64,000 nt of DNA from Gemmatimonadota bacterium (lineage in GTDB: Bacteria; Gemmatimonadota; Gemmatimonadetes; Gemmatimonadales; GWC2-71-9). Made by a program: the position numbers and the translations under genes. Within the stretch, counting starts at the first letter, position 1. Every line of letters begins with the position of its first letter. The DNA lies in the NCBI GenBank assembly GCA_003222085.1, contig QHUK01000017.1, positions 65,928-129,927 of the forward strand, in the 5' to 3' direction. The notes beneath the pieces were generated by a model. The model worked only from the letters and a program-made list of their open reading frames with translations. It ran no database searches and had not been told where the DNA came from. Below are positions 1-64,000 of the stretch, piece by piece.

Positions 1-192
1 CTTTTCCGCCCCGATGTTGACGAACGCGGCCTGTATCCCCGGAAGCACGGCCTCGACCGTGCCGAGGTAGATATCGCCCACCATGCGGCGGGCGTCCGGA
101 CGATCCACCAGGAGTTCAACAAGGCGGTCGTCCTCCAGGATCGCGACGCGAGTCTCGCGCGCGGTCCCGCTGATGAGAATTTCCCGTTTCAA
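1..192 (-). CDS. Ribonuclease G/E family, N-terminal fragment (continues beyond window start)
   Basis: Reverse translation from TTG at 192..190 reads (M)KREILISGTARETRVAILEDDRLVELLVDRPDARRMVGDIYLGTVEAVLPGIQAAFVNIGAEK. This is the typical RNase E/G S1-domain N-terminus (vGnIY.G.V..V.PG.QAAFVdiG..K). It is absent from the ORF track because the window edge truncates it. Confidence 0.6.
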   Translation of the reverse strand, partial: MKREILISGTARETRVAILEDDRLVELLVDRPDARRMVGDIYLGTVEAVLPGIQAAFVNIGAEK

Positions 193-425
193 AGCAAGTG
201 CCCTCGACCCCGGTCGGCCAACAGCCGGTCGGGATCCTACGATTGTTCCAGCAGGAACTCATTCCGAGCAGATCGGCTGAGGATGAGCTGAACCGATTGG
301 ACGGGTCGTCCGCCGGCGGCATGGGGATGATGCCGCGAAGCGCGGACAGGCCTGGCATCCAATGCATGCTGTAAATATAAGTGGGCTTGCGACTTAGGTC
401 AACTGCCCCGAGATTTATCAGGCAA

Positions 426-2585
<2,160 letters not shown>

Positions 2586-2599
2586 AGGTTGGTGGAGGT

Positions 2600-3820
2600 T
2601 TAGTCGACTAGATCGCCGAGCAGCTGCCTCGCAATCACGATCCGCTGAATCTCGCTCGTGCCTTCGCCAATCTCGCAGATTTTCGCGTCCCGCATCATTC
2701 GCTCGACGGGGTAGTCCGTCGTATACCCGTAGCCGCCGTGCAGCTGGACGGCCTTGGTGGTGGCGCGCGTGGCGAGCTCGGAAGCGTACAGCTTCGCCAT
2801 CGCCGCCTCCTTCTTGAACGGCTGGCCGTGCTGCTTGAGCCACGCGGCATGATACACGAGGTGCTTGGCCGCCTCGATTTCGGTCGCCATGTCGGCGAGG
2901 GCGAAGTGGACGCCCTGGAAGCTGGCGATCGGCTTGCCGAATTGCCTCCGGGTCGTGGTGTAGCGGAGGCACTCCTCCAGTGCACCCTCGGCGATGCCGA
3001 GGGCGAGCGCCCCCAACCCGATACGTCCGCCGTCGAGCGTATGGAGGAACTGCCGGAAGCCGTTGTTCACGGCCCCGAGCACATTTTCTTTCGGGACAAT
3101 CGCGTCCTGCAGGACCAGCTCCCGCGTGTCCGAGGCGCGCCAGCCGAGCTTGTCCTCCTTCTTCGCGGCCACGACGCCGCGGCACTTGGGGAGCGAGGCG
3201 TCGTGGCCCACGCCGACCCGTTTCGCTTCCTCGAGATCGGTCGTGTCCTTGGTCACGATGAACGCCGTTATGCCGCGGGTCTTCTTGGCAGCGGGATCGG
3301 TGCGGGCCGTCACGACGAAGATCTCCCCGACTCCGGCATGCGTAATGAAGATCTTCGAGCCATTGAGGAGATAGTGGTCGCCCTTCTCCTCCGCCACCGT
3401 GCTCGTGCCGCCGGCATCCGACCCGGCGCCGGGCTCGGTCAGCCCGAACCCGCCCAGCACCTTTCCCGTGGCAAGCAGCGGCACGTAGCGTTGCTTCTGC
3501 TCCGGCGTGCCGAAGTCCACGATGGGCGACGTGCCGAGCGTGGTGTGAGCGCTCACCGTGATGGCGTGGCTCGCATCGACCTTCGCGAGCTCGTGGATCA
3601 CCAGGATGTAGGAGAGATAGTCCATCCCGGACCCTCCCAGCTCCTCCGGCCACGGGATGCCGAACAGGCCCAGGTCGGCCATCCGCCGCACGTTGTCCCA
3701 CGGGAAGCGGCTCTCGACGTCGTAGCGGCGCGCGCTCGGCTTCACGACCTGCTGCGCGAAGTCGCGCACCATGTCACGCACCTGGAAGTGGTGCTCGGTG
3801 AAGTAGAGGGTGTCGTGCAT
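2600..3820 (-). CDS. Acyl-CoA dehydrogenase
   Basis: 406 aa ORF with ATG at 3820. It resembles ACADs along its full length ([58 protein letters not shown] near the C-terminus). Substrate class cannot be determined by eye. Confidence 0.9.
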
Positions 3821-3917
3821 GGCTGAAATCTAGTCGCACGACCCTACGACGCCACGACGGATAGTTTGACGAGCGACTCCGCCTGGGCGTCGTTGCGACG
3901 TGGCGTCGTGCAACGCC

Positions 3918-6638
3918 TCACCCGGTAGTCCCGAACCCCGCCGCGATGCAGTTGATGGACAAGAGCAGCGCCGCGAGCTGGTCCTCCGGGGGCTTCTCGG
4001 CCGCCGTCGCGCGATAGCGTCGCAGCAGCTCGATCTGCTGGCGGTTCACCTGGTTGAGCGTGGGCAAGCGGCTCGCCAGGCGCTGGCGGAACTGGGGGAA
4101 CCGCTCGGCGAGCTCGGTGCGCCCGGTGAGGCGGTGCACGACGTCCACCGTCCGATGATACTCGTCCGTCACGAGCGTGAAGATCTCCTGGCGTACCCAG
4201 GGGTCGGCCACGAGGTCCGCGTACTGGCGTGCGAGCTCGAGATCGACGTAGGCCAGCGTCTTCTCGGCCTCGTCCACGATCAGCCGGAACAGGCGAAAGT
4301 CGCTGAACATCCGCTGAAGCAGTGTCTCGCCGCGCGCGCCGCGGACCTCGAGGAACGTCCCCACGCCCGTCCCGACCCCGAACCAGCCGGGAATGAAGTG
4401 TCGGTTCTGGGTCCAGGCGAACACCCACGGGATCGCGCGCAGGTCGGCGAGCGTCCGCATGCCGGTGCGACGGGCGGGCCGCGAACCGATGTTCAGGAGC
4501 GCGATCTCCTCCACCGGGCTCGCGGCCTGGAAATAGGTCACGAGGTGCGGATGCTCGACCAGCCGGCGATAGGCGGCATGCGCGGCGCCCGACAACGCTT
4601 CCATCGCTTCGTCGAACTCGGTCGTGGGGACGAGCGCCTGCTCGCGCTCGGACTTGAGGGAGTGCTCGAGCACGCTCGCCGCGAGCAGCTCCGTCTGGTA
4701 GGCGGCGGTGCCGCGATTCGCATACTTGAACGACACGACTTCCCCCTGCTCCGTGAGGCGGAGCCGCCCCTGGATCGAGCCGGCGGGCTGAGCGGCGATG
4801 GCCCGGCCGGTGGGCGCGCCCCCGCGGCTCACCGAGCCACCCCGGCCGTGGAAGAAGGCGATCGGCACGCCGCACTCCCGGCCGAGGCGGGTGAGCCGCA
4901 ACTGGGTCTTGGCGAGCTCCCAGTTCGACGAGAGGAAGCCGCCGTCCTTGTTCGAGTCGGAGTAGCCGATCATCACCTCGAACACGCCGCCCTGCGCGCG
5001 CACGCTCCGGCGCACCAGCGGGACCTGCAGCAGGTCGCGCACGATCTCGGGCGCCCGCCGCAGGTCGTCGATGGACTCGAACAACGGCACGATCGGGAGC
5101 GTACAGCTCTCGACTCCGGCGGCGTCCGCAAACAGGCCGGCTTCTTTGGCGAGCAGATACACGCCCAGGATGTCCGCCACGTCGTGCGTCATGCTCAGGA
5201 TGAAGCTGCCGACTGCTTCGCGGTCGAGGCAGTCGCGCACCTCGTGGATCAACCGGAAGAGATCGACCATCTCCGCGGCTTCCTGCGGCGGCGCCCGCCG
5301 GTCCGGACGCAATGGGCGAGCCAGCTCACCCTGCAGCCAGGCGCGCCATGCGGGCGACGCCGGCGCAGGCGGCTCGCCCGGGCTCCGGCCCCGCGCGAGC
5401 GCGGCCACGGCCGCGTACACGCGCGGCGAGTTGTCGCGGATGTCGAGCCGGAAGGTGCTGAAGCGGAATGCCTCGACCTCCCGACGCACCGGTCGGACGA
5501 GCAGCTCGGCCGCGCGCCCGCCACGTCCCGCCACGAGCCCGGCCTCGAGCGTGCGCAGGTCGCCGATCAGCTCGTCCGCGGTCCGATAGGCCGCCGCCTC
5601 GGGCGCGGGCTCGCGCCGTTCCGCGCTGGTCAGCGCGCCGTCGAGCTTGCCCAGCATGCAGGTCACGAATTGTCGATACACCTCGCCCGGGTTGCGCTCC
5701 CGGATCCGCTCGGCGTCGCCGGAGGCCGCCAGCTCGCGGGCGAGCGCCTCGCGGAACTCGGGCGCGATCGGGGCGGCGCGCTCCGTGAGGCTCAGGGCGC
5801 GCAGCAGATCGCCGACCCGCTGGCGGTAGCGTCGCAGGCTCGCGATGCGGTTGTCGAACAGGGTGCGGCGCGTGACGTCGTTCGTGACGAAGGGATTGCC
5901 GTCCCGGTCACCGCCGATCCACGAGCCGAGCTGGAAGAACGGCGGCACGTCGAAACGGTCCGCCGGATACGCCTGCCGCAGGGCGCGCTCGAGCTTGTCC
6001 ACCAGCTCGGGCACGACCTCGAACAGGTTCTCGTTGACGAAGTACAGGCCCCACGCCAGCTCCTGCCCGACGGTGGGCTTCGCGAGCCGCAGCTCGCCGG
6101 TGAGCCACAGCAGCTCGATCTCGGTTCGCAGGTTCTCGACCAGCGCGTGCCGCTCGCGGGGGGTCCAGCGGGGGGCCTCGAGGTCCACCAACCGACGATA
6201 GATGCGGCGATGTTTTTCGAGCACGCTGACGCGCTTGGCTTCCGTCGGGTGCGCCGTGATGACGGGCCGCACGCGCAGGTTCGCGACCACGGCGCGGACG
6301 TCGTCCGCCGCGATCCCGTCGCGGGCCGCGGCTGTGACCACCTGGGCGAACGTGCCGCGCAGCTGGTCGTACCCTCGCTCGACTTCGCTCTGGCGCCGCT
6401 GCCGCATCGCCGCGTTCTGCTCGGCGATCGACAACAGTTGGAACCACATCCCCTGTGCCGCAATCGCGCGGGCGACGAGCGCGGGCGGTGCCTGCGGGTC
6501 GAGGCGCTCACCCGCGAGCACGCCCTCGATCTCCGGCTGATGCGTCCGGATGACGTCGCGAAGGCAGTCGTGCAGGAGGCCCGCCGTGCGCCTGAGGTAC
6601 TCGGGCGTTGCGACCGGGGTGGAATTCTCGGCGCTCAC
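3918..6638 (-). CDS. ppc: Phosphoenolpyruvate carboxylase
   Basis: 906 aa. Carries the PEPC signatures VITAHPTEAKR, GYSDSNKDGG and FHGRGGSVSRGGAP, plus a C-terminal ...AAGFGTTG. The GTG start at 6638 overlaps the upstream stop as GTGA. Confidence 0.95.
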   Translation of the reverse strand: MSAENSTPVATPEYLRRTAGLLHDCLRDVIRTHQPEIEGVLAGERLDPQAPPALVARAIAAQGMWFQLLSIAEQNAAMRQRRQSEVERGYDQLRGTFAQVVTAAARDGIAADDVRAVVANLRVRPVITAHPTEAKRVSVLEKHRRIYRRLVDLEAPRWTPRERHALVENLRTEIELLWLTGELRLAKPTVGQELAWGLYFVNENLFEVVPELVDKLERALRQAYPADRFDVPPFFQLGSWIGGDRDGNPFVTNDVTRRTLFDNRIASLRRYRQRVGDLLRALSLTERAAPIAPEFREALARELAASGDAERIRERNPGEVYRQFVTCMLGKLDGALTSAERREPAPEAAAYRTADELIGDLRTLEAGLVAGRGGRAAELLVRPVRREVEAFRFSTFRLDIRDNSPRVYAAVAALARGRSPGEPPAPASPAWRAWLQGELARPLRPDRRAPPQEAAEMVDLFRLIHEVRDCLDREAVGSFILSMTHDVADILGVYLLAKEAGLFADAAGVESCTLPIVPLFESIDDLRRAPEIVRDLLQVPLVRRSVRAQGGVFEVMIGYSDSNKDGGFLSSNWELAKTQLRLTRLGRECGVPIAFFHGRGGSVSRGGAPTGRAIAAQPAGSIQGRLRLTEQGEVVSFKYANRGTAAYQTELLAASVLEHSLKSEREQALVPTTEFDEAMEALSGAAHAAYRRLVEHPHLVTYFQAASPVEEIALLNIGSRPARRTGMRTLADLRAIPWVFAWTQNRHFIPGWFGVGTGVGTFLEVRGARGETLLQRMFSDFRLFRLIVDEAEKTLAYVDLELARQYADLVADPWVRQEIFTLVTDEYHRTVDVVHRLTGRTELAERFPQFRQRLASRLPTLNQVNRQQIELLRRYRATAAEKPPEDQLAALLLSINCIAAGFGTTG

Positions 6639-7621
6639 GCCACGCGGTCGCGCGGCGGCGCGCCGGCGAAAAACGCCTTGAGGTTCTCGAGGGCGCGCAG
6701 GCCCATGGCGATCCGGGTCTCGTGCGTGGCGCTGCCGAGATGGGGGAGCAGCACGACGTTCTCCATCGTCAGGAGGTCGGGCGTGACGGCGGGCTCGCGC
6801 TCGAACACGTCGAGGCCGGCCCCCGCGATCGTCCCCTGCTTGAGCGCCGCGACCAGCGCGGCTTCGTCCACGATGTCGCCGCGGGCGTTGTTGACGAGGA
6901 ACGCGCCCCGCTTCATGAGGGCGAGCCGGCGGGCGTCGATCAGATGCCGGGTTTCGGGGGTGGCCGGCGAGTGCAACGACACGAAGTCCGCCTCGCGCAG
7001 CACGTCGTCCACGCCGGCCCTCGGCTCCGCGCCCAGCTCCGACACCACCGCCGCTGGCGGCGGGGACGGATCGTGAAAGATGACCCGCATGCCGAAGCCC
7101 GCGCGGGCGCGGTGCGCCACCGCCCGGCCGATCCGCCCGAGCCCGATCAGACCCAATGTCTTGCCGGTGACGCGGGTGCCGAGCATGTGAGTGGGCCGCC
7201 AGCCGGTCCAGGCCCCGGAGCGCACGTGGCGCTCCCCTTCGCCGCCCCGGCGGGCCACCATGAGCAGCAGCATCAGGGCGTCGTCGGCCGTGTCGTCGGT
7301 GAGCACGTCGGGTGTGTTCGTGACCACGAGGCCGCGCGCCTTCGCGCTGACCGTGTCGATGTGGTTGAAGCCGACGCCGTAGTTGGCGAGGATTCGGGCC
7401 CGCAACGGCTCCACCGCCAGCACCTGTGCCGTGAGCCGGTCGGTGACCGTGGGGAGGAGGCCGTCCGCGGCGCGGAGCGCGTCCGCGAGCTCGACCGCGC
7501 TCAACGGATGGTCATCCGCGTTCAGGCGCGCGTCGAACTCCCGCGCCAGCTGCTCCTCCACCGGGCGGGGGAGCCGCCGCGTGACGACAACCACCGGGCG
7601 GCCGGACCGCCCCGCGCTCAC
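6635..7621 (-). CDS. D-isomer-specific 2-hydroxyacid dehydrogenase, probable hydroxypyruvate/glyoxylate reductase
   Basis: 328 aa. NAD-binding GLIGLGRIGRAVA, and catalytic-region motifs NNARGDIVDE and LLPHLGSAT. The hydroxypyruvate reductase role is inferred only from its position in the sga-mcl-mtkAB-ppc operon. GTGA overlaps occur at both ends. Confidence 0.75.
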   Translation of the reverse strand: MSAGRSGRPVVVVTRRLPRPVEEQLAREFDARLNADDHPLSAVELADALRAADGLLPTVTDRLTAQVLAVEPLRARILANYGVGFNHIDTVSAKARGLVVTNTPDVLTDDTADDALMLLLMVARRGGEGERHVRSGAWTGWRPTHMLGTRVTGKTLGLIGLGRIGRAVAHRARAGFGMRVIFHDPSPPPAAVVSELGAEPRAGVDDVLREADFVSLHSPATPETRHLIDARRLALMKRGAFLVNNARGDIVDEAALVAALKQGTIAGAGLDVFEREPAVTPDLLTMENVVLLPHLGSATHETRIAMGLRALENLKAFFAGAPPRDRVA

Positions 7622-8532
7622 CGCTGCACCATCACCGGCCGCGACGGCTGCTGGCGGAGCGCGTGGACGACGGTGACCCCGAGCTCGGCGGGGCTCGGCG
7701 CCACCATCAGGCCGGCAGACCGCATGATCTCCGCCTTCTCCGCCGCCGTGTCCCCGAACGCCGAAATGATCGCTCCGGCGTGCCCCATGCGGCGGCCCTT
7801 GGGCGCGGTGAGACCCGCCACGTAGCCGATGACCGGCTTCGTCATCTGCTCCTTCACAAACAGCGCCGCATCCGCTTCCTGGGGACCGCCGATCTCCCCG
7901 ATCATCATCACCGCCTCGGTCTCCCGGTCCTGCTCGAACAGCGCCAGGATGTCGACGAACGAGCTGCCGTTGATCGGGTCGCCCCCGATGCCCACGCTGG
8001 TCGTGATCCCGACGCCGAGCGCCTGCAGTTGCGCCGCCGCCTCATAGCCGAGCGTGCCCGACCGCGTGACGACGCCGACCGGCCCGCGCGTGTAAATGTG
8101 GCCCGGCATGATGCCCATCATGGCCCGGCCCGCGCTGATCATGCCGGCGCAGTTGGGTCCGATGAGGGTGGTGCGGCGCTCCTTGGCGTACCGCCACAAG
8201 TACCGCTTCACCCGCATCATGTCCTGCGCGGGAACGCCGTCCGTGATGGTCACGACCAGCCGAATACCGGCGTCCGCCGCCTCCATGATGGCGTCGGCGC
8301 AGAACGGCGCGGGGACGAGAATCAGGCTCGCCGCAGCGCCCGTGTTCGCCACCGCCTCCTTGACGGTGTTGAACACCGGGCGGTCCAGGTGCGTGGTGCC
8401 GCCCTTTCCCGGCGTGACGCCACCCACGACGTTCGTGCCGTAGGCGATCATCTCCCTGGTGTGGAAGGTGCCTTTGTCGCCGGTGAAGCCCTGGACGATG
8501 ACGCGGGTCTTCTCGTCGAGCAGGATGCTCAT
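7618..8532 (-). CDS. mtkB: Malate--CoA ligase (malate thiokinase) alpha subunit, SucD-like
   Basis: 304 aa with a succinyl-CoA-synthetase alpha fold ([14 protein letters not shown], phosphohistidine loop MGHAGAIIS). Called mtkB rather than sucD because of operon context and the MtkA-like partner. Confidence 0.7.
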
Positions 8533-9704
8533 GCCGCCCTCACGCGGTCGCGGGCCGCGACCACCCGCTCGGCTGCCTCCGAGAGGGTGTCGGCCGTGAG
8601 AATCGGGAGGCCGCTGTCCGCGAGGATGCGGCGGCCCTCCTCGACGTTCGTGCCCGCGAGCCGGACGACCAGCGGAACCGCCACCTGCACCTCGCGCACG
8701 GCCTGGACGACGCCCCGCGCCACCCAGTCGCAGCGGTTGATCCCCGCGAACACGTTCACGAGGATGGCACGCACCTTCTTGTCGGAGAGCACCAGGCGGA
8801 ACGCCGCCGTCACGCGATCGGGGCTCGCCCCGCCGCCGATGTCCAGGAAGTTCGCGGGCTCGCCGCCGGCGTGCTTGATCATGTCCATGGTGGCCATGGC
8901 GAGGCCGGCCCCGTTGATGATGCAGCCGATGTCCCCGTCCAGGGCCACGTAGTTGAGCCCGTGCTCGGCGGCCTCCGCTTCGCGGGGGTCCTCCTGGGCG
9001 TAGTCACGCAGCTCGGCGACGTTGGGCCGCCGGAACATCGCGTTATCGTCGAAGCTCATCTTCACGTCGAGCGCGAGCACCTGGCCGGTCTGGGTCACGA
9101 CGAGCGGATTGATCTCGACCATCGTGGCGTCGAGCTCGCGGAAGGCGCGGTAGGCGCCGAGGATCGCCGTCACGGCCTGGCTCACCTGGGAAGGGGCGAG
9201 ACCCAGCCCGAACGCCAGCTCCCGCGCCTGGAACCCCTGCATCCCGACCGCCGGCTCCACGTCCTCGCGCAAGATCGCCGCCGGCTCCCGCTGCGCGATT
9301 TCTTCGATCTCCATGCCGCCGTGCGGATGCGCCACGACCACGATCCGCTCGCGCTTGCGGTCGAGCACCAGTCCCACGTACAGCTCCCGCTCGATCGGGA
9401 GCGCTTGTTCGACCAGCAGGCGATGTACCGGAAGACCCTCAGGACCGGTCTGAACGGTCACGAGCGTCTTACCCAGCAGGTCCTTTGCCGCCTGGCGGAC
9501 GTCCGCGTCGGTCGTGCACACCTTCACGCCTCCGGCCCTGCCGCGGGCGCCCGAGTGGATCTGCGCCTTCACGACCCAGCGCGTGCCGCCCACTTCGGTC
9601 GCCCGGTAGACGGCCTGCTCGGCGCTGTAGGCGACGCCGCCCTTCGGCACGGGGACGCCGAAGCCCGACAACAGCTCCTTGGCCTGGTACTCGTGGATGT
9701 CCAC
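8529..9704 (-). CDS. mtkA: Malate--CoA ligase (malate thiokinase) beta subunit, SucC-like
   Basis: The real start is GTG at 9704 ([12 protein letters not shown]...). The 524-aa track ORF carries a spurious Arg/Gly/Pro-rich extension that overlaps mcl. ATP-grasp N-terminus. The C-terminal GGGASPDRV...[17 protein letters not shown] matches what I recall of Methylobacterium MtkA (FAGINRCDW) rather than SucC (FGGIvRCD). Confidence 0.75.
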
Positions 9705-9706
9705 GG

Positions 9707-10681
9707 TTACCCGCGCGTCGGGGCCAGCGTCGGCGCGCCGGCCGTCCGGGCCGCGATGGCGGCAGCGATCTCGACGATGTTCTGCGCCATACGGGCCGAG
9801 GCGGCGTCGATCATGCGGCCGTCCAGCTGGGCGGCGCCGCGGCCGGCGCGTGCCGCCTCGTCGAGCGCGAGCAGGATGCGGCGGGCGCGCTCTACCTCCG
9901 CCGGAGGGGGTGTGAACACCTCGTTGGCGAGCGCAAGCTGGGAAGGATGAATGGCCCATTTGCCTTCGTAGCCGAGCGCCGCCGCGCGGCGGGCCGCTGC
10001 GCGAAACCCGTCCGGGTCCTTGAAGTCGCCATACGGGCCATCGATCGCGCGCAGCCCGTAGGCGCGACACGCCGTGACCATGCGGACGAGCGCGGCGTGC
10101 CATTGGTCGCCGGGGTAGTCGGGATTCAGACCTCCGATGCTCACGGTGCGGGCGTGCAGGCTCGCGGCAAAGTCGGCGACGCCGAAGTGCATCGCCTCGA
10201 GGCGCCGGCTCGCCTGGGCGATCGCCTCGACGTTCGCCATCCCCAGAGCCGTCTCGATCAGCACCTCGATGCCGATGCGATGCGGGATGCGGCGGGCGGT
10301 TTCGATCTGCGTGAGCAGGGCGTCCACGAGATAGACGTCCGCGGGGACGCCGACTTTCGGCACCAGGACGGTGTCCAGCTTGTGCCCCGCTTGCTCCACC
10401 ACGTCCACCACGTCCCGATACATGTAGTGCGTATCGATGCCGTTGACGCGCACCGAGACCGTCTTGCCGCGAGCCTTCCAGTCGAAGTCGAGCAGTCCCG
10501 CGACGACGTGCGTGCGGGCTGGCTCCTTGTCGGCGGGCGCGACGGCGTCTTCGAGGTCGAGAAAGACATAGTCCGCCGCGCCGTCGAGCGCCTTCTGGAA
10601 CAGCACCGGCTGCGAGCCGGGGACGGCGAGCTCGCTGCGCTGGAGCCGCGGGTGCGCCGGCTCGTAGCGGGTGAGGCTCAT
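9707..10681 (-). CDS. mcl: L-malyl-CoA/beta-methylmalyl-CoA lyase (HpcH/CitE fold)
   Basis: ATG at 10681 ([23 protein letters not shown]...). Contains [50 protein letters not shown]. Close resemblance to serine-cycle malyl-CoA lyase. ATGA overlap with the sga stop. Confidence 0.8.
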
Positions 10682-11931
10682 GCCCTCACGGGAGCCCGCG
10701 AGGAAGGCGAGGGGGGCAAGGAAGGCGACTGGGCCTGCGCGGCGCGCGGCGCGACCGGGGCGGCGGTGCTGCGGTAGTGCTCGGCGGCCGCGGCCACGCC
10801 GGCACCGGGCGTCACCGGGAGGCCGACGTCGCGCATCGCCATCTCCGCGCCCGCGAGGGCGCCGAGCAGCATGAGCTCGTTCAGGTCCCCGAGGTGGCCG
10901 ATCCGGAACAGCTTCCCCGCCATCCGGGCGAGGCCGGCCCCGAGCGCCAGGTTGTAGCGACGGAACGCCACGTCGATCACGTCGGCCGCGTTCGTGCCCT
11001 CCGGCACCATGATCGCGGTCACGGTGTTGGAGTACCACTTCGGCGCCTTGGCGCAGAGCTTGAGGCCTCCCCCCCACGCCCGGACCGCGGCGCGCACGCC
11101 CTCCGCGAGTCGCTGATGGCGTGCGAAAATGTTGTCCAGCCCTTCCTCGGAGATAATGTCGAGCGACTCGCGCAGCCCGTACAGCATCGGGATGGAGGGT
11201 GTGTACGGGAAATATCCTGTGGCGTTCGCCCTGATCATGTCCCCGAAGTCGAAGAACACGCGCGGGCACTTGGCGTGCTCGCGGGCGGCGAGCGCCTTGG
11301 GGCTGGCGCACACTAGCCCTAGTCCGGCGGGCAGCATCAGTCCCTTTTGCGACCCGGTGATCGCCAGGTCCACGTTCCACTCGTCCATCCGAAAGTCGAT
11401 CGAGCCGATGGAGCTGACCCCGTCCACGTACAGCAGGGCGGGATGCTGTGCCGCGTCGATCGCCTTGCGGACGGCCCCGACGTCGCTCGTCACGCCCGTC
11501 GCCGTCTCGTTGTGGACGATGAGAACCCCCTTGATCTCGTGCTGCTTGTCCTGCGACAGGATCTCCCCGATACGGTCGGCCGGGGCGCCCTCGCCCCATT
11601 CGACGTCGATGATGTCGACGCGCAGGCCGTGACGTTGGGCGAGGTCGATCCACAGGTGGCTGAACTGCCCGTAGCGGGGCGCGAGGATCCGGTCGCCCGG
11701 CGACCGGGTGTTGACGAGCGCCGCTTCCCACCCGCCGGTGCCGGTCGCGGGGAAGAGGAACGCCTGCCCCGTCGTCGTCTTGAATACCGTGCGGAGATCG
11801 CGGAGCAGTCCGGTGGCCAGCTCGGGGAACGCGGAGGAGCGGTGGTCTTCCATCGCGCGGTCCATGGCGCGCAGGATTCGCTCGGGCACGTTGGTCGGGC
11901 CGGGGACGAACAGGAAGTTGCGGCCGGGCAT
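10678..11931 (-). CDS. sga: Serine--glyoxylate aminotransferase (class V aminotransferase)
   Basis: ATG at 11931 ([23 protein letters not shown]...) preceded by GAGGA. Contains [19 protein letters not shown] and [16 protein letters not shown] (PLP Lys). Strongly resembles methylotroph Sga. It carries an unusual Pro/Ser-rich C-terminal tail. Confidence 0.8.
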
Positions 11932-11952
11932 AACACGCGTCCTCAAGAGAGG

Positions 11953-11986
11953 GGAAAAACAAAGCGAGAACCGCCGGCTCTCGCTT
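11953..11986 (-). terminator. Intrinsic-terminator-like hairpin plus T-tract between recQ-like gene and sga
   Basis: Minus strand reads AAGCGAGA-GCCGGCGGT-TCTCGCTT followed by TGTTTTTCCCC. That is an 8-bp stem, a 9-nt loop and a U-tract. It ends only about 21 nt upstream of the sga ATG. Confidence 0.45.
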
Positions 11987-12056
11987 AAGCTACTCGGGCT
12001 AAGGTATTCGGCGACCCCCGCGCCGCAACCCCACGGTTGGGTAGGGGCGAGCCCGC

Positions 12057-13238
12057 CTAACTTGAGGGGCGCCACGGTTCTACCCCGCACACGTCGCAAC
12101 CACTACAGGCCGTCCCCCGCTCCCCGAAATACGCGAGCAGCGCGGCACGACGGCACGTCCGCGTCTCCACGTAGCGTCGCACTTCCGTTGCGGCGTCGCC
12201 CCAGGCAAAGTCGGCGGGACGCCATACCACGACACACTCGGAGCGGCGACCGTCCCTGCCGGCACGCCCCGCCTCCTGGTAATAGGCTTCGACGGTGCGT
12301 GGCGGCCCCCAATGCAGCACGCGGCGCACGTCGGGTTTATCGATCCCCATGCCGAAGGCGCTCGTCGCCACCACGACCGGGGCGCGGTCCGCGAGAAACG
12401 CGCGCAGCACCCGGCGCCGGGTGCCGGCGGTGAGGCCCGCATGGTAGGGCGCCGCCCGCACGCCCATCCGCAGCAGGGCGCGGGTGACGAGCTCGGTGAG
12501 CCGGCGTGTCGGCGTGTACAGCACGACCGGCCCGTCCACGCGAATCAGCTCCCGCACGCGGGTGAACCGTTCGCGGTCGTCCCGCACCCGCTCCACGCGA
12601 AACACGAGGTTCGGGCGATCGAAGGACGTGACGACGACTTCTGCCTGCGGGATCCGGAGGACGTGCAGGATCTCGTTGCGCGTCCCCGGCGTGGCGCTTC
12701 CGGTGAGCGCGATGGTGACCGGATCGCCGAGCAGGTAGCGGTATCGGTCGAGCTTTCGGTATACGGGGCGAAACTCGTTGCCCCATTCCACGATGCAGTG
12801 GGCTTCGTCGACGGCGAGGAGCGACACCTCGCGCCCGGCGCGCGACAGCTGACGCACCAGCGAACCGAGCCGTTCGGGCGCGCAGTAGAGGAGCGCGAGG
12901 CTCCCGGACAGGGCGGCATCGAGGATCGCCCGGCCCTCACCCGGCGTCAGCAGGCCGTTCAGGTACGCGGCGGGGATTCCCCGCCGCCGGAGCGCCGCGA
13001 CCTGGTCCTGCATCAGCGAGATCAACGGCGAGACCACCAGCGTGAGGCCCCGGGCCATCAGCGCCGGCAGCTGGTAGCACAGCGACTTCCCTGCCCCCGT
13101 GGGCAGTACCGCCAGGATGCTCCGGCCGGCTAGGAGAGGCCCGAGCACCAGCAGCTGGTGGACGCGAAATGCCGCATGGCCGAACCGCTCGGCGAGCAGC
13201 CCGCGCGCCCGCCCGAGGCCTCCTGTGAACGGCGGCAT
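12057..13238 (-). CDS. RecQ-family ATP-dependent DNA helicase (short form: helicase core plus Zn-binding, no HRDC)
   Basis: 393 aa. Walker A LPTGAGKSLCYQLPAL, DEAH box VDEAHCIVEWGNEFRP, YYQEAGRAGRDG, and a C-terminal Cys cluster CRRAALLAYFGERGTACSGCDVC. Confidence 0.85.
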   Translation of the reverse strand: MPPFTGGLGRARGLLAERFGHAAFRVHQLLVLGPLLAGRSILAVLPTGAGKSLCYQLPALMARGLTLVVSPLISLMQDQVAALRRRGIPAAYLNGLLTPGEGRAILDAALSGSLALLYCAPERLGSLVRQLSRAGREVSLLAVDEAHCIVEWGNEFRPVYRKLDRYRYLLGDPVTIALTGSATPGTRNEILHVLRIPQAEVVVTSFDRPNLVFRVERVRDDRERFTRVRELIRVDGPVVLYTPTRRLTELVTRALLRMGVRAAPYHAGLTAGTRRRVLRAFLADRAPVVVATSAFGMGIDKPDVRRVLHWGPPRTVEAYYQEAGRAGRDGRRSECVVVWRPADFAWGDAATEVRRYVETRTCRRAALLAYFGERGTACSGCDVCGVEPWRPSS

Positions 13239-13312
13239 GCGGCAAAGAAAGCGGGCCCTGGTCGATGACCAGCGCCCGAATCGCGCAGCACGGACCGGAA
13301 CTTGGCGAGCAG

Positions 13313-13346
13313 ACTGACGACTGAACGACTGACGACGGACGACTGC
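13313..13346. repeat. Tandem heptamer repeat (GACTGAC-like) x5
   Basis: gactgac gactgaac gactgac gacggac gactgcc, directly abutting the stop (13347) of the zinc-ribbon gene. Confidence 0.6.
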
Positions 13347-13664
13347 CTACGCCCGATCCTGCCAGTCCACCCCGAAGCTGTTGCCGCACTCGACGCATTT
13401 CACGTCTTTGGGCTGTCCCGAGACGTGCTGCCGCTTGTGACAGCCGGGGCACACGAGATGGGGCTCATGCACCACGCTCCAGGCCTTCGGCCGCTCCTTC
13501 CGGATCTCTACATTCTCCTTGGGAACGCGCACTTCGACCTGGTGCACGTCCAGCACGAGCCAGGACTTGCCGGACTCTTCGACGATGCGGTACCACGCGC
13601 CTCGCCGTAGGCCTTCCTTTTCGGCGCGTTCAGCGCGGCTCCGGGCCCATCCGATGTCGGCCAT
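13347..13664 (-). CDS. Hypothetical protein with C-terminal CxxC...CxxC zinc ribbon
   Basis: 105 aa with ATG at 13664. Motif CPGCHKRQHVSGQPKDVKCVECG. Codon bias fits the genome. The start lies 3 nt after the stop of the upstream GroES-like gene. Confidence 0.6.
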   Translation of the reverse strand: MADIGWARSRAERAEKEGLRRGAWYRIVEESGKSWLVLDVHQVEVRVPKENVEIRKERPKAWSVVHEPHLVCPGCHKRQHVSGQPKDVKCVECGNSFGVDWQDRA

Positions 13665-13667
13665 GAC

Positions 13668-14048
13668 CTACTCCAGTTCCTCGGGTATCGATTCCCGCAC
13701 CAGCACGAGGATTGCCGCCTGCGGGACGACCAGGTACTTCGTTCCTTCGAACGTGATCTCCACGGCAGCCTTGCGGAAGAACAGCGCGTAATCCCCAACC
13801 CGCGCCTGCATCGGCAGGTACTTGACGTCGGGTCCGCGGATCTTCCAGGGCTCATCATCCATGCTCGCCGGCTCGGTCATCGGGGTGCCCGGCCCGGTCG
13901 CTACCACCCGGCCGCCCTGAACCTGCCGGGTTTCGACCGCGGTCGGCGGGAGGTACAGGCCGACGTTGGTGCGCTCCTCCCCCTCTTCGGGAGCGATGAG
14001 CACGCGGTCACCGACCACGATCAGGCGCTTGGGGGCCTCGTCCGGCAT
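13668..14048 (-). CDS. GroES (Cpn10)-family protein with internal insertion, no adjacent groEL
   Basis: 126 aa. The pattern DRVLIAP..E.....GLYLP......QGGRVVATGPG ... ARVGDYALF ... YLVV...ILVLV follows the GroES beta-barrel. It has an insertion of about 15-20 aa (TEPASMDDEPWKIRGPDVKY) before the second half. Confidence 0.6.
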   Translation of the reverse strand: MPDEAPKRLIVVGDRVLIAPEEGEERTNVGLYLPPTAVETRQVQGGRVVATGPGTPMTEPASMDDEPWKIRGPDVKYLPMQARVGDYALFFRKAAVEITFEGTKYLVVPQAAILVLVRESIPEELE

Positions 14049-14068
14049 GGGGTCCAGTATACAATTTT

Positions 14069-14197
14069 CCCCCCTTACGGGGGGGGGAGGTCGGTGGAGG
14101 TTGGGGGAAGTTGGTGGAGGTTTGTGGAGGCTGCGCCGCAGACGGGGCCAACCTCCACCGCCCTCCCCCGCCCTCCCCCGTCCTCCCCCAGCCTCCC
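14069..14197. repeat. Decamer-array inverted repeat, copy B (full hairpin: G-rich arm, loop, C-rich arm)
   Basis: It begins with the small hairpin CCCCCC-TTAC-GGGGGG. The left arm spans 14081..14130: gggggggagg tcggtggagg ttgggggaag ttggtggagg tttgtggagg. The loop is ctgcgccgcagacggggcca. The right arm spans 14151..14197: acctccaccg ccctcccccg ccctcccccg tcctccccca gcctccc. Both arms are arrays of the same unit NNGGKGGAGG in opposite orientation. Confidence 0.75.
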
Positions 14198-14201
14198 TTT
14201 A

Positions 14202-14252
14202 GTGATGTGGATCACGTGCCCCGCTTGACAGGGCTGGGCGCCTCACTATTAA
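14202..14252 (+). promoter_or_regulatory. Candidate sigma70-type promoter (TTGACA-16-TATTAA) with an upstream palindrome GTGAT-N4-ATCAC
   Basis: TTGACA at 14225..14230, a 16-nt spacer, then TATTAA at 14247..14252, about 65 nt upstream of the ATG at 14317. The palindrome GTGATGTGGATCAC (14202..14215) and CACGTG abut the -35. Confidence 0.45.
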
Positions 14253-14316
14253 TGCGCGCCTGCCGCAGAGCCTCTGGCGGCCGCCATTCCCCGTTCCATG
14301 CGGAAGGGACAAAGAC

Positions 14317-15546
14317 ATGCAAAACCCGATTGGCGCGGCTCAGACGGAGCAGTGGAGCTTGATTCTGCAGACGGTATGGGGCTGGATCTGGGGCGGCCTG
14401 TCCTGGATCGTCGATTGGCAGGCGCTCGTGTTCCGGACGGTGCTCTACGGTGATTCCTTCTGGCAGATCGTCGGGAAGTTTTTGTTGCTCTTCTTTCCGG
14501 CGACGGTGTTGGTCGCGGGCGTCTGGGGAACGATGGTCTCGCTCTACACCATTCCGTTCCGTTCCGGGCGCGGACGCTTTCTGGCCGCGCTGCTCATGTC
14601 CTGGTGGGACTCGGTCCGCATGGCGTGGTTCTACTGGTTCGGCCTGGCGCGGTTCCTCCTGGTGTTCGTCGGCTGGATCTGGGGTCTGCTGCGGCTGGGC
14701 GTAGGGTTGTTGTGGAGAACTCTCAAGAACCTGGTCACGTCGCCCTTCGCGATGCTCGATTCGAGCTCGCGCGAGCCGGGGGTGCCCTGGATCGCCTTCA
14801 TGCTGCTGCTGTTCTGGTCCGCCATCGAGGCCACGATCTTCACGTTCACGCTGCGTCCCACGATGAGCGAGCTGCTCTCGGACCTGACGGGCTACCAGGT
14901 GAACGCGCTGGCCCTCGTCGTGCTCCTGTGGTTCTTTCTGTTCATCATCATCGGGGGCAGCTTCGCCTGCATCCAGGTGCTGAACGAGGCGATCAAGACT
15001 CGCGCGATCGGGCAGATCGTCTCGATGGTGCTGGTCGAGTTGGCGGTTGCCCTGTTCGAGGTGCTGTTCTTGTACCGCGAGCTGATCGACGCCATCACGC
15101 CGTGGCTGGCGCAGCAGGGGTTCCAGTTGGGGATCGTCGGGACCCTGGGGCTGGCCCTGCTGGGGTGGGTGGGCGTGCGCGGCATGACGTGGTTCCTGTT
15201 CGGCCGGTTCGGGACGCCGGCGCTCCTCGCCATCCTGGGCCGGAAGGCGATGGAAGGCGTGGGCGCCGTGCGGGCGGCCGCGACCGCGGACGCGGAGTTC
15301 TGGCGCGGGCCGATCAACGCGCTCAAGGCGGAGCACGAGTGGTTCAAGAAGGAGGCCCAGCACCTGATGGAGCTGCTGACCTTGCCGGTGCTGCAGCTCG
15401 TCGCGAGCGGGTTCAACTTCTTGGTCGTCGTGATCATGGGCAAGCCGCACTTCAACCTGCCGTTCCGGTCGCTGGACCAGGTGCTCCACAGCACACCGAT
15501 CTTCGCGACCGGCAAGACCCACACGGTCGAGGGAGGTGCGTCATGA
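14317..15546 (+). CDS. Polytopic membrane protein of unknown function (Trp-rich, about 8 or more hydrophobic segments)
   Basis: 409 aa with ATG at 14317. Multiple long hydrophobic stretches (WGWIWGGLSWIV, LLLFFPATVLVAGVWGTMV, ALVVLLWFFLFIIIGGSF, etc.) and a C-terminal amphipathic region. I recognise no family. The stop overlaps the next start as ATGA. Confidence 0.75.
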   Translation: MQNPIGAAQTEQWSLILQTVWGWIWGGLSWIVDWQALVFRTVLYGDSFWQIVGKFLLLFFPATVLVAGVWGTMVSLYTIPFRSGRGRFLAALLMSWWDSVRMAWFYWFGLARFLLVFVGWIWGLLRLGVGLLWRTLKNLVTSPFAMLDSSSREPGVPWIAFMLLLFWSAIEATIFTFTLRPTMSELLSDLTGYQVNALALVVLLWFFLFIIIGGSFACIQVLNEAIKTRAIGQIVSMVLVELAVALFEVLFLYRELIDAITPWLAQQGFQLGIVGTLGLALLGWVGVRGMTWFLFGRFGTPALLAILGRKAMEGVGAVRAAATADAEFWRGPINALKAEHEWFKKEAQHLMELLTLPVLQLVASGFNFLVVVIMGKPHFNLPFRSLDQVLHSTPIFATGKTHTVEGGAS

Positions 15547-16292
15547 GGCGTGGCGTCGCGGCACTTGCGCTGAGCGTCGTGGCGTGCTCGCCGTCGCAAC
15601 GGGCCGAGACGCCCCGGTCGACGCTCGTGATCGGCCTCGACATCAGCGGCTCGTTCCGCCGCAACCCCAGCTTCAACGGGGCGATCGAGTTCGCGTCGCT
15701 CTACATTTACGGCCATCTGAACGGGGTCGACGGACTGCAGCCGAACACGGCGATCTTCGTGGGGGAGCTGGGCGGAGAGCGTACCGGCCAGGCCAAGGTG
15801 TTCCACCCGATCCAGGATCTTTCGGGGAAGTCGCCTGCGCAGATCGCGTCGGACCTGCGGGCGTGGTTCCCGCAAGAAGACCCGATCACCGACTTCAACG
15901 CGTTCTTCCAGCGCGCCGCCCTGCACGTGAAGCGTAACAATCTGGTGCTGGCGCCCCTCAACGTCGTGCTGTTCTCCGACGGCGAGCCCGACTATCCGGG
16001 GGCAGGCCGGATGTCGCTCGACGACCGCTACAAGCGCATCGACCTGAGCCCGCTCGAGTACCTGTCGCGCAATGTGACCGTGCGCCTGCTGTACGCCGAC
16101 CCGCCCATCGCCCAGCTGTGGGAGAACAAGGTGCCGCGAAAGCGGGTGCGCCTGTGGACGCAGGATTCGGAAGTAATGAAAGGGTGGCGCCGCCACGTGG
16201 TCGACGGCGCGGCGATCGGGCGGCAGGATTCGCTCTGGTCCTGGGTGGACAAGGTGGTGGATGTGCGGGTACGGCGGGAGCGAGTGCTCTAA
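15543..16292 (+). CDS. Lipoprotein with von Willebrand factor A (vWA)-like domain
   Basis: ATG at 15543. Lipobox LALSVVAC. MIDAS-like motifs are GLDISGSF (DxSxS), ITDFN (Thr) and LFSDGEPD (Asp). 249 aa. Confidence 0.75.
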   Translation: MRRGVAALALSVVACSPSQRAETPRSTLVIGLDISGSFRRNPSFNGAIEFASLYIYGHLNGVDGLQPNTAIFVGELGGERTGQAKVFHPIQDLSGKSPAQIASDLRAWFPQEDPITDFNAFFQRAALHVKRNNLVLAPLNVVLFSDGEPDYPGAGRMSLDDRYKRIDLSPLEYLSRNVTVRLLYADPPIAQLWENKVPRKRVRLWTQDSEVMKGWRRHVVDGAAIGRQDSLWSWVDKVVDVRVRRERVL

Positions 16293-16705
16293 AAGAAAGA
16301 CGGGGGAGGACGGTGGAGGGCGGTGAAGGGCGGTGGAGGTTGGGGCGACCCTCGACCGCCTTCCACCGCCCTTCCCCGCCCTCCCATCTGCGGCGAGGAT
16401 GGCGCGTAGCCTGTGAAGTAGCGCCTGGCGCGCGCGGTCGCGTCGGCGTCCTGGCCCGCGAACACCGTGAGCAGTCGGGCGGGTCGACGCGTATGCTGCA
16501 ACGCGAGGTTCGCGGCGGGGCGCGCGTTCCGAGCGGCACATCCGCAGACCGAGTTCACGACGACGAGCGTCGTGTCCTTCGCGGTCCCCAGCACCGCCTC
16601 AACCTCTGCGGGCGTACGGAGCTCCTGGAATCCGAGGCGGGTGAGCTCCTCGCGCATCGGCTGGACGAGCCGGGGGTCGTACAGGGGGACGTTCAGGCCT
16701 GCCAT
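16289..16705 (-). CDS. Bacilliredoxin-family (DUF1094, BrxA/BrxB-like, CGC motif) protein with repeat-derived C-terminus; possibly a pseudogene
   Basis: ATG at 16705. The sequence MAGLNVPLYDPRLVQPMREELTRLGFQELRTPAEVEAVLG..TTLVVVNSVCGCAARNARPAA...TVFAGQDADATARARRYFTGYAPSSPQM matches the family up to SSPxM. The remaining 31 residues (GGRGRAVEGGRGSPQPPPPFTALHRPPPSFF) are encoded entirely by repeat copy C. Confidence 0.65.
   Translation of the reverse strand: MAGLNVPLYDPRLVQPMREELTRLGFQELRTPAEVEAVLGTAKDTTLVVVNSVCGCAARNARPAANLALQHTRRPARLLTVFAGQDADATARARRYFTGYAPSSPQMGGRGRAVEGGRGSPQPPPPFTALHRPPPSFF
16301..16385. repeat. Decamer-array inverted repeat, copy C (full hairpin)
   Basis: Left arm cgggggagga cggtggaggg cggtgaaggg cggtggaggt tgggg, loop cgaccctcg, right arm accgcc ttccaccgcc cttccccgcc ctccc. 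It sits between the convergent vWA gene stop and the bacilliredoxin-family gene, and it encodes that gene's last 31 codons. Confidence 0.75.
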
Positions 16706-16766
16706 GGTCACCTCGAGTAGAAATGTGCCGCTGATTGAATCATAATAACGACAACAGACCTTCTCC

Positions 16767-17435
16767 ATGCGCGTGCTGATCGTCGAAGACGACCCCAACC
16801 TGGCTGGCCTGCTCCGCGACGGTCTGCGCGCGCAGCGCATCGATCCGACCCTGGCCGCGACGTTCGCCGAAGGCCGCGACCGTGCACAGGGAGGCTCGTT
16901 CGACGTGATCATTCTGGACGTGCGGCTCCCGGGGGGGACCGGCCTGGAGCTCTGCGGGGAGCTCAGGCGCGGGGGGAGCTCGACACCGGTCCTGATGCTG
17001 ACGGCACTCGATGCCCTCGACGACCGGGTGCGGGGGCTCGAGGTCGGGGCGGACGACTATCTCACGAAGCCGTTCGCGTTCCGGGAGCTCGTGGCGCGCC
17101 TCAAGGCGCTCGCGCGTCGCCGGCCCGCCCTGTCGCCGGCCCGGTACCGGATCGCCGACCTCGAGGTCGACCTCGGCACCCGCCAGGTGCATCGCCGCGG
17201 CCAGCCGATCACCCTGAGCGCGAAGGAGTTCGCGTTGCTGGAGCTGTTCGTGCTGAACCAGGGGCGGGTGCTGGATCGCTCGACCATTACCACGCACGTG
17301 TGGGACGACAATCACGACCCGTTCGCCAACGTGCTCGAGGTGCTCGTCGGGCGCTTGCGGCGCAAGATCGACGACGGCTTCGAGCCGAAGTTGATCACGA
17401 CGCTGCGCGGCGCGGGGTACCGGTTCGGCACGTGA
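16767..17435 (+). CDS. OmpR-family response regulator
   Basis: 222 aa. Receiver domain (MRVLIVEDD, DVIILDVRLPG, LTKPF) plus a winged-helix output domain (LSAKEFALLELF, LRGAGYRF). Confidence 0.9.
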   Translation: MRVLIVEDDPNLAGLLRDGLRAQRIDPTLAATFAEGRDRAQGGSFDVIILDVRLPGGTGLELCGELRRGGSSTPVLMLTALDALDDRVRGLEVGADDYLTKPFAFRELVARLKALARRRPALSPARYRIADLEVDLGTRQVHRRGQPITLSAKEFALLELFVLNQGRVLDRSTITTHVWDDNHDPFANVLEVLVGRLRRKIDDGFEPKLITTLRGAGYRFGT

Positions 17436-17446
17436 AGCGCCACGCC

Positions 17447-18712
17447 ATGAACCCGCTCGCGCGCCTGCGACTGCAGTTGACGGTGTGGTATGCCGCGGTG
17501 CTCACGCTGGTGCTCGCGCTGCTGGGCGCCGGCCTGTTTCTGACGGTCCGGCAGCAGATGTCCAGACATGTCGACAAGTCACTCGGCGCTGCGGCGGCCG
17601 CCCTCGAACAGGCGGCACGCATCCGTGAGACCGAGCGTGCGAGCGCCCACGGAGCCGTGGTCGATGCCGTGGACGAGCTGCATATCCCCGAGCGATCGCT
17701 CTACCTGCTCGACCAGGAAGGGCGCCCCATCAAGCCTGCGGGGGTCCCCGTATGGATCCGGGACGCGGCGCGGCAGGCCGTCCAGTCCCAGCACGGGTAC
17801 CGGGACCTCGATGCCCCGGACGGCCGGGAGCTCCGGATCTATGCCGAGCGGTTCACGGGGACGACCGGGGCGCCGTACATCGCCGCCGTCGTCGCCGACC
17901 GCATCGAGCTCGAGGACGAGTATGCCTCGCTGATCAAGACGTTCGGGGCCGCGGCGCTCGCGGCACTGCTCCTCGTCGCCGGGGGCGGCTACATCCTGGT
18001 CCGCAAATCTACGGCGCCGATCGAGCGGTCGATGGATCAGATGCGCCGTTTCATGGCCGACGCCGCCCATGAGCTGCGCACGCCCATCACCATTCTCCGC
18101 ACCCGCGCCGAAGTCGCCCTCGCCCAGGAGCGGGAAACGGCGCAAGACGCGGCGACGTTCCAGGCGATCGAGCGGGAGGCGGCCCGCGTGGGCGGCATTG
18201 TGGGCGATCTCCTGACCCTCGCCCGCGCGGACAGTGGCGAGCGGCCCGTCGCGCGTGAGCCGCTCTATCTCGACGACCTCGCAGCCGGTGCGGTAGACGC
18301 CGTCCGGGCGCTGGCGACGAGCAAGGGACTCACCCTGGAGGTCGGGGCGTTCGAGGAAGCCAGGATCACGGGAGACGGGGCGCTCGTCCGCCAACTGCTG
18401 CTGATCGTCCTCGACAATGCCATCAAGTTCACCCCCGCGGGCGGGCACGTCCGTCTCAACGTGTCCGTCGAGGACGGCCGGGCGGCCGTGGTCGTGAGCG
18501 ACACCGGTATCGGTATCCCGGCCGACCAGCTTCCTCACGTCTTCGAGCGCTTCTATCGCGGCGATCCGGCCCGGCGGGAGGCGGACGGAACCGGGCTCGG
18601 CCTCGCGATCGCCCGCTGGATCGCCGATGCGCACCACGCGCGCATCGACATCCGCTCCGCTCCAGGGACGGGCACTCGGGTCACCATCACGCTCCCGCTG
18701 TCGCCGGCCTAG
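17447..18712 (+). CDS. Sensor histidine kinase (two TM segments, HisKA plus HATPase_c)
   Basis: ATG at 17447 (MNPLARLRLQLTVWYAAVLTLVLALL). An in-frame GTG at 17432 that overlaps the regulator stop is an alternative start. H-box FMADAAHELRTPIT, plus LDNAIKFTP, DTGIGIP and GTGLGLAIA. Confidence 0.85.
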   Translation: MNPLARLRLQLTVWYAAVLTLVLALLGAGLFLTVRQQMSRHVDKSLGAAAAALEQAARIRETERASAHGAVVDAVDELHIPERSLYLLDQEGRPIKPAGVPVWIRDAARQAVQSQHGYRDLDAPDGRELRIYAERFTGTTGAPYIAAVVADRIELEDEYASLIKTFGAAALAALLLVAGGGYILVRKSTAPIERSMDQMRRFMADAAHELRTPITILRTRAEVALAQERETAQDAATFQAIEREAARVGGIVGDLLTLARADSGERPVAREPLYLDDLAAGAVDAVRALATSKGLTLEVGAFEEARITGDGALVRQLLLIVLDNAIKFTPAGGHVRLNVSVEDGRAAVVVSDTGIGIPADQLPHVFERFYRGDPARREADGTGLGLAIARWIADAHHARIDIRSAPGTGTRVTITLPLSPA

Positions 18713-18786
18713 AAGCAGATCGTTCGCGCCTGCGGCGCTGAGGATGACAGGCGCGTTCCCTCCGTGCGAGCGAAGGATCTGCTTCT
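18711..18786. terminator. Nested hairpin between convergent kinase and RND genes (putative bidirectional terminator)
   Basis: The outer arms AGAAGCAGATCGTTCGC (18711..18727) and GCGAAGGATCTGCTTCT (18770..18786) form 17 bp with one mismatch. The inner stem pairs GCGCCTG (18726..18732) with CAGGCGC (18748..18754). The arms touch both stop codons. There is no clear U-tract. Confidence 0.4.
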
Positions 18787-21700
18787 CACGATGCGGCCAC
18801 TACGTACCCCCTTCCCCGGATCGCGACGAGCAGCGTCGGTACGGCGAACAAGGTGATCGGCGTGGAGAGGGCGAGCCCCCCGATGACGGCCAGGGCGAGC
18901 GGGCGCTGCAGCTCGTTCCCAGCCCCGATGCCGAGGGCGAGCGGCAGCAGCCCGAACAGCGTGCACAGCGTCGTCATCAGGATCGGACGGAGGCGCACGC
19001 GTCCCGCCTCGCGGATCGCCACCTCGAGCGCCGCGCCCTCGGCCTGCATCCGGAGCCGCGTGAAATCGAGCAGGATGATCCCGTTCTTCACGATCAGCCC
19101 GACCAACAGGATCAGCCCCATGAACGAGGAGACGTTGAGCGCGGTGCGGGTGGCGAGCAGCAGGACCAAGGCGCCGACGAACGAGACGGGTGCCACGAGG
19201 AGCACGACGAGCGGCTCGGTGAACGACTCGAACTGCACCACCATCACCGCGCACACGCTCACCGCGGCGAGCGCGAGCACCAGGAGAAGGGCCCGGAACG
19301 CCTCCTGCTGGCCGGCGTACTGCCCGCCCAGCGCGACGCGCACCCCCCGGGGGGCCCGGTGTGCGGCGAGCACCCGGTGGACGTCGCCCATCACCCCACC
19401 CAGCGAGCGGCCGCTCACGTCGGCGGTCAGCGCGATCATCTGCTGCTGGTTTTCGCGATCGAGGGCGAGCCGCGACTCCGTGGGCTCGAACGCGGCGAGG
19501 CTTCCGAGCGGGGTCGCCCGGCCGCCGCGCGCCGCGACGATCGGCAGGGCCCGCAGACGCAGTGGGTCGAAGCGCACGGCATCCGGCGCCCGCACGCGCA
19601 CCGCCACGGGCCGGTCTTCGACGCGGATCTCGCCGGCCGACGTGCCCAGCAGCGCCCCGGCGACCGTGTTGCCCACGTCGACCGGTGTCAGGCCGATGCG
19701 ATCGGCCTCCGCCTGGTGGACGCGCATCAGCAACTCCGCCGCGGGCTCGCTCACCCCGTCGTAGAGGTCCTCGAGGCCGGTAATCCGCTCGAGCTCGGGC
19801 GCGAGCCGGCGCGCGTACGCCTCGAGCGTGTCGAGCGGCTCGCCATACAGCTTGATCTCGACCGGCCGCGCCGCGCCCGCGAGATCGTTGATGACGTCGG
19901 CGAGAATCTGCATGAACTCGATGTGGAGCCGCGGCACCGCGCCCTGGATCCGGTCGCGCACGTCGTCGATCACGGCGAACACGTCGCGCGCGCGCCGGTT
20001 GCGCGGCGCGAGCCGGACCACGATGTCGCCGCGGTTCTGCGCCGTGGCGAACATCCCGAGCTCGGCGCCGGTGCGGCGCGCCGTCCCCGTGACCTCGGGC
20101 GTCGCCGCGAGGAGGCTCTCCGCGACGCTCAGCTGCCGGTTCGTCTCGGCGAGCGCCGTGCCCCCCGGCGTCCAATAGTCGAGAATGAACGCCCCCTCGT
20201 CGATCTCCGGGAGGAAGCCCGTCCCTACGATCTGCCAGAGCCCGACCCCCAGCGCGACGAGCGCCACGGCGGCGACCGCGATCCGGCGGGGATGCTGCAG
20301 CGCGGCGCCGAGGGCGCGCTCGTAGCGCGGCGCCAGCGCGTCGAGCGCCTGCTCGAGCCGGGCCAGCGGGCGCCAGCGCGGCGCGGCCGCTGCCACGTCG
20401 TGCGCCGTGACGAACTGCTCGGCGAGGAGCGGGATCAGCGTGAGCGCGAGGAGCAGCGAGACGAGCACCGCCACGGTGAGGGTGGTCGCGAGCGCGGCGA
20501 AGAACTGCCCCACCACCCCCTGGAGCAGGCCGAGGGGGAGGAACACCACTACCGTGGTGATGGTCGACGTCGTGACGGGCCAGATGAGCTCTTGCACGGC
20601 GGCGCGGAGGGCGGCGAGGCGGCCGCCCGCGGCGCCGAGCCGCAGGTGGCGCGCGATGTTCTCGGTGACGACGACGGCGTCGTCGATCACGAGGCCGATC
20701 GCGATCGCCATGGCGCCCAGGGTCATCAGGTTGAACGTCTGGCCGATCAGCCACATGACGAACACGGTCACCGCGAGCGTCACCGGGATCGCCGCCGCGC
20801 TGATGGCGGTGATGCGCCCGTGGCGCAGGAACAGGAGCAGCACCAGCACGGCGAGCACGGCACCGATGAGCATGGCGTCGCGCACCGAGCGGACGGCGTC
20901 GCGTACCAGCGCGGCCTGGTCGTACACCCGCTTGAGATGGACGCCGGGCGGGAGGCTCGGCGCGAGCGCGGCGACGATTCCGGCCACGCTGTCGGCGACC
21001 TCGAGGGTGTTCCCCTCGACCTGCCGCGCGACGTTGATGAGCGCCGCGGGCTTGCCGTCGCCCGCCACGATGCGGACGTGATCCTCCGTGCCCACCTGCA
21101 CGCTCGCCACGTCCCGCACCCGCAGCCCGTGCGCGATCACCACGCCGCCGATGTCCTCGGGGCCGTGGGCCTCCTGATCGGTCACGATCAGGTACTGGCG
21201 GTAGTCCTGCGCCACGCGACCGACCGCTTGCACGGTGACGGCCCGCCGGATCGCGTCGGCCAGGTCGGCGTACGTGAGGCCCAGCGCCGCGAGCCGCGGC
21301 GGGTCTGCGACCACCTCGATTTCGCGTACGTCCGTGCCCTGGACGTCCACGCGCCCCACGCCGGGGACGCGCGAGATCAGCGGTTTGATCTCGTAGCGCG
21401 CGATGTCGTACAGGGTGGCCGGATCACCCCCCTCGAGGTTGTACGAGATGATCGGGAACAGCGACGGAGTGAGTCGCTCGATCTCGATCTCCAGGTCCGG
21501 CGGCAGCATCCCCTGGATCTGGCTCACGCGCGCGCGCACGAGCTGAAGGGCGTAGGCCATATCGGTGCGCGGCGTGAAGGTGATCGCGACCTCGCTCGCG
21601 CCGCGGATCGACTGCGACTGGACGCGCGTCACGCCCGGGACCACGCTCACCGCCTCCTCGAGCGGCCGCGTGACGCTGAAGACCACCTGGCGCGCGCCGA

Positions 21701-21860
21701 GGGTCGAGCCCTGCGCGACGATCTTGATCCGCGGGAACAGGAGCTCGGGGTAGATGGCCGACGGCAGCCGGAACGACGCCCACGCGCCCGCGACGGAGAG
21801 CAGCGCGACCGCGAGATAGACGACGCGGCGCTGACGCCGCAAGACGTCGAACAGCGTCAT
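18786..21860 (-). CDS. RND efflux transporter permease, CzcA/CusA (heavy-metal efflux)-like
   Basis: 1024 aa with the typical AcrB/CzcA architecture: two large periplasmic loops and 12 hydrophobic segments. The start overlaps the stop of the adaptor gene. Confidence 0.9.
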   Translation of the reverse strand: MTLFDVLRRQRRVVYLAVALLSVAGAWASFRLPSAIYPELLFPRIKIVAQGSTLGARQVVFSVTRPLEEAVSVVPGVTRVQSQSIRGASEVAITFTPRTDMAYALQLVRARVSQIQGMLPPDLEIEIERLTPSLFPIISYNLEGGDPATLYDIARYEIKPLISRVPGVGRVDVQGTDVREIEVVADPPRLAALGLTYADLADAIRRAVTVQAVGRVAQDYRQYLIVTDQEAHGPEDIGGVVIAHGLRVRDVASVQVGTEDHVRIVAGDGKPAALINVARQVEGNTLEVADSVAGIVAALAPSLPPGVHLKRVYDQAALVRDAVRSVRDAMLIGAVLAVLVLLLFLRHGRITAISAAAIPVTLAVTVFVMWLIGQTFNLMTLGAMAIAIGLVIDDAVVVTENIARHLRLGAAGGRLAALRAAVQELIWPVTTSTITTVVVFLPLGLLQGVVGQFFAALATTLTVAVLVSLLLALTLIPLLAEQFVTAHDVAAAAPRWRPLARLEQALDALAPRYERALGAALQHPRRIAVAAVALVALGVGLWQIVGTGFLPEIDEGAFILDYWTPGGTALAETNRQLSVAESLLAATPEVTGTARRTGAELGMFATAQNRGDIVVRLAPRNRRARDVFAVIDDVRDRIQGAVPRLHIEFMQILADVINDLAGAARPVEIKLYGEPLDTLEAYARRLAPELERITGLEDLYDGVSEPAAELLMRVHQAEADRIGLTPVDVGNTVAGALLGTSAGEIRVEDRPVAVRVRAPDAVRFDPLRLRALPIVAARGGRATPLGSLAAFEPTESRLALDRENQQQMIALTADVSGRSLGGVMGDVHRVLAAHRAPRGVRVALGGQYAGQQEAFRALLLVLALAAVSVCAVMVVQFESFTEPLVVLLVAPVSFVGALVLLLATRTALNVSSFMGLILLVGLIVKNGIILLDFTRLRMQAEGAALEVAIREAGRVRLRPILMTTLCTLFGLLPLALGIGAGNELQRPLALAVIGGLALSTPITLFAVPTLLVAIRGRGYVVAAS

Positions 21861-22939
21861 CGTGGCGCAGCGGCGGGAGCGCCGGAGCCCGGCGAGGGAG
21901 GGGGCCGCGCGACCCGCGCGCCGTCGGCGATGCCGTAGGCGCCGCCGGTCACGACCACTTCACCGGCCGCGAGCCCGCTGATGATCTCCGCCACGGCTTC
22001 GGCACGGCCGCCGACCGTGACGGCCCGGCTGTGGGCCACGCCGGCCGAGTCGACGACGAACACCTGAACGCCCTCTCCACCCGGCGCCGGCACGAGCGCG
22101 GCGACGGGGACGGTCACCGCGTGCGGCTCGACCGCGGTGATCAGTCGACCGAACACCGACTCGCCGATCCTCAAGGGGCGCTCGGTGCGCCGCAGCCGCA
22201 CGCGGACCGCGACCGCGCGGGACAGGGAATCGACGGCGGCTGCGACTCCGGTGACGACGCCCGTGCCGAGCGGGTCGCCCCGCGCGGTCTCGCCGGCCGA
22301 GAGCGACACAGAGTCCCCGTCGCGCATGTCGGCCGCTTCCGCGGGTGACACGCTGAACACGACGTCCAACGCGCCGGGGTCGGCGATCTCGACGAGCGGC
22401 TGGGTTGGGTCCACCGAGGCGCCCAGCACGGCGCTCATGCGGGTGACGACGCCCGACAGCGGGGCGCGCAGCGTGGCGAGCTGCTGCGACCGGCGCGCGG
22501 TGACCGCGGCGACCTGAGCTTGCGCCAGCTCGGAGGCCGCCTGGTCCGAGTCCTTTTGGGGCAGGATCCCCGCCTGCACGAGGCGCGCGGCGCGGGCGAA
22601 GTTGTGCTGCGCCGTCTCGAGTGCGGTAGCGGCGCTTTGGGCGGCGGCATCGAACGGCGCGCGCTCGAACTCGATCAGCGTATCGCCCTCGGCGACGTGC
22701 TGCCCCGAGGCAACGAAGATGCGCGCCACCCGGGTGGGTCCCGGGGCCGCGAGCTCCGCGAAGCGCCCGGGGCGGGGCGTCACGGTGCCGATGGCGCGCA
22801 CGACGCGGGCGAACCGCTGCTCGGTCGCCTCCGCCGTCTGCGCCGCAACGCCGGTCCGCTCCACGACCGCCTCGGCATCGTCGGCGGCGCGGGCGCGGCA
22901 GGCGGCCGCGACGGCGAGCAACGCGACCAGGCGTCTCAC
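21857..22939 (-). CDS. RND efflux periplasmic adaptor (membrane fusion protein, HlyD/CzcB family)
   Basis: 360 aa. N-terminal signal/lipobox-like LLAVAAAC, then biotinyl-lipoyl-like, coiled-coil and beta-barrel segments (VAEGDTLIEFE, LRAPLSGVVT). GTGA overlap with the OMP gene. Confidence 0.85.
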   Translation of the reverse strand: MRRLVALLAVAAACRARAADDAEAVVERTGVAAQTAEATEQRFARVVRAIGTVTPRPGRFAELAAPGPTRVARIFVASGQHVAEGDTLIEFERAPFDAAAQSAATALETAQHNFARAARLVQAGILPQKDSDQAASELAQAQVAAVTARRSQQLATLRAPLSGVVTRMSAVLGASVDPTQPLVEIADPGALDVVFSVSPAEAADMRDGDSVSLSAGETARGDPLGTGVVTGVAAAVDSLSRAVAVRVRLRRTERPLRIGESVFGRLITAVEPHAVTVPVAALVPAPGGEGVQVFVVDSAGVAHSRAVTVGGRAEAVAEIISGLAAGEVVVTGGAYGIADGARVARPPPSPGSGAPAAAPR

Positions 22940-24156
22940 GACCCGCCCGCGGAGGCCGTGACCAGGCGCACGACGCCGGCCGCGTCGTTCGCCGCCGCGA
23001 CATCGTCGATGTAGCGGCCCAGCGCCTCGCGAGCGTTGCGCTGTGCCTCGAGCACGTTGGCGAGGGGGACGGCGCCCTCGGCATACGCCTGCAAGGACAT
23101 CGCCGCGACCCGGTCGGCGCTCGCGAGCAGCCGCCGGTCGCGCTCGAGGCGCGCCCGCGCCGCCGAAAAGCTGCGACGCGCGCGGGCGACGTCCGCTGCG
23201 GATTCGCGGCGAATCACATCCAGGTTTGCCTGCGCGCGGTCGCGCGCCGCCCGCGCCTGCCCGATCTCGCCGCCGTTGCGGTTGAACAGCGGCAGCACGA
23301 GCGCCATCCCCACGGTCGGCAGCACGCCCTGGGCGGGGTCTGCGGGATCGCCGCGCTCGACGCCGACCTGGAGACTCGGCGCCGGAATCACAGTGCGATG
23401 GGCGAGGGCGAGATTCCGGTCCTCGAAGCGCAGGCTCGCCCCGGCCGCCGCGATCCGGAGCGGCTCGCCGGTGGGCGCCGGCGAGCTGTCGGGCGGCGGC
23501 ACCAGCGAGTCCGCCAGGGTGATGCTGGCCGCTTCCGCCGGGAGGCCCATGGTGAGCTGCACGGCGAGCAGCCCGTCCAGCGCGGCGAGCGAGTCGTCGA
23601 CGGCGACGTTCAGGAGCTGGCCCGCGTTCACCTCGGCGAGCCGCACGTCCAGCTCGCTGACGTCGCCGACCTCACGGCGCAGCCGGGCCATCGTGAGCAG
23701 GCTGTCGGCATCGCGCGCGTTGCGGCGCGACAGCCGCGCGTGCGCTGCCGTGGCGAGCGCGTGCGTGTAGGTGGTGTCGACGGCAAAGCGGATGGCGGCG
23801 CGCTCGAACGCGAACCCGAAGCCGGTCGCGTCGCGCGCGGCCGCCGCGGCGCCGATCCGCGCCGAGCGGAGCCACGGCAGGTCGAGTGACACATCGGCGA
23901 TGTAATGGTAGCGCGGGACATCCTTCGTGTAGGTGGCGGCGAACGACGGGTTGGGGTAGGCGCGTGCGCCGCGCAGCAGCCCGGCGGCCGCTGCCGTGTC
24001 GGCCCGGCCGAACGCGGCGCGCGCCCCGCGGGCGAGCGCCGCTTCGATCGCTGCGGCCCGCGTGACCGGGTGCTGCGCGGCGAGCGAGACCGTCGCAGCG
24101 CCGTCCAGCCCTACGACGAGGGCGGAGAGGCGCAGGAGTCGTTTCGGGAGCGACAT
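22936..24156 (-). CDS. Outer membrane efflux protein (TolC/CzcC family)
   Basis: 406 aa, signal-like N-terminus and Ala/Arg-rich two-repeat OEP architecture. First gene of the czcCBA-like operon. Confidence 0.8.
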   Translation of the reverse strand: MSLPKRLLRLSALVVGLDGAATVSLAAQHPVTRAAAIEAALARGARAAFGRADTAAAAGLLRGARAYPNPSFAATYTKDVPRYHYIADVSLDLPWLRSARIGAAAAARDATGFGFAFERAAIRFAVDTTYTHALATAAHARLSRRNARDADSLLTMARLRREVGDVSELDVRLAEVNAGQLLNVAVDDSLAALDGLLAVQLTMGLPAEAASITLADSLVPPPDSSPAPTGEPLRIAAAGASLRFEDRNLALAHRTVIPAPSLQVGVERGDPADPAQGVLPTVGMALVLPLFNRNGGEIGQARAARDRAQANLDVIRRESAADVARARRSFSAARARLERDRRLLASADRVAAMSLQAYAEGAVPLANVLEAQRNAREALGRYIDDVAAANDAAGVVRLVTASAGGS

Positions 24157-24210
24157 GGGATCCTGCGGAGAAACGTACGCGGTGAACCTGTCACCAAGCT
24201 GACAGGGCTG

Positions 24211-25638
24211 CTACATGGAGCCCAACTGGCTCTCGGTGGGCTCTGCTCAGCAAAACCACGGCTCGGTCAGCCGTGCCGCAATGGGACGGTCGGGCGGTGG
24301 GGCGCGGAACGACGTGGGCGCCACGACCCGGCCGGTCCGGGCGTTCGCGAGCGCCCGGATTCGACCGAACGTCACGGCGGGATCCTCGCCCGAGCGAGCC
24401 GCCTGCTCCACGAGCGTGCTCACGTCGCGCTGCAGCGCGTCCATGCGCGGGTCGGGATGCGTCCAGCGAAAGGTGAAGGCGCCGACGTCGAGGGGCCCAA
24501 GGAAGGGGCGGATGGCGGACCGGGACACGAGCAGCGAGCCCGGCGGAATGAGCAGGCGGATGGCGAGCTGGATGGGATCGACGTGATCGATCAACCCCTC
24601 GAGCCCGATCCACTCGAGCAGCTCGAGGTAGTCGTCGCTCGTGGCCCACGGAGTGAACGGGACGAACGACGGTCGGAGGGCGATCCCCGCCTGGCGCAGG
24701 ACGCCGAGGGCGCTCTTGACGTCGGCGCGCGTATGGCCCTTTTCCAGGTTCGCGAGCACGACATCCGACAGCGATTCCACCGCGGAGACGACGAAGACGC
24801 AGCCGGTCGCCGCAAATTCCGAGAACAACCGCCGATGGCGGACGATGTGCTCGATCTTGGCGGTGAAGTCATACGAGAGCGCCGGAAACTCCGCGTGCAT
24901 CGCCCGCACCAGCCTCACCGCGTGACCAGGGCCGTTCAGGAAGTCCGGGTCGCCGAACGTGATGTGCCCCGCTCCGGCTACCACGAGGCGCCGCACGTCC
25001 TCGAGCACGACGTCACGGGGGACGGCGAAGAAGCGGCCGCCGTACACCGGCGGGATGGGACAATGCAGACATGTGTGCAGGCAGCCGCGGCTGGCCTCGA
25101 CGTAGCCGGCCGGCACGCGCCGCCCGTCGCGCAGCAGACTCGCGTACCGCGTGAGGGCGGGCAGGCCGCCGCGCCGTGGGACGGGAAAGGACAGGCGCTC
25201 GAGGTGCGGGCGCTGGTGCGGCGCCGGCTCGTCGCCGCGGTCGAGCTGCTCGACCACCGCCACGAGCGGGCCTTCGACCTCACCACCCACCACCAGGTCG
25301 GCGCACCGACCCAGCAGGTGCTCCGCGTTGAGCTCCGCATACAGGCCGTGGAACACGATCCGGCACGCGGGATTGATCTGGCGAATGCGCGCGGCGGCGT
25401 GGACGCCGAGCCGCAGCGCCGTGTGCATCGGGACCGCGATCGCCGCCAGCCGGGCCCGCCGCACCTTCGCTTCGTCGAGCGGCTGCACCGCCAGGTCGAG
25501 GGTATCGGGGGCGAAGCCGGCCCGCTCGAGAAACGCGCGCGGCCAGGCCAGGCCGAGCGGTTGATGCCCGAGCTCATAGCACGAGACCAGCAGCACCGCG
25601 CCGGGCGCACGGAGCGAAGAACGAGCGATGGTGTTCAA
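24211..25638 (-). CDS. B12-binding-domain radical SAM protein, probable selenoprotein with CUAEP tail (TGA at 24249..24247 read as Sec)
   Basis: Radical SAM motif EASRGCLHTCLHCP (CX3CX2C) follows an N-terminal Rossmann/B12-like domain. The track ORF ends ...RLTEPWFC-TGA. The next in-frame codons are GCA GAG CCC ACC GAG AGC CAG TTG GGC TCC ATG TAG, which gives C-U-A-E-P-TESQLGSM-stop. The start was chosen as TTG at 25638 (LNTIARSS...) because third-position GC collapses upstream, where a small membrane ORF occupies another frame. Confidence 0.7.
24218..24243 (-). promoter_or_regulatory. Candidate bacterial SECIS-like hairpin just 3' of the in-frame UGA
   Basis: The minus strand reads UGA GCA then GAGCCCA-CCGAGAGCCAGU-UGGGCUC. 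This is a perfect 7-bp stem starting 4 nt after the UGA, with a 12-nt G-containing loop. Confidence 0.35.
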
Positions 25639-25793
25639 GACTCTGCGAACCGCAGCAGGAAGGCGACGCCCATCAGTGCCACGGCAACCCACACCAGCCA
25701 GCGTTCCGCGATCGCCATGCCCACGAGACCCACCGTGAGGCCTGCGCCGCCGAGCCATGCTTTGATTGCGAACAGACGGTAGGGGCGCGGCAT
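25635..25793 (-). CDS. Small (52 aa) two-helix membrane protein, not in ORF track
   Basis: ATG at 25793: MPRPYRLFAIKAWLGGAGLTVGLVGMAIAERWLVWVAVALMGVAFLLRFAES-TGA. This frame has high G/C at third positions. The overlapping upstream extension of the radical SAM ORF is T-rich at third positions and Arg/Gly-rich. Its stop overlaps the proposed TTG start of the radical SAM gene. Confidence 0.5.
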   Translation of the reverse strand: MPRPYRLFAIKAWLGGAGLTVGLVGMAIAERWLVWVAVALMGVAFLLRFAES

Positions 25794-25802
25794 GCGACAC
25801 TC

Positions 25803-26561
25803 CTACTTCTTGAGGAACGCCTGCAGGGCGGCGCGGAAGTCGGGCGTCGTGCGGCTCACCGCGTTCACGTCCGCCCCCAGCCGGATCCCGTCCTCGAATC
25901 GCAGGCCGTCCAGCTGGTAGAACTGCTGTTTCGTGAACGCGAGCGCCGACGGGCTAGCCGCGGCCAGGGCGCGCAACACCTCGCTCACTTGGTCCTCGAA
26001 GTCCGAGTCTTCGTATACCCGCGACACGAGCCCCAGCCCCGCCGCCTCCGAGGCGCCGAGGATGCGCCCCGTCGCCGCAAGATCGAATGCGATCTTCTCG
26101 CCCGCCGTGCGCTTGAGCAGGGTCATGACGATGGCCGGCACGAAGCCCCGTTGGACCTCGGGATAACCGAACTTCGCGGATTCAGCGGCGAGCACGAGGT
26201 CGCAGGCGGTGGCCAGCCCGCAGCCGCCGGCGAGCGCCCGACCCTGCACGACGGCGACGATCGGCTTGGGGATACGCCGCATGCGCACGAAGACCTCGGC
26301 GAAGTGCAGCGCCGCCTGTCGGTTCTCGTCGATGCTCCGGTCGGCGGATGCGAGCAGCTCGTTCAGGTCCATGCCGGCGCAGAAGTCGCCGCCCGCGCCG
26401 CGCACTGCCACGACGCGCACCGCACCGTCGAGATCGGCGCGTTCCAGCACCGCGAGCAGGGCGTCGATCATGGGGGTGTCGATCGCGTTCTTCTTCTCCG
26501 GCCGGTTGAGCGTCGCCGTGAGGATTCCGCCCTCGAGCGCGGCCAGCACCCGGTCGCTCAC
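25803..26561 (-). CDS. Enoyl-CoA hydratase/isomerase (crotonase) family protein
   Basis: 252 aa. Contains NRPEKKNAID, FCAGMDLNE and AVVQGRALAGGCGLATACD, the oxyanion-hole segments typical of crotonases. Confidence 0.9.
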   Translation of the reverse strand: MSDRVLAALEGGILTATLNRPEKKNAIDTPMIDALLAVLERADLDGAVRVVAVRGAGGDFCAGMDLNELLASADRSIDENRQAALHFAEVFVRMRRIPKPIVAVVQGRALAGGCGLATACDLVLAAESAKFGYPEVQRGFVPAIVMTLLKRTAGEKIAFDLAATGRILGASEAAGLGLVSRVYEDSDFEDQVSEVLRALAAASPSALAFTKQQFYQLDGLRFEDGIRLGADVNAVSRTTPDFRAALQAFLKK

Positions 26562-26869
26562 CTGGGGAGCTCGAGCTCGAGACGCAGCAGGGCGGTCGAA
26601 AACACCTTCCCCTGCGCGTCGGTCTTGAGCGAAATCGTGCCGCCGCCGTCGAGCGCGCCGTGCAGCAGGAAGTTCAGGGCGTGCAGGTTCGGCAGCTCGT
26701 AGCGCTCGACCGGACCCGTGATCATGCCCTTGAAATGACGCGCGACGCGCGCTGCCGTCACGTGTTTCACCAGGATCGGATAGTACTCGGGTTTTAGTGC
26801 AATCAACCCCACGTTGGCCGTGTCACCTTTGTCGCCTGACCGGGCGTGCGCGAGTTCCACGAGGGGCAC
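26558..26869 (-). CDS. AtuA C-terminal-like small protein (DUF4387 type)
   Basis: GTG at 26869, preceded by AGGAAGAG. The sequence VPLVELAHARSGDKGDTANVGLIA... matches the conserved RSGDKGd.aNigvia motif found at the C-terminal domain of full-length AtuA proteins. About 103 aa. Confidence 0.7.
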   Translation of the reverse strand: MPLVELAHARSGDKGDTANVGLIALKPEYYPILVKHVTAARVARHFKGMITGPVERYELPNLHALNFLLHGALDGGGTISLKTDAQGKVFSTALLRLELELPR

Positions 26870-26922
26870 TCGTCTCTTCCTCGCCCGCCCTGCACCGGTC
26901 TGCACCGCCCTCGCCCGCCGTT

Positions 26923-28305
26923 TCACACCTCCACGACCTCGACGCACGGCGCCACCATCTGCTTATCGAGAAGCGCAGGCCAGTACGCCACGATCTCTTC
27001 CGGCTTCGGTCGTCCGCCTGCGAACCCGGTGACGCTGGGCGGCCCGTTCAGGATCAGCGGCGCGATCTCGCGCGTGAACCGCTCGACGGAGCTCTTGTCG
27101 GGCGACCGGACGCCGATCCGCAGCTGCACTTCCGGGAGACGGTCGAGGGGCGCCGTCGCGCGCGCCAACGGGCCGTGGGTCGCATCGACGCCGACGAACT
27201 CCGTCAGCACCGCCTCGAACGCGAGGCCGAGATCGGCGAGCCGCTGCCGGAGAATCCGATCCGCGGCCCGGGCCTTCTCGTAGGCATCGGGCCACGCGTA
27301 GACCAACGTGCCAACCGCCTTGTAGCCGTAGAAATAGCCGATCGACACCTTGAGCTGGTCCGTCGCCGGTCTCCCTCTGACACCCGACACCCGAACCCTG
27401 TCTTTCCCAGTCTGCTCGAGCCGGATCGTGGTGAAGTCCGCGACGCAGTCGGGGGTGATGTACTCCGCGGGATTTCCCATCTCGTAGACGAGCTGCTCGG
27501 TCACGCCCGCCACGCTGATCCGTCCGCCGGTGCCCGGATGCTTGCAGATCTCGAACGTCCCGTCCGGTGCCGCGTCCACGATCGGGTAGCCGACATTCGC
27601 GAGGTCGGGGACGCGCTGCCAGTCCACGAGGCTGTTGCCGCCGCTCGACTGCGCACCGCATTCGATCGTATGACCTGCGACCGTCCCGGCCGCGAGGAGG
27701 TCCCAGGCGTCGGGTTGCCACCCGAAGGCGTGCATCATGGGCGCGAGGGTGAGCCCCGTGTCGGTGACCCGACCCGTGACGACGATGTCCGCGCCCCCGC
27801 GCAGCGCCTCTACCACCGGCGAGGCGCCAAGGTACGCATTGGCCGACAGGACCCGGTCGCGCACGTCGGACAGCGGTCGGCCGGTGTCGAGGTTCCTGAG
27901 CTCGTGCCCGCGGGCCAAGAGGCCGTCCAAGCGGCCGAGCAGATCGTCCCCCGTCACGACCCCGATCCGGAGCTTGCCGCCCAGCCGCAGGCGGCGCGCG
28001 GTCTCGGCCACCGCCTGCGCGCACCCTCGGGGGTTCACGCCGCCCGCGTTGGCGGTGACCTTGATCCGCCGCTCCGCCACGATCGGGAGGATGCGTTCCA
28101 GCAACGGGATGAAGTCCGTCGCGTACCCGAGGGACGGGTCCCGCGCCTTCTGCTTCTGCAAGATGGACATCGTGACTTCGGCGAGGTAGTCCATCATCAG
28201 GTAGTCGACTGGTCCGCCGGTCACCTGGCGATACGGTGCTTCGAGCCAGTCGCCCCAGAACCCCTGCCCTGCGGCGATGCGCACCGTGGCGGGCCGCGGC
28301 GTCAC
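26923..28305 (-). CDS. Acyclic terpene utilisation AtuA-family protein (DUF1446 domain)
   Basis: [38 protein letters not shown] is the characteristic AtuA N-terminus. GTG at 28305 forms a GTGA overlap with the S8 peptidase stop. GTG at 28284 is an alternative start. Confidence 0.8.
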
Positions 28306-31136
28306 GGATTGACGACCACGCGGCGGGTCGCGTCGGGAGCCCCCACCGATCCGTGCACTCGCAGCTCCACCAGGGGCGCGAAGCCCTCGGGCAACGCCAG
28401 CTCCCGCGTCGGCTGGGCGGGGAGCGGGGCGCGTCCTCCCGGGAGCACCGTGATGTCCCGGCCGTTGCCGAGCGAGCGCGGCTCGCTCAGCAGGAAGCGC
28501 ACGCGCAGCGTCGCCCGCCACGCATGGATGCCCTTGTCACGTGCAAAGCCCGGATACAGCTCGATAGTGAGCGGACGCCCCCGCAACGACGCCGGCAGCG
28601 CGAAGGCTTGCCGCCCGAACGCGTACTCGAGGGGCCCCTGAGACACCTGCTGCCCCGCGGAATCGAACTCGGTCACGCCGAAGTCGGTGAACTCGCGCCA
28701 CCGCTCGCGCGGCAGCTCCACCTCGACTACCGCCGTCGCCGCCCAATCGGGCACCCAGACCGTGAGGCTCTCGGGCGTCGCACCACGGCCCGCCACCTCC
28801 AGGGCACGCTCCACGCCGAGGAGCGCCTGCGTGACGCGCCCGCTCACGATTGCCGGGCCCGGGTTCGTCGCTTCCCGGTCCGCGAGGGTCAGCGGAGCGA
28901 GCTGCGCGCGGACGGTCGCGGTGGCCCCGGACCGGGGCGGCGCGACGACGTCCAGCTCGTACACGCCCGGGACGGCATCGTCCGCGCGGACGGTGAACCG
29001 GGCCGTGCCCGGCTGGGATCCGCCGATCGGAACGATCGAATCGCGCGCGAGGTCTCGAAATGGCGCGCCGTTGGGCTCGTACAGGATCGCCCTGGCGGTC
29101 TGCTGTCCCGAGTCGGCGAGCGTCACGCTGGTGACGAGCGTGGCGCCCGGCTGTGCCACGCGGAGAAAGTAGCGGCGCACCTGGGCGGGGCCCACCGTGC
29201 GCCGCTCGTCATACAGGGGCTTGTCCGCGAGATCGTACGGGACGACCACGACATTGACGAGTCTGAACACCGGGCCGGCGAGGGCGTCGCTGGGATTCCA
29301 TGCCGTCACCGTTCCGACGTACACGCCCGGCGCGCCGAGGGCGGCGGCCGAGTAGGTCAGGGGGATCTCGGTCTCGTGGGATCCCGCCGGGAGGATCGCG
29401 GGGGCGGACAACCACGGGGCGTCACTCTTCAACGAGAATTGTGCAACCCGGAGTCCGGTGACGTGGCGCGCCTGGAATGTCTCGACCGTGTCGCCCGGCC
29501 CCGCCAGACCCTCGCGCCGGAACGCGGCCGACCCGCCGCCGGTGGACGCGCGCACCGCGTACCCGGAGCCCTGATGTCCCGCGAGCAGCCACCGGTACGC
29601 CCGCTCGAGCTGCGGCAGGCCGGCCCCCTGGTCGAGCACGCTCGCGCCGGGCAATCCGGCTGCGGCCGCGCGGAGCGCGGCGCTCACCTCGGCACCGTCC
29701 GGTCTGCGCCCCTCCTGTGCCAGCGCCGACATGAGACACGCCGCGAGGCCGGCCACGTAGGGGGCCGACATGCTCGTGCCGGCCTTGATCTCGTTTCCCG
29801 TGTCGAACGAGGGAACGGTCGAGAAGGCCCACCCCGGCGCGAGCAGGTCGGGCTTCGCGAACTGTCCGCCACGCCCGCTGAACGAGCCGACGAAGTCGCC
29901 CGCGACCGGCGGCGCACCATCCTGCTCGAGCGGGACGTAGATCCCCGGCAGCGCCGCGCCCACGGAGATCGCCAGGTCGGCAGACCCGGGCAGACCCACG
30001 GTGGAGAGGCCGGGCCCGTCGTTCCCGGCGCTGATCGCGAACACGATCCCGGGATGGGCGGTGACAAACGCGTTGACGATCGAGTCGAGGACCGCACGCT
30101 CGCCGGGCTCGTTCCCGATGCCCCAGCTCAGGTTCAGCACGAGCGGCAGGTTGCGCTGCTCGGCGAAGCGGGCGGCGTACTCCATCGCGTGCTGAATGCT
30201 GCCCGTTACCGAGATACCGCCCCGCGCGTCGTTCGCGATCTTCAGCCCGAGCAGCTGCGCGCCCGGGGCGACCCCGTCGAAGCCGACGACGTTGAACAGG
30301 TTGTGCCCCGCGGCGATGCCCGCGACGTGCGTGCCGTGCGCGTTGTTGTCGAACACGAAGGCGAGCGTCGGCACACCGCTCACTTCACCAAAGTTGGCGG
30401 CCAGCGTGATCGGCTTCGTGCCGATGGCGATCGTCTCGCGGCCCTGGCGGTAGTCGTGCAAGGGCATCTCGTCCTCGAACGAGCCGTCCAGGTTCGTGTC
30501 GATGAACGCGACCCAGCCGTCCGTCGCCTTCACGACGATCACGGGAAAGACATCGCTGTTGCTCCCGTCACCGTTGAGATCGCCGCCCGGCACTTTCCCG
30601 AGGGGACGCTCCGCCAGCTCGCCGGCATACCACGTGGTCGCGGACGTGAGCCGCCCGATGCGACCGGCGCCGGAGAGCGCCCGGCCGGCGATCGAGACGG
30701 TGCCGTCCCCCGCCGGGGTGACGGGCGTGAGCCGCACGACGCCTTCCCCGGAGAAATCCCGCACGTCCAGGGTCTTGGGCGCGCCGGTGCTCGTGACGAT
30801 CAGGCCGTCCACGCCCGGGTCCACGCCCGTGTCGAGAATGCCGATCAGGACGCCGCGCCCGTCGTAGGTGGGGTGCTTGGCGCGGAAGTCGTCGACGCCC
30901 GCGCTATGGAGGGGCATGAGGCCCACGAGCAGCGCGCGCGCCGGCGGCAGAATCGGCAATCGGCTCGCGACGCCCGTGGCGGTCGCTGGGGGTTGGGACG
31001 CCGATGGTGGCGCGCCGGGACCCGAGGCCGGGACGGGGGAGGAGGCCGGCGTCGGGCGCGTGGCCGGTGGCGGGGCGGAGCCGCCGCAGCCGGCGACGAG
31101 GGCGATGAGCAGCAACGGGATGCGGCACGATCTCAT
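28302..31136 (-). CDS. Subtilisin-like serine peptidase (S8 family), large lipoprotein
   Basis: 944 aa. Lipobox LIALVAGC. Catalytic triad motifs are [10 protein letters not shown] (Asp), [11 protein letters not shown] (His) and [14 protein letters not shown] (Ser). A long C-terminal beta-rich extension follows. ATGA overlap with the carboxyltransferase stop. Confidence 0.9.
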
Positions 31137-32713
31137 GGTTGACTCGGCAGCACGAACGCCCCGACGTGGGGGCCGGTGAATTCGTCAGTCGCCTCGAGGA
31201 GAAACGCGAGCGTATCGCGGGTCTCCTCGGGCAGCACGATCGCGTCCACAAAGCCGCGCGCGGCGGCGAATCGGGCGTCGAGCTGATGCTCGTAGTCCGC
31301 ACGCATCGCGTCGACGGCGGGGGCATTTTCGGGCTTTGCCGCGTCATTCCCGAAGACGGCCTGGATCGCCGACTCGCCTTCCATGACGCCCATCCGTCCG
31401 GTCGGCCACGAGACGATGAAGTCGGGATCGAATCCCTGCCCGGCCATCGCGTAGTAGCCCGCCCCCGAGGCATGGTTCACGGTGAGCACGAGTTTCGGCA
31501 CCGTCGCCGTCGCCATCGCCTCGACGAAGCGCGCCCCCGCGCGGATGATTCCCGAGTGCTCGGCTTCGGTGCCGACCATGAACCCCGAGACGTCCTGGAC
31601 GAACAGGAGAGGGATCCGCTCGCGGTCGGCGTTCTCGATGAAATAGGCCACTTTCTCCGCGCTCTCCGTATAAATGATGCCCCCGATCTTGGGCGCCCCG
31701 CCCTTCCCTCCGCCCTTCCGGCCCTTGATCACCCCGCGCGAGTTGGCGATGAGCGCGACCGTGCGGCCTTCGATGGCGCCGTGAGCGCAGATCATCTCGG
31801 GGGCGAGATCGGGCTGGAACTCGTCCAGCTTGTCCGCGTCGAGCACGCACTCGAGCACGGCGCGGACGTCATAGCTCATGCGGTGGTCCGACGGCAGCAG
31901 ATCATACAGCTCCTTGGGGTTGCGTTTGGGCTTGCCGCCGGGCGCGGGAGGCCGGAGCGTCCGCGGCAGGCGCGCCACGTAGTCCCGGATGCGTGCCAGG
32001 CACTCACGATCGTCCTTCGCGCGATAGTGCGCCACCGCGCTCACCGCCGTGTGCGTCACCGCGCCGCCGAGGGATTCCGCGTCCACCGTCTGTCCGGTCG
32101 CGCCCTTCACGAGGTTCGGGCCCCCCAACCCCATGAACGACGTGCCTTCGACCATGAAGATCACGTCCGAGAGGGCGGGCAGGTACGCGCCGCCGGCGAT
32201 GCACGGTCCCATGACGGCGGCGATCTGCGGCACGCGGAGGTAATGTCGCATGATCGAGTTGTAGTAGAAGATCCGCGCCGCGCCGTACTGGCCGGGGAAG
32301 ACGCCGCCCTGGTAGGGGAGATTCACGCCGGCCGAGTCCACGAGGTAGACGATCGGGATGCGCTGACGCATCGCGATCTCCTGGGCGCGGAGCATCTTCT
32401 TGATCGTCTCCGGCCACCAGGAGCCCGCCTTCACGGTGGCATCGTTCGCCACCACCACCACCGGCCGGCCCGCGATCCGACCCAGACCCGTGACCACACC
32501 CGCTCCGGGCGCCTGGCCGTCGTACTGGTCGGATGCGACCAGCAGGCCGATTTCGAACCAGGCACCGCCCTGGTCGAGCAGGGCCTCGATCCGCTCGCGG
32601 GCGGTCAGCTTTCCCTGGTCGTGCTGGCGGCGCACCTTGTCGCGCCCGCCGCCCTGCTCGAGGCGCCCTTTGAGCTCGCGGTATTCCGCGGTCAGGGTCT
32701 TGAGCCGGCTCAC
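31133..32713 (-). CDS. Acyl-CoA carboxylase carboxyltransferase (beta) subunit, methylcrotonyl-/geranyl-CoA carboxylase (MccB/AtuC) type
   Basis: 526 aa. Contains GKLTARERIEALLD, VVVANDATVKAGSWWPETIKK, IVYLVDSAGVNLPYQ and MGPCIAGGAYLPA. The AnDaTVKgG motif is of the MCC/GCC type rather than PccB (QDFTVxGGS). No biotin carboxylase or BCCP gene is present in the window. Confidence 0.85.
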   Translation of the reverse strand: MSRLKTLTAEYRELKGRLEQGGGRDKVRRQHDQGKLTARERIEALLDQGGAWFEIGLLVASDQYDGQAPGAGVVTGLGRIAGRPVVVVANDATVKAGSWWPETIKKMLRAQEIAMRQRIPIVYLVDSAGVNLPYQGGVFPGQYGAARIFYYNSIMRHYLRVPQIAAVMGPCIAGGAYLPALSDVIFMVEGTSFMGLGGPNLVKGATGQTVDAESLGGAVTHTAVSAVAHYRAKDDRECLARIRDYVARLPRTLRPPAPGGKPKRNPKELYDLLPSDHRMSYDVRAVLECVLDADKLDEFQPDLAPEMICAHGAIEGRTVALIANSRGVIKGRKGGGKGGAPKIGGIIYTESAEKVAYFIENADRERIPLLFVQDVSGFMVGTEAEHSGIIRAGARFVEAMATATVPKLVLTVNHASGAGYYAMAGQGFDPDFIVSWPTGRMGVMEGESAIQAVFGNDAAKPENAPAVDAMRADYEHQLDARFAAARGFVDAIVLPEETRDTLAFLLEATDEFTGPHVGAFVLPSQP

Positions 32714-32731
32714 GGAGGACTGCGGAATGGA

Positions 32732-33148
32732 CTAAGCCGACACATGCTCGGCTGCCCATTCCTCGATGTATCTCACGAGGTCGGATGTCGGGGTCCCGGG
32801 GCCGAACAGCTTGCCGATCCCCTGCTGCTGCAGGGCCTCCATGTCCGCCGGCGGAATGATGCCGCCGCCCGTCACCAGGACGTCGTCCCGTCCGGCCGCG
32901 ACCAGGAGCTGCTTGACACGCGGGAAGAGCGTCAGGTGTGCGCCCGAGAGGATCGACAGGCCGACGACGTCGACGTCCTCCTGGATTGCCGCTTGCGCGA
33001 TCATCTCGGGGGTCTGGTGCAGCCCCGTGTAGATGACCTCCATACCCGCGTCCCGCAGCGCCGCGGCCACCACCTTCGCGCCGCGGTCGTGCCCGTCCAG
33101 GCCGGGCTTCGCGACCAGCACCCGAATGGGGCGCTTCGAGCCGGGCAT
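32732..33148 (-). CDS. Methylmalonyl-CoA mutase, cobalamin-binding small subunit/domain
   Basis: 138 aa. [34 protein letters not shown] contains the DxHxxG B12 motif, followed by GLSILSGAH. Confidence 0.9.
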
Positions 33149-34260
33149 CAGCGACGGAACCGCAGCAGGCCGGCGAGCCCGTCCACGACGCGGCGCGCCC
33201 GCTCGTCGTACACGACGTCGACCTGGACGCGCTGGGCCAGGGCCTCCTCGATGGCATCGTCGATGCGCCGGTCGTCGTCCTGCCCGTCGGCGAGCAGGGT
33301 GCGGACCTGGCCGCGCTGGAGCGCCTTGAGGGTCGGCTCGATGCCGTTCACGGCCCAGCCGGTCCCGATGCCCTCCCGCACGGCCTCCGCGTGCGCGCGC
33401 TCCCAGGCGCGCTCGCGCTCCTCGCGCAACGAGAGCGCCGCCTCGCGCACTTCGGTCGCCGTGACGCGCTTGGGGTTCAATCGCACCACGCCCAGGACGA
33501 GATCGTGCAGGTAGGTGTGCAGGTGGGGCAGCAGGGCCGCGGCGTCGACGCCGATGCCGGCGACCACGAGCCCGGCGAGCGGACGCTGGGTGTGGACCTG
33601 GAAGATGCGGTCCGCGACCTGGGCGTAGTGTCGCTGCCGCTCCTCCCGAATCCGCATGTGGTAGTTGTGCTCGCCGAAGCCACCCGCGAGCATGTGGCCC
33701 CGCTTCGCCTGGCGCTCGCCGTGGAACTTCCCCGGTCGCGTCGCCTCCGCGGTCAGGCTGGGCAGCTCCACGACGTCATACGCGGTCACCTCGAAGAACC
33801 GTGCACTGGTGCGGTCGCACGCGGCGACGAGGATGGTGCCGAATTCCTCCTCGAGCGCCACCAGCTCCCGCACCAGGGGCACGGGAGCGACCGCGAGCCG
33901 CGAGCGGTGGACGTGCGGGAGGGGGAGGGCCTCGAACAGGTCGAGTGCGCCGCAGGCAAACAGCGCGATCCCGCGTGCCGGCGGCAGCCGCGTCGGCTCC
34001 GCGAAGTACGCCTGCACGCGCTCCAGGTCCGCCGCCACCTGGGCCCGGAGCGCGCGGTCGAGCACCTGGCGCTCGAGGGCGGCGAGTGCCTCGCGGATGC
34101 GGTTCTTGATCTTGATGAGATACTTGCCCCGGGTCTTGTCCCGGGGCTCGAGTTTCAGGTAGCACGACACGACCTGATACGCGCCGGGCTGGACGTGCGA
34201 CAACCGCTCGACCGCGGCGCGCACCGCGCTCTCGTTGGCGGAGATCGGCAGGGCGGTCAT
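33148..34260 (-). CDS. aeRF1/Pelota-like (bacterial baeRF-type) protein of unknown function
   Basis: 370 aa. The C-terminal third, ...[29 protein letters not shown]...[26 protein letters not shown], follows the eRF1/Pelota domain-2/3 pattern (yG..ev..Al..GaV.tLLi ... gGIaAlLRf). The central region is [24 protein letters not shown]. The one-nt TGATG overlap with the downstream B12 subunit gene supports that this is a real CDS. Confidence 0.5.
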
Positions 34261-34263
34261 GGC

Positions 34264-35829
34264 CTAAAAGAACACCGGCTCGCGGTACGCGCCGTAGACG
34301 CTCTCGAGCGCGTGCCGGATCTCGTACAGGGTGCAGTACGCGCGGGCGCAGTCCAGCATCGGGCCGATCACGTTCTCGTCGGCGCGGGCCGCCCGACGCA
34401 ACGCCTCGAGCCGCTCCGCGACGAGCGCGTTGTCGCGCCCGGCCCGCAGGCGCGCGAGCCGGCGTCGCTGCCCCTCCTCGGCGTCGTCCGAGACCTTGAG
34501 GATCTCGACGGGGTGGTCGTCCGCGCTCAGGTAGTCGTTCACGCCGACCAGGATGCGATCGCCGGCCTCGACCCCGCGCTGGCACTCCTCCGCGGAGCGC
34601 GCGATCTGCCGCTGGAACCAGCCGCTTTCGATTCCCTTCACCACGCCGCCCACCGACTGGATCTCCGCGAACAACCCCTCCGCTTCCCGCTCGAGCTGGT
34701 CGGTGAGCGATTCCACGTAGTAGGACCCGCCGAATGGGTCGATCACGTCCACGACACCGGTTTCGTGTGCGATGATCTGCTGCGTCCGGAGCGCCAGACG
34801 GACCGCCTCCTCGGTGGGAAGCGCGAGCGTTTCGTCCAGCGAGTTGGTGTGGAGCGACTGCGTGCCGCCGAGCACCGCCGCGAGCGCCTGGTAGGCGACC
34901 CGGACCAGGTTATTCATCGGTTGTTGCGCCGTGAGGGTAACCCCCGCGGTCTGGGAGTGGAACCGCATCATCGCGGAGCGCGGGTTCTGCGCGCCGTAGC
35001 GCTCCTGCATGTGCCGGGCCCAGATGCGGCGGGCCGCGCGGAGCTTCGCGATCTCCTCGAAGAAATCGTTGTGGATATCCCAGAAGAAGGAGAGGCGTGG
35101 CGCGAACGCGTCCACGTCCAGCCCGCGCGCGATGCCCCGCTCGACGTAGGTGAACCCATTGGCGAGCGTGAACGCGAGCTCCTGCGCCGCGGTCGCTCCT
35201 GCCTCCCGAATGTGGTAGCCGGAGATCGAGATCGTGTTCCACAGCGGCGTGTGCGTGGCGCACCACTCGAACATGTCCACGATGATCTTGAGGGCGGGCT
35301 CGACGGGGTACACCCAGGCGTGCTGGGCCATGTACTCCTTGAGGATGTCGTTCTGTACCGTGCCGCGCAGCGCGGTGCTCGGCACGCCCTGCTTCTCGGC
35401 CGCGGCGACGTAGAAGCAGAACAACATCGCCGCGGGCCCGTTGATGGTCATCGAAGTCGAGACTTGATCGAGCGGGATGCCACGGAACAGGTCTTCCATG
35501 TCGGCGAGCGATGAGATCGCGACGCCGCACTTGCCCACCTCGCCTTCGGCGCGCGGGTGGTCGGAGTCGTAACCCATGAGCGTGGGGAAGTCGAACGCCA
35601 CCGACAGGCCGGTCTGCCCGTGCTCGAGCAGGAACTTGTAGCGCCGGTTCGTGTCTTCCGCGCTCCCGAACCCCGCGAACTGCCGCATCGTCCACAGCTT
35701 CCCCCGGTACATCGTCGGATGGATGCCGCGGGTGAACGGATAGCCGCCCGGCGCCCCTAACCGGTTGCGCGGGTCGAAGCCGGCGAGGTCGTCCGGCGTG
35801 TAGACCGGCTTTTTCTCAATGCCGCTCAT
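34264..35829 (-). CDS. Methylmalonyl-CoA mutase, large (substrate-binding TIM barrel) subunit
   Basis: 521 aa. Contains [47 protein letters not shown] and [16 protein letters not shown]. It lacks the B12 domain, which is encoded separately at 32732..33148. Confidence 0.92.
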
Positions 35830-36896
35830 CGGGTCGCGTCCCCTCCCTCCCCTGCCTTGACCTGATCGAGGATCTCAGCCGCGACGTCGTAGGGGCTCCG
35901 CCGGCCGTCCGCGACTTCGTCCAGCCGCAGGGCCAGCAGCTCCTCGACGCGTGTTGCTTCCAGAAGCCAGCGCCTGAGCTTGCGCTCCAGAACCGCGCGC
36001 GTCCGCGCCGCCAGGCGCTGCCGCCGTCGCTCGGCGAGCGTGCCGCTCGCTTGAAGATAGGCGTAATGGCGATCGAGAGCAGCCGCGAGCTCGTCGACGC
36101 CGGTGCCCGTCGTGGCCGCGGTGGCGAGCACCGGCGGCTCCCACTGAGAATCGGCGGGGCCCTGCCCCGTCCTCCCCCGTCCTCCCCCGCCCTTCCCCGC
36201 CCGGGGCGGTGCCGGGTGGTGGGGAGAGATGTGCCGGAACGCATTCCCCCGCCGGATGCCCAGCATTACTTCGACCTCCTGTCGAAACTTGTCCGCGCCC
36301 GGACGGTCGCTCTTGTTCACCACGTAAATGTCGGCGATCTCCATGACCCCGGCCTTCAGGGCCTGAATCCCGTCGCCCGATTCGGGCACGAGCACCAGGA
36401 CCGTCGTCTCCGCGCTGCGCGCGATGTCGAGCTCCGTCTGACCGACGCCCACCGTCTCCAGCAATACGCGCTCGAAGCCGAACGCCTCGAGCAGATCGGC
36501 GACCTCTTCCGTCGTGGTGGCAAGCCCGCCCTGCGCGCCCCGCGTCGCCATCGAGCGGATGAACACACCCGGGTCGAGGCTGCCGGATTCCATCCGGATC
36601 CGGTCCCCGAGCAGCGCACCGCCGGTGAACGGGCTCGTCGGATCGACGGCCACGACGCCGACCGAGAGGCGGCGGGCGCGAAACCGCTGGATCAGCGCCT
36701 CGGTGAGCGTGCTCTTGCCGGCGCCGGGGGGACCGGTGATCCCGACCCGCCGCGTGCCGCCGCGCCCGAGCAAGCCGTGCGCGTGCGACAACACGCGCTC
36801 GAACCCGTTGTGCTGGTTCTCGACCAGGGTGATGGCGCGGGCCAACGCAACGGGGTCACGCCGGGCGAGCCCCTCGAGAATCCGCTCCGTCGTCAC
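35826..36896 (-). CDS. meaB: Methylmalonyl-CoA mutase-associated GTPase MeaB/ArgK, with a repeat-encoded internal insertion
   Basis: 356 aa with GTG at 36896. P-loop [13 protein letters not shown], plus ETVGVGQ and VVNKSD. Between HH and W.PPV it carries about 20 extra residues ([21 protein letters not shown]) encoded by decamer repeat copy D. Confidence 0.9.
36161..36228. repeat. Decamer-array repeat, copy D (C-rich arm x4 plus short partial G-rich return), inside meaB
   Basis: cctgccccgt cctcccccgt cctcccccgc ccttccccgc cc, followed by ggggcggtgccgggtggtggggagag. It uses the same unit (complement NNGGGGGAGG) as copies A-C and is in frame within the meaB CDS. Confidence 0.7.
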
Positions 36897-36910
36897 GCAA
36901 GACTCATGCT

Positions 36911-38110
36911 TCAGATCCGCTCGTCGGCGCGCTCGAGCGGCACGGTCCGCACCGGCCCCGGCCGGACCGCGACGCGCTCCACGCGGGTGGCCGTGGCGGC
37001 GAGAATGTCGAACTCGAGCCCGTGGAGCGCGAAGCGCTCCCCCGGTCGCGGAATGCGGCCCAGCGCCTGCACGAGCAGCCCGGCCACCGTCTGGACCCCG
37101 CGCGCGGCCAGCGTGACGCCCAGCGCCTCCTCGAGCCGGCTGGCCGGGGCGCTTCCCTCCAGCTCGACGATCCGGACGGGCGCCTCGTCGGCGGGGGGCG
37201 GTTCCCCCGATTCGAAGATCTCCGACACCAGGTCGCGGAGCAGGTCCTCGAACGTGACCAGGCCGGCCGTCCCGCCGAACTCGTCCAGCACGACGGCGAG
37301 GTGGCTCCGGCCGCGCTGCATTTCCAGCATGAGATCGGCCGCCCGCGTGGTACCCGGCACGAGGATCGCCGGCAGGGTGGGAACGGGCGCGTCGGGCGGC
37401 AGACGGAGCAGATCGAACGCATGCGTCACGCCGACGACGTCATCGAGCGATCCCCGGTACACCGGATATCGGCTGTAGCCCGATTGGAGGCACACGTGCG
37501 CCGCCTCCGCGGCGAGCAGGCCTTCGGGAAGGGCCACGATCGACGTGCGGGGCGTCATCAGCTCCCGCACGGGCCGGTCCGCGAAGGCCAGCACGCCCGA
37601 CACGACCGCCATTTCGTCCGCGGACGCGAGCGCCTCGGTGTCGGCGTTGGTGAGCACGGCCGCGAGCGTCGTGCGGGTCGAGGGGTCGCGCCAGGGGACG
37701 AAGGGGGCGAACGCGCGGCCGAGCTTCTCGAGCCGCGGTGCCGCGTGCGCCACGATCGGCTCCGCCCAGCGCCGGCCCACCACGCGCGGCACGAGGTACG
37801 CGGCGCTCAGGAGCAACGGGATCCCCAGTGCGATGGTGAACACGCCGAGCACCGTCGGCGTCGTGCGGGCGAGGAGCGCGGGGATGGCGGTCGCTGCGCA
37901 GAGGATGCCGATCGTCGTCAGGGCGTTCGCGGTCGCGAGCACCCGCCCCGGGTTCTCGAGCACCCCGGCCGCGCCGCCGGAGCCGCGCAGCTTGTACGAT
38001 ACCCAGCGAGTGAGCTCGAGCTGGCTCACGGCCGCCGCGGCGACACCCACGGCCGCCGACGCGGCCGCGAGGAGCAGCCCGCTCACGAGCAGCAGGGCGG
38101 GCAGGGTCAC
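36911..38110 (-). CDS. CNNM/CorC-type transporter-associated protein (DUF21 membrane domain, CBS pair, CorC_HlyC)
   Basis: 399 aa. N-terminal hydrophobic DUF21-like region, a CBS pair (VRELMTPRTSIV ... YSRYPVY), and the C-terminal motifs HLAVVLDEFGGTAGLVTFEDLL and GERFALHGLEFDI. Confidence 0.85.
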   Translation of the reverse strand: MTLPALLLVSGLLLAAASAAVGVAAAAVSQLELTRWVSYKLRGSGGAAGVLENPGRVLATANALTTIGILCAATAIPALLARTTPTVLGVFTIALGIPLLLSAAYLVPRVVGRRWAEPIVAHAAPRLEKLGRAFAPFVPWRDPSTRTTLAAVLTNADTEALASADEMAVVSGVLAFADRPVRELMTPRTSIVALPEGLLAAEAAHVCLQSGYSRYPVYRGSLDDVVGVTHAFDLLRLPPDAPVPTLPAILVPGTTRAADLMLEMQRGRSHLAVVLDEFGGTAGLVTFEDLLRDLVSEIFESGEPPPADEAPVRIVELEGSAPASRLEEALGVTLAARGVQTVAGLLVQALGRIPRPGERFALHGLEFDILAATATRVERVAVRPGPVRTVPLERADERI

Positions 38111-39300
38111 CGTTGCCTCTGGAGCAGCACGCTGGTCACCCGGCGTCGGTCCACCCGCTCCACCACGACCTGATACCCGTCGAGCGTCAGCTCGTCGCCG
38201 GCGCGGGGCACGCGCCCGAGGACCGAGTAGACGAGGCCGCCCACCGTCGAGACTTCCGGGTGCTCGAAGGGGCGCCCCAGCGCCTGCGAGAGGTCGTCGA
38301 GCGTGACTCGTCCATCCACCCAGTAGCGGTCGCCGTCCTGACGGATCGAGGGCGCTTCGCCCACGTCGTGCTCGTCGTGGATTTCTCCGACGATCTCCTC
38401 GAGGATGTCCTCGAGCGTGATGAGCCCGGACGTGCCGCCGAACTCGTCGACCACGATCGCGAGATGTGCGGGGCCCCGCTGGAAGTCACGGAGCTGGCTG
38501 TCGAGCGTTTTCGTCTCCGGCACGAAGGCCGCGGGCCGCACCAGATCCTGCCAGCGTGGGGCGGCGGTGGCGCCTTCCCCGCCGAGACCCATGGCGAACG
38601 GCACCAGGTCCTTCGCGAAGACGACGCCGGCGATGGTGTCCGGCGTCCCGTCGTACACGGGGAGACGCGAGTGCTCGCTTTGTCGAAATGCCTCGATCAC
38701 GTCGTCGCTGGGCGCCGCGAGGTCGACGGCGACCATGTCCAGCCGGGGCGTCATGACCTCGTCCACGCGCGTGTCCGCCAGCGTGAACACGCCGAGCAGC
38801 ATGTCGCGTTGCGCGGCGCCGAGATCGGGCTCGAGGGGGCGCGGCGTCGCGACGAGGCCGTGCAGGCCCTTGTCGACCCACGCGAGGAGCCAGAGGAGCA
38901 GGCCGAACGGCGCGAGGGTGCGGCGCGCGAGCGGCAGCGCGGTCGCGGCGAGCTCGGGCGCGACCCGGGCCAGGCTCCGCGGCAGCGCGTCACCGACGAT
39001 GAACAGGAACGTCGCCGCCACCGCCCAGCTTCCCAGCGCCTCCGCCCAGGGCCGGTCCCACCAGCCGAGGGCGTGGCCCGCCGCGACCGCGCCGAGGACG
39101 AGGAGCGCGAGGCGGGCCACGTGCAGCGCGCGGTGCAACGGCACGCGCGCGCCGACGGTCGTGGGCGGCGCGTCGCCCAGCGTATGGAGTGCCTCACCCA
39201 CGGCGGCCTCCTCCCCGAGGGCCAAGAGGCCGGCCCACAGCGCCGCCGCCCCGGCCACCAGGGCGCCGCCCAGGGTCAACGCCGCGCCCGTGAACGTCAT
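38107..39300 (-). CDS. CNNM/CorC-type protein (DUF21, CBS pair, CorC_HlyC), paralog of the downstream gene
   Basis: ATG at 39300 (MTFTGAALTLGG...) forms an ATGA overlap with the ybeY stop. Contains VDEVMTPRLDMV, HSRLPVY, HLAIVVDEFGGTSGLITLEDILEEIVGEI and GDELTLDGYQVVV. Confidence 0.85.
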   Translation of the reverse strand: MTFTGAALTLGGALVAGAAALWAGLLALGEEAAVGEALHTLGDAPPTTVGARVPLHRALHVARLALLVLGAVAAGHALGWWDRPWAEALGSWAVAATFLFIVGDALPRSLARVAPELAATALPLARRTLAPFGLLLWLLAWVDKGLHGLVATPRPLEPDLGAAQRDMLLGVFTLADTRVDEVMTPRLDMVAVDLAAPSDDVIEAFRQSEHSRLPVYDGTPDTIAGVVFAKDLVPFAMGLGGEGATAAPRWQDLVRPAAFVPETKTLDSQLRDFQRGPAHLAIVVDEFGGTSGLITLEDILEEIVGEIHDEHDVGEAPSIRQDGDRYWVDGRVTLDDLSQALGRPFEHPEVSTVGGLVYSVLGRVPRAGDELTLDGYQVVVERVDRRRVTSVLLQRQR

Positions 39301-39749
39301 CGTTCCGCCCCCCGGCGCCCGAGCACCCGGTGAACGTAGCGCTCCTGGCGGCGCCACATGGCGGAGCGCGTTCGGCCCGGCCCGTCGGGGTGGTCGTAGC
39401 CGAGGACGTGCAACGTGCCGTGCACGGTCAACCGCACGAGCTCTTCCTCCACCCGTCGCGCGTCCCCCGTGCCTCGTCCTCCGTTCCTCACCCAGCGCTC
39501 CGCGGCGGCGGGGCAGATGTACACGTCGCCGAGGAGGGCACCGTCGGGTTGTGGCAGCGCGAACGCCAGGACGTCGGTCAGGCCGCGCCGGCCGGTGACG
39601 CGGCGGTTGAGGCGGCGCATGGCGGCGGCGTCGAGCAGCGCGAGCTCCACGCGCGCGCGCCTGCCCCGGGCGCCTTCCCAGGCCAAGATCTGCCCCACCG
39701 CGCGCTCAAGCCTTGGCCGCAGGTTGCCACGTCGCCGTGATGCCGCCAC
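39297..39749 (-). CDS. ybeY: Endoribonuclease YbeY (rRNA maturation factor)
   Basis: 150 aa with TDVLAF and the zinc motif HGTLHVLGYDH. The start at 39749 overlaps the upstream gene by 44 nt. GTG at 39698 is a shorter alternative. Confidence 0.85.
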   Translation of the reverse strand: MAASRRRGNLRPRLERAVGQILAWEGARGRRARVELALLDAAAMRRLNRRVTGRRGLTDVLAFALPQPDGALLGDVYICPAAAERWVRNGGRGTGDARRVEEELVRLTVHGTLHVLGYDHPDGPGRTRSAMWRRQERYVHRVLGRRGAER

Positions 39750-41883
39750 TGGACTCCGGATAGTCGATGCGGTTGTGGTACATGCCGGTGATGATGCGCA
39801 CGAATTCCTGTTTCACCTGGTCGATCTGCCGCAATGTCATGGGCGCCTCGTCGAGCTGACCGGCGTTCAGCTTGGTGCGCACGATATGGTCGATCACCTC
39901 TGCGATTTTCTGCGGCGTCAGGTCCTCGAGCACGCGCAGCGCCGCCTCGACCGAGTCCGCGAGCATCGTAATGGCCGTCTCGGCGGAGTGCGGCTTGGGC
40001 CCGGGGTAGACGTAGTCGCTCGGGCGCGGGGTCCCGCCGTCGCCGCTCTTCTTCGCGCGGTCCAGGAAGTACGTAATCTCGGTTGTGCCGTGGTGCTCCG
40101 GAATGAAGGCCGCCACGGCTTCGGGCAGCCTCGCCTCGGCGGCGAGGACGAGCCCGTCCGTGACGTGCGCCTTGATGATCTGGGCCGACTGATGGGCTTT
40201 GAGCCGGTCGTGCGGGTTGTTGCCGCGCGTCTGGTTCTCGACGAAGTACTGCGGGTTCTTGATCTTCCCGATGTCGTGGTAGTAGCACCCCACGCGACCG
40301 AGCAGGCCGTCGGCGCCGATCCGGTTGCAGGCCGCTTCCACGAGGTTCGCCATGGCCACGGAATGGGCATAGGTCCCCGGCGCCTCGAGCGACAGCCGTC
40401 GCAACAGCGGCCGGCTGGGGTCGGAGAGCTCGAGCAGGGTGAGGTCGGTCGTGATGCCGGTGATCGACTCGGCGACCGGCAACAGGAAGAACGTGAGCCC
40501 GGCCGACACCAGGCCGTTCGCCGCGCCCCACACTCCCCGAAGGCCGATTTCCGCGACCGTCCAGCTCCCGGCGAGGCCCAGCGCGACGGCGCCCGCGAGA
40601 TACCCGAGCGCGATGATCAGCACCGGCACGTAGAAGTTGCTCCGGCGACGCAGCACCCGCACCGTGAGGGCTGCCGTGACGCCACCGACGACACACAGGA
40701 ACAGAGCGGGCAGGTCGTGGAACACCGGCTGCAGGCCGATCACGATCGCGAGGATCATGGCGGCGATCATCGAGACACGCCCGTTGAACAGGACCGTCAG
40801 CAGCATGGCCATGAAGGGCAGGATGATGATCTCGGCGTGCTGCGGGGCGAAGCGCGCCACGGCCGCCGCCTGCAGCAGCACGAGCGCGAACAAGCCGCCG
40901 ATCAACGCGACCTGCCGTCGCTCGCGATACGTCTCGCGGCGGTAAAACACCAACAGCACCCAGAAGATCGCGAGGATGAGCGAGTCCCGGAGGACGGGCC
41001 CGAACACACCGCCGGGCGAGCGGCTGGTCGCCGCGCCGCGGCGGACCAGGTCCGAATGCAGCGCCACGAGCTTCTCGTGGGCCTCGTTCGTCACCACTTC
41101 GTGCGCGCCCACGATGCGGTCCCCGGCGCGCACGATGTATTTGCTCGGGTCCACGCTGCGGCGGAGCTCGTCACGCCGCCGCTCGGTCTCGAGCGTGTTG
41201 GGGATGAGCGTCGGTCGGAAAAAATGTCCCGCGAGCCGGACGTAGAGCTGGTCGCCGACGCTCGAGCCTTTGTCGGGGTGAATGGCGCGGGCCCGCGTGA
41301 GGTATTGCGCATACGTGAGCACCTGGTCGCGCGACACCGACTGCTCGCCCGAGCGGCGGCGCACGATGAGCTCCGGAGCCTGTTCGACCTGCAGCACACC
41401 CGGCCCGGTCACCCCGAGCGCCAGCGCGCGGTCGAACAGCTCGCTCAGCGCCCGCTCCAGGGCGTGCCGCTTGCCGCCCTTGGCCAGGTAGGCGGCCTCC
41501 GGGGCTCCCAGGGCGAACCCGTGGGCTTTCGCCACCTGGAGGATCGCCGCCGCTCCGCCCTGGTCCGCCGCGGTCTCCACGCTCGAGAAAAACGCGTGCA
41601 TGGCGATCTTCGCGCTGTCGAGCGCCCGCTCCTGGTACTGATAGATCGGCTTCACGGTGCTCGCGAGCTCCTCCGCCTCGCGCGCGAGCTCCTGATCCGA
41701 CTTGTTGACCGGGAACGTGAACGGGGCGATCACGTCGCGATCCGCCACCGCGCCGGGCTCGAGCAGCGGCGCCACGTTGGTCGCGCTCGAGGGAAACACG
41801 AGGGATGCGAGCAGCGCCAGGCCCACCACCCACGCCCAGCGGCTGCCGTGATAGCGCAGCTCCTCCTTCGTGGGGAGCCTCAT
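39706..41883 (-). CDS. 7TM-receptor-linked HD phosphohydrolase (PgpH/YqfF type)
   Basis: 725 aa. N-terminal extracellular region, a block of seven hydrophobic helices, and a C-terminal HD domain (HSVAMANLVEAA, CYYHDIGK, IPEHHGTT). Confidence 0.85.
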   Translation of the reverse strand: MRLPTKEELRYHGSRWAWVVGLALLASLVFPSSATNVAPLLEPGAVADRDVIAPFTFPVNKSDQELAREAEELASTVKPIYQYQERALDSAKIAMHAFFSSVETAADQGGAAAILQVAKAHGFALGAPEAAYLAKGGKRHALERALSELFDRALALGVTGPGVLQVEQAPELIVRRRSGEQSVSRDQVLTYAQYLTRARAIHPDKGSSVGDQLYVRLAGHFFRPTLIPNTLETERRRDELRRSVDPSKYIVRAGDRIVGAHEVVTNEAHEKLVALHSDLVRRGAATSRSPGGVFGPVLRDSLILAIFWVLLVFYRRETYRERRQVALIGGLFALVLLQAAAVARFAPQHAEIIILPFMAMLLTVLFNGRVSMIAAMILAIVIGLQPVFHDLPALFLCVVGGVTAALTVRVLRRRSNFYVPVLIIALGYLAGAVALGLAGSWTVAEIGLRGVWGAANGLVSAGLTFFLLPVAESITGITTDLTLLELSDPSRPLLRRLSLEAPGTYAHSVAMANLVEAACNRIGADGLLGRVGCYYHDIGKIKNPQYFVENQTRGNNPHDRLKAHQSAQIIKAHVTDGLVLAAEARLPEAVAAFIPEHHGTTEITYFLDRAKKSGDGGTPRPSDYVYPGPKPHSAETAITMLADSVEAALRVLEDLTPQKIAEVIDHIVRTKLNAGQLDEAPMTLRQIDQVKQEFVRIITGMYHNRIDYPESSGGITATWQPAAKA

Positions 41884-41884
41884 G

Positions 41885-42847
41885 TCAACCCTGTGCGTCC
41901 TCGGCGTACGCCCGGATGATGTCGCGCACCAGCCGGTGGCGTACGACGTCCCCGTCCCCCAGGTAGCAGAACCCGATCCCTTCGATCCCGGGCAGGATCC
42001 GCTCGACTTGGAGCAGTCCGGAATCCTCTCGGTTGGCCAGGTCGATCTGCGTCTTGTCCCCCGTGATCACGGCCCGCGAGTTCACCCCCAGGCGCGTCAG
42101 AAACATCTTCATCTGCATCCCGGTCGCGTTTTGGGCCTCGTCGAGAATCACGAAGGCGTCGGACAGGGTGCGACCCCGCATGTACGCGAGCGGCGCGATC
42201 TCGATCGTGCGGTTGTCGATCGCCTTCTGGACGCGGTCGCGGGGCATCATGTCCTCCAGCGCGTCGTACAGCGGTCGCAGGTAGGGGTCCACCTTCTCGT
42301 GCAGATCGCCGGGGAGGAAGCCGAGGCTCTCCCCCGCCTCGACGGCCGGGCGTGCGAGCACGATGCGCCGCACCCGCTTGCGCGCCAGCGCGTCCACGGC
42401 CGCGGCCACCGCGAGGTACGTCTTCCCCGTACCGGCCGGGCCGATGCCGATCACGATGTCGTGCTGCGCAATCGCCTGGAGATACTCCCGCTGCCCTGCG
42501 GTCTTCGCCTGGATCACGCGGCGCAGGCCGGGGAGGATGATCTTGTAGTCGCCGTCGGCGGTGTGGCCGGCCGGCCCCGGCGATTCCTGGCTCACGATCC
42601 GGTCGACGTCGGCCACGTCCAGCGGCTCGCCCCCCCCCATGCGCACGAGGTCGACGAGCGCCTGGGCCACCGGCACCGCCCGCTCGACGGCGGGGAGCGG
42701 GCCGTGCAGCATGAGCGTGTCGCCGCGCAGCGACACCCGAACGCCGAGCCGCTGCGCGAGCGCGACCAGATTGCCGTCGTTCACGCCGGCGAGCGCCAGC
42801 GGATCCACGCCCTCGGTCGAGAGCCGGTGGGTGATCTCGTCACTCAT
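41885..42847 (-). CDS. phoH: PhoH-family ATPase
   Basis: 320 aa with Walker A GIGPAGTGKTYLAVAAAV and Walker B FVILDEAQN. It sits in the conserved phoH-pgpH-ybeY-corC order. Confidence 0.9.
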   Translation of the reverse strand: MSDEITHRLSTEGVDPLALAGVNDGNLVALAQRLGVRVSLRGDTLMLHGPLPAVERAVPVAQALVDLVRMGGGEPLDVADVDRIVSQESPGPAGHTADGDYKIILPGLRRVIQAKTAGQREYLQAIAQHDIVIGIGPAGTGKTYLAVAAAVDALARKRVRRIVLARPAVEAGESLGFLPGDLHEKVDPYLRPLYDALEDMMPRDRVQKAIDNRTIEIAPLAYMRGRTLSDAFVILDEAQNATGMQMKMFLTRLGVNSRAVITGDKTQIDLANREDSGLLQVERILPGIEGIGFCYLGDGDVVRHRLVRDIIRAYAEDAQG

Positions 42848-44634
42848 GGCTTGACCTCGATGTGGAGCGCCGCCAGGTCTCCCGGGGCGGCCGGCGCGGG
42901 CGCGCCCTCGAACAGGGCACGCGCGGTCGTCGTCTTGGGAAAGGCGATCACGTCGCGCAGGCTTCCCGCTCCCGCGAGCAGCATGACCACGCGGTCGAAG
43001 CCGATGGCGAATCCGCCGTGGGGCGGCGCGCCCGCCTGCAGTCCGCTCAACAGGAAGCCGAACCGGGCCTCGGCGTCTTCCCGCGACATGCCGAGGTGGC
43101 CGAAGACGCGGCGCTGCACCGCGGGGTCGGTGATCCGGATGGATCCCGAGCCCAGCTCGTTGCCGTTGTAGACCGCATCGTAGTGCAGCGCGCGACAGCT
43201 GAAGGGGTCGGTGTCGAGCCGCGCCAGGTCGTCGGGGTGCGGCGAGGTGAACGGGTGATGTGCGAATACCGGCTTCCCCGTCTCCGGTTCGGGCTCGAAT
43301 AGCGGGAAGTCCACGACCCAGCAGAACGCGTGTGCCGCCTTGGGCTGGAACTCGAGGCGGCGGATCACCTCCTGGCGCACCCGGTCGAGCACGGGGGACG
43401 TCACGCGATCAGGACCGACCGCCATCAGGGCCGCGTCACCGTCGCCGACGCCCAGCTGTCCGAGCGTCTCGGCGGTGAAGTGCTTGCCGACCGATCCCGA
43501 GATGTGCTCCCCCTGTCGCTTCACCCACGCGAGGCCCGAGCCGCCGAGCTGCTTCGCGGCTTCGGCGAGCTGATCCACGTCTTTGCGCGACAGCCCGCCG
43601 CCGCCCTTGACCGCGAGGCCCCGTACCCGCGCGCCGTCTTTCAGCGTCGACTCAACGAACGGCACGGCGAGCGGCTTCACCTGCGCCGTCCAATCCGCGA
43701 TCGAGAGCTCGTAGCGCAGGTCGGGCTTGTCGGTGCCGTAGCGCTCCATCGCCTCGCGCCAGGTGATGCGCGGGAACGGCCGAGCGATCTTGTGGCCCGC
43801 CTCGTCCCACAGGGCGACCAGCACCGCCTCCACGTAGCCGAGCACGTCTTCCATCCCGACGAACGACGCCTCGAGGTCGATCTGCGTGAACTCCGGTTGG
43901 CGGTCGTTGCGGAGGTCCTCGTCCCGGAAACAGCGCGCCAGCTGGAAATAGCGGTCGAAGCCGGACACCATGAGCAGCTGCTTGTAGATCTGGGGCGACT
44001 GCGGCAAGGCGTAGAACTCCCCGGGGTGCACGCGCGCCGGCACGAGGTAGTCGCGCGCGCCCTCCGGGGTCGGCTTGGTGAGGACCGGCGTCTCGATCTC
44101 GAGAAACTCGAGATCGGACAGTGTCCGGCGCGCCCGCTGCAGCAGCCGGTGACGCAGCATGAGGTTGCCCTGCATCTCCGGGCGACGCAGGTCCAGGTGG
44201 CGATGCCTGAGCCGCAACTCCTCCGCCGGGAGCTCTTCCCCCTTCCCGCGTGCCACCGGGATGGCGGGCGTCACGGCCGGGCCTAGGACGGCGAGCTTCG
44301 TGGCCTGAACCTCCACGTCGCCGGTCGCGAGCTCGGGGTTCTTCATGTTCGCGGGGCGGGCCGTCACCTGGCCCTCCACCTCGACGACCGTCTCGCTCGT
44401 GAGCTCGCCCGCCACGCGCCGCACCTCCGCCGGGGCCGTCGGTCCGGCAGCGACCTGAACGACCCCCGCTCGGTCGCGGAGGTCGATGAATACGATCCCC
44501 CCGAGATCCCGGCGACGGTGCACCCAGCCCCCCAGCCGCACCCGTTGGCCCACGTGCTGCAGGCGCAACTCGCCGCAGCGGTGCGTCCGTCTCGAGGTGG
44601 AACCAAAGCTGTCTATGGTACCTCCGCCTCGCAC
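42844..44634 (-). CDS. aspS: Aspartate--tRNA ligase
   Basis: Class II motifs are present: FRDEDLRNDRQPEFTQIDLE and GGFAIGFDRVVMLL. The N-terminal OB domain is RTHRCGELRLQHVGQRVRLGGWVHRRRDLGGIVFIDLRD. The only in-frame canonical start near the N-terminus is GTG at 44634 (596 aa), which overlaps the ptsN-like stop by 22 nt. The 759-aa track ORF is over-extended. Confidence 0.9.
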   Translation of the reverse strand: MRGGGTIDSFGSTSRRTHRCGELRLQHVGQRVRLGGWVHRRRDLGGIVFIDLRDRAGVVQVAAGPTAPAEVRRVAGELTSETVVEVEGQVTARPANMKNPELATGDVEVQATKLAVLGPAVTPAIPVARGKGEELPAEELRLRHRHLDLRRPEMQGNLMLRHRLLQRARRTLSDLEFLEIETPVLTKPTPEGARDYLVPARVHPGEFYALPQSPQIYKQLLMVSGFDRYFQLARCFRDEDLRNDRQPEFTQIDLEASFVGMEDVLGYVEAVLVALWDEAGHKIARPFPRITWREAMERYGTDKPDLRYELSIADWTAQVKPLAVPFVESTLKDGARVRGLAVKGGGGLSRKDVDQLAEAAKQLGGSGLAWVKRQGEHISGSVGKHFTAETLGQLGVGDGDAALMAVGPDRVTSPVLDRVRQEVIRRLEFQPKAAHAFCWVVDFPLFEPEPETGKPVFAHHPFTSPHPDDLARLDTDPFSCRALHYDAVYNGNELGSGSIRITDPAVQRRVFGHLGMSREDAEARFGFLLSGLQAGAPPHGGFAIGFDRVVMLLAGAGSLRDVIAFPKTTTARALFEGAPAPAAPGDLAALHIEVKP

Positions 44635-45068
44635 AGCACGCGGTAGAATTCTTCGGGCGTGCGGGCACTCAAGAGCCGGTCTCGCACCGGCTCGCGACGC
44701 ACCAGCCGCGAGATCCGGCTCAACGCCTTCACATGGGACCCGGCGCACGATTCCGGGCCGGCCAGGAGAAAGAACAGACGGACCGGCTCGCCATCGATCG
44801 TCTCGTACGGCACCGGTGCGGGCGTCGTCCCCGCCACGACGACCAGGGCGGAGAGGACCGGCGTTTTTCCGTGTGGGACAGCGACGCCGTAGCCGATGCC
44901 GGTGGGGAACTGCTTTTCCCGCTCGAGAATGGCGCCCAGGACTTCCTCGGACGGTCCTCCGTTGCCGACCGCGGCCACGTCCACCAGTTCCCGGAGCACC
45001 CCCTCTTTGTCGGTCGCGTGCAGGGGGACCAGGATGCGAGCGGGGGTCAACAGCTCGGACAGGCGCAC
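44613..45068 (-). CDS. PTS EIIA (fructose/nitrogen-regulatory PtsN type) domain protein
   Basis: 151 aa. Contains LSELLTPARILVPL, FPTGIGYGVAVPHGK (phosphorylatable His) and LFFLLAGPE. Confidence 0.8.
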   Translation of the reverse strand: MRLSELLTPARILVPLHATDKEGVLRELVDVAAVGNGGPSEEVLGAILEREKQFPTGIGYGVAVPHGKTPVLSALVVVAGTTPAPVPYETIDGEPVRLFFLLAGPESCAGSHVKALSRISRLVRREPVRDRLLSARTPEEFYRVLCEAEVP

Positions 45069-45094
45069 GGTGATCCAAGTGTCCTAAGCGATTG

Positions 45095-45123
45095 AAGATA
45101 GTTAAGTTAGGGTTGACATGCAA
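45095..45123 (-). promoter_or_regulatory. Candidate sigma70-type promoter for the ptsN-aspS... array (TTGCAT-17-TATCTT)
   Basis: Minus strand reads TTGCAT (45123..45118), a 17-nt spacer, then TATCTT (45100..45095), about 27 nt upstream of the GTG at 45068. This stretch is the only AT-richer one in the divergent intergenic region. Confidence 0.3.
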
Positions 45124-45146
45124 CGCATTTCCCGAGCGGCACTTAC

Positions 45147-46211
45147 ATGGTCGATTTGCTGAGCCTCGTCCCCGACGCGGCTCGCGCCGCGCTCGCCGAG
45201 TGGCTCGCCGAGCGCGACGAGCCGGCCTACCGCGCCCGACAGGTTTTCCGCCGGCTGTGGGAGCGGCCGGTGGAGTCGTGGGACGACGCGACCGAGCTGC
45301 CCGCCGCGCTGCGGCGGGCGTTGGCAGCGGCGCTTCCGCTGCGCCGGTTGCCGCTGTCGGCGCGTCAGGTGTCGCGAGACGGCACGGAGAAGTACCTCTG
45401 GGATCTGGGGGACGGGGAGGCGGTAGAGTCGGTACTGATCCCTGAGGGGAAGCGGCGCACGCTGTGTATCTCGTCCCAGGTCGGGTGCGCGCTGGGCTGC
45501 GTGTTCTGCGCCACCGGGCGCATGGGCTTTCGTCGGAACCTGTCGGTCGCGGAGATCGCGTGTCAGGTGCGCGAGGTGATGCTGCTGGACGCGGCGCTGA
45601 AACCGACGAACGTCGTCTTCATGGGGATGGGCGAGCCGCTGCTCAACTGGGACGCCGTGGACGGCGCGCTCACGATTCTCAACCACCCGGAGGGACTCGG
45701 GATCGGGGCGCGGCACATCACGGTCTCGACCGTGGGCATCCTGCCGAGCCTCGCCAAGCTCGCGCAACGGCCCGAGCAGTTTCGGCTGGCCCTCTCGCTG
45801 CACGCGCCGTCACCGGAGCTGCGGCATGAGCTGATGCCGATAGAGAAGAAGTACACGCTGCCGGTGGTGATGGCCGCCGTGGCGCGATTCCGGCGGCGGG
45901 TAACACTCGAGTACGTGCTGATCGAGGGAAAGAACGACGCGCTCGAGCAGGCGGATGAGCTGGCTCGGCTCGCGCGGCCGCTCGGCGCGCTCGTCAACCT
46001 GCTGCCACTCCACCCCGGCGGCGCGCCGGATCTGTCGCCGAGTCCCCGGGCGCACATGCTCGCGTTCGAGCGGCGGCTCCGGCGGCACGGGATCGAGGCG
46101 GTGCTGCGCCGCAGCCGTGGGCTCGATATCAGCGCCGCCTGCGGGCAGCTACGGGTGGAACTTGAGGCGCGGCGTAAAGTCCGCACCGAGGAGCACGCTC
46201 GCGTCGAGTAA
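45147..46211 (+). CDS. rlmN: 23S rRNA/tRNA adenine-C2 methyltransferase RlmN (radical SAM)
   Basis: 354 aa. Contains YRARQVFRRLW, the radical SAM motif SSQVGCALGCVFCATG, MGMGEPLLN and a C-terminal AACGQL. Confidence 0.9.
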   Translation: MVDLLSLVPDAARAALAEWLAERDEPAYRARQVFRRLWERPVESWDDATELPAALRRALAAALPLRRLPLSARQVSRDGTEKYLWDLGDGEAVESVLIPEGKRRTLCISSQVGCALGCVFCATGRMGFRRNLSVAEIACQVREVMLLDAALKPTNVVFMGMGEPLLNWDAVDGALTILNHPEGLGIGARHITVSTVGILPSLAKLAQRPEQFRLALSLHAPSPELRHELMPIEKKYTLPVVMAAVARFRRRVTLEYVLIEGKNDALEQADELARLARPLGALVNLLPLHPGGAPDLSPSPRAHMLAFERRLRRHGIEAVLRRSRGLDISAACGQLRVELEARRKVRTEEHARVE

Positions 46212-46559
46212 CCGCGCGCTGTCGGGTTGCACGACGACCCGGCCCAGCCCCAACGCCCGACGCACTCGTCGCCCCACCTCTTCGGTTCCGCGGCGCACCA
46301 CGATGCGCGTCGAATCGAGCGTTCCCATCGTCGCCGGTGCGTTGCCGTAGGTGAGCACGTCGATGCCGGCGTGCCGGAGCATCCGCGTTCCGATCCTCGC
46401 GAGCCCCGGCGTGCCACTCGCGTTCAGCACCTCCACCGTCACGCGCGGCCCCGCGCTCCCTGCCCCGGGCACGGGGAGCGCGGCGCCGCCCCCGCGGTCT
46501 CCCCGGCAGGCAGCGAGCGCCGTGGCGCCGGCGATCAGTATCCGACGAGCGCGTTCCAG
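46149..46559 (-). CDS. LytR_C (LytR/CpsA/Psr C-terminal) domain lipoprotein; start uncertain
   Basis: The domain reads PRVTVEVLNASGTPGLARIGTRMLRHAGIDVLTYGNA...VVQPD...ASVLLGADF, preceded by the lipobox-like ILIAGATALAAC. No ATG, GTG or TTG lies in frame between the upstream gene and the lipobox. The only candidates are CTG (46559 or 46538) and ATA (46541). Confidence 0.5.
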   Translation of the reverse strand: MERARRILIAGATALAACRGDRGGGAALPVPGAGSAGPRVTVEVLNASGTPGLARIGTRMLRHAGIDVLTYGNAPATMGTLDSTRIVVRRGTEEVGRRVRRALGLGRVVVQPDSARLLDASVLLGADFTPRLKFHP

Positions 46560-47032
46560 AAGTCCACGGTCTCGCGGGGGAGCGGCCAGCGGCTGTCGAT
46601 GACCCGCGCGACGCGGCGGGCCGCGACCTGTTTCAGAATCGCGTCGCGCTCGTCGGGCACGCGGGCTGCGAGCGAGCGCCGCAGCTCCTGATCGAACGAT
46701 CTGCCCGGCTCGAGATAATCCGCCAGATAGAGCATCCTGCCGACGTCGTCCCATTGAGCGTAACCGAGCGAGTGGTAGCGCACCGCGTCGAGCACTCCCC
46801 GGTCGGCCTCGCCGGTCTGCGCGGCGCGTTCGGCCGCGAGCGGGCCGTGGAGGAGCTCGTTTGCCGCGGGCGCGTCGCGCAGCGCGTCGTGCAGCCAGGC
46901 CGCCTTGAGCCAGCGCGCGCGCTCGCCCTCGGGCGCGTGCATCGCCGCGGCCCAGGTGGCGAGGAGCGCGGCGACACGCTCGACATGCGCGCGGCGCTCC
47001 GGGGTGACCACCGCCCACGGAGGCAGCGCCAT
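46535..47032 (-). CDS. HD-domain protein, YqeK-like (bis(5'-nucleosyl)-tetraphosphatase family)
   Basis: ATG at 47032 (MALPPWAVVTPERRAHVERVAALL...). Contains AAWLHDALRD (HD), VRYHSLGY and MLYLADYLEPGR. 165 aa. TGATG overlap with the panC stop. Confidence 0.65.
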   Translation of the reverse strand: MALPPWAVVTPERRAHVERVAALLATWAAAMHAPEGERARWLKAAWLHDALRDAPAANELLHGPLAAERAAQTGEADRGVLDAVRYHSLGYAQWDDVGRMLYLADYLEPGRSFDQELRRSLAARVPDERDAILKQVAARRVARVIDSRWPLPRETVDFWNALVGY

Positions 47033-47901
47033 CACGCTCGCACGGCCGGGTCGGCGGCCACGCCTTCGCCGAGCACCACGTTGTCGATGAGCCGCGTCTT
47101 GCCGACCTTCGCCGCCACCAGGACCACGGTGCGGGCATCGACCCGGGCCACGGAGCGCATCTGTTCGTCCACGAGGGCCAGGTATTCGGGCGCCACGCCC
47201 GGCGCCCGCAGGACCTCGAGGCCGCGGCGCGCCAGCGGGCCGGGGTCGGCCTCCCCGCCACGCCACGCCTGCTCCACGGCGCGGAGCGCGCGCGACAGCG
47301 CGAGCGCCGCGCGGCGGTCGTCGCCCTTCAAGTAGGCGTTGCGCGACGAGAGGGCCAGGCCGTCAAGCTCTCGCACCGTGGGCGCGACGTCGATCTCGAG
47401 CCCAAAGTCCAGGTCCGCCGCCAGGCGTCGTACCAGCATCGCCTGTTGGAAGTCCTTCCGCCCGACCACCGCGATGTCGGGCTCGACGATGTGGAACAGC
47501 TTCGCGATCACGGTCAAGACGCCCGCGAAGTGCCCGGGCCGAGCCGCGCCCTCGAGCGGGTCGGCCATGGGCCCCGGGCTCACCCGGACCAGGGGCTCGG
47601 CGGGGTACATGGCCGCCGTGTCCGGGACGAAGAGACAATCGACGCCACGTTCGCCGGCGAGCTGCCGGTCGCGCTCCAGGTCGCGAGGGTACTGCGCCAG
47701 GTCCTCTGCGGGGCCGAACTGGAGGGGGTTCACGAAGATGCTCACGACCACGCGGTCGGCGCGCTCCTTCGTGCGATCGACGAGCCGCAGGTGCCCTTCG
47801 TGCAAGAACCCCATCGTCGGCACGAACCCGACGCGGCGCCCGCGGGCGCGCTCGGCGCGCGACCAGGCGCGCATCTCCTTCAGGCTTGGAAGCTCGTGCA
47901 T
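47032..47901 (-). CDS. panC: Pantoate--beta-alanine ligase
   Basis: 289 aa. Contains VGFVPTMGFLHEGHLRLV and SIFVNPLQFGP. Confidence 0.9.
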   Translation of the reverse strand: MHELPSLKEMRAWSRAERARGRRVGFVPTMGFLHEGHLRLVDRTKERADRVVVSIFVNPLQFGPAEDLAQYPRDLERDRQLAGERGVDCLFVPDTAAMYPAEPLVRVSPGPMADPLEGAARPGHFAGVLTVIAKLFHIVEPDIAVVGRKDFQQAMLVRRLAADLDFGLEIDVAPTVRELDGLALSSRNAYLKGDDRRAALALSRALRAVEQAWRGGEADPGPLARRGLEVLRAPGVAPEYLALVDEQMRSVARVDARTVVLVAAKVGKTRLIDNVVLGEGVAADPAVRA

Positions 47902-47907
47902 GGCGGC

Positions 47908-49182
47908 CTATTCCGCCTTCAGCACGACCGAGTCCGTGAGATAGGGATCGTTGAAATGCGCGATCTCACCCGCCGCCTTGTCCGGAACCGGAAACAACCG
48001 CGCGGAGAGGGGCTTGCGAAGCTTGGTGGAGAGGGCCGCCACATCGGCGATCAGGGCCGCCAAGCGGTCCGCCCGGCTGTCGCCCGGCAGCGGCACGACG
48101 TCGAGCCCCGTGCCGCAGACGCTGGAATACAGGAGCAGATCGCGCACGCTGAACCGCCCTTCCGACGCGCGTCGCGCCAGCACCGGATCTTCCAGGACCG
48201 GGAGCATGAGCCCCGAGTACCCGCACGTCTTGACCCGCAGGCTCTTGAGCACGTCCGTGATGGCCGCGCACCCGGCGAGCGTCGAAGGCGCGCCAAACGG
48301 CACGCCGGTGAGCGCCTCGATGGTCGCCCCGATGCTCGCATCCTTCCCCGGCGCTGGGGAGACGTCGATGCCGGTGTAGCCCCGCCGTTCGCGGCGGGCG
48401 ATATCCCGCACCAGCCGCTCGAGCGGCCCGAGCCGGGACTCGAGCAACTCCGTGAGATGTTGTTTGGCCTCCCCCAGGGTGTTGGCTTCGGCGAGACCAG
48501 CGGACAAGAGCGGTGGCGATTCGAGACCGATGGCCATGGCGTCGGAGCCACTGTGGTACGCGACGGGAAAGAACGGCGTTCCGGCGGGCACGTTGGCGGC
48601 CGCGGCGAACCGGAAATTCCCGATGCCTCCCGGAGTGGCGCGCGCGATCGCCACCATCGCGTCGCCGGCGGCGGTCACCCCGCGCGGCGACGTGCCGCGC
48701 TCGGGCGACGCGACCCGCACCGTGAAACTGACGTTCTTTGTCGTGTGGGCGAGCTCGGCCGCCCACGCGGCAAAATCGGGGTCATCACCATCAGGGGCGA
48801 GAACCGGACCGACGCTCAGCAACACGCTCTCGGCGACGACGGCGCGGTCGAGCGCCTGAAGGGCGATCAAGGCACTCGCGCGCTCGCGACCTCCGGCGTC
48901 CTCGAGTACGGGCTGGGTCGCGATGCGGACGGTCTGCACTTCGTAGCCGGCGTCGGTGACGGCCTGCTTCGCCCGCTTGAGCGTGCCCAGTGCGGCGTCG
49001 AGGGCTCGGGTGTCCGCGAGGCTCTTCAGGTTCGTGCCGGCCGTGATCGTTCGAACCCGAAAGCCGGCCGCAGCGCCGCGCGACCCGACGGCCGTCACCT
49101 GTGGGACGCGGCGCGGCACGAGAGGCGTCCAGGCTGCGGCTGCCAGCATCGCGAGCACGTCCCGCCGCGTCCAATCATTCAC
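47908..49182 (-). CDS. DUF711 (UPF0210) family protein with Tat-like N-terminal signal
   Basis: GTG at 49182 forms a GTGA overlap with the panB stop. The N-terminus VNDWTRRDVLAMLAAAAWTPLVP resembles a twin-arginine signal (T-R-R-x-V-L). The body carries the DUF711 hallmarks FRFAAAANVPAGTPFFPVAYH, GIDVSPAP and YSSVCGTGLDVVPLPGD. Confidence 0.7.
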   Translation of the reverse strand: MNDWTRRDVLAMLAAAAWTPLVPRRVPQVTAVGSRGAAAGFRVRTITAGTNLKSLADTRALDAALGTLKRAKQAVTDAGYEVQTVRIATQPVLEDAGGRERASALIALQALDRAVVAESVLLSVGPVLAPDGDDPDFAAWAAELAHTTKNVSFTVRVASPERGTSPRGVTAAGDAMVAIARATPGGIGNFRFAAAANVPAGTPFFPVAYHSGSDAMAIGLESPPLLSAGLAEANTLGEAKQHLTELLESRLGPLERLVRDIARRERRGYTGIDVSPAPGKDASIGATIEALTGVPFGAPSTLAGCAAITDVLKSLRVKTCGYSGLMLPVLEDPVLARRASEGRFSVRDLLLYSSVCGTGLDVVPLPGDSRADRLAALIADVAALSTKLRKPLSARLFPVPDKAAGEIAHFNDPYLTDSVVLKAE

Positions 49183-49994
49183 TTCGGGAACGAATGCTCC
49201 GGGCCGGGATACCGGCCCTCGCGTACCTCGGCCGCATACAGCTTGACGGCCTCGCGCACGTCCTCCGCAAGCGCCGCGTAGCGCTTCACGAATTTGGCGC
49301 TGAACCGGTCGTTCAACCCCAGCATGTCGGGGAGCACCAGCACCTGGCCGTCGCAGGCGGGCCCCGCCCCGATGCCGATGGTGGGGATCGTGAGCGACTT
49401 CGTGATCTGGGACGCGAGGGGCGCGGGGATGAGTTCCAGCACGATGGCGCAGGCACCCGCCGCCTCGAGTCCCTTGGCATCCGCCTTCAGCCGCTCGGCG
49501 GTCTGCTCGTCGCGTCCCTGCACCCGGTATCCGCCCAAGGCGTGCACCGACTGAGGGGTAAGGCCCAGGTGGCCCATCACGGGGATGCCGACGTCCACCA
49601 GCGCGCGCACGGTCTCTGCGATCGGCGCCCCGCCCTCCAGCTTCACCGCGTGGCAGGCGGTCTCCTGCATGACGCGCCCGCAGTTCCGGATTGCCTCCCG
49701 GGGAGATACCTGATAGGTGAGGAAGGGCATGTCGCACACCACCATCGCGCGGACGGCGCCGCGCCGTACGATCTTCGTGTGGTAGATCATCTGCTCGAGC
49801 GTGGCGGAGAGCGTGGTCTCCGCCCCGGCGAGCACCTGATTCACCGAGTCTCCGACGAGCAGGACGTCCACCCCGGCCGCGTCGAGCAGGCGCGCGAACA
49901 GGGCGTCGTAGCAGGTGAGCGCGACGATGCGCTCGCCGCGCTGCTTCATGGTGACGAGCTCGTAGGTCGTGACCGCCTTCGTCTCGTCAGCCAT
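49179..49994 (-). CDS. panB: 3-methyl-2-oxobutanoate hydroxymethyltransferase
   Basis: 271 aa. Contains LTCYDALFARLLD, VGDSVNQV, VVCDMPFLTYQ, AVKLEGG and PVMGHLGLTPQS. Confidence 0.92.
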   Translation of the reverse strand: MADETKAVTTYELVTMKQRGERIVALTCYDALFARLLDAAGVDVLLVGDSVNQVLAGAETTLSATLEQMIYHTKIVRRGAVRAMVVCDMPFLTYQVSPREAIRNCGRVMQETACHAVKLEGGAPIAETVRALVDVGIPVMGHLGLTPQSVHALGGYRVQGRDEQTAERLKADAKGLEAAGACAIVLELIPAPLASQITKSLTIPTIGIGAGPACDGQVLVLPDMLGLNDRFSAKFVKRYAALAEDVREAVKLYAAEVREGRYPGPEHSFPK

Positions 49995-50415
49995 CGGGGG
50001 TCAGCTCCGCCAGCTCGCGCTGCCAAAAGGGGCGGTTGGGAACCTCGGGGTGCGGAATAACGAGCTGCGGGTCGCGCAGCACCCGATCGCCGAAGCGCAC
50101 GATATCCAGGTCCAGGGTCCGCGGTCCCCAGCGCACGCCGGACCGGCGCTCGCGCCCGCGCTCCGACTCGATCGCGTGCAGGTGGACGAGCAGCTCGGCG
50201 GGCTCGAGCGTGGTCTCGAGCAGCACCATCTGGTTGAGATACGACCCCTGCGGCACCGGTCCGAGGGGGGCGGTCTCCTCGACGCGCGACTCCTTGAGCA
50301 GGCGCGTGCGCGGCAGGGCCGCGAGCCGCGCCCGTGCGTATGCGAGATGCGCGGCGCGATCTCCGACGTTCGAGCCCAGCGCCACGTACACGCGCTCCGC
50401 CTCCCCCTTGGCCAC
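49987..50415 (-). CDS. folK: 2-amino-4-hydroxy-6-hydroxymethyldihydropteridine diphosphokinase
   Basis: 142 aa with GTG at 50415. Contains VYVALGSNVGDR, GPRTLDLDIV, LVIPHP and RPFW. Confidence 0.85.
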   Translation of the reverse strand: MAKGEAERVYVALGSNVGDRAAHLAYARARLAALPRTRLLKESRVEETAPLGPVPQGSYLNQMVLLETTLEPAELLVHLHAIESERGRERRSGVRWGPRTLDLDIVRFGDRVLRDPQLVIPHPEVPNRPFWQRELAELTPDG

Positions 50416-50433
50416 GCGGGAATGGTAAGCGGG

Positions 50434-52515
50434 CTACGCGATGCTGGCAAAGCCGCGGGTCAGCTCCCGCAGCATCGCCGCCACGTCCTCGAGCTCTCGG
50501 GTCGCGCGCTCGAGGTCGGTGAGCCCCCGGGCCGCTTCTTCGGCGCGCGTCGCGACGTCGTCGGCTTCGGCCCGGTTTTTCCCCGCGATTTCGGCCACGG
50601 CGTGGATGCGCTGGCGCAGCTTGCCGAAGGCCTTGTCCTGATCACCCGCCGCGGCGGCGATGCGTTGGGCGTGGGATGTCGCCTCGGCCGTCGCCGCGAC
50701 GATCGCGTCCAAGGCCTCGAGCGCCGCGGAAGAGAGCTCCTCCACGCCGCCCACGTTCACTTGCCCGCGCCGCATCTGCTCGACCACCTCGCCCACCTGC
50801 CGATGGATGTCCTGCACCAGCTCGCCCGCTTCGAGGGCGGCGGTCGAGCTCTGCTCCGCCAGCCGGCGCACCTCTTCGGCCACCACCGCGAACCCCTTGC
50901 CGTGCTTGCCCGCCCGCGCGGCCTCGATGGCGGCGTTCAAGGCCAGCAGGTTGGTCATGTCGGCGAGCTCGCGGATCGACGCGATGAACCCGGTGATGCG
51001 CCGGCTCACCTGCCCGAGCCCTTGGACCTTGCTCGAGGCCTCTCCCACGAAGGCCTTGAGCGCCACGAGTCGGCCGATCGCATCCCGGATCTGATGGCGA
51101 TTCTTGTTGGCGACCTCGCTCGCGGTGCTGGACGCCTGCGCCGCCTCGGTGCCGTCCTCCGACACGCGCCGCGACACGCGCGCCAGGCTCTCGGTGGCCT
51201 CGAGGCCCCCCGACACTTCGCTTTCTTCCGCCAGCACGCCCTGGCGGATCGTACCCGTGGACTGGGCCACGGCGCCGGCGGCCTGGCGCATCGACTCGGC
51301 CGCGCGCGCCAGCGTCGCGAGCTGCTGCGTGAGCGTCTCCACGGTTTCGACCAGCGGCCGGCGCAGCTCGGTGATGTGGATCGCGGTGGCGAGCTGGTTC
51401 GCGAACGTGTTGATCGTGATCACGTCCTTCCCTCGGTACACCTTGCGCTTGTGGTGCTCGAGCTCGAGGGTCCCGATCACTTGATCGCCGAACTTGAGCG
51501 GCACCATGACGAGGCTCTGCACGACGAGCGGCGCGTCGGCGATGCGCTTGTCACGGGTCACGTCGTCGATGACGACGGCCGCGCCCGTCTGAGCGACGTG
51601 CTCGCGGACCGCGGCGGTGTCGGGGGTGGGCTCGCCGCGCTCCGCGCGCCCGATTTGCCCGCGATAGGCGAGGCGCAGCGCGCCCTCCTGACGCCGGTAG
51701 ATGCGAAAGTCACCCCAGTCCACCAGGCGATGCGCCAGCCGCTCGATCCGGGCGAAGGAGTCCTCGAGGCTGATGTTGCTCGTGATCACGGCTTCCATCG
51801 CGTGGATCTTGTTCAGCTCCTCGGCGGCGATCGCCTCCTCGAGGGTGTGCTTGAAGAGCAGCCCCAGGGCGCCGAGCGCGGCCGCCACGAACACCCAGGC
51901 GAGCGGCGGCCAGTAGCTCACCGTGCCCACGACGATCCCCGTGGCGATCACCGTCGCGCCGTAGCCGATGCACTCGTACCGCAGGATGAGGAGGCGCTCG
52001 TCCTGCTCGAGCTTGCCGCGGATTACCAAGGCGAAGTAGAAGAGCAGCCGGCTGATGACGAAATAGGCGAGGCAGAAGAAGAACAGCGCCGGGATGAGCT
52101 CCACGTGCAGTCCCGGCGCCGTCACGCTCGACAGCCGCAGGGCGCCGGCGTAGACGCCGTAGCTCCCGAGCAGCGCGATCACCTCGCGCCCCACGTTCAC
52201 GAGCGCCGCGAGGAACATCTTCTTTTGCCACAACCAGTCCGCGCCGAGCACGCCGCCCGCCAGCGCGAGCGCGGTCGCCGGCGGGCCCACCACGAGACTC
52301 CCCGCCAGGGCCACCAATCCGGTCTGGGTCAGATAGGAATACTTGCTCAACGGCACCTGCCCGGCGCGCAGCAGCAGCGCGGCGACCAGGAGCCCCAGCA
52401 GCTCGAGCGGCTGCCCGGTCCAGCGCGGATCCAGGATGAGGGCCGCGCCCAGCACGACCAGCCCGCCGATGGCGAGCGCCCGACTGTAGATCGTGACCAG
52501 GCGGTTCGCGGTCAC
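50434..52515 (-). CDS. Methyl-accepting chemotaxis-type transducer with polytopic N-terminal membrane domain and GAF domain
   Basis: 693 aa. About 7 hydrophobic segments at the N-terminus and a GAF-like region (...[20 protein letters not shown]...). The MCP signalling hairpin is [40 protein letters not shown]. The GTG start overlaps the trpA stop as GTGA. Confidence 0.85.
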
Positions 52516-53312
52516 TGGGTTTCCTCCCGGAGGGCGGCGGCGAGCTGGCGGACCAGACGCTCAGCGGCGTCGACCCCGCCCGCGGCCAACGCGTCCACGA
52601 TCGCACTGCCGACCACCACGCCGTCCGCGAGCCGCGCCGTCGCGCGCGCCTGCGCGGGCGTGCTGATCCCGAACCCCACCGCGAGCGGGAGCGCGCTCGC
52701 CGCCCGCACGCGTGCGACATGCTCGGCGAGGTCCGCAGGCACCTGATCGCGTACGCCGGTGACGCCGAGGCGGGAGATGAGGTACAGGAAGCCGCTCGCG
52801 CCCCGCACGGCGCGCGTCAGGCGATCGGGCGTCGTGGTGGGGGCGATCAGGCGGATCAGCGCGAGCGGGCTCGCCTGCACCATCGCCTCGAGGGCGGGAT
52901 CGGCGCCGGCGGGAAAGTCGGTGAGCAGCAGCCCCGACACGCCGGCGGCGGCCGCCTCGCGCACGAAGCGCTCGAGCCCGAAGGCCATGAGCGGGTTCAA
53001 GTAGGTCATGACCACCACGGGAATCTCGACCGCAGCGCGGCGGATTTGATCGAGCACGCGCGGCACCGTCATGCCCTGGTCCAGGGCGGCCTGGGTCGAG
53101 CGCTGGATGGTGGGCCCGTCGGCCAGGGGATCGGAGAACGGGACCCCCACTTCCACGAAGTCCGCACCCGCCGCGGCAACGCGCCGCAGGGCTTGGAGCG
53201 ACAGCTCGGGGGTCGGAAACCCCGCGGTCAGGTACGGTATGAGTGCGGCGCGCTGCGCTCCTGCATTGCCCCGAATGGCCCGCCAGCGCGCGGCGATCGG
53301 GTGATCAGACAA
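52512..53312 (-). CDS. trpA: Tryptophan synthase alpha subunit
   Basis: 266 aa with TTG at 53312. Contains [31 protein letters not shown] and GFGISTP. It overlaps the HD-GYP gene stop by 8 nt. Confidence 0.9.
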
Positions 53313-54777
53313 AGTAGTCGCTGACGTTGATCCCGTACTTGATGGGGTCGGTGACTTTCACGATCGAGCGGGGATGATTGCCGGCGGCATCGCGCTGCGC
53401 GAGATCGGCGAGGAATCCGGGGTGCTGCACCCCGCCCTCGGGCGTGGTCACGATGCGGACCACCGGTCGATGCACGTGGGTGACGTCCGGATTGGCACTG
53501 TGCACGAGCGCTACCTCGTACGTGTCGAGGATGACGCACGTCCCCACGGGATAGATGCCGATCAGGTTGATGAACGCCTTCACGACGACGGAATCGTAGC
53601 CGCGGCGCGGGTTCTCCCACATTTCCTTGAGCACCTGATCCGGCTGGATCGGCACGGTCTGGTACACGCGCCGGCTGGTGGCGGCGTCGAACCCGTCGGC
53701 CACGGCGACGATCTTCGAATAGATGGACAGCTCGCGCGGCCGCAGCGACTTGGGATAGCCGGTGAGGTCCGTCTTCATGTGGTGCTCGTACGCGACGATC
53801 ATGCCCCGATAGGGGATCTCGCCGTAGCCGCGCAGCCCGAACAGTGTGAGCACGCCGAGCCAGGGGTGTGCCTGCATGATGCGCCACTCTTCGTCGGTCA
53901 ACCCGCCCTGCTTGTTCAGCACCTCGAGCGGCACGCGCGATTTGCCCACGTCGTGGAACAGGGCGGCCATGCCGAGGTCGTAGAGTTGCAGCTTGGTGAG
54001 GCCGAGCTTGCGGCCCAGGGCGACCGAGAAGATGCAGACGTTGACGGAATGGGTGAACGTGTACTCGTCGTAGTCCCGCAGCGTGGTGAGGCCCATCAGC
54101 GAGGCTTCGTTGTTCAGCACTTGATCCACGATCGCCTGCACGGCCCGCTTCACCTTCTTTACATTGGCCGTCCGGCCCATGCGGATCGAGTTGATGACCT
54201 CCTTCGTCACGGCCACGGAGCGCGCGTACGTGCGCTTCGCCGCCTCCTTCTGCCGCTCCTCGTCCTCGACGTCTTCGTCGGTCTCGAGGGGGGGCTCGAC
54301 GCCGATGTGGGTCACGCCGGCGTCCGACAGCTTCTGCGCGAGCTCGAAGACTTTCGTCGCGGTCACGTCTTTCGCCGCGTACGACAGCAACAGCGAGACG
54401 AAGATCTGCAGCTGCTTGCGCTCCACGCCCTCGTCGATCCGGACCGCGCCGATGCCGCTTTGCCGCAGCACGCCGAGGATGTGCGAGAACGACGCGTAGT
54501 TGTCGAGATCGAGCCGGAGGCGCGTGGAGTTGATGAAGATGAACTCGCCCTGCAGCCGCAGCTCGATCTCCTTCTCCACGTCCAGCAGGTGCTTGGTCGT
54601 GGCGGTCAGATCGTCCAGGGCCTTCTGCACCTGGGCGTTCTCGATCGGATACAGCTTGAGGGATCGCACCGCCGTGTACAGCACGACCAGAAAGTCCCGC
54701 CCCGCATGGCGCAGGAATCCGTCCGTGGTCTGGACCGTCTCGGCGATGGAGCCTTTGGGGGGACCGCCGGCGGTCAC
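53305..54777 (-). CDS. HD-GYP domain protein (putative cyclic-di-GMP phosphodiesterase) with uncharacterised N-terminal domain
   Basis: 490 aa. HD-GYP core: HSVNVCIFSVALG, AALFHDVGKSRVP, HHMKTDLTGYP and AVADGFDAATSRRVY. The N-terminal ~130 aa resembles the N-terminus of the upstream HEAT protein. Confidence 0.85.
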   Translation of the reverse strand: MTAGGPPKGSIAETVQTTDGFLRHAGRDFLVVLYTAVRSLKLYPIENAQVQKALDDLTATTKHLLDVEKEIELRLQGEFIFINSTRLRLDLDNYASFSHILGVLRQSGIGAVRIDEGVERKQLQIFVSLLLSYAAKDVTATKVFELAQKLSDAGVTHIGVEPPLETDEDVEDEERQKEAAKRTYARSVAVTKEVINSIRMGRTANVKKVKRAVQAIVDQVLNNEASLMGLTTLRDYDEYTFTHSVNVCIFSVALGRKLGLTKLQLYDLGMAALFHDVGKSRVPLEVLNKQGGLTDEEWRIMQAHPWLGVLTLFGLRGYGEIPYRGMIVAYEHHMKTDLTGYPKSLRPRELSIYSKIVAVADGFDAATSRRVYQTVPIQPDQVLKEMWENPRRGYDSVVVKAFINLIGIYPVGTCVILDTYEVALVHSANPDVTHVHRPVVRIVTTPEGGVQHPGFLADLAQRDAAGNHPRSIVKVTDPIKYGINVSDYFV

Positions 54778-56420
54778 GTCCCGACCTCGCGCAGCGCCCG
54801 GGTGACGGCGTTGCGCACCAGCGGATCCTTATCCTGGGCCGCGCGCTCGAGCACCCCGCGCGCCTCCGGCGTGCGGACCTTGCCCAGCGCCATCGCGGCG
54901 CAGGCGCGGGTCTCGGGATCCTCCTTCCGTCCGAGCAGTCCCTTGGCGGCGAGCATCTTCTCCAGCGCCGCGATTCCCTTGGGTCCCACGAGGGCCCCGA
55001 ACGCCTCGAAGAACGCCATCTTTTCGGTCAGATCGGCGTGGCGGAGCTTGGAGCCCGTGACCATCGATTCGATGCGCGTCGCCGCGTTGCGGTAGCCGCG
55101 CGAACCGAGAAACCGCACGGCCGCGATGCGCACGTCGCGGTCGCCATCGTCGATCGCGCGCTCCAGCAACCGCATGGCCGAGGGGCTCGAGATGGCCGTG
55201 AGCGCCTCCACGACGGCGAGCTTGAGCCCGCGGTCCTCGGACGCGAGCAGGCGCTCCATGCCTTCCGGTGCCCCCGGGAGCTTCAGGCGCCCCGCGAGCT
55301 TCACCATCTCGAGCTGGGCGGCGCCGTCCTCGCTGGCGAGGGCCTTGAGCACCTCCCCCGCGTTGGCCTGGGCCAGCCGGGCGGCCGCGGCCTGCACCAG
55401 GTCCCGCACGCGCTCGTCGTGAAGCTTGGCGACCCACACCATGAGCGTCGAGAGCGCCTCGGGGCGGAGCTCCTGGAACAGCTCGGACAGCTCGTCTTCG
55501 GTGGGATGGAGAGCCGCTTCATCGAGGGACTGCATGAGCTGCGACAGCGCGTCGTGCTGGGACAGGCGGGCCGGCAGGCCTTCGAGCGTCGTGCGGTGCT
55601 CGGGGATCAGCTCCCGTGCCCGCTGCAGGATGGCGCGCGTCTCTCGCAGGATGACCGCCACCGAGCGGAAATCGGCGGCGCCCAGCAGGTAGGGGATGAA
55701 GTTTTCGACGATGGAGATGAGCTCGGCCCGGACGGTGCCGTAGGTCTGCAGTTCGAGCAGATCGAACAGCATCGAGAGGACGTTGCGGCGCAGGTCCTGC
55801 GAGTACTCCCGCTCGACGTCCTTCTTGAGGTACTCGACCTCGCCTTCTTCGAGAAAGTACAGCGTGGTGTCGAAGTCGTCGATCGAGACCAGGCCCTCAC
55901 GTTTGGGCGGCGCCTCTTGCTCCACTGCGTGGCGCATGTCGGTCGGCGGGGCGGACGTGATGGTCTCGCCTTTTTCGATCGGGACCGCGTTCTCGCTGGC
56001 GAGCTCGCGGAACGTGTAGCTGACGAACTGAAAGTCCTGCGCCCAGAGCAGCGTCAGGAGGTCGTCGGCCGCGTCGGCCTGGAGGTTGCGCGCCCGCTGC
56101 AACACGCCCAGGAAGCTCACGATCTCGGCCTCCTCGACGCCCGGCTTGAACGCGAGCGAGCGGACGCCGTCCTTGTAGAGCGTCCAGGCGATGCTCTCGG
56201 TGCGCTGCTCCTGGTTGTAGACGACGTTGTCTTCCCAGCGCAGCTCGGTCTCGCCGACATCGAACACCAGATCGTCGGTCGCCTGCCAGATCTGGCGAAA
56301 CGACGCCCGGATGTTGTCGACCGCGCGCTGATACACCGGATTGTTCGGCAGGTAGAGCTGGGTTGCCCGGATGCCCTTCGACAGGACCTGCAGCAGCTCT
56401 TCGACCTGCTGCGGCGGCAA
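54774..56420 (-). CDS. HEAT-repeat protein with N-terminal domain shared with the adjacent HD-GYP protein
   Basis: The C-terminal half has HEAT-like repeats (DRDVRIAAVRFLGSRG, DPETRACAAMALGKVRTPEA, DKDPLVRNAVTRAL). The start is uncertain. TTG at 56420 avoids overlap with trpB. The track ORF start at 56564 would overlap trpB by 118 nt with an Arg/Gly-rich extension. Confidence 0.7.
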   Translation of the reverse strand: MPPQQVEELLQVLSKGIRATQLYLPNNPVYQRAVDNIRASFRQIWQATDDLVFDVGETELRWEDNVVYNQEQRTESIAWTLYKDGVRSLAFKPGVEEAEIVSFLGVLQRARNLQADAADDLLTLLWAQDFQFVSYTFRELASENAVPIEKGETITSAPPTDMRHAVEQEAPPKREGLVSIDDFDTTLYFLEEGEVEYLKKDVEREYSQDLRRNVLSMLFDLLELQTYGTVRAELISIVENFIPYLLGAADFRSVAVILRETRAILQRARELIPEHRTTLEGLPARLSQHDALSQLMQSLDEAALHPTEDELSELFQELRPEALSTLMVWVAKLHDERVRDLVQAAAARLAQANAGEVLKALASEDGAAQLEMVKLAGRLKLPGAPEGMERLLASEDRGLKLAVVEALTAISSPSAMRLLERAIDDGDRDVRIAAVRFLGSRGYRNAATRIESMVTGSKLRHADLTEKMAFFEAFGALVGPKGIAALEKMLAAKGLLGRKEDPETRACAAMALGKVRTPEARGVLERAAQDKDPLVRNAVTRALREVGT

Positions 56421-56446
56421 CGCCAGCTCGGGTGCGGGCGCGTTGG

Positions 56447-57649
56447 TCAGGTTGCGGCTCCCGTGAGTTCGGCGACCATGGCGACGTCCTTGTCGCCCCG
56501 GCCGCTGAGGTTCACCAAGACGATGTCCTCCGCACGCCACTCCCCACGGTGCGCCAGCACCCACGCGATGGCGTGGGCGCTCTCCACGGCCGGCAGGATC
56601 CCCTCGAGGCGCGACAGGGACGCGAACGCCGCGAGCGCCTGCTGGTCGGTCACCGCATCATACAATACCCGCCCGCTGTCTTTCAGGTAAGCGTGTTCGG
56701 GCCCGACCCCGGGGTAGTCGAGGCCGGCCGACACGCTGTGCGCGGGCTGGACCTGGCCGTCGGCGTTCTGGAGCAGGTAGCTCAAGCTGCCGTGAAACAC
56801 CCCCGGCCGCCCGCGGCCCAGCGACGCCGCGTGACGCCCGCTCTCGAGCCCTTCCCCGGCCGCTTCCACGCCGACGAGCGCCACCGTCCGGTCGTCCAGA
56901 AACGCCGAAAAGATGCCCATGGCGTTCGAGCCGCCGCCGACGCACGCCACCACCGTGCTCGGCAGCTTGCCCCAGCGCGCCAGCGTCTGCGCCCGCGCTT
57001 CGCGGCCGATGACCGACTGGAAATCACGCACGATGCGCGGGAACGGATCGGGACCCACCACCGAGCCGATGATGTAATGCGTGGTCGTGACGTTCGTGAC
57101 CCAGTCGCGCAGCGCCTCATTGGTGGCGTCTTTCAGCGTGCGCGTGCCCGACGTCACCGGCACCACGCGCGCCCCCATCAGCTCCATGCGGTACACGTTC
57201 AAGCGCTGGCGCTGCATGTCCGCTTCGCCCATGTAGACGACGCACTCGAGCCCGAAGCGCGCGCACACCGTGGCCGTGGCCACCCCGTGCTGCCCCGCCC
57301 CCGTTTCCGCGATGATGCGGTGCTTCCCCATGCGACGGGCCAGCAGGGCCTGCCCGAGCGTGTTGTTGATCTTGTGCGCCCCCGTGTGGTTCAGGTCTTC
57401 GCGCTTGAGGGCGACCACGACTCCTGCTCCCACTTGGGCTCCGAGGCGCGGCGCCTCGGTCAGCGGCGTGGGCCGGCCGACGTAGTCCTTGAGCAACGCC
57501 TCGAGCTCCGCCCAGAAGGTCGGATCGCGCTTCGCCGCCTCATGCACGCGGTCGAGCTCCTCGAGCGCCGCCATGAGGGTCTCGGGGACGTAGCGGCCGC
57601 CGTACGGTCCAAAGCGACCTGCCGTGTGCGCGCCGGCTTCAGATGCCAT
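56447..57649 (-). CDS. trpB: Tryptophan synthase beta subunit
   Basis: ATG at 57649 is preceded by GGAGG. Contains [14 protein letters not shown], the PLP Lys motif [11 protein letters not shown], and GGGSNAMG. Confidence 0.95.
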
Positions 57650-57676
57650 GCGAACCTCCGATCCGCGAGCCAACCA

Positions 57677-57795
57677 AACGCGGAACGGGAAACGCGGAAC
57701 GCGGAACAGATCGTGCGACCGTCGAGCCGCAGAACCTGCTCCCGGAATCGACCGGGGCCCTGCTGTTCCGCGTTCCGCGTTCCGCGTTCCGAGTT
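57677..57795. repeat. Heptamer-array inverted repeat (GCGGAAC)n / (GTTCCGC)n forming a long hairpin between trpC and trpB
   Basis: The left arm is aaacgcggaacgggaaacgcggaacgcggaacag (57677..57709). The right arm is ctgttccgcgttccgcgttccgcgttccgagtt (57763..57795). The inner 19 bp are perfectly complementary and the loop is about 53 nt. The element starts 5 nt after the trpC stop and ends about 27 nt before the trpB ATG. Confidence 0.75.
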
Positions 57796-57799
57796 CTCA

Positions 57800-58597
57800 T
57801 TACCGACCCCTCCCCGTTCTACGGACCCCCGTCAGCTCCCGCACCGCTGCCTCCGGATCGGCCGTCCGCGCCACCGACGTTCCCACCAGCACCAGGTCCG
57901 CTCCGGCCGTGGCCATCCGTTCCACATCCGCGCGGGTCGCGATCCCGCTCTCGGCGATCACGGGAACGCCGCTCGGGACCGAGGCCACCAGCCGCTGGGC
58001 GCGATCGAGATCCACCGCGAAGGTGGCGAGGTCGCGGCTGTTCACCCCGACGGCGGTCGGAGCCACGGCGAGCGCCAGCTCGAGCTCGCCGGCCGAATGC
58101 ACCTCCACCAGGATTCCCAGCCCCTGGTCGCGCGCGGCGCGCGCCAGCGTTCGCAGGCCGTCGGAAGTCAGCGCGCGGACGATCAAGAGCACGGCACTCG
58201 CCCCCGCAACCCTGGCTTCGTACAGCTGCAGCTCGTCCAGGATGAAATCCTTGCGCAGTACCGGCACGGGCACGGCGCTCGCCACCCGGGCCAGATCGTC
58301 GAGCGAGCCGCCGAAGTGCAGCTCGTCGGTAAGGACAGAGATCGCCACCGCCCCGCCCCGGATGTACGCCCGCGCGTGAGCCACCGGATCGAGGTCCTCC
58401 CGAATCGCGCCCGCAGAGGGCGAGCGGCGCTTCACCTCGGCGATCACGCCGACGTCGCGACCGGGCAGCGCGCGCGCGAACGGGAGCGGCGCCGGCGCGG
58501 CTGCGGCCCGGCGCGCGAGCTCCCGCGCCTGCGTCCGCAGGCTCGCAACGCGGTCGCGGGTGGCCGTGAGAATGGCGTCAAGCCTGGTTTCCGGCAT
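57800..58597 (-). CDS. trpC: Indole-3-glycerol phosphate synthase
   Basis: 265 aa. Contains IAEVKRRSPSAG, ISVLTDELHFGGS, LRKDFI and IAESGI. Confidence 0.9.
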   Translation of the reverse strand: MPETRLDAILTATRDRVASLRTQARELARRAAAAPAPLPFARALPGRDVGVIAEVKRRSPSAGAIREDLDPVAHARAYIRGGAVAISVLTDELHFGGSLDDLARVASAVPVPVLRKDFILDELQLYEARVAGASAVLLIVRALTSDGLRTLARAARDQGLGILVEVHSAGELELALAVAPTAVGVNSRDLATFAVDLDRAQRLVASVPSGVPVIAESGIATRADVERMATAGADLVLVGTSVARTADPEAAVRELTGVRRTGRGR

Positions 58598-58599
58598 GC

Positions 58600-58647
58600 T
58601 TGCGTTCGGTCGATTTTCGGGTAGATTTTGTTTCGGTTTCTCTTCGG
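58600..58647 (+). promoter_or_regulatory. Candidate lexA promoter (TTGCGT-16-TAGATT) with two TTCGG-N6-TTCGG direct-repeat boxes (putative LexA operators)
   Basis: -35 TTGCGT at 58600..58605 and -10 TAGATT at 58622..58627. Box 1 is TTCGG tcgatt TTCGG (58605..58620), inside the spacer. Box 2 is TTCGG tttctc TTCGG (58632..58647), around the predicted +1 and the RBS. Confidence 0.35.
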
Positions 58648-58652
58648 GAGAT

Positions 58653-59264
58653 ATGGTGCCCCTGACCCGCCGTCAGCGCGAAATTCTGGACTTCATTTCG
58701 GCGCAGATCAGCGCGCAGGGATACGCACCGAGCTTCGAGGAGATCGCGGAGCGGTTTTCGTTCCGCTCCCTCGCCACGGTCCATGAGCATCTCACCAATC
58801 TTGAGCGCAAGGGCTACATCCGCCGGGCGCACAACGAGAGTCGCGGCATCGAGGTCGTGCCGCCGCGCGGCCAGACCGGGGCCACCGACCTGCCGCTGCA
58901 CGGCCTGGTCGCGGCCGGCGCGCCGATCGAGGCCGTGAGCGGCCCGGACACCATCGCGGTACCCGACGAGCTGATCCCCCGCCGCGGCCGGAGCTACGTG
59001 CTGAAGGTCCGCGGTCAATCGATGATCGACGAGCACATCAAGGACGGCGACTTCATCGTGGTCCACGAGCGCAACCAGGCCGACAACGGCCAGACGGTGG
59101 TCGCGCTGGTGCACGGCTCGAGCGCCACGGTCAAGCGGTTCTATCGTGAGCCGGGCGGGTGGATCCGGCTCGAGCCGGCGAACCCCACCATGGCGCCGCT
59201 GCGGCTGAACGAGCGCGACGTGATCGTCCAGGGTGTGGTGGTGGGCGTCATTCGAAAATACTAG
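58653..59264 (+). CDS. lexA: LexA repressor (S24 peptidase)
   Basis: ATG at 58653 is preceded by GGGAG. The sequence MVPLTRRQREILDFISAQISAQGYAPSFEEIAERF..SLATVHEHLTNLERKGYI is the winged-helix domain. Cleavage/catalytic motifs are VAAGAP, VRGQSMID (Ser) and ATVKRF (Lys). Confidence 0.9.
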   Translation: MVPLTRRQREILDFISAQISAQGYAPSFEEIAERFSFRSLATVHEHLTNLERKGYIRRAHNESRGIEVVPPRGQTGATDLPLHGLVAAGAPIEAVSGPDTIAVPDELIPRRGRSYVLKVRGQSMIDEHIKDGDFIVVHERNQADNGQTVVALVHGSSATVKRFYREPGGWIRLEPANPTMAPLRLNERDVIVQGVVVGVIRKY

Positions 59265-59266
59265 CC

Positions 59267-59298
59267 GCACAGACGCCGAGACGCGCAGACGCACAGTG
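59267..59298. repeat. Tandem octamer repeat (GCNCAGAC-like) x4 between convergent lexA and trpD
   Basis: gcacagac gccgagac gcgcagac gcacagtg, starting 3 nt after the lexA stop. Confidence 0.55.
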
Positions 59299-59312
59299 AG
59301 GCGCGCACGACC

Positions 59313-60365
59313 TCAAGTCGGACCGGTACTGGTCGTCGCACGACGCAGACGCTCGAGCGCCTCCCTGGCTTTTCCCGACGCGAGCACCTCGCGCGCCCGC
59401 GCGACGCCCTCGGCGTACGAGGTGGCGAGGCCGGCCACGTAGATCGCCGCACCCGCATTGAGGAGCAGCGCGGCCAACCCGGCGGGATCCTGGCGCCCGT
59501 CGCCGAGCAGGCGCTCGATGCGCGCGGCGTTCGCCGGCGGCTCCGCGCCCGATAACCCGGCCAGGTCGTCGACGGCGAGTCCGTGGTCCGCCGGATCGAC
59601 TTCCCACGCATTCACGCGCCCGTTTCGCACTTCCCACACGTCCGTAATGCCCTGGGGCGCGATCTCGTCCATGCCGACCCGGCCGTGGACCACGAGCGCA
59701 TGCTCGGCCCCGAGCCGCGCGAGCGCCCCGGCCATGAGCGGGGCGCGGTCCGCCTCGGCGACCCCCACGACCTGACGGCGCACGCCCGCCGGGTTGGCGA
59801 GCGGTCCCAGCAGGTTCATCACGGACGCGACCGCGAGCTCGCGGCGGACCGGCCCGGCGTGCTTCATGGCGGGATGGAACGTGGGCGCGAACAGAAACGT
59901 GACGCATGCCTCGCGCAGCACCCGTGCGGCGTCGGCCGCGTCGAGGCTGATCCGCACGCCCAGCGCCTCGAGCACGTCGGCGGAGCCGCACTTGGATGTG
60001 AACGATCGGTTGCCGTGCTTCGCCACGACCGCACCGGCGCCCGCGGCGACGAACGCGGCGGCGGTCGAGATATTGAAGGTGGAGACCGCCCCCCCACCGG
60101 TCCCGCAGGTGTCCACGAGGTGCGCGCCGTTCGCCTCCACCCGCACCATGGCGTCGCGCAGCGCGCGGGCGGCGCCCGCCACTTCCTCCGCGGTCTCGCC
60201 TTTCACGCGCAATCCCATCAGCAGGGCCGCCATCTGAGCCGGCGTCGCTTCGCCGCGCATCACGGCCCCGAACACTTCGGTCGTTTGGCGCTCACCCAGG
60301 GACCGACGGTCGGCGAGGGTGGCGATCGCTTGCTGCAGCGGGGAGGGCGCGGACGGGGCCGACAC
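59313..60365 (-). CDS. trpD: Anthranilate phosphoribosyltransferase
   Basis: 350 aa with GTG at 60365. Contains MAALLMGLRVKGET, VDTCGTGGGAVSTFNISTAAAFV, KHGNRS and GPLANP. Confidence 0.9.
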   Translation of the reverse strand: MSAPSAPSPLQQAIATLADRRSLGERQTTEVFGAVMRGEATPAQMAALLMGLRVKGETAEEVAGAARALRDAMVRVEANGAHLVDTCGTGGGAVSTFNISTAAAFVAAGAGAVVAKHGNRSFTSKCGSADVLEALGVRISLDAADAARVLREACVTFLFAPTFHPAMKHAGPVRRELAVASVMNLLGPLANPAGVRRQVVGVAEADRAPLMAGALARLGAEHALVVHGRVGMDEIAPQGITDVWEVRNGRVNAWEVDPADHGLAVDDLAGLSGAEPPANAARIERLLGDGRQDPAGLAALLLNAGAAIYVAGLATSYAEGVARAREVLASGKAREALERLRRATTSTGPT

Positions 60366-60451
60366 GGGGGCTTGGGGCTCGGGAGTTTCGGGCCTGCCAA
60401 AGCTATCCCGAAAAATCGCGTTTTGTCAAATGCCACAACGGGTTGCGTGCC

Positions 60452-60480
60452 TTGATTGACCCCCTGTTTCAGCCTATCTT
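60452..60480 (+). promoter_or_regulatory. Candidate promoter TTGATT-17-TATCTT ending 6 nt before the truA GTG (possible leaderless transcript)
   Basis: TTGATT at 60452..60457, a 17-nt spacer, TATCTT at 60475..60480, and the GTG start at 60487. No SD-like sequence lies in between. Confidence 0.3.
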
Positions 60481-60486
60481 TCGCCC

Positions 60487-61281
60487 GTGACGAGCCGGCC
60501 CTACCTCGCCGTGGCGCAGTACGACGGGGCGCAGTTCGCGGGCTGGCAGCGGCAGCGGGACGCGCGCACGGTGCAGGCGGAATTCGAAGCCGTACTGGAG
60601 CGCCTCATGGGTCGCCGCACCGCGGCGACCGGTGCCGGGCGCACCGATACGGGCGTGCACGCGCTGGGCCAGGGCGTCGGGTTTCTCGCGGATGGGCGCT
60701 GGGCGGAGGACGGGCCCGGGCTGTACCGAGCCCTCAACGCCCTGCTGCCACGGGACATCTGGGTGGAGCGGCTGTGCCCGATGCGACCCGGGTTTCACGC
60801 GCGCAACAGCGCGGTGGCGCGGCGCTACCGCTACGTGATCGGGACCGACGACGCGGCCCGCTCGCCGTTCCGGCGGCCGTACGAATGGGCCTTCGGACGT
60901 CCGCTCGACGTCGCGCGGCTCGCGCGCGCCGCGGAGCTGCTCCCGGGGGAGCACGACTTCCGCGGCCTCGCCGCGACGGGCGCGGGCTCGGGACGACCCC
61001 ACTATCGCAGCCGCGTGGCGCTCGCCCAGTGGGCGCCGCGGACCGACGGAGCGGGGGTGACGTTCACGATCGAGGCCGACCGATTCCTGCATCGGATGGT
61101 GCGCTTTCTCGTAGGCGCGATGGTGGACATCGCCCTGGGCCGGCGCTCCCTCGACGATCTTCCCCGGCTCCTCACCGCGACCGACAACCAGGCGGCCAGC
61201 CCGCCCGCCCCACCGCAAGGGCTCTACCTCGTGGCGGTGCGTTATCCCGCTGACCTCTACGCCGAGGCCTCTAGCCAATGA
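60487..61281 (+). CDS. truA: tRNA pseudouridine(38-40) synthase
   Basis: 264 aa. Contains [18 protein letters not shown], the catalytic Asp motif [14 protein letters not shown], and FLHRMVR. Confidence 0.9.
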
Positions 61282-61946
61282 AGTTCTTTCTCGATACCGC
61301 GAGCCTCAAAGACATCAGCTGGGCGGCCCAGGCGGGGTTGATCGATGGCATTACCACCAACCCCTCCCTGCTCGCGAAGCAGGCGGGCGACCTCGATCCC
61401 CGCGACGTCCTCAAGGAGATCTGCTCCCTGGTGGACGGTCCCGTCTCCGCGGAAGTGGTGGCGGTGGACGCCGACGCCATGGTCCGGGAGGGCCAAGCGC
61501 TCGCCAAGATCGCGGACAACATCGTCGTGAAGATTCCGATGCTCGAAGCGGGAATGGTGGCGGTGCGGCGCCTCGCCGAGGCCGGCATCAAGACCAATGT
61601 CACGTTGTGCTTCTCGAGCGTGCAGTGCCTGATCGCCGCGAAGGCGGGCGCGGCCTACGTCAGCCCGTTCATCGGGCGGCTCGACGACGTGGGCCAGGAG
61701 GGGATGGACGTGATCCGCGAGGCGCGGGTGATTTTCGACAACTACCAGATTGCCACCGAGATCCTCGCGGCCTCGATCCGGCATCCGCGACACGTCGTGG
61801 AGGCGGCGATGATCGGCGCCGACGTGGCTACCCTGCCCCCCGACGTCCTGAAGAAGCTGCTGCTGCATCCGCTCACGGATCGCGGGCTGGAGCAGTTTCT
61901 GGCCGACTGGCGCACGTTGGCCGCGCGCGCGAAGGCCTCGGTTTGA
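61278..61946 (+). CDS. Fructose-6-phosphate aldolase / short transaldolase (Tal type 3B)
   Basis: 222 aa. Contains [22 protein letters not shown], the Schiff-base Lys motif IVVKIP, and [14 protein letters not shown] overlap with truA. Confidence 0.9.
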
Positions 61947-63376
61947 CGTACAGCTCGCCCCTGTCCCAGCGCTACGCCTCCCCGGCCATGCAGGCCCTGT
62001 GGGGGGAACGACGGCGGATCGGGCTGTGGCGGCGGCTGTGGCTCGCCCTCATGGAGGTCGAGCGGGAGCTGGGCGCGGACATCCCCGAGCGCGCGCTCGC
62101 GGAGCTGCGCGCGCACCTGGACGACGCCGATCTCGAGCGCGTCGCGGAGCACGAGAAGCGGATCCGCCACGACGTGATGGCGCACATCCACCACCTGGGC
62201 GAGCAGGCCCCGACGGCGCGCCCCTTCATCCACCTCGGCGCGACGAGCGCGTACGTCACCGACAACGCCGACCTCATCCTGATGCGCGAAGGGCTCCAGC
62301 TGCTGCTCGGCCGGGTGGCGGCGGTTCTGGTCGCGCTCGCCAAGCCCGCCCGGCGCTACCGCGACGTGGCGTGCCTCGCGTACACGCATTTCCAGCCGGC
62401 TCAGCTCACCACCGTCGGGAAGCGGATCACCCTGTGGATGCAGGAGCTGCTGCTCGACGCCGAGGAGCTCCTGCACCGGCTCGATACGCTGCAGTTCCGT
62501 GGGGTGAAGGGGACCACCGGGACGCAGGCCAGCTTCCTCGAGCTGTTCGATGGCGACGATGAGAAAGTGCGAGAGCTCGACATCCGGGTGGCGCGGCGGA
62601 TGGGCTTTGCGCGGGTGTTTCCGATCACCGGGCAGACCTACACGCGGAAGCTCGACGCCCAGGTGCTCGCGGCGCTGGCGGGGATCGCCCAGTCGGCCGC
62701 CAAGTTCGCCACGGACTTGCGCCTGCTGCAGCACGAGGGCGAGATGCTCGAGCCGTTCGAAAGCGACCAGGTGGGATCGTCCGCCATGGCGTACAAGCGG
62801 AATCCGATGCGCGCCGAGCGGATGACCGGCCTCGCACGCTTCGTCATCGAGCTCGAAGGCAACGCCTGGCACACCGCCGCGGAGCAATGGCTCGAGCGCA
62901 CGCTGGACGACAGCGCCAATCGCCGGCTGGTCATTCCGGAGGCGTTTCTGGCGAGCGACGCGATCCTGGTGCTCGCCACCAACGTGGCTGCGGGGCTCGA
63001 GGTGCGGGAGCCGGTGATCGCACGCCACGTCGCGGCGCAGCTGCCCTTCCTCGCGACCGAGCGTCTCCTGATGCGCGGCGTGAAGGCGGGGGGCGACCGC
63101 CAGCGGCTGCACGAGGTCATCCGCACCCACAGTCTCGCCGTCGCGCAGGCGGTCGCCGAAGACGGGGCGCCGAACGACCTGCTGGAGCGGCTCGCCCGCG
63201 ATCCGGCGTTCAAGGCCCTGAAGATCGCCGTCCGCCCGGAGGAGCTCGATCTCGCGGGCTACATCGGACGCGCGCCGCGCCAGGTGGACGAGTTCCTCGA
63301 CCACGTCCTCCCCGACGTCCTGCACCGTATCGAGGCCGTGGCGCCCGCTGCGGCCGCCGCCGAGGTCACGGTATGA
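61943..63376 (+). CDS. purB: Adenylosuccinate lyase
   Basis: TTG at 61943 ([20 protein letters not shown]...) overlaps the preceding stop. Contains [23 protein letters not shown] and the signature [13 protein letters not shown]. Confidence 0.9.
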
Positions 63377-64000
63377 CGATCCCGCTCGTCGCCAGCACCC
63401 TTCCCCTCCCGCTCGTCCGCCGCGGCAAAGTCCGCGAGGTCTACGAGGTCGACGCCGAGACGCTGCTGCTCGTGGCGAGTGACCGGGTGAGCGCGTTCGA
63501 CGTGGTCCTGCGGGAGCCCGTTCCCCACAAGGGCGCGGTGCTGACCCAGCTGAGCGCGTTCTGGTTCGAGCGCCTCGCGACGGTGATCTCGAGCCACTTT
63601 CTCTCCGCCGATGCCGACGAGATCGTGGCGCGGATTCCGGCGCTCAGCGACCATCGTTCGGCCCTGACGGGCCGGGCCATGCTGGTCCGCCGCACCACGC
63701 CGGTGCCGTTCGAGTGCGTCGTGCGCGGCTACATCACCGGGTCGGCGTGGGCCGAATACCGGAAGTCCGGCACGCTCGCGGGTGAGCCGCTGGCGCCGGG
63801 ACTGGTCGAGAGTGCTCGGCTCGACCCGCCGATCTTCTCGCCCGCGACCAAAGCCGACGTGGGCCACGACGAGAACGTGACCTTCACTCACGTCGTCAAA
63901 GCGCTCGGCCGTTCCCTCGGCGAGCAGCTGAAACGTGCGAGCCTGGGCCTGTACGAGGCGGGCCGCGGCTACGCGGCGCCGCGGGGGATCATCATCGCCG
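63373..64000 (+). CDS. purC: Phosphoribosylaminoimidazole-succinocarboxamide (SAICAR) synthase, 5' fragment (runs off window end)
   Basis: ATG at 63373 forms an ATGA overlap with purB. Contains RRGKVREVYEVDAETLLLVASDRVSAFDVVL and ECVVRGYITGSAW. Confidence 0.9.
   Translation, partial: MTIPLVASTLPLPLVRRGKVREVYEVDAETLLLVASDRVSAFDVVLREPVPHKGAVLTQLSAFWFERLATVISSHFLSADADEIVARIPALSDHRSALTGRAMLVRRTTPVPFECVVRGYITGSAWAEYRKSGTLAGEPLAPGLVESARLDPPIFSPATKADVGHDENVTFTHVVKALGRSLGEQLKRASLGLYEAGRGYAAPRGIIIA

What the first reader, a model, noticed from the sequence alone, without database searches (positions are those of the whole stretch)
24211..25638. The radical SAM ORF stops at a TGA that reads C-U-A-E-P, so it is a probable selenoprotein truncated by standard ORF calling
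The ORF track ends this B12-domain radical SAM protein at ...RLTEPWFC followed by TGA (24249..24247).
- **Downstream reading.** Continuing in frame gives GCA GAG CCC ACC GAG AGC CAG TTG GGC TCC ATG TAG. The C-terminus would therefore be Cys-Sec-Ala-Glu-Pro followed by eight more residues.
- **Family match.** From memory, curated databases describe a radical SAM family named for exactly this tail (CUAEP/CCAEP-tail radical SAM (seleno)protein), where U or C follows a Cys. I cannot verify the family assignment here.
- **Hairpin.** A perfect 7-bp hairpin (GAGCCCA-N12-UGGGCUC) begins 4 nt after the UGA, the position expected for a bacterial SECIS element.
- **Missing machinery.** No selA, selB, selD or tRNA-Sec gene lies in this window.
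The substrate and role of this family are, as far as I know, unknown. Here the gene is the last member of a long acyl-CoA metabolism array and sits directly upstream of a metal-efflux operon.
Basis: partly seen in the sequence, partly recalled or inferred. Interest (0 to 1): 0.72.

Follow-up and report, generated by a model that had tools for sequence, protein, structure and literature searches.

The report
Selenocysteine-tailed radical SAM enzyme gene
The gene does not stop at its first TGA: that codon almost certainly inserts selenocysteine, giving a 475-residue enzyme of a curated but uncharacterised family.

Summary
On the minus strand, a radical SAM gene (TTG start 25638) reaches an in-frame TGA at 24249..24247 after ...EPWFC. 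It continues AEPTESQLGSM to a TAG at 24213..24211.

- **Family.** The read-through protein matches NCBIfam NF040546, "CUAEP/CCAEP-tail radical SAM (seleno)protein", at 686.5 bits (cut-off 500), over the whole profile including the tail.
- **Homologues.** In 154 genes from more than 12 phyla, the aligned codon is TGA in 112 and TGC/TGT in 42. AEPT..Q after it is conserved in both groups.
- **SECIS.** Sec forms carry a covarying hairpin 16-34 nt after the U of UGA, with apical loop A-G-U-U. Cys forms do not. In the window it is a nested 5-bp stem (24232..24218) sharing the same 3' arm.
- **What remains open.** Sec machinery is absent from the window, and the source genome could not be found.
- **Function (inferred).** The closest characterised relative is ArsL, whose Cys-rich C-terminal tail binds arsenite. 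Recurrent neighbours elsewhere are an L-amino-acid-ligase-type ATP-grasp enzyme, YggX/Nfu, DUF169 and peptide transporters.
- **Efflux genes.** The downstream RND genes look like a lineage-specific insertion and are not demonstrably metal-specific.

Verdict: a new member of a known, uncharacterised family.

The parts
24211..25638 (-). Full selenoprotein coding sequence: TTG start, 463 codons, UGA (Sec464), 11 tail codons, TAG. The product is 475 aa.
   Evidence: Translation. NF040546 at 686.5 bits over profile positions 1-467 of 468. The TTG start is supported by LRAPGA conserved upstream of the profile start in close homologues, and by the 4-nt overlap with the upstream small ORF, as in L086 and L089.
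24247..24249 (-). In-frame UGA read as selenocysteine (residue 464), directly after Cys463.
   Evidence: The aligned codon is TGA in 112 and TGC/TGT in 42 of 154 family genes.
24214..24246 (-). Translated tail AEPTESQLGSM.
   Evidence: AEPT..Q is conserved after both Sec and Cys, with synonymous third-position changes among close relatives. This tail is 8 residues shorter than in L001, L086, L088 and L089.
24218..24232 (-). Family-register SECIS core: stem GAGCC (24232..24228), loop AGUUG (24227..24223), stem GGCUC (24222..24218).
   Evidence: Covariation in Sec forms: 86% of cells paired, 43 double changes, 0 of 500 shuffles reach this; 4-nt-loop class 93% paired. Absent in Cys forms, 43% paired. 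A covariance model built without the window hits only 24237..24214, at 28.4 bits and E=5.5e-5.
24218..24243 (-). It competes with the SECIS core for the same 3' arm.
   Evidence: It is the minimum-energy fold in the window, -11.1 versus -7.9 kcal/mol. Across the family it shows no covariation: 73.4% paired against 73.1% in shuffles. It is perfect in only 3 of 58 Sec genes.
25060..25083 (-). Radical SAM cluster motif C186-x3-C190-x2-C193 (CLHTCLHC).
   Evidence: Sequence. Invariant in the family alignment and shared with ArsL. Pfam PF04055 at 41.5 bits.
25255..25593 (-). N-terminal Rossmann-type 'B12-binding-like' domain (residues 16-128).
   Evidence: PF02310 scores 31.0 bits, just under its 32.1 cut-off. 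The fold model matches AprD4, OxsB, TsrM and MgmA.
25635..25793 (-). 52-aa predicted membrane protein whose stop overlaps the radical SAM start codon (TTGA).
   Evidence: Conserved at 62-73% identity in L001, L006 and L066. Called as a 54-58-aa gene in L085, L086 and L089. No Pfam or NCBIfam match.

Best explanation
**Shown by comparison.** This is a genuine selenoprotein gene of the curated family NF040546 (CUAEP/CCAEP-tail radical SAM (seleno)protein).

**Recoding (standard bacterial mechanism, inferred here).** During translation the UGA at 24249..24247 is not read as stop. A SECIS stem-loop lies in the mRNA 16-34 nt downstream, and that stretch also encodes residues T-E-S-Q-L-G-S. The stem-loop recruits SelB-GTP-Sec-tRNA(Sec), so the ribosome inserts selenocysteine. 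It then continues 11 more codons to the TAG. The product is 475 aa and ends ...EPWF-Cys463-Sec464-AEPTESQLGSM.

**Enzyme function (inferred, roughly 0.3-0.4 likely).**
- The protein has a [4Fe-4S]/SAM core behind a Rossmann-type N-domain.
- It has a disordered C-terminal arm whose Cys-Sec pair sits where the closest characterised relative, ArsL, carries its arsenite-binding Cys-Cys-x-x-Cys tail.
- I propose that the arm holds a soft heteroatom substrate, a metalloid or a chalcogen such as Se or S. It would deliver that substrate to the cluster-bound SAM for ArsL-type transfer of the 3-amino-3-carboxypropyl group, making an unusual amino acid.
- In most other lineages that amino acid would pass to a neighbouring L-amino-acid-ligase-type ATP-grasp enzyme and a peptide or amino-acid transporter.
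- The neighbouring YggX and Nfu proteins would keep the oxygen-sensitive cluster supplied in these mostly aerobic bacteria.
For: **Family.** NF040546 is matched at 686.5 bits against a cut-off of 500, with tail positions included.

**Sec/Cys alternation with a conserved tail.** 58 TGA versus 17 TGY among the window plus 74 species genomes. 54 versus 25 in a second set of 79. Synonymous changes occur in tail codons among close relatives.

**SECIS.**
- Hairpin with compensatory changes: 5 of 7 pairs change on both sides, 43 cells, 0 of 500 shuffles reach this, and register slides collapse pairing to 58% or less. A second loop class is 93% paired.
- Cys forms are 43% paired, the same as shuffles.
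- Mean stem is 6.2 bp in Sec forms versus 3.8 bp in Cys forms, and 5.4 versus 3.3 in the second set.
- The 14 short cases in the second set are the same hairpin with one internal mismatch.
- A covariance model built without the window hits only the expected site.
- The invariant G24 lies at almost the same distance from the UGA as G23-U24 of the E. coli fdhF SECIS (my knowledge; fold).

**No global recoding.** TGA is the ordinary stop of 32 of 44 other genes in the window.

**Function.**
- ArsL (NF040542) is the second-best family at 286.7 bits, with the next at 43 bits or less. Identity to plasmid ArsL genes is 34% over about 395 aa.
- The ArsL tail binds As(III) and is needed for C-As bond formation (bioRxiv 10.1101/2024.02.01.577332 and 10.64898/2026.04.29.721666).
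- MAFFT places the ArsL C-C on C-U.
- Residues 443-463 have pLDDT below 50, consistent with a flexible arm.
- tblastn neighbour counts (74 first-set and 80 second-set loci): ATP-grasp 33 and 50, YggX 10 and 41, NifU-domain 29 and 15, DUF169 19 and 11. ORF clustering found a POT transporter in 10 second-set loci. Family names come from Pfam on representatives.
- One metagenomic protein fuses the CCAEP enzyme to a MerB carbon-mercury lyase domain. Actinomadura sp. 9N215 has a MerB-like gene about 2 kb away.
Against: - No selA, selB, selD or tRNA-Sec lies in the 64-kb window. The source genome is not in the genome collection, so Sec competence of this organism is untested.
- In the window the family-register stem is only 5 bp. 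The competing 7-bp hairpin is predicted to dominate (pair probability about 0.97 versus 0.001).
- The tail is 8 residues shorter than in most Gemmatimonadales relatives.
- For function, none of the recurrent partner genes is in the window.
- Contexts differ widely between lineages.
- No ars genes accompany the family.
- The tail has two, not three, thiol/selenol ligands.
- The ArsL profile alignment stops before the tail, so the C-C/C-U equivalence is positional and not statistically supported.
- There is no biochemical evidence for any member.
Confidence: 0.8

Rival explanations
1. The UGA really terminates translation in this organism. The protein ends at Cys463, and the downstream AEP... 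is a relic, for example in a lineage that has lost Sec insertion.
For: No Sec machinery lies in the window. The family-register stem is weakened to 5 bp, and the tail is shortened compared with relatives. RefSeq itself ends the T. roseum homologue at the TGA.
Against: TGA, tail and hairpin are all retained in the 95%-identical L085 and in every close relative examined. Lineages without Sec typically carry TGC/TGT instead, as do all 11 Nitrospirota genes. The covariance model still scores the site at 28.4 bits. Machinery genes are rarely linked to their client genes, so their absence from 64 kb says little.
Confidence: 0.08
2. In this Gemmatimonadales sub-lineage, the functional SECIS is the first reader's longer hairpin (24243..24218 and its extensions) rather than the nested family hairpin.
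For: It is the predicted minimum-energy fold in the window and in L001 and L006. Its 12-nt loop still presents the G-U-U bases. It exists because the T-E-S-Q codons (GAG AGC C) duplicate the GAGCC of A-E-P.
Against: It shows no covariation across the family: 73.4% paired against 73.1% in shuffles, and pair 8-31 forms in only 9 of 37. It is perfect in 3 of 58. Most phyla cannot form it yet keep Sec. An apical helix directly under the G-U loop is the part SelB binds in E. coli (my knowledge).
Confidence: 0.2
3. The Cys-Sec tail is a redox-active selenenylsulfide arm, as in the Gly-Cys-Sec-Gly tail of mammalian thioredoxin reductase, or a hydrogen-atom donor. The enzyme would do conventional 5'-deoxyadenosyl radical chemistry on an organic substrate, not ArsL-type heteroatom alkylation.
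For: The tail is disordered. A bacilliredoxin-type CGC thiol-disulfide oxidoreductase gene lies directly downstream in L086, L066 and L059, with a remnant in the window. The tail has only two chalcogen ligands, and no ars genes are nearby. The best fold match, AprD4, and most of the other top matches use the 5'-dA radical.
Against: The nearest characterised homologue by far is ArsL. [quoted passage not shown] The MerB fusion and the MerB neighbour point to carbon-metal chemistry. A reductase partner would also be needed simply to keep a metal-binding tail reduced.
Confidence: 0.3
4. The enzyme works together with the downstream OEP-MFP-RND pump and the heavy-metal-type two-component system, as a metal-handling module.
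For: The genes are adjacent on the same strand with a 54-nt gap. The arrangement recurs in L001, L006 and L089. The response regulator's best match is the CztR/SilR/CopR subfamily, at 217 bits and below cut-off.
Against: The arrangement is seen only in relatives at 75% protein identity or more. In L086, L066 and L059 a bacilliredoxin gene follows the radical SAM gene directly. In the window a truncated copy of that gene sits at 16705..16382, just beyond the pump and regulator block, which indicates a ~7.4-kb insertion. The permease scores higher against a multidrug model than against CusA/CzcA. No RND genes are seen in the other phyla.
Confidence: 0.05

Closest known systems
NCBIfam NF040546, CUAEP/CCAEP-tail radical SAM (seleno)protein
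   Same: The full-length profile is matched above cut-off. It has the same C-U-A-E-P tail, the same CxxxCxxC core and the same N-terminal Rossmann-type domain. This gene is a member.
   Different: The tail after AEPTESQLGS is shorter than in most Gemmatimonadales members. The gene neighbourhood lacks the ATP-grasp, YggX, Nfu and DUF169 partners common elsewhere. No member of the family has been characterised.
ArsL (NF040542, RCCLKC-tail radical SAM protein; arsinothricin biosynthesis)
   Same: It is homologous over about 400 residues (34% identity, 286.7 bits). It shares the domain order and has a short Cys-rich C-terminal tail with an adjacent chalcogen pair. ATP-grasp, GNAT and transporter genes occur near both families.
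   Different: The score is below the ArsL cut-off of 450. The tail is F-C-U-A-E-P rather than R-C-C-L-K-C, with two ligands rather than three. An extra linker of about 45 residues precedes the tail. No ars genes are nearby. Family-specific invariant residues differ (PMHT, His192, His302).
Other CU-motif selenoproteins (HgcA variants, MerB-like SAO proteins, MerT variants) and the Gly-Cys-Sec-Gly tail of thioredoxin reductase
   Same: All have an adjacent Cys-Sec pair. In thioredoxin reductase it also sits on a flexible C-terminal arm.
   Different: The folds are unrelated. Those proteins bind mercury or carry out redox relay. What the pair does here is unknown.
Class-B-like radical SAM enzymes with solved structures (AprD4, OxsB, TsrM, MgmA)
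   Same: The predicted fold is a Rossmann-type N-domain plus a radical SAM barrel (Foldseek E=7.5e-16 to 1.5e-12).
   Different: Sequence identity is only 15-19%. Cobalamin use is not established here. AprD4, the best match, is B12-independent (my knowledge), and cobalamin is not mentioned in the first in vitro ArsL study. None of these has a Cys-Sec tail.
E. coli fdhF-type bacterial SECIS
   Same: Both are stem-loops inside the coding sequence just after the UGA. A conserved G-U in the apical loop lies about 23-25 nt from the U of UGA.
   Different: The stem is shorter (5-8 bp) and the loop is A-G-U-U(N). No bulged U is evident. Rfam has no matching model.

Membership tests
NF040546 CUAEP/CCAEP-tail radical SAM (seleno)protein | Whole-protein score at or above the curated cut-off (500 bits) | tested here: met
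   686.5 bits, E=1.6e-206, profile positions 1-467 of 468.
NF040546 CUAEP/CCAEP-tail radical SAM (seleno)protein | C-terminal Cys-(Sec/Cys)-Ala-Glu-Pro motif | tested here: met
   ...EPWF-C-[TGA]-A-E-P-T. The same motif occurs in the 153 homologues examined, with Ala replaced by Ser in a minority.
NF040546 CUAEP/CCAEP-tail radical SAM (seleno)protein | Radical SAM CxxxCxxC cluster motif | tested here: met
   C186, C190 and C193. PF04055 at 41.5 bits against a cut-off of 29.5.
NF040546 CUAEP/CCAEP-tail radical SAM (seleno)protein | N-terminal B12-binding-type domain | tested here: inconclusive
   PF02310 at 31.0 bits against a cut-off of 32.1. The fold model resembles the Rossmann N-domains of AprD4, OxsB and TsrM. 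Cobalamin binding itself was not tested.
Bacterial selenoprotein (SelB/SECIS-dependent UGA recoding) | In-frame UGA aligned with Cys in homologues | tested here: met
   112 TGA and 42 TGC/TGT at the same codon.
Bacterial selenoprotein (SelB/SECIS-dependent UGA recoding) | Protein-level conservation downstream of the UGA | tested here: met
   AEPT..Q is conserved in both Sec and Cys forms. Synonymous third-position changes occur among close relatives.
Bacterial selenoprotein (SelB/SECIS-dependent UGA recoding) | SECIS stem-loop at the proper distance, supported by covariation | tested here: met
   Family level. Window: covariance-model hit at 28.4 bits, E=5.5e-5, the only site in 128 kb searched. 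The stem is only 5 bp, and a competing fold is more stable.
Bacterial selenoprotein (SelB/SECIS-dependent UGA recoding) | selA, selB, selC (tRNA-Sec) and selD present in the genome | not testable with these tools
   Absent from the window. An exact-match search did not find the genome. selD lies within 3 kb of the homologue in only two Blastocatellia loci.
Bacterial selenoprotein (SelB/SECIS-dependent UGA recoding) | Selenium actually incorporated | not testable with these tools
   This needs 75Se labelling or mass spectrometry.
NF040542 ArsL (RCCLKC-tail radical SAM, arsinothricin biosynthesis) | Score at or above the cut-off (450 bits) | tested here: not met
   286.7 bits, with the alignment stopping at residue 412 before the tail.
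NF040542 ArsL (RCCLKC-tail radical SAM, arsinothricin biosynthesis) | R-C-C-L-K-C tail with three As(III)-binding cysteines | tested here: not met
   The tail is F-C-U-A-E-P, and the third position is Pro.
NF040542 ArsL (RCCLKC-tail radical SAM, arsinothricin biosynthesis) | Location in an ars/arsQML gene cluster | tested here: not met
   No ars genes appear among the recurrent neighbours of the 153 clustered loci. By contrast, the B. cereus plasmid ArsL locus has ArsR, Acr3, ArsC, ArsD and ArsA.
NF040542 ArsL (RCCLKC-tail radical SAM, arsinothricin biosynthesis) | Cleaves SAM to methylthioadenosine plus a 3-amino-3-carboxypropyl species | not testable with these tools
   This is a biochemical assay. 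It is the key test of whether the enzyme works like ArsL.

The most novel reading that the evidence does not exclude
CUAEP/CCAEP-tail enzymes are a widespread second branch of ArsL-type non-canonical radical SAM chemistry. Using the Cys-Sec (or Cys-Cys) arm as the substrate holder, they would attach the 3-amino-3-carboxypropyl group of SAM to a soft heteroatom other than arsenic, such as selenium, sulfur, antimony or mercury. With the co-located L-amino-acid ligase and peptide transporter, they would make an undiscovered heteroatom-containing amino acid or dipeptide in soil Acidobacteriota, Gemmatimonadota, Methylomirabilota (Rokubacteria), Chloroflexota, Planctomycetota and others.
Probability: 0.2. 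Interest if true: 0.8.

Novelty: new member of a known kind. Interest (0 to 1): 0.35.

Why it matters
**Annotation.** Standard ORF calling truncates this protein at its catalytically suggestive residue. Even RefSeq ends the Thermomicrobium roseum homologue at the TGA. Nearly all of the 120 closest database proteins stop at the Cys before the Sec codon.

**Biology.**
- The family is large: 496 clusters at 50% identity with E<=1e-30, a count that may include the ArsL branch.
- It is about 73% selenoprotein in the species genomes sampled.
- It spans more than 12 phyla of mostly aerobic soil and water bacteria.
- Its only characterised relative makes a carbon-arsenic bond by unusual SAM chemistry.

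**What this work adds.** The conserved SECIS is now defined. A recurrent partner set is described: ATP-grasp ligase, YggX/Nfu, DUF169 and peptide transporters. There is also a MerB fusion lead. Together these make the family's function experimentally approachable. Cultured carriers are available (T. roseum DSM 5159, Thermalbibacter longus CFH 74404, Actinomadura sp. 9N215).

Tried and rejected
- **Rfam.** Nothing was found at gathering thresholds over the window, nor at E<=10 over 24100..24350, apart from a chance miRNA hit. Bacterial SECIS elements are not covered.
- **Terminator-like hairpin before the UGA.** The one at 24275..24257 is not conserved in the family, with a median of 2 bp or fewer paired in register. 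It is a by-product of the R-L-T-E-P codons.
- **Other selenoprotein genes in the window.** A scan for TGA joining two high-GC3 pieces returned only antisense shadows.
- **Source genome.** An exact 54-mer search of the species-genome collection found nothing, so the Sec machinery could not be checked.
- **SelD on plasmids.** Searching with E. coli SelD did not show the T. roseum megaplasmid among the records listed.
- **tRNA-Sec near homologues.** None was found in the 60 loci scanned.
- **ATP-grasp comparison.** The genes next to ArsL and next to this family share only generic similarity (28% identity). This is not evidence for a shared pathway.
- **Covariance model on the second locus set.** It also hit 6 of 25 Cys-form genes at lower scores. 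It therefore partly reads conserved coding sequence, and I rely on pair counts instead.
- **'Metal-efflux' label.** Not supported.
- **DUF169 literature.** It gave only loose hints: a gene near a Nitrospina HgcA-like gene, and a listing in a selenium comparative-genomics table.
Full report
**1. The observation.**
- Read on the minus strand, the region is ...CTG ACC GAG CCG TGG TTT TGC TGA GCA GAG CCC ACC GAG AGC CAG TTG GGC TCC ATG TAG.
- The mechanical ORF list ends the gene at the TGA (24247..25800).
- The likely start is the TTG at 25638. It overlaps by 4 nt (TTGA) the stop of a 52-codon upstream ORF. Close homologues have the same arrangement, and their N-terminal LRAPGA residues are conserved.
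- The product is therefore 463 residues, then Sec464, then 11 residues: 475 aa in all.
- The window (70% G+C) has no tRNA gene and no Rfam match. It has no tblastn match to E. coli SelA, SelB or SelD.

**2. Is it more than chance?** The open frame after the TGA means nothing by itself.
- TGA ends 32 of 44 other genes in the window.
- 84% of those have at least 11 open codons after it.

The weight comes from homology. With Sec written as Cys, the read-through protein matches NCBIfam NF040546 at 686.5 bits (cut-off 500), over profile positions 1-467 of 468. That family is named 'CUAEP/CCAEP-tail radical SAM (seleno)protein' and is typed as an equivalog. Pfam finds Radical_SAM and a borderline B12-binding domain.

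**3. Comparative test of recoding.** I fetched 80 homologous loci from species-representative genomes, and a further 80 with a more distant family member as query.
- At the aligned codon, 58 of 75 genes (the window included) have TGA and 17 have TGC/TGT.
- In the second set, 54 have TGA and 25 have TGC/TGT. The total is 112 Sec against 42 Cys.
- Both forms continue A/S-E-P-T-x-x-Q-(L/F/V).
- Sec forms occur in Gemmatimonadota, Methylomirabilota (Rokubacteria), Planctomycetota, Acidobacteriota, Chloroflexota, Latescibacterota, Poribacteria, SAR324 and others.
- All 11 Nitrospirota genes, and most of the genes labelled Alphaproteobacteria or Gammaproteobacteria, are Cys forms.
- Among the window's closest relatives (L085, L001, L006, L089, L086, L088), the TGA is always kept. 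The tail codons differ by synonymous third-position changes (GCA/GCG, CCC/CCG, ACC/ACG).
- The closest database proteins almost all end at the Cys, with 97% query coverage. They are truncated by gene callers.
- The RefSeq CDS of Thermomicrobium roseum DSM 5159 (TRD_RS12835) is named for this family, yet it too stops at the TGA.

**4. The SECIS element.** Counting from the U of UGA as position 1:
- Sec-form genes share a hairpin with stem positions 16/17-22 paired to 28-33/34 and loop A23-G24-U25-U26-N27. A second class has a 4-nt AGUU loop.
- On 37 Sec sequences in the 5-nt-loop register, 86% of cells pair and 5 of 7 pairs change on both sides (43 cells). None of 500 shuffles reaches the observed pairing, double-change cell count or covariation score, and sliding the register drops pairing to 58% or less.
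- The 4-nt-loop class (16 sequences) is 93% paired.
- The 17 Cys-form sequences are 43% paired, the same as shuffles.
- The mean best stem is 6.2 bp in Sec forms against 3.8 bp in Cys forms. In the second locus set it is 5.4 against 3.3. The 14 short cases there are the same hairpin with one internal A-C mismatch.
- A covariance model of positions 13-36, built without the window, finds one site in the window on either strand. That site is 24237..24214, at 28.4 bits and E=5.5e-5; the next best hit has E=0.78.
- The model also reads conserved coding sequence. It hits 6 of 25 Cys forms at lower scores, against 40 of 54 Sec forms. The pair counts are therefore the stronger evidence.
- From my own knowledge of the E. 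coli fdhF SECIS, the loop bases bound by SelB are G23 and U24 counted the same way. The spacing here is therefore canonical.

GAGCCCA-N12-UGGGCUC (positions 7-13 with 26-32; 24243..24237 with 24224..24218) exists. It is the predicted minimum-energy fold, at -11.1 kcal/mol against -7.9 for the family stem, with a pair probability of about 0.97. Across the family, however:
- pairing in that register equals the shuffled expectation (73.4% against 73.1%);
- pair 8-31 forms in only 9 of 37;
- the hairpin is perfect in 3 of 58.

It arises in this sub-lineage because the T-E-S-Q codons (GAG AGC C) repeat the GAGCC of A-E-P. The 3' arm GGCUC can therefore pair with either copy. In the window the family-register stem is only 5 bp: GAGCC 24232..24228, loop AGUUG, GGCUC 24222..24218. 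I take the nested hairpin to be the SECIS core, but I cannot exclude that the longer fold is used here.

**6. What is known.**
- The family is curated. [quoted passage not shown]
- A 2026 review of prokaryotic selenoproteomes does not mention it in its main text (PMC13188914).
- No member has been characterised.
- The second-best family is ArsL (NF040542, 'RCCLKC-tail'), at 286.7 bits and below its cut-off of 450. The next families score 43 bits or less.
- ArsL cleaves SAM to methylthioadenosine and a 3-amino-3-carboxypropyl species, and forms the C-As bond of arsinothricin. Its C-terminal CCxxC tail binds As(III) and is essential for that step (10.1101/2024.02.01.577332 and 10.64898/2026.04.29.721666).

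**7. The protein.**
- Family-invariant features include C186-x3-C190-x-H192-C193, PMHT (residues 70-73), GDPDF (229-233), H225, H302, R361, W392 and E-P/S/A-W-F/Y-C-U-A-E-P.
- Two further cysteines, C20 and C280, are each 88% conserved (renumbered to the TTG start).
- MAFFT places the ArsL R-C-C-L-K-C on F-C-U-A-E-P. The ArsL profile alignment stops at residue 412, so this equivalence is positional only.
- An AlphaFold model of residues 1-463 has mean pLDDT 80. Residues 443-463 fall below 50, consistent with a flexible arm.
- Its best PDB fold matches are AprD4, OxsB, TsrM, MgmA, MiaB and TokK. A sequence search of PDB gave only weak hits, so no ArsL-like structure is available.

**8. Gene context in the window's lineage.**
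- The upstream array is carboxyltransferase, S8 peptidase, AtuA, AtuA-ferredoxin, enoyl-CoA hydratase, the small membrane ORF and then the radical SAM gene. It is shared by Gemmatimonadales relatives (L001, L006, L066, L085, L086, L089).
- The downstream OEP-MFP-RND genes are shared only by L001, L006 and L089.
- In L086, L066 and L059 a bacilliredoxin-type gene (PF06491, CGC motif) follows directly.
- In the window the first 108 codons of that gene (89% identical) lie at 16705..16382, just beyond the pump and the two-component genes. Its last ~37 codons are replaced by unrelated sequence.
- The pump and regulator block (16767..24156, about 7.4 kb) therefore looks like an insertion between the two genes.
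- The permease scores 618 bits against a multidrug RND model and 475 against CusA/CzcA, both below cut-off.

I therefore reject a functional link to metal efflux.

**9. Gene context across the family.** Counts for the first four partners come from tblastn with one representative protein of each against all loci (74 first-set loci with a recognisable tail; 80 second-set loci). Family names come from Pfam on those representatives. Transporter counts come from ORF clustering.

| Partner gene | First set (74 loci) | Second set (80 loci) |
|---|---|---|
| ATP-grasp enzyme with L-amino-acid-ligase domains (ATP-grasp_4, LAL_C2, ATPgrasp_N) | 33 | 50, mostly 75-700 nt downstream |
| YggX-type Fe(2+)-trafficking protein | 10 | 41 |
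| NifU-domain protein (Nfu/NfuA) | 29 | 15 |
| DUF169 | 19 | 11 |
| POT-family peptide transporter | not seen | 10 |
| Atg22-like MFS transporter | 7 | not seen |

- In the second set, 59 of the 79 loci with a recognisable tail have at least one of the first four partners.
- None of these partners is in the window.
- T. roseum has an MFS transporter, a PLP aminotransferase and a GNAT gene nearby.
- One metagenomic protein (P0140, 695 aa) is a Cys-form enzyme fused to a MerB alkylmercury-lyase domain (PF03243, 54.7 bits). A second MerB gene lies on the same 8-kb contig.
- The fusion was not found in species genomes. However, Actinomadura sp. 9N215 (L093, a Cys form) has a MerB-like gene about 2 kb from the enzyme gene.
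- No ars genes recur.

**10. Most likely mechanism.**
- Recoding is well supported by comparison (about 0.85-0.9). The untested steps are the presence of selABCD in this organism and the actual incorporation of selenium.
- For enzyme function I commit, at roughly 0.3-0.4, to an ArsL-like scheme. The flexible Cys-Sec arm binds a soft heteroatom substrate and brings it to the cluster-bound SAM for 3-amino-3-carboxypropyl transfer.
- The resulting amino acid would be ligated by the ATP-grasp enzyme and transported. YggX and Nfu would service the oxygen-labile cluster.
- The main rival (about 0.3) is a redox-active selenenylsulfide arm or hydrogen-atom donor serving conventional 5'-deoxyadenosyl chemistry. 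The adjacent bacilliredoxin gene in some Gemmatimonadales would fit that.

**11. Verdict.** The finding is correct and well observed, but it rediscovers a curated family. It is a new member of a known, uncharacterised kind. Beyond confirming it, this work adds:
- the defined SECIS;
- the correction of which hairpin is conserved;
- the evidence that the efflux genes are an insertion;
- the recurrent partner set;
- the MerB fusion lead.

Noticed in passing
window 16382..16705 (-), with 16767..24156: The first 108 codons of a bacilliredoxin-type gene (PF06491, CGC motif) are 89% identical to the gene that directly follows the radical SAM gene in L086, L066 and L059. Its last ~37 codons are replaced by unrelated sequence. 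The OEP-MFP-RND genes and the histidine kinase/response regulator pair between it and the radical SAM gene look like a ~7.4-kb insertion.
   Followed up: partly
window 25635..25793 (-): A 52-codon ORF encodes a predicted membrane protein. Its stop overlaps the radical SAM TTG start (TTGA). It is conserved in Gemmatimonadales relatives and has no family match.
   Followed up: partly
L081 10369..10371 (NC_011961.1, Thermomicrobium roseum DSM 5159 megaplasmid, TRD_RS12835): [quoted passage not shown] AEPLEDPSGP and a GGACCCGUCGGGUCC hairpin follow. This is a truncated selenoprotein annotation in a cultured aerobe.
   Followed up: yes
protein P0140 (JGI metagenome 3300047160, 8.3-kb contig); L093 3402..3788 (Actinomadura sp. 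9N215): A Cys-form family member is fused at its C-terminus to a MerB alkylmercury-lyase domain, and a second MerB gene lies 3.7 kb away. A MerB-like gene sits about 2 kb from the family gene in Actinomadura. The link to carbon-metal bond chemistry is rare but suggestive.
   Followed up: partly
window 24214..24222 versus L001, L086, L088, L089: In the window and in the 95%-identical L085, the tail ends ...GSM-TAG. Relatives continue ...GSV-(E/Q)-(R/P)-(E/D)-A-(A/G)-G-W-R. The last 8 residues have been lost in this sub-lineage (GTG to ATG, GAG to TAG).
   Followed up: yes
window 24187..24206 (-): A 7-bp hairpin CCTGTCA-GCTTGG-TGACAGG lies immediately after the true TAG stop, in the 54-nt gap before the OEP gene. 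It has no T-run. It is also present in L085, which is too close a relative to be informative.
   Followed up: no
L024 3299..4216; L079 1966..2991: A selD homologue lies within about 3 kb of the family gene in two Blastocatellia loci. One of them (L024) is a Cys form.
   Followed up: no
L044, L030, L027, L163 (record titles): Some loci carrying this bacterial gene come from bins labelled Nitrosotalea (an archaeon), Clostridia, Enterobacteriaceae or Patescibacteria. These contigs are probably mis-binned.
   Followed up: no

What the first reader, a model, noticed from the sequence alone, without database searches (positions are those of the whole stretch)
33148..34260. An aeRF1/Pelota-like gene sits between the two subunits of methylmalonyl-CoA mutase
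The split mutase genes (large subunit 34264..35829, B12 subunit 32732..33148) are separated by a 370-aa ORF.
- **Coupling.** It starts 3 nt after the large-subunit stop. Its own stop overlaps the B12-subunit ATG by one nt (TGATG).
- **Fold resemblance.** Its C-terminal third has the eRF1/Pelota domain pattern ([19 protein letters not shown] ... [10 protein letters not shown]). This suggests it belongs to the bacterial aeRF1-like (baeRF/Vms1-like) proteins, whose biological roles in bacteria are essentially untested.
- **Context.** A translation-termination or ribosome-rescue fold, translationally coupled inside a cobalamin-enzyme operon that also encodes the MeaB chaperone, is not an association I know to be described.
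It may be a repurposed fold, for example acting as an assembly or repair factor for the mutase, rather than a ribosome factor.
Basis: partly seen in the sequence, partly recalled or inferred. Interest (0 to 1): 0.62.

Follow-up and report, generated by a model that had tools for sequence, protein, structure and literature searches.

The report
Balon-like ribosome factor inside mutase operon
The gene wedged between the two subunit genes of a vitamin-B12 acyl-CoA mutase in this soil Gemmatimonadales genome encodes a relative of Balon, a protein that parks on idle ribosomes; that kind of protein is known, but its conserved placement here, and the loss of Balon's EF-Tu hairpin in this lineage, are unreported in the literature I could search and remain unexplained.

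Summary
A 370-aa ORF (33148..34260, minus strand) starts 3 nt after the mutase large-subunit stop, and its TGA overlaps the B12-subunit ATG.

It is a genuine gene under purifying selection (dN/dS 0.10-0.30). Soil metatranscriptomes contain exact-match fragments of it.

The fold call is right but outdated. The protein is a baeRF-family member whose closest characterised relatives are the Balon ribosome hibernation factors. An AF2 model (pLDDT 88) matches ribosome-bound Msmeg1130 (TM 0.68-0.70), and a family profile hits it at E 3e-22. The protein has no GGQ or NIKS.

The order MeaB-mutaseL-X-mutaseS-carboxyltransferase holds in 80/80 and 23/23 sampled Gemmatimonadales loci, down to 43% identity of X. 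However, the mutase does not need X:
- At least four lineages lost X and kept the operon intact.
- The same slot elsewhere holds a HAD hydrolase, a methyltransferase or a lipoprotein.

The most likely role is a non-catalytic ribosomal A-site brake or hibernation factor, co-expressed with a branched-chain acyl-CoA catabolic operon. A mutase assembly factor is less likely.

Two refinements:
- The window's subclade has deleted the C-domain hairpin that Balon uses for EF-Tu.
- The "methylmalonyl-CoA mutase" carries a Phe/Gln (isobutyryl-CoA-mutase-like) active-site signature; the genome's Tyr/Arg MCM lies elsewhere.

The parts
35826..36896 (-). MeaB/MeaI-type G-protein chaperone of the mutase; first gene of the conserved five-gene block
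   Evidence: Pfam MeaB 292 bits, TIGR00750 316 bits. It lies upstream of the mutase in all sampled loci whose flank reaches that far.
34264..35829 (-). Acyl-CoA mutase large (substrate-binding) subunit with a Phe/Gln, IcmA-like active-site signature
   Evidence: PF01642 741 bits. The best PDB hit is HcmA 4r3u at 551 bits, against about 490-500 bits for the solved MCMs. It reads RQFAGF and EYMAQHAW where the solved MCMs read RQYAGF and EFMVRNTY. All 50 orthologues examined read RQFAGF.
34258..34266 (-). Junction TAG-GCC-ATG: large-subunit stop, 3-nt spacer, start of the Balon-like gene
   Evidence: Read directly from the sequence. The same 3-nt spacer occurs in 47 of 59 orthologous loci, and the spacer is never above 4 nt.
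33148..34260 (-). Balon-like baeRF protein, 370 aa, three aeRF1-type domains, no GGQ and no NIKS
   Evidence: Pfam baeRF_family10 and family3 score above their cut-offs. The AF2 model has pLDDT 88.4 and pTM 0.79. Foldseek's best match is 8v9j_z, Msmeg1130 Balon, at E 2.4e-21 and TM 0.68/0.70. Profile A2 hits the same chain at E 3.4e-22. dN/dS is 0.10-0.30.
33880..34260 (-). N-terminal domain (aa 1-127). It includes the most conserved segment of the protein, aa 30-56 [27 protein letters not shown] (nt 34093-34173).
   Evidence: The segment is 81% identical even in operon copies that are only 43-53% identical overall. C33 Y34 K36 E38 P39 D41 K46 Y47 K52 N53 R54 are invariant. The segment aligns to the N-domain strand-loop of Msmeg1130 (VVSLYFNADPTQ...LRNR) and of P. 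urativorans Balon (SIFVKTHREHP...LKNQ), which is where Balon's HP motif lies.
33376..33879 (-). Middle (RNase-H-like, PTC-reaching) domain, aa 128-295. It has a variable loop at aa 172-196, GGFGE where eRF1 has GGQ (nt 33670-33684), and an Arg-rich helix [17 protein letters not shown] (nt 33625-33675).
   Evidence: The Pfam baeRF models cover aa 128-317. The loop is the least conserved region (32% identity) and varies in length. Q184 and the GGx third residue are not conserved, while G196 E197 R203 E207 are invariant. Loop pLDDT is 52-70.
33151..33375 (-). C-terminal (eRF1 domain-3 / Pelota / L7Ae-like) domain, aa 296-370. The insert present in relatives is missing at aa 324-335 [12 protein letters not shown] (nt 33256-33291).
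   Evidence: It hits the aRF1 3agk C-domain. More distant operon copies carry about 29 extra residues here (PGFRCxxSGRL...CRGEGE), f9/f12 copies carry a CxxC...CxxC zinc ribbon, and Msmeg1130 has an insert at the same place. [quoted passage not shown]
33146..33150 (-). Junction TGATG: stop of the Balon-like gene overlaps the start of the B12-binding subunit by one base
   Evidence: Read directly from the sequence. The same overlap is found in 18 of 18 loci where both ends align.
32732..33148 (-). Mutase small (B12-binding) subunit, 138 aa
   Evidence: PF02310 94 bits, TIGR00640 174 bits.
31133..32713 (-). Acyl-CoA carboxyltransferase (beta) subunit; last gene of the conserved five-gene block
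   Evidence: PF01039 437 bits. [quoted passage not shown]

Best explanation
The ORF encodes a Balon-type member of the bacterial aeRF1-like (baeRF) superfamily. It is a three-domain tRNA-shaped protein that has lost both the stop-codon-reading motif and the peptide-release motif.

Most likely mechanism:
- The protein binds the ribosomal A site without catalysis.
- The N-domain loop sits at the decoding centre.
- The Arg-rich helix of the middle domain sits near the peptidyl-transferase centre.
- The C-domain sits at the factor-binding site.
- Binding brakes translation and protects idle ribosomes.

The gene is translationally coupled between the two subunit genes of an IcmA/IcmB-like B12 acyl-CoA mutase. 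It is therefore made whenever, and roughly as much as, this branched-chain acyl-CoA catabolic operon is expressed. That operon forms a gene run with a carboxyltransferase, an exported S8 peptidase, AtuA and a crotonase. The link is one of shared expression, not a role in the enzyme itself, because the mutase works without the protein in lineages that lost it. The window's lineage has also deleted the C-domain hairpin through which Balon contacts EF-Tu, so any EF-Tu partnership must differ here.

Shown: homology, fold, loss of motifs, conserved position, purifying selection, dispensability for the operon.

Inferred: ribosome binding, the hibernation role, and the reason for the co-expression.
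For: Family and fold:
- Pfam baeRF_family10 and family3 score above their cut-offs.
- There are weak but full-length NCBIfam hits to the MSMEG_1130 and Rv2629 ribosome-hibernation-factor families.
- A profile of 19 family members hits PDB Msmeg1130 Balon at E 3.4e-22 over the whole length. It then hits Rv2629 at 1.8e-15, aRF1 at 6.5e-14, Pelota at 4.5e-11 and P. urativorans Balon at 7.6e-11.
- The AF2 model has pLDDT 88.4.
- The whole model superposes on ribosome-bound Msmeg1130 at TM 0.68-0.70 and RMSD 4.8 A. It superposes on P. urativorans Balon at TM 0.61-0.64. Most aRF1/eRF1 chains give only 0.27-0.49.

Motifs and conservation:
- There is no GGQ or NIKS.
- The loop is variable in length and sequence, while the Arg-rich helix and the N-domain core are invariant. 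Burroughs and Aravind tie this pattern to non-catalytic A-site binding.

Relatives outside the operon:
- The nearest relatives outside the operon form a starred sister clade with variable contexts. One of them sits next to HSP20, a context reported for Balon.

Position and selection:
- Synteny holds in 80/80 and 23/23 loci, with conserved coupling junctions.
- dN/dS is 0.10-0.30.
- Exact-match metatranscriptome fragments lie inside the gene.

Dispensability for the mutase:
- Lineages with an empty slot are nested inside clades that carry the gene.
Against: - No experiment touches this protein, so ribosome binding is inferred from homology only.
- The NCBIfam equivalog scores are far below their cut-offs (43.8 against 480), so it is not an orthologue of the tested mycobacterial proteins.
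- The window's subclade lacks the beta-hairpin that the Balon authors regard as highly conserved and important.
- The His of Balon's HP motif is not present. The aligned loop reads L-E-P-R-D.
- The context is a metabolic operon, not one of the stress operons described for Balon.
- This clade of the family is found only inside the mutase operon, in more than 100 species. That is more specific than simple co-expression would require.
- No metatranscriptome contig spans a gene junction, and DNA carry-over in those libraries cannot be excluded.
Confidence: 0.6

Rival explanations
1. The protein has been repurposed as a dedicated accessory of the mutase. It could be an assembly scaffold for the split large and small subunits, or a partner of the MeaB chaperone in B12 loading or repair. 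In this reading it no longer acts on ribosomes.
For: - The position between the two subunit genes is strict, with translational coupling, in more than 100 species down to 43% identity.
- Members of this clade were never seen outside the operon.
- The EF-Tu hairpin is lost in the window's subclade.
- The gene evolves at about the same rate as MeaB.
Against: - At least four independent losses leave MeaB-L-S-CT intact with L and S adjacent.
- The same slot holds a HAD hydrolase, a methyltransferase or a YscW-like lipoprotein in other lineages, so the position alone is a weak argument.
- The strongest conservation is in the N-domain loop and the Arg-rich helix, which contact rRNA in Balon and aeRF1.
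- The predicted overall shape matches ribosome-bound Balon.
- MeaB is a SIMIBI-class GTPase, unrelated to the EF-Tu-type partners of this fold (established knowledge).
Confidence: 0.12
2. The protein binds ribosomes but serves as a sensor or coupler rather than a general hibernation factor. It would tie translation, of the operon itself or globally, to the state of the B12/acyl-CoA pathway, for example by also contacting the B12 subunit or MeaB.
For: - It combines ribosome-type conservation with an exclusive, coupled position inside the mutase operon.
- A separate paralogue with variable context exists in many of the same genomes, which suggests division of labour.
Against: - No sequence feature points to a ligand- or partner-binding site.
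- The gene was lost repeatedly without loss of the operon.
- The window's own genome has only this one copy, so here it must also cover any general role.
Confidence: 0.15
3. The protein is an active release or rescue factor, that is, a peptidyl-tRNA hydrolase like aeRF1 or a splitting factor like Pelota. Burroughs and Aravind suggested this for Pfam baeRF family 10.
For: - The best Pfam match is baeRF_family10, the family noted as keeping a conserved glutamine.
- The window protein has Q184 in the loop and a GG at positions 193-194.
Against: - GG is followed by F, Y, A or I, not Q.
- Q184 is deleted in three close orthologues and replaced in the distant ones.
- Loop length is unconstrained.
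- No eRF1_1/2/3 Pfam hit was found.
Confidence: 0.05
4. The gene is a neutral passenger in a permissive insertion site and has no selected function.
For: - The L/S slot accepts unrelated genes.
- The gene has been lost several times.
Against: - dN/dS is 0.10-0.30.
- The full-length frame is intact in more than 100 species.
- The coupling junctions are conserved.
- There are 36 invariant residues across copies 43-100% identical.
Confidence: 0.03

Closest known systems
Balon ribosome hibernation factors: M. smegmatis Msmeg1130 (PDB 8v9j, 8v9l), M. tuberculosis Rv2629 (8v9k), P. urativorans Balon (8rd8, 8rdv, 8rdw); Helena-Bueno et al. 2024, PMC10901736
   Same: - It has the same three-domain aeRF1-type architecture.
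- It gives the best fold match (TM 0.68-0.70, E 2.4e-21) and the best profile match (E 3.4e-22).
- It has no GGQ and no NIKS.
- The N-domain strand-loop is conserved at the place of Balon's decoding-centre motif.
- More distant operon copies share an insert at the C-domain hairpin site.
   Different: - Sequence identity is only 13-20%, and it scores far below the NCBIfam equivalog cut-offs.
- The C-domain hairpin is deleted in the window's subclade.
- The His of the HP motif is absent.
- It is encoded inside a B12 mutase operon rather than next to RaiA, Hsp20 or other stress genes.
- Ribosome binding is untested.
Pfam baeRF_family10 (PF18854) and baeRF_family3 (PF18845); baeRF-1 clade of Burroughs and Aravind 2019, PMC6514570
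   Same: - It scores above the gathering thresholds of both models.
- It shows the pattern described for non-catalytic baeRF-1 proteins: a variable catalytic loop plus conserved arginines in the following helix.
   Different: - Family 10 was highlighted as keeping a conserved catalytic glutamine, and this clade does not.
- The described conserved neighbour is HPF/RaiA. Here HPF is on another contig.
Archaeal/eukaryotic release factor aeRF1 (e.g. PDB 3agk, 4af1, 1dt9)
   Same: - It has the same fold and domain order.
- The C-terminal domain is recognisable by sequence, ending ...GLAGLLRFR against ...GLAGILRFR.
   Different: - It has no GGQ, no NIKS and no zinc ribbon or mini-domain.
- Whole-chain TM is only 0.27-0.49.
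- It cannot be a stop-codon-dependent hydrolase.
Pelota/Dom34 ribosome rescue factor (e.g. PDB 3j15, 3wxm)
   Same: It is a non-catalytic member of the same superfamily and an A-site binder. The profile hits it at E 4.5e-11 over the middle and C domains.
   Different: The N-domain is not Pelota-like. No partner GTPase or ABCE1-type splitting context is present. The structural similarity is weaker than to Balon.
M. tuberculosis mutA-mutB-mazE4-mazF4-meaB arrangement (recalled from memory, not checked here)
   Same: It is another case in which a translation-inhibiting module sits inside a B12 mutase/MeaB gene cluster.
   Different: The proteins are unrelated (an mRNA interferase toxin-antitoxin pair). 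The position differs, lying between mutB and meaB. I did not verify this with the tools.

Membership tests
Balon family of ribosome hibernation factors | Three-domain aeRF1-like architecture (N, middle, C) | tested here: met
   The AF2 model has pLDDT 88.4. Foldseek aligns it full-length to 8v9j_z at TM 0.68/0.70. Profile A2 aligns to residues 19-375 of Msmeg1130 at E 3.4e-22.
Balon family of ribosome hibernation factors | Absence of the GGQ (peptide release) and NIKS (stop codon) motifs | tested here: met
   The protein contains no GGQ or NIKS string. The GGQ position reads GGF, GGY, GSA or GTI across orthologues, and no loop glutamine is conserved.
Balon family of ribosome hibernation factors | HP motif in the N-domain that contacts the decoding centre | tested here: inconclusive
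   The aligned strand-loop is the best-conserved part of the protein, and E38-P39 are invariant. It reads LEPRD, against DP in Msmeg1130 and HREHP in P. urativorans. The alignment register is uncertain.
Balon family of ribosome hibernation factors | Beta-hairpin insertion in the C-domain that contacts EF-Tu | tested here: not met
   The window protein and its 33-member subclade lack the roughly 29-residue insert that the other operon copies and Msmeg1130 have at this site. The feature is defined in PMC10901736.
Balon family of ribosome hibernation factors | Lasso loop and bL27 trap in the middle domain | not testable with these tools
   The loop at aa 172-196 is variable and has low confidence (pLDDT 52-70). 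No residue-level structural alignment to 8rdv was available.
Balon family of ribosome hibernation factors | Binds the ribosomal A site and inhibits translation | not testable with these tools
   This needs biochemistry or cryo-EM.
Balon family of ribosome hibernation factors | Typical stress-response gene neighbourhood (RaiA, Hsp20, OsmC/Y, HdeD, RtcB...) | tested here: not met
   The neighbours are MeaB, the mutase subunits and a carboxyltransferase. HPF is on another contig. A sister-clade metagenome relative does sit next to HSP20.
NCBIfam NF052288 MSMEG_1130 family / NF052289 Rv2629 family ribosome hibernation factor (equivalogs) | Score at or above the curated cut-off | tested here: not met
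   It scores 43.8 bits against a cut-off of 480, and 32.3 bits against 320. It is a distant relative, not an equivalog member.
Pfam baeRF_family10 (PF18854) | Score at or above the gathering threshold | tested here: met
   It scores 40.2 bits against 27.1 over residues 128-276.
Pfam baeRF_family10 (PF18854) | Conserved catalytic-loop glutamine noted for this family by Burroughs and Aravind | tested here: not met
   Q184 is absent or replaced in many orthologues, and no other loop glutamine is conserved.
aeRF1 class-I release factor | GGQ motif at the tip of the middle domain and NIKS/YxCxxxF codon-reading motifs | tested here: not met
   No Pfam eRF1_1/2/3 hit was found.
Methylmalonyl-CoA mutase (for the flanking enzyme) | Tyr89 and Arg207 (P. 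shermanii numbering), which bind the substrate carboxylate | tested here: not met
   The window enzyme reads Phe (RQFAGF) and Gln (EYMAQHAW). Human, M. tuberculosis and P. shermanii MCMs read Tyr and Arg in the same alignments. All 50 orthologues examined read Phe. A second mutase in the same genome reads RQYAGF and EFIARGTY. The meaning of these residues comes from my own knowledge of the MCM and ICM literature.

The most novel reading that the evidence does not exclude
This clade of Balon-like proteins is a dedicated coupler between a B12-dependent branched-chain acyl-CoA pathway and the ribosome. It would be made in fixed ratio with the mutase and would act on ribosomes in an EF-Tu-hairpin-independent way. 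It might also read the state of the B12 subunit or MeaB, so that translation is throttled according to flux or cofactor status of one catabolic enzyme. That would be a direct enzyme-to-ribosome regulatory link of a kind not yet described for hibernation factors.
Probability: 0.12. Interest if true: 0.8.

Novelty: new variant of a known kind. Interest (0 to 1): 0.45.

Why it matters
Balon was described only in 2024, and its relatives are reported in stress operons. Here one clade has been held for a long evolutionary time between the two subunit genes of a metabolic enzyme, translationally coupled on both sides, across two sampled families of an abundant order of soil bacteria. Part of that clade has dropped the hairpin thought to be central to Balon's partnership with EF-Tu.

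If the protein is a ribosome brake, this gives:
- a natural case of hibernation-factor synthesis hard-wired to a starvation-type catabolic operon;
- a natural hairpin-less Balon with which to test what the EF-Tu contact is for.

If it instead acts on the mutase, it would be the first non-ribosomal job for this fold.

In either case it corrects two routine annotations: 'peptide chain release factor subunit 1' for this gene and 'methylmalonyl-CoA mutase' for its neighbours.

Tried and rejected
- **Single-sequence and narrow-profile PDB searches.** These found only the aRF1 C-domain. A wider family profile was needed to reach Balon.
- **First AF2 model.** It was built from 34 close homologues and had an unreliable C-domain (pLDDT 72). 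I replaced it with a model from a more diverse alignment.
- **Catalytic glutamine.** Q184 and GG193-194 were rejected after aligning distant orthologues.
- **Junction-spanning transcripts.** Soil metatranscriptome contigs lie within genes only, so co-transcription is not shown.
- **Regulatory elements.** There is no Rfam family (for example a cobalamin riboswitch) in 24000-44000. There is no sigma-70-like promoter in 31000-37200. Two terminator-like hairpins were found, which is no more than the shuffles give.
- **Conserved neighbourhood for the second paralogue.** None was found.
- **Literature.** Searches for baeRF or Balon together with mutase, and the supplements of the two key papers, returned nothing relevant. 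Searches for a paper stating the ICM Phe/Gln signature also failed, so that point rests on my own knowledge plus the alignments.
- **Database oddities.** P0044 (a fusion to the B12 subunit) and P0004 (an internal deletion) are frameshifted or truncated assembly variants, not natural fusions.
- **Not attempted.** I did not run evolutionary-rate covariation, because five linked genes give no usable background. AlphaFold-multimer is not available here.
Full report
**Observation.**
- The sequence reads TAG-GCC-ATG at the junction with the mutase large subunit.
- It reads TGATG at the junction with the B12-binding subunit.
- The flanking genes are a MeaB-type GTPase, a mutase large subunit, a B12-binding small subunit and a carboxyltransferase.

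Long ORFs occur on every strand of this GC-rich DNA, so I tested coding status separately.
- GC3 is 0.94 and GC2 is 0.44.
- dN/dS against 16 orthologues is 0.10-0.30. MeaB gives 0.12-0.24 and the mutase subunits about 0.04-0.15.
- The big protein collection holds 2398 homologues, most of them unnamed; where a source names them it is 'peptide chain release factor subunit 1' or 'hypothetical protein'.
- Four soil metatranscriptome runs, from the study that also holds the DNA, contain short contigs lying inside the gene, four of them with zero mismatches (33475-34184). None spans a junction, and DNA carry-over cannot be excluded.

**What the protein is.**
- Pfam places it in baeRF_family10 (40.2 bits, cut-off 27.1) and family3 (35.9, cut-off 31.5).
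- NCBIfam gives weak, near-full-length matches to the MSMEG_1130 and Rv2629 'ribosome hibernation factor' families, far below their equivalog cut-offs.
- A profile built from 19 diverse relatives hits the PDB chain of Msmeg1130 (Balon) at E 3.4e-22 over residues 19-375. It then hits Rv2629 at 1.8e-15, aRF1 at 6.5e-14, Pelota at 4.5e-11 and P. urativorans Balon at 7.6e-11.
- An AlphaFold2 model from that alignment has mean pLDDT 88.4 and pTM 0.79. Only the loop at 171-200 is uncertain.
- Foldseek ranks ribosome-bound Msmeg1130 first (E 2.4e-21, TM 0.68/0.70, rmsd 4.8 A). P. urativorans Balon gives TM 0.61-0.64. Most aRF1 and eRF1 chains reach only 0.27-0.49 over the whole chain.

Balon and its two mycobacterial homologues were shown in 2024 to occupy the ribosomal A site of idle and translating ribosomes. 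They lack NIKS and GGQ (PMC10901736).

**Motifs.**
- The protein has no GGQ and no NIKS.
- Where eRF1 has GGQ, the orthologues read GGF, GGY, GSA, GGI or GTI. Q184 in the preceding loop is deleted in three close orthologues and replaced in the distant ones. The loop varies in length.
- The loop is the least conserved part, at 32% identity to the window protein in distant copies.
- The N-domain segment [27 protein letters not shown] is the most conserved, at 81% in the same distant copies. G196, E197, R203 and E207 of the Arg-rich helix are invariant.
- That N-domain segment aligns with the strand-loop of Msmeg1130 and P. urativorans Balon that holds Balon's decoding-centre 'HP' motif. Here it reads E-P, and the register is uncertain.
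- Burroughs and Aravind described exactly this pattern, a free loop with a conserved basic helix, for non-catalytic baeRF-1 proteins that they predicted to insert into the A site. They singled out family 10 as possibly catalytic because of a conserved glutamine, which this clade does not have.

**Conservation of the position.** The organism is a soil Gemmatimonadales MAG.
- In 80 of 80 loci from distinct species genomes, the order MeaB, large subunit, X, small subunit, carboxyltransferase is kept wherever the contig reaches. X is 62-94% identical and the mutase 72-96%.
- In 20 further genomes from a phylum-wide sample the same order holds with X at 43-53% identity. This set includes one genome of a second family, and three more genomes of that family show the same order.
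- The 3-nt spacer and the 1-nt overlap are themselves conserved.
- In the phylum sample, 169 of 401 genomes have a relative. That covers 158 of 167 genomes of the window's own family, five of a second family, and none of a third family of the same order.
- The window's genome has this one copy only. It has an HPF/RaiA gene on another contig.

**The mutase does not need it.**
- In the genomes checked from five genera of the window's own family, and in two of three genomes of another class, the large and small subunit genes are directly adjacent in an otherwise identical operon.
- On a tree of the large subunit, these empty lineages are nested inside well-supported clades whose other members carry X. 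Starred branches force at least four changes.
- The slot is not specific to X. It carries X plus a HAD hydrolase in some lineages, the HAD hydrolase alone in one, a class-I methyltransferase in the third family, and a YscW-like lipoprotein in one genome.

The gap between the two subunit genes therefore tolerates cargo in this phylum. Position by itself is weak evidence for a role in the enzyme.

**Relatives outside the operon.**
- Many genomes of the family have a second paralogue elsewhere, with no conserved neighbourhood.
- In a tree of 76 family members these copies form a starred clade together with metagenome proteins. One of those sits next to an HSP20 gene, a neighbourhood reported for Balon.
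- The operon copies are compatible with a single origin, but the backbone of the tree is unresolved.

**The hairpin.**
- Most operon copies carry a roughly 29-residue insert in the C-domain (PGFRCxxSGRL...CRGEGE).
- Copies from two other families of the phylum have a full CxxC...CxxC zinc ribbon at that site, and Msmeg1130 has an insert of similar length there.
- The Balon paper describes a C-domain beta-hairpin insertion that contacts EF-Tu and is highly conserved among Balon homologues.
- The window protein belongs to a 33-row clade with 100/100 support in which this insert is deleted ([12 protein letters not shown]).
- I equate the site of the insert with the Balon hairpin from the profile alignment, not from a residue-level structural superposition.

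**The enzyme.**
- In the PDB alignments, the position of P. shermanii Tyr89 (RQYAGF) reads Phe and the position of Arg207 (EFMVRNTY) reads Gln.
- Human, M. tuberculosis and P. shermanii MCMs have Tyr and Arg. The 2-hydroxyisobutyryl-CoA mutase HcmA, the best PDB hit, has Ile and Gln.
- All 50 orthologues examined read RQFAGF. A second mutase on another contig of the same genome reads RQYAGF and EFIARGTY.
- From my own knowledge, Phe/Gln is the isobutyryl-CoA mutase signature. I could not find a held paper that states it.
- The wider gene run holds an AtuA protein, an S8 peptidase and a carboxyltransferase. It follows a ybeY-corC cluster, and this arrangement is kept across most of the sampled loci of the order.

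**Reading.** The best-supported explanation is a Balon-type, non-catalytic ribosomal A-site factor. Its synthesis is tied by translational coupling to an operon for branched-chain acyl-CoA catabolism. Such a regulon plausibly switches on when cells scavenge amino acids, which would be a sensible time to silence and protect ribosomes. That last step is inference.
- I give the main reading about 0.6.
- A sensor or coupler that still works on ribosomes gets about 0.15.
- A dedicated mutase accessory gets about 0.12.
- An active hydrolase or a neutral passenger gets a few percent each.

**Literature and earlier notes.** Neither the Balon paper, nor its supplements held here, nor the baeRF paper mentions a mutase, B12 or Gemmatimonadota. 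A full-text search for Balon with mutase found nothing relevant. Earlier notes of this scan on five other genomes reached the same Balon-like reading. I re-derived each point here and count those notes as agreement, not as evidence.

Noticed in passing
window 34264-35829 and 32732-33148; second mutase at G000:C36:8553-10088 (L158): The split mutase has Phe/Gln where the solved methylmalonyl-CoA mutases have Tyr89/Arg207, and its best PDB hit is HcmA. A second, apparently fused mutase (718-aa open frame) elsewhere in the genome has the Tyr/Arg signature. The operon enzyme is probably isobutyryl-CoA-mutase-like (IcmA/IcmB with a MeaI-type chaperone), not MCM.
   Followed up: partly
L093, L094, L096, L102, L127, L128 (HAD after the Balon-like gene); L129 (HAD only); L112-L119 (methyltransferase); L123 (YscW-like lipoprotein): The gap between the mutase large- and small-subunit genes is a variable cargo site in Gemmatimonadota. 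Depending on lineage it holds the Balon-like gene, that gene plus a HAD hydrolase, the HAD alone, a class-I SAM methyltransferase, a lipoprotein, or nothing.
   Followed up: partly
L134-L141 (second paralogue); L142, L143 (283-297 aa copies lacking the N-domain); L150 (P0140 next to HSP20): Many genomes of the family hold a second Balon-like paralogue with no conserved neighbourhood. Genus g2, which lost the operon copy, keeps only a truncated form without the N-terminal domain in two of four genomes.
   Followed up: partly
C-domain insert site: window 33256-33291; L144-L148 for the zinc-ribbon forms: There is a graded series at one site. Two other families of the phylum have a full CxxC...CxxC zinc ribbon, most operon copies have a two-Cys hairpin, and the window's subclade has a clean deletion. 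Some metagenome relatives (363-369 aa) have lost the insert independently.
   Followed up: partly
window 36911-41883 (-): Directly upstream on the same strand lie two CorC/CNNM-CBS genes, ybeY (the 16S rRNA maturation endoribonuclease) and a 7TM-HD protein. The order HD7TM-YbeY-CorC-CorC-MeaB-mutase...S8-AtuA is kept across most sampled loci of the order. The first CorC gene ends 14 nt before MeaB, so the transcription unit may be longer than five genes.
   Followed up: partly
proteins P0044 (502 aa) and P0004 (353 aa): Database versions of this same gene include a frameshifted read-through into the B12 subunit and a copy with an internal deletion. Both look like assembly or gene-calling artefacts and could be mistaken for natural fusions.
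   Followed up: yes
window 34272-34288 (-): A terminator-like hairpin with a T-run overlaps the last codons of the large subunit, just before the Balon-like start. The number of such sites in the region (2) is no more than shuffled sequence gives (1.7), so it is probably chance.
   Followed up: no
window 36150-36230 (-), inside meaB: MeaB carries a Gly/Arg-rich stretch ([20 protein letters not shown]) that interrupts its alignment to the MeaB profile.
   Followed up: no
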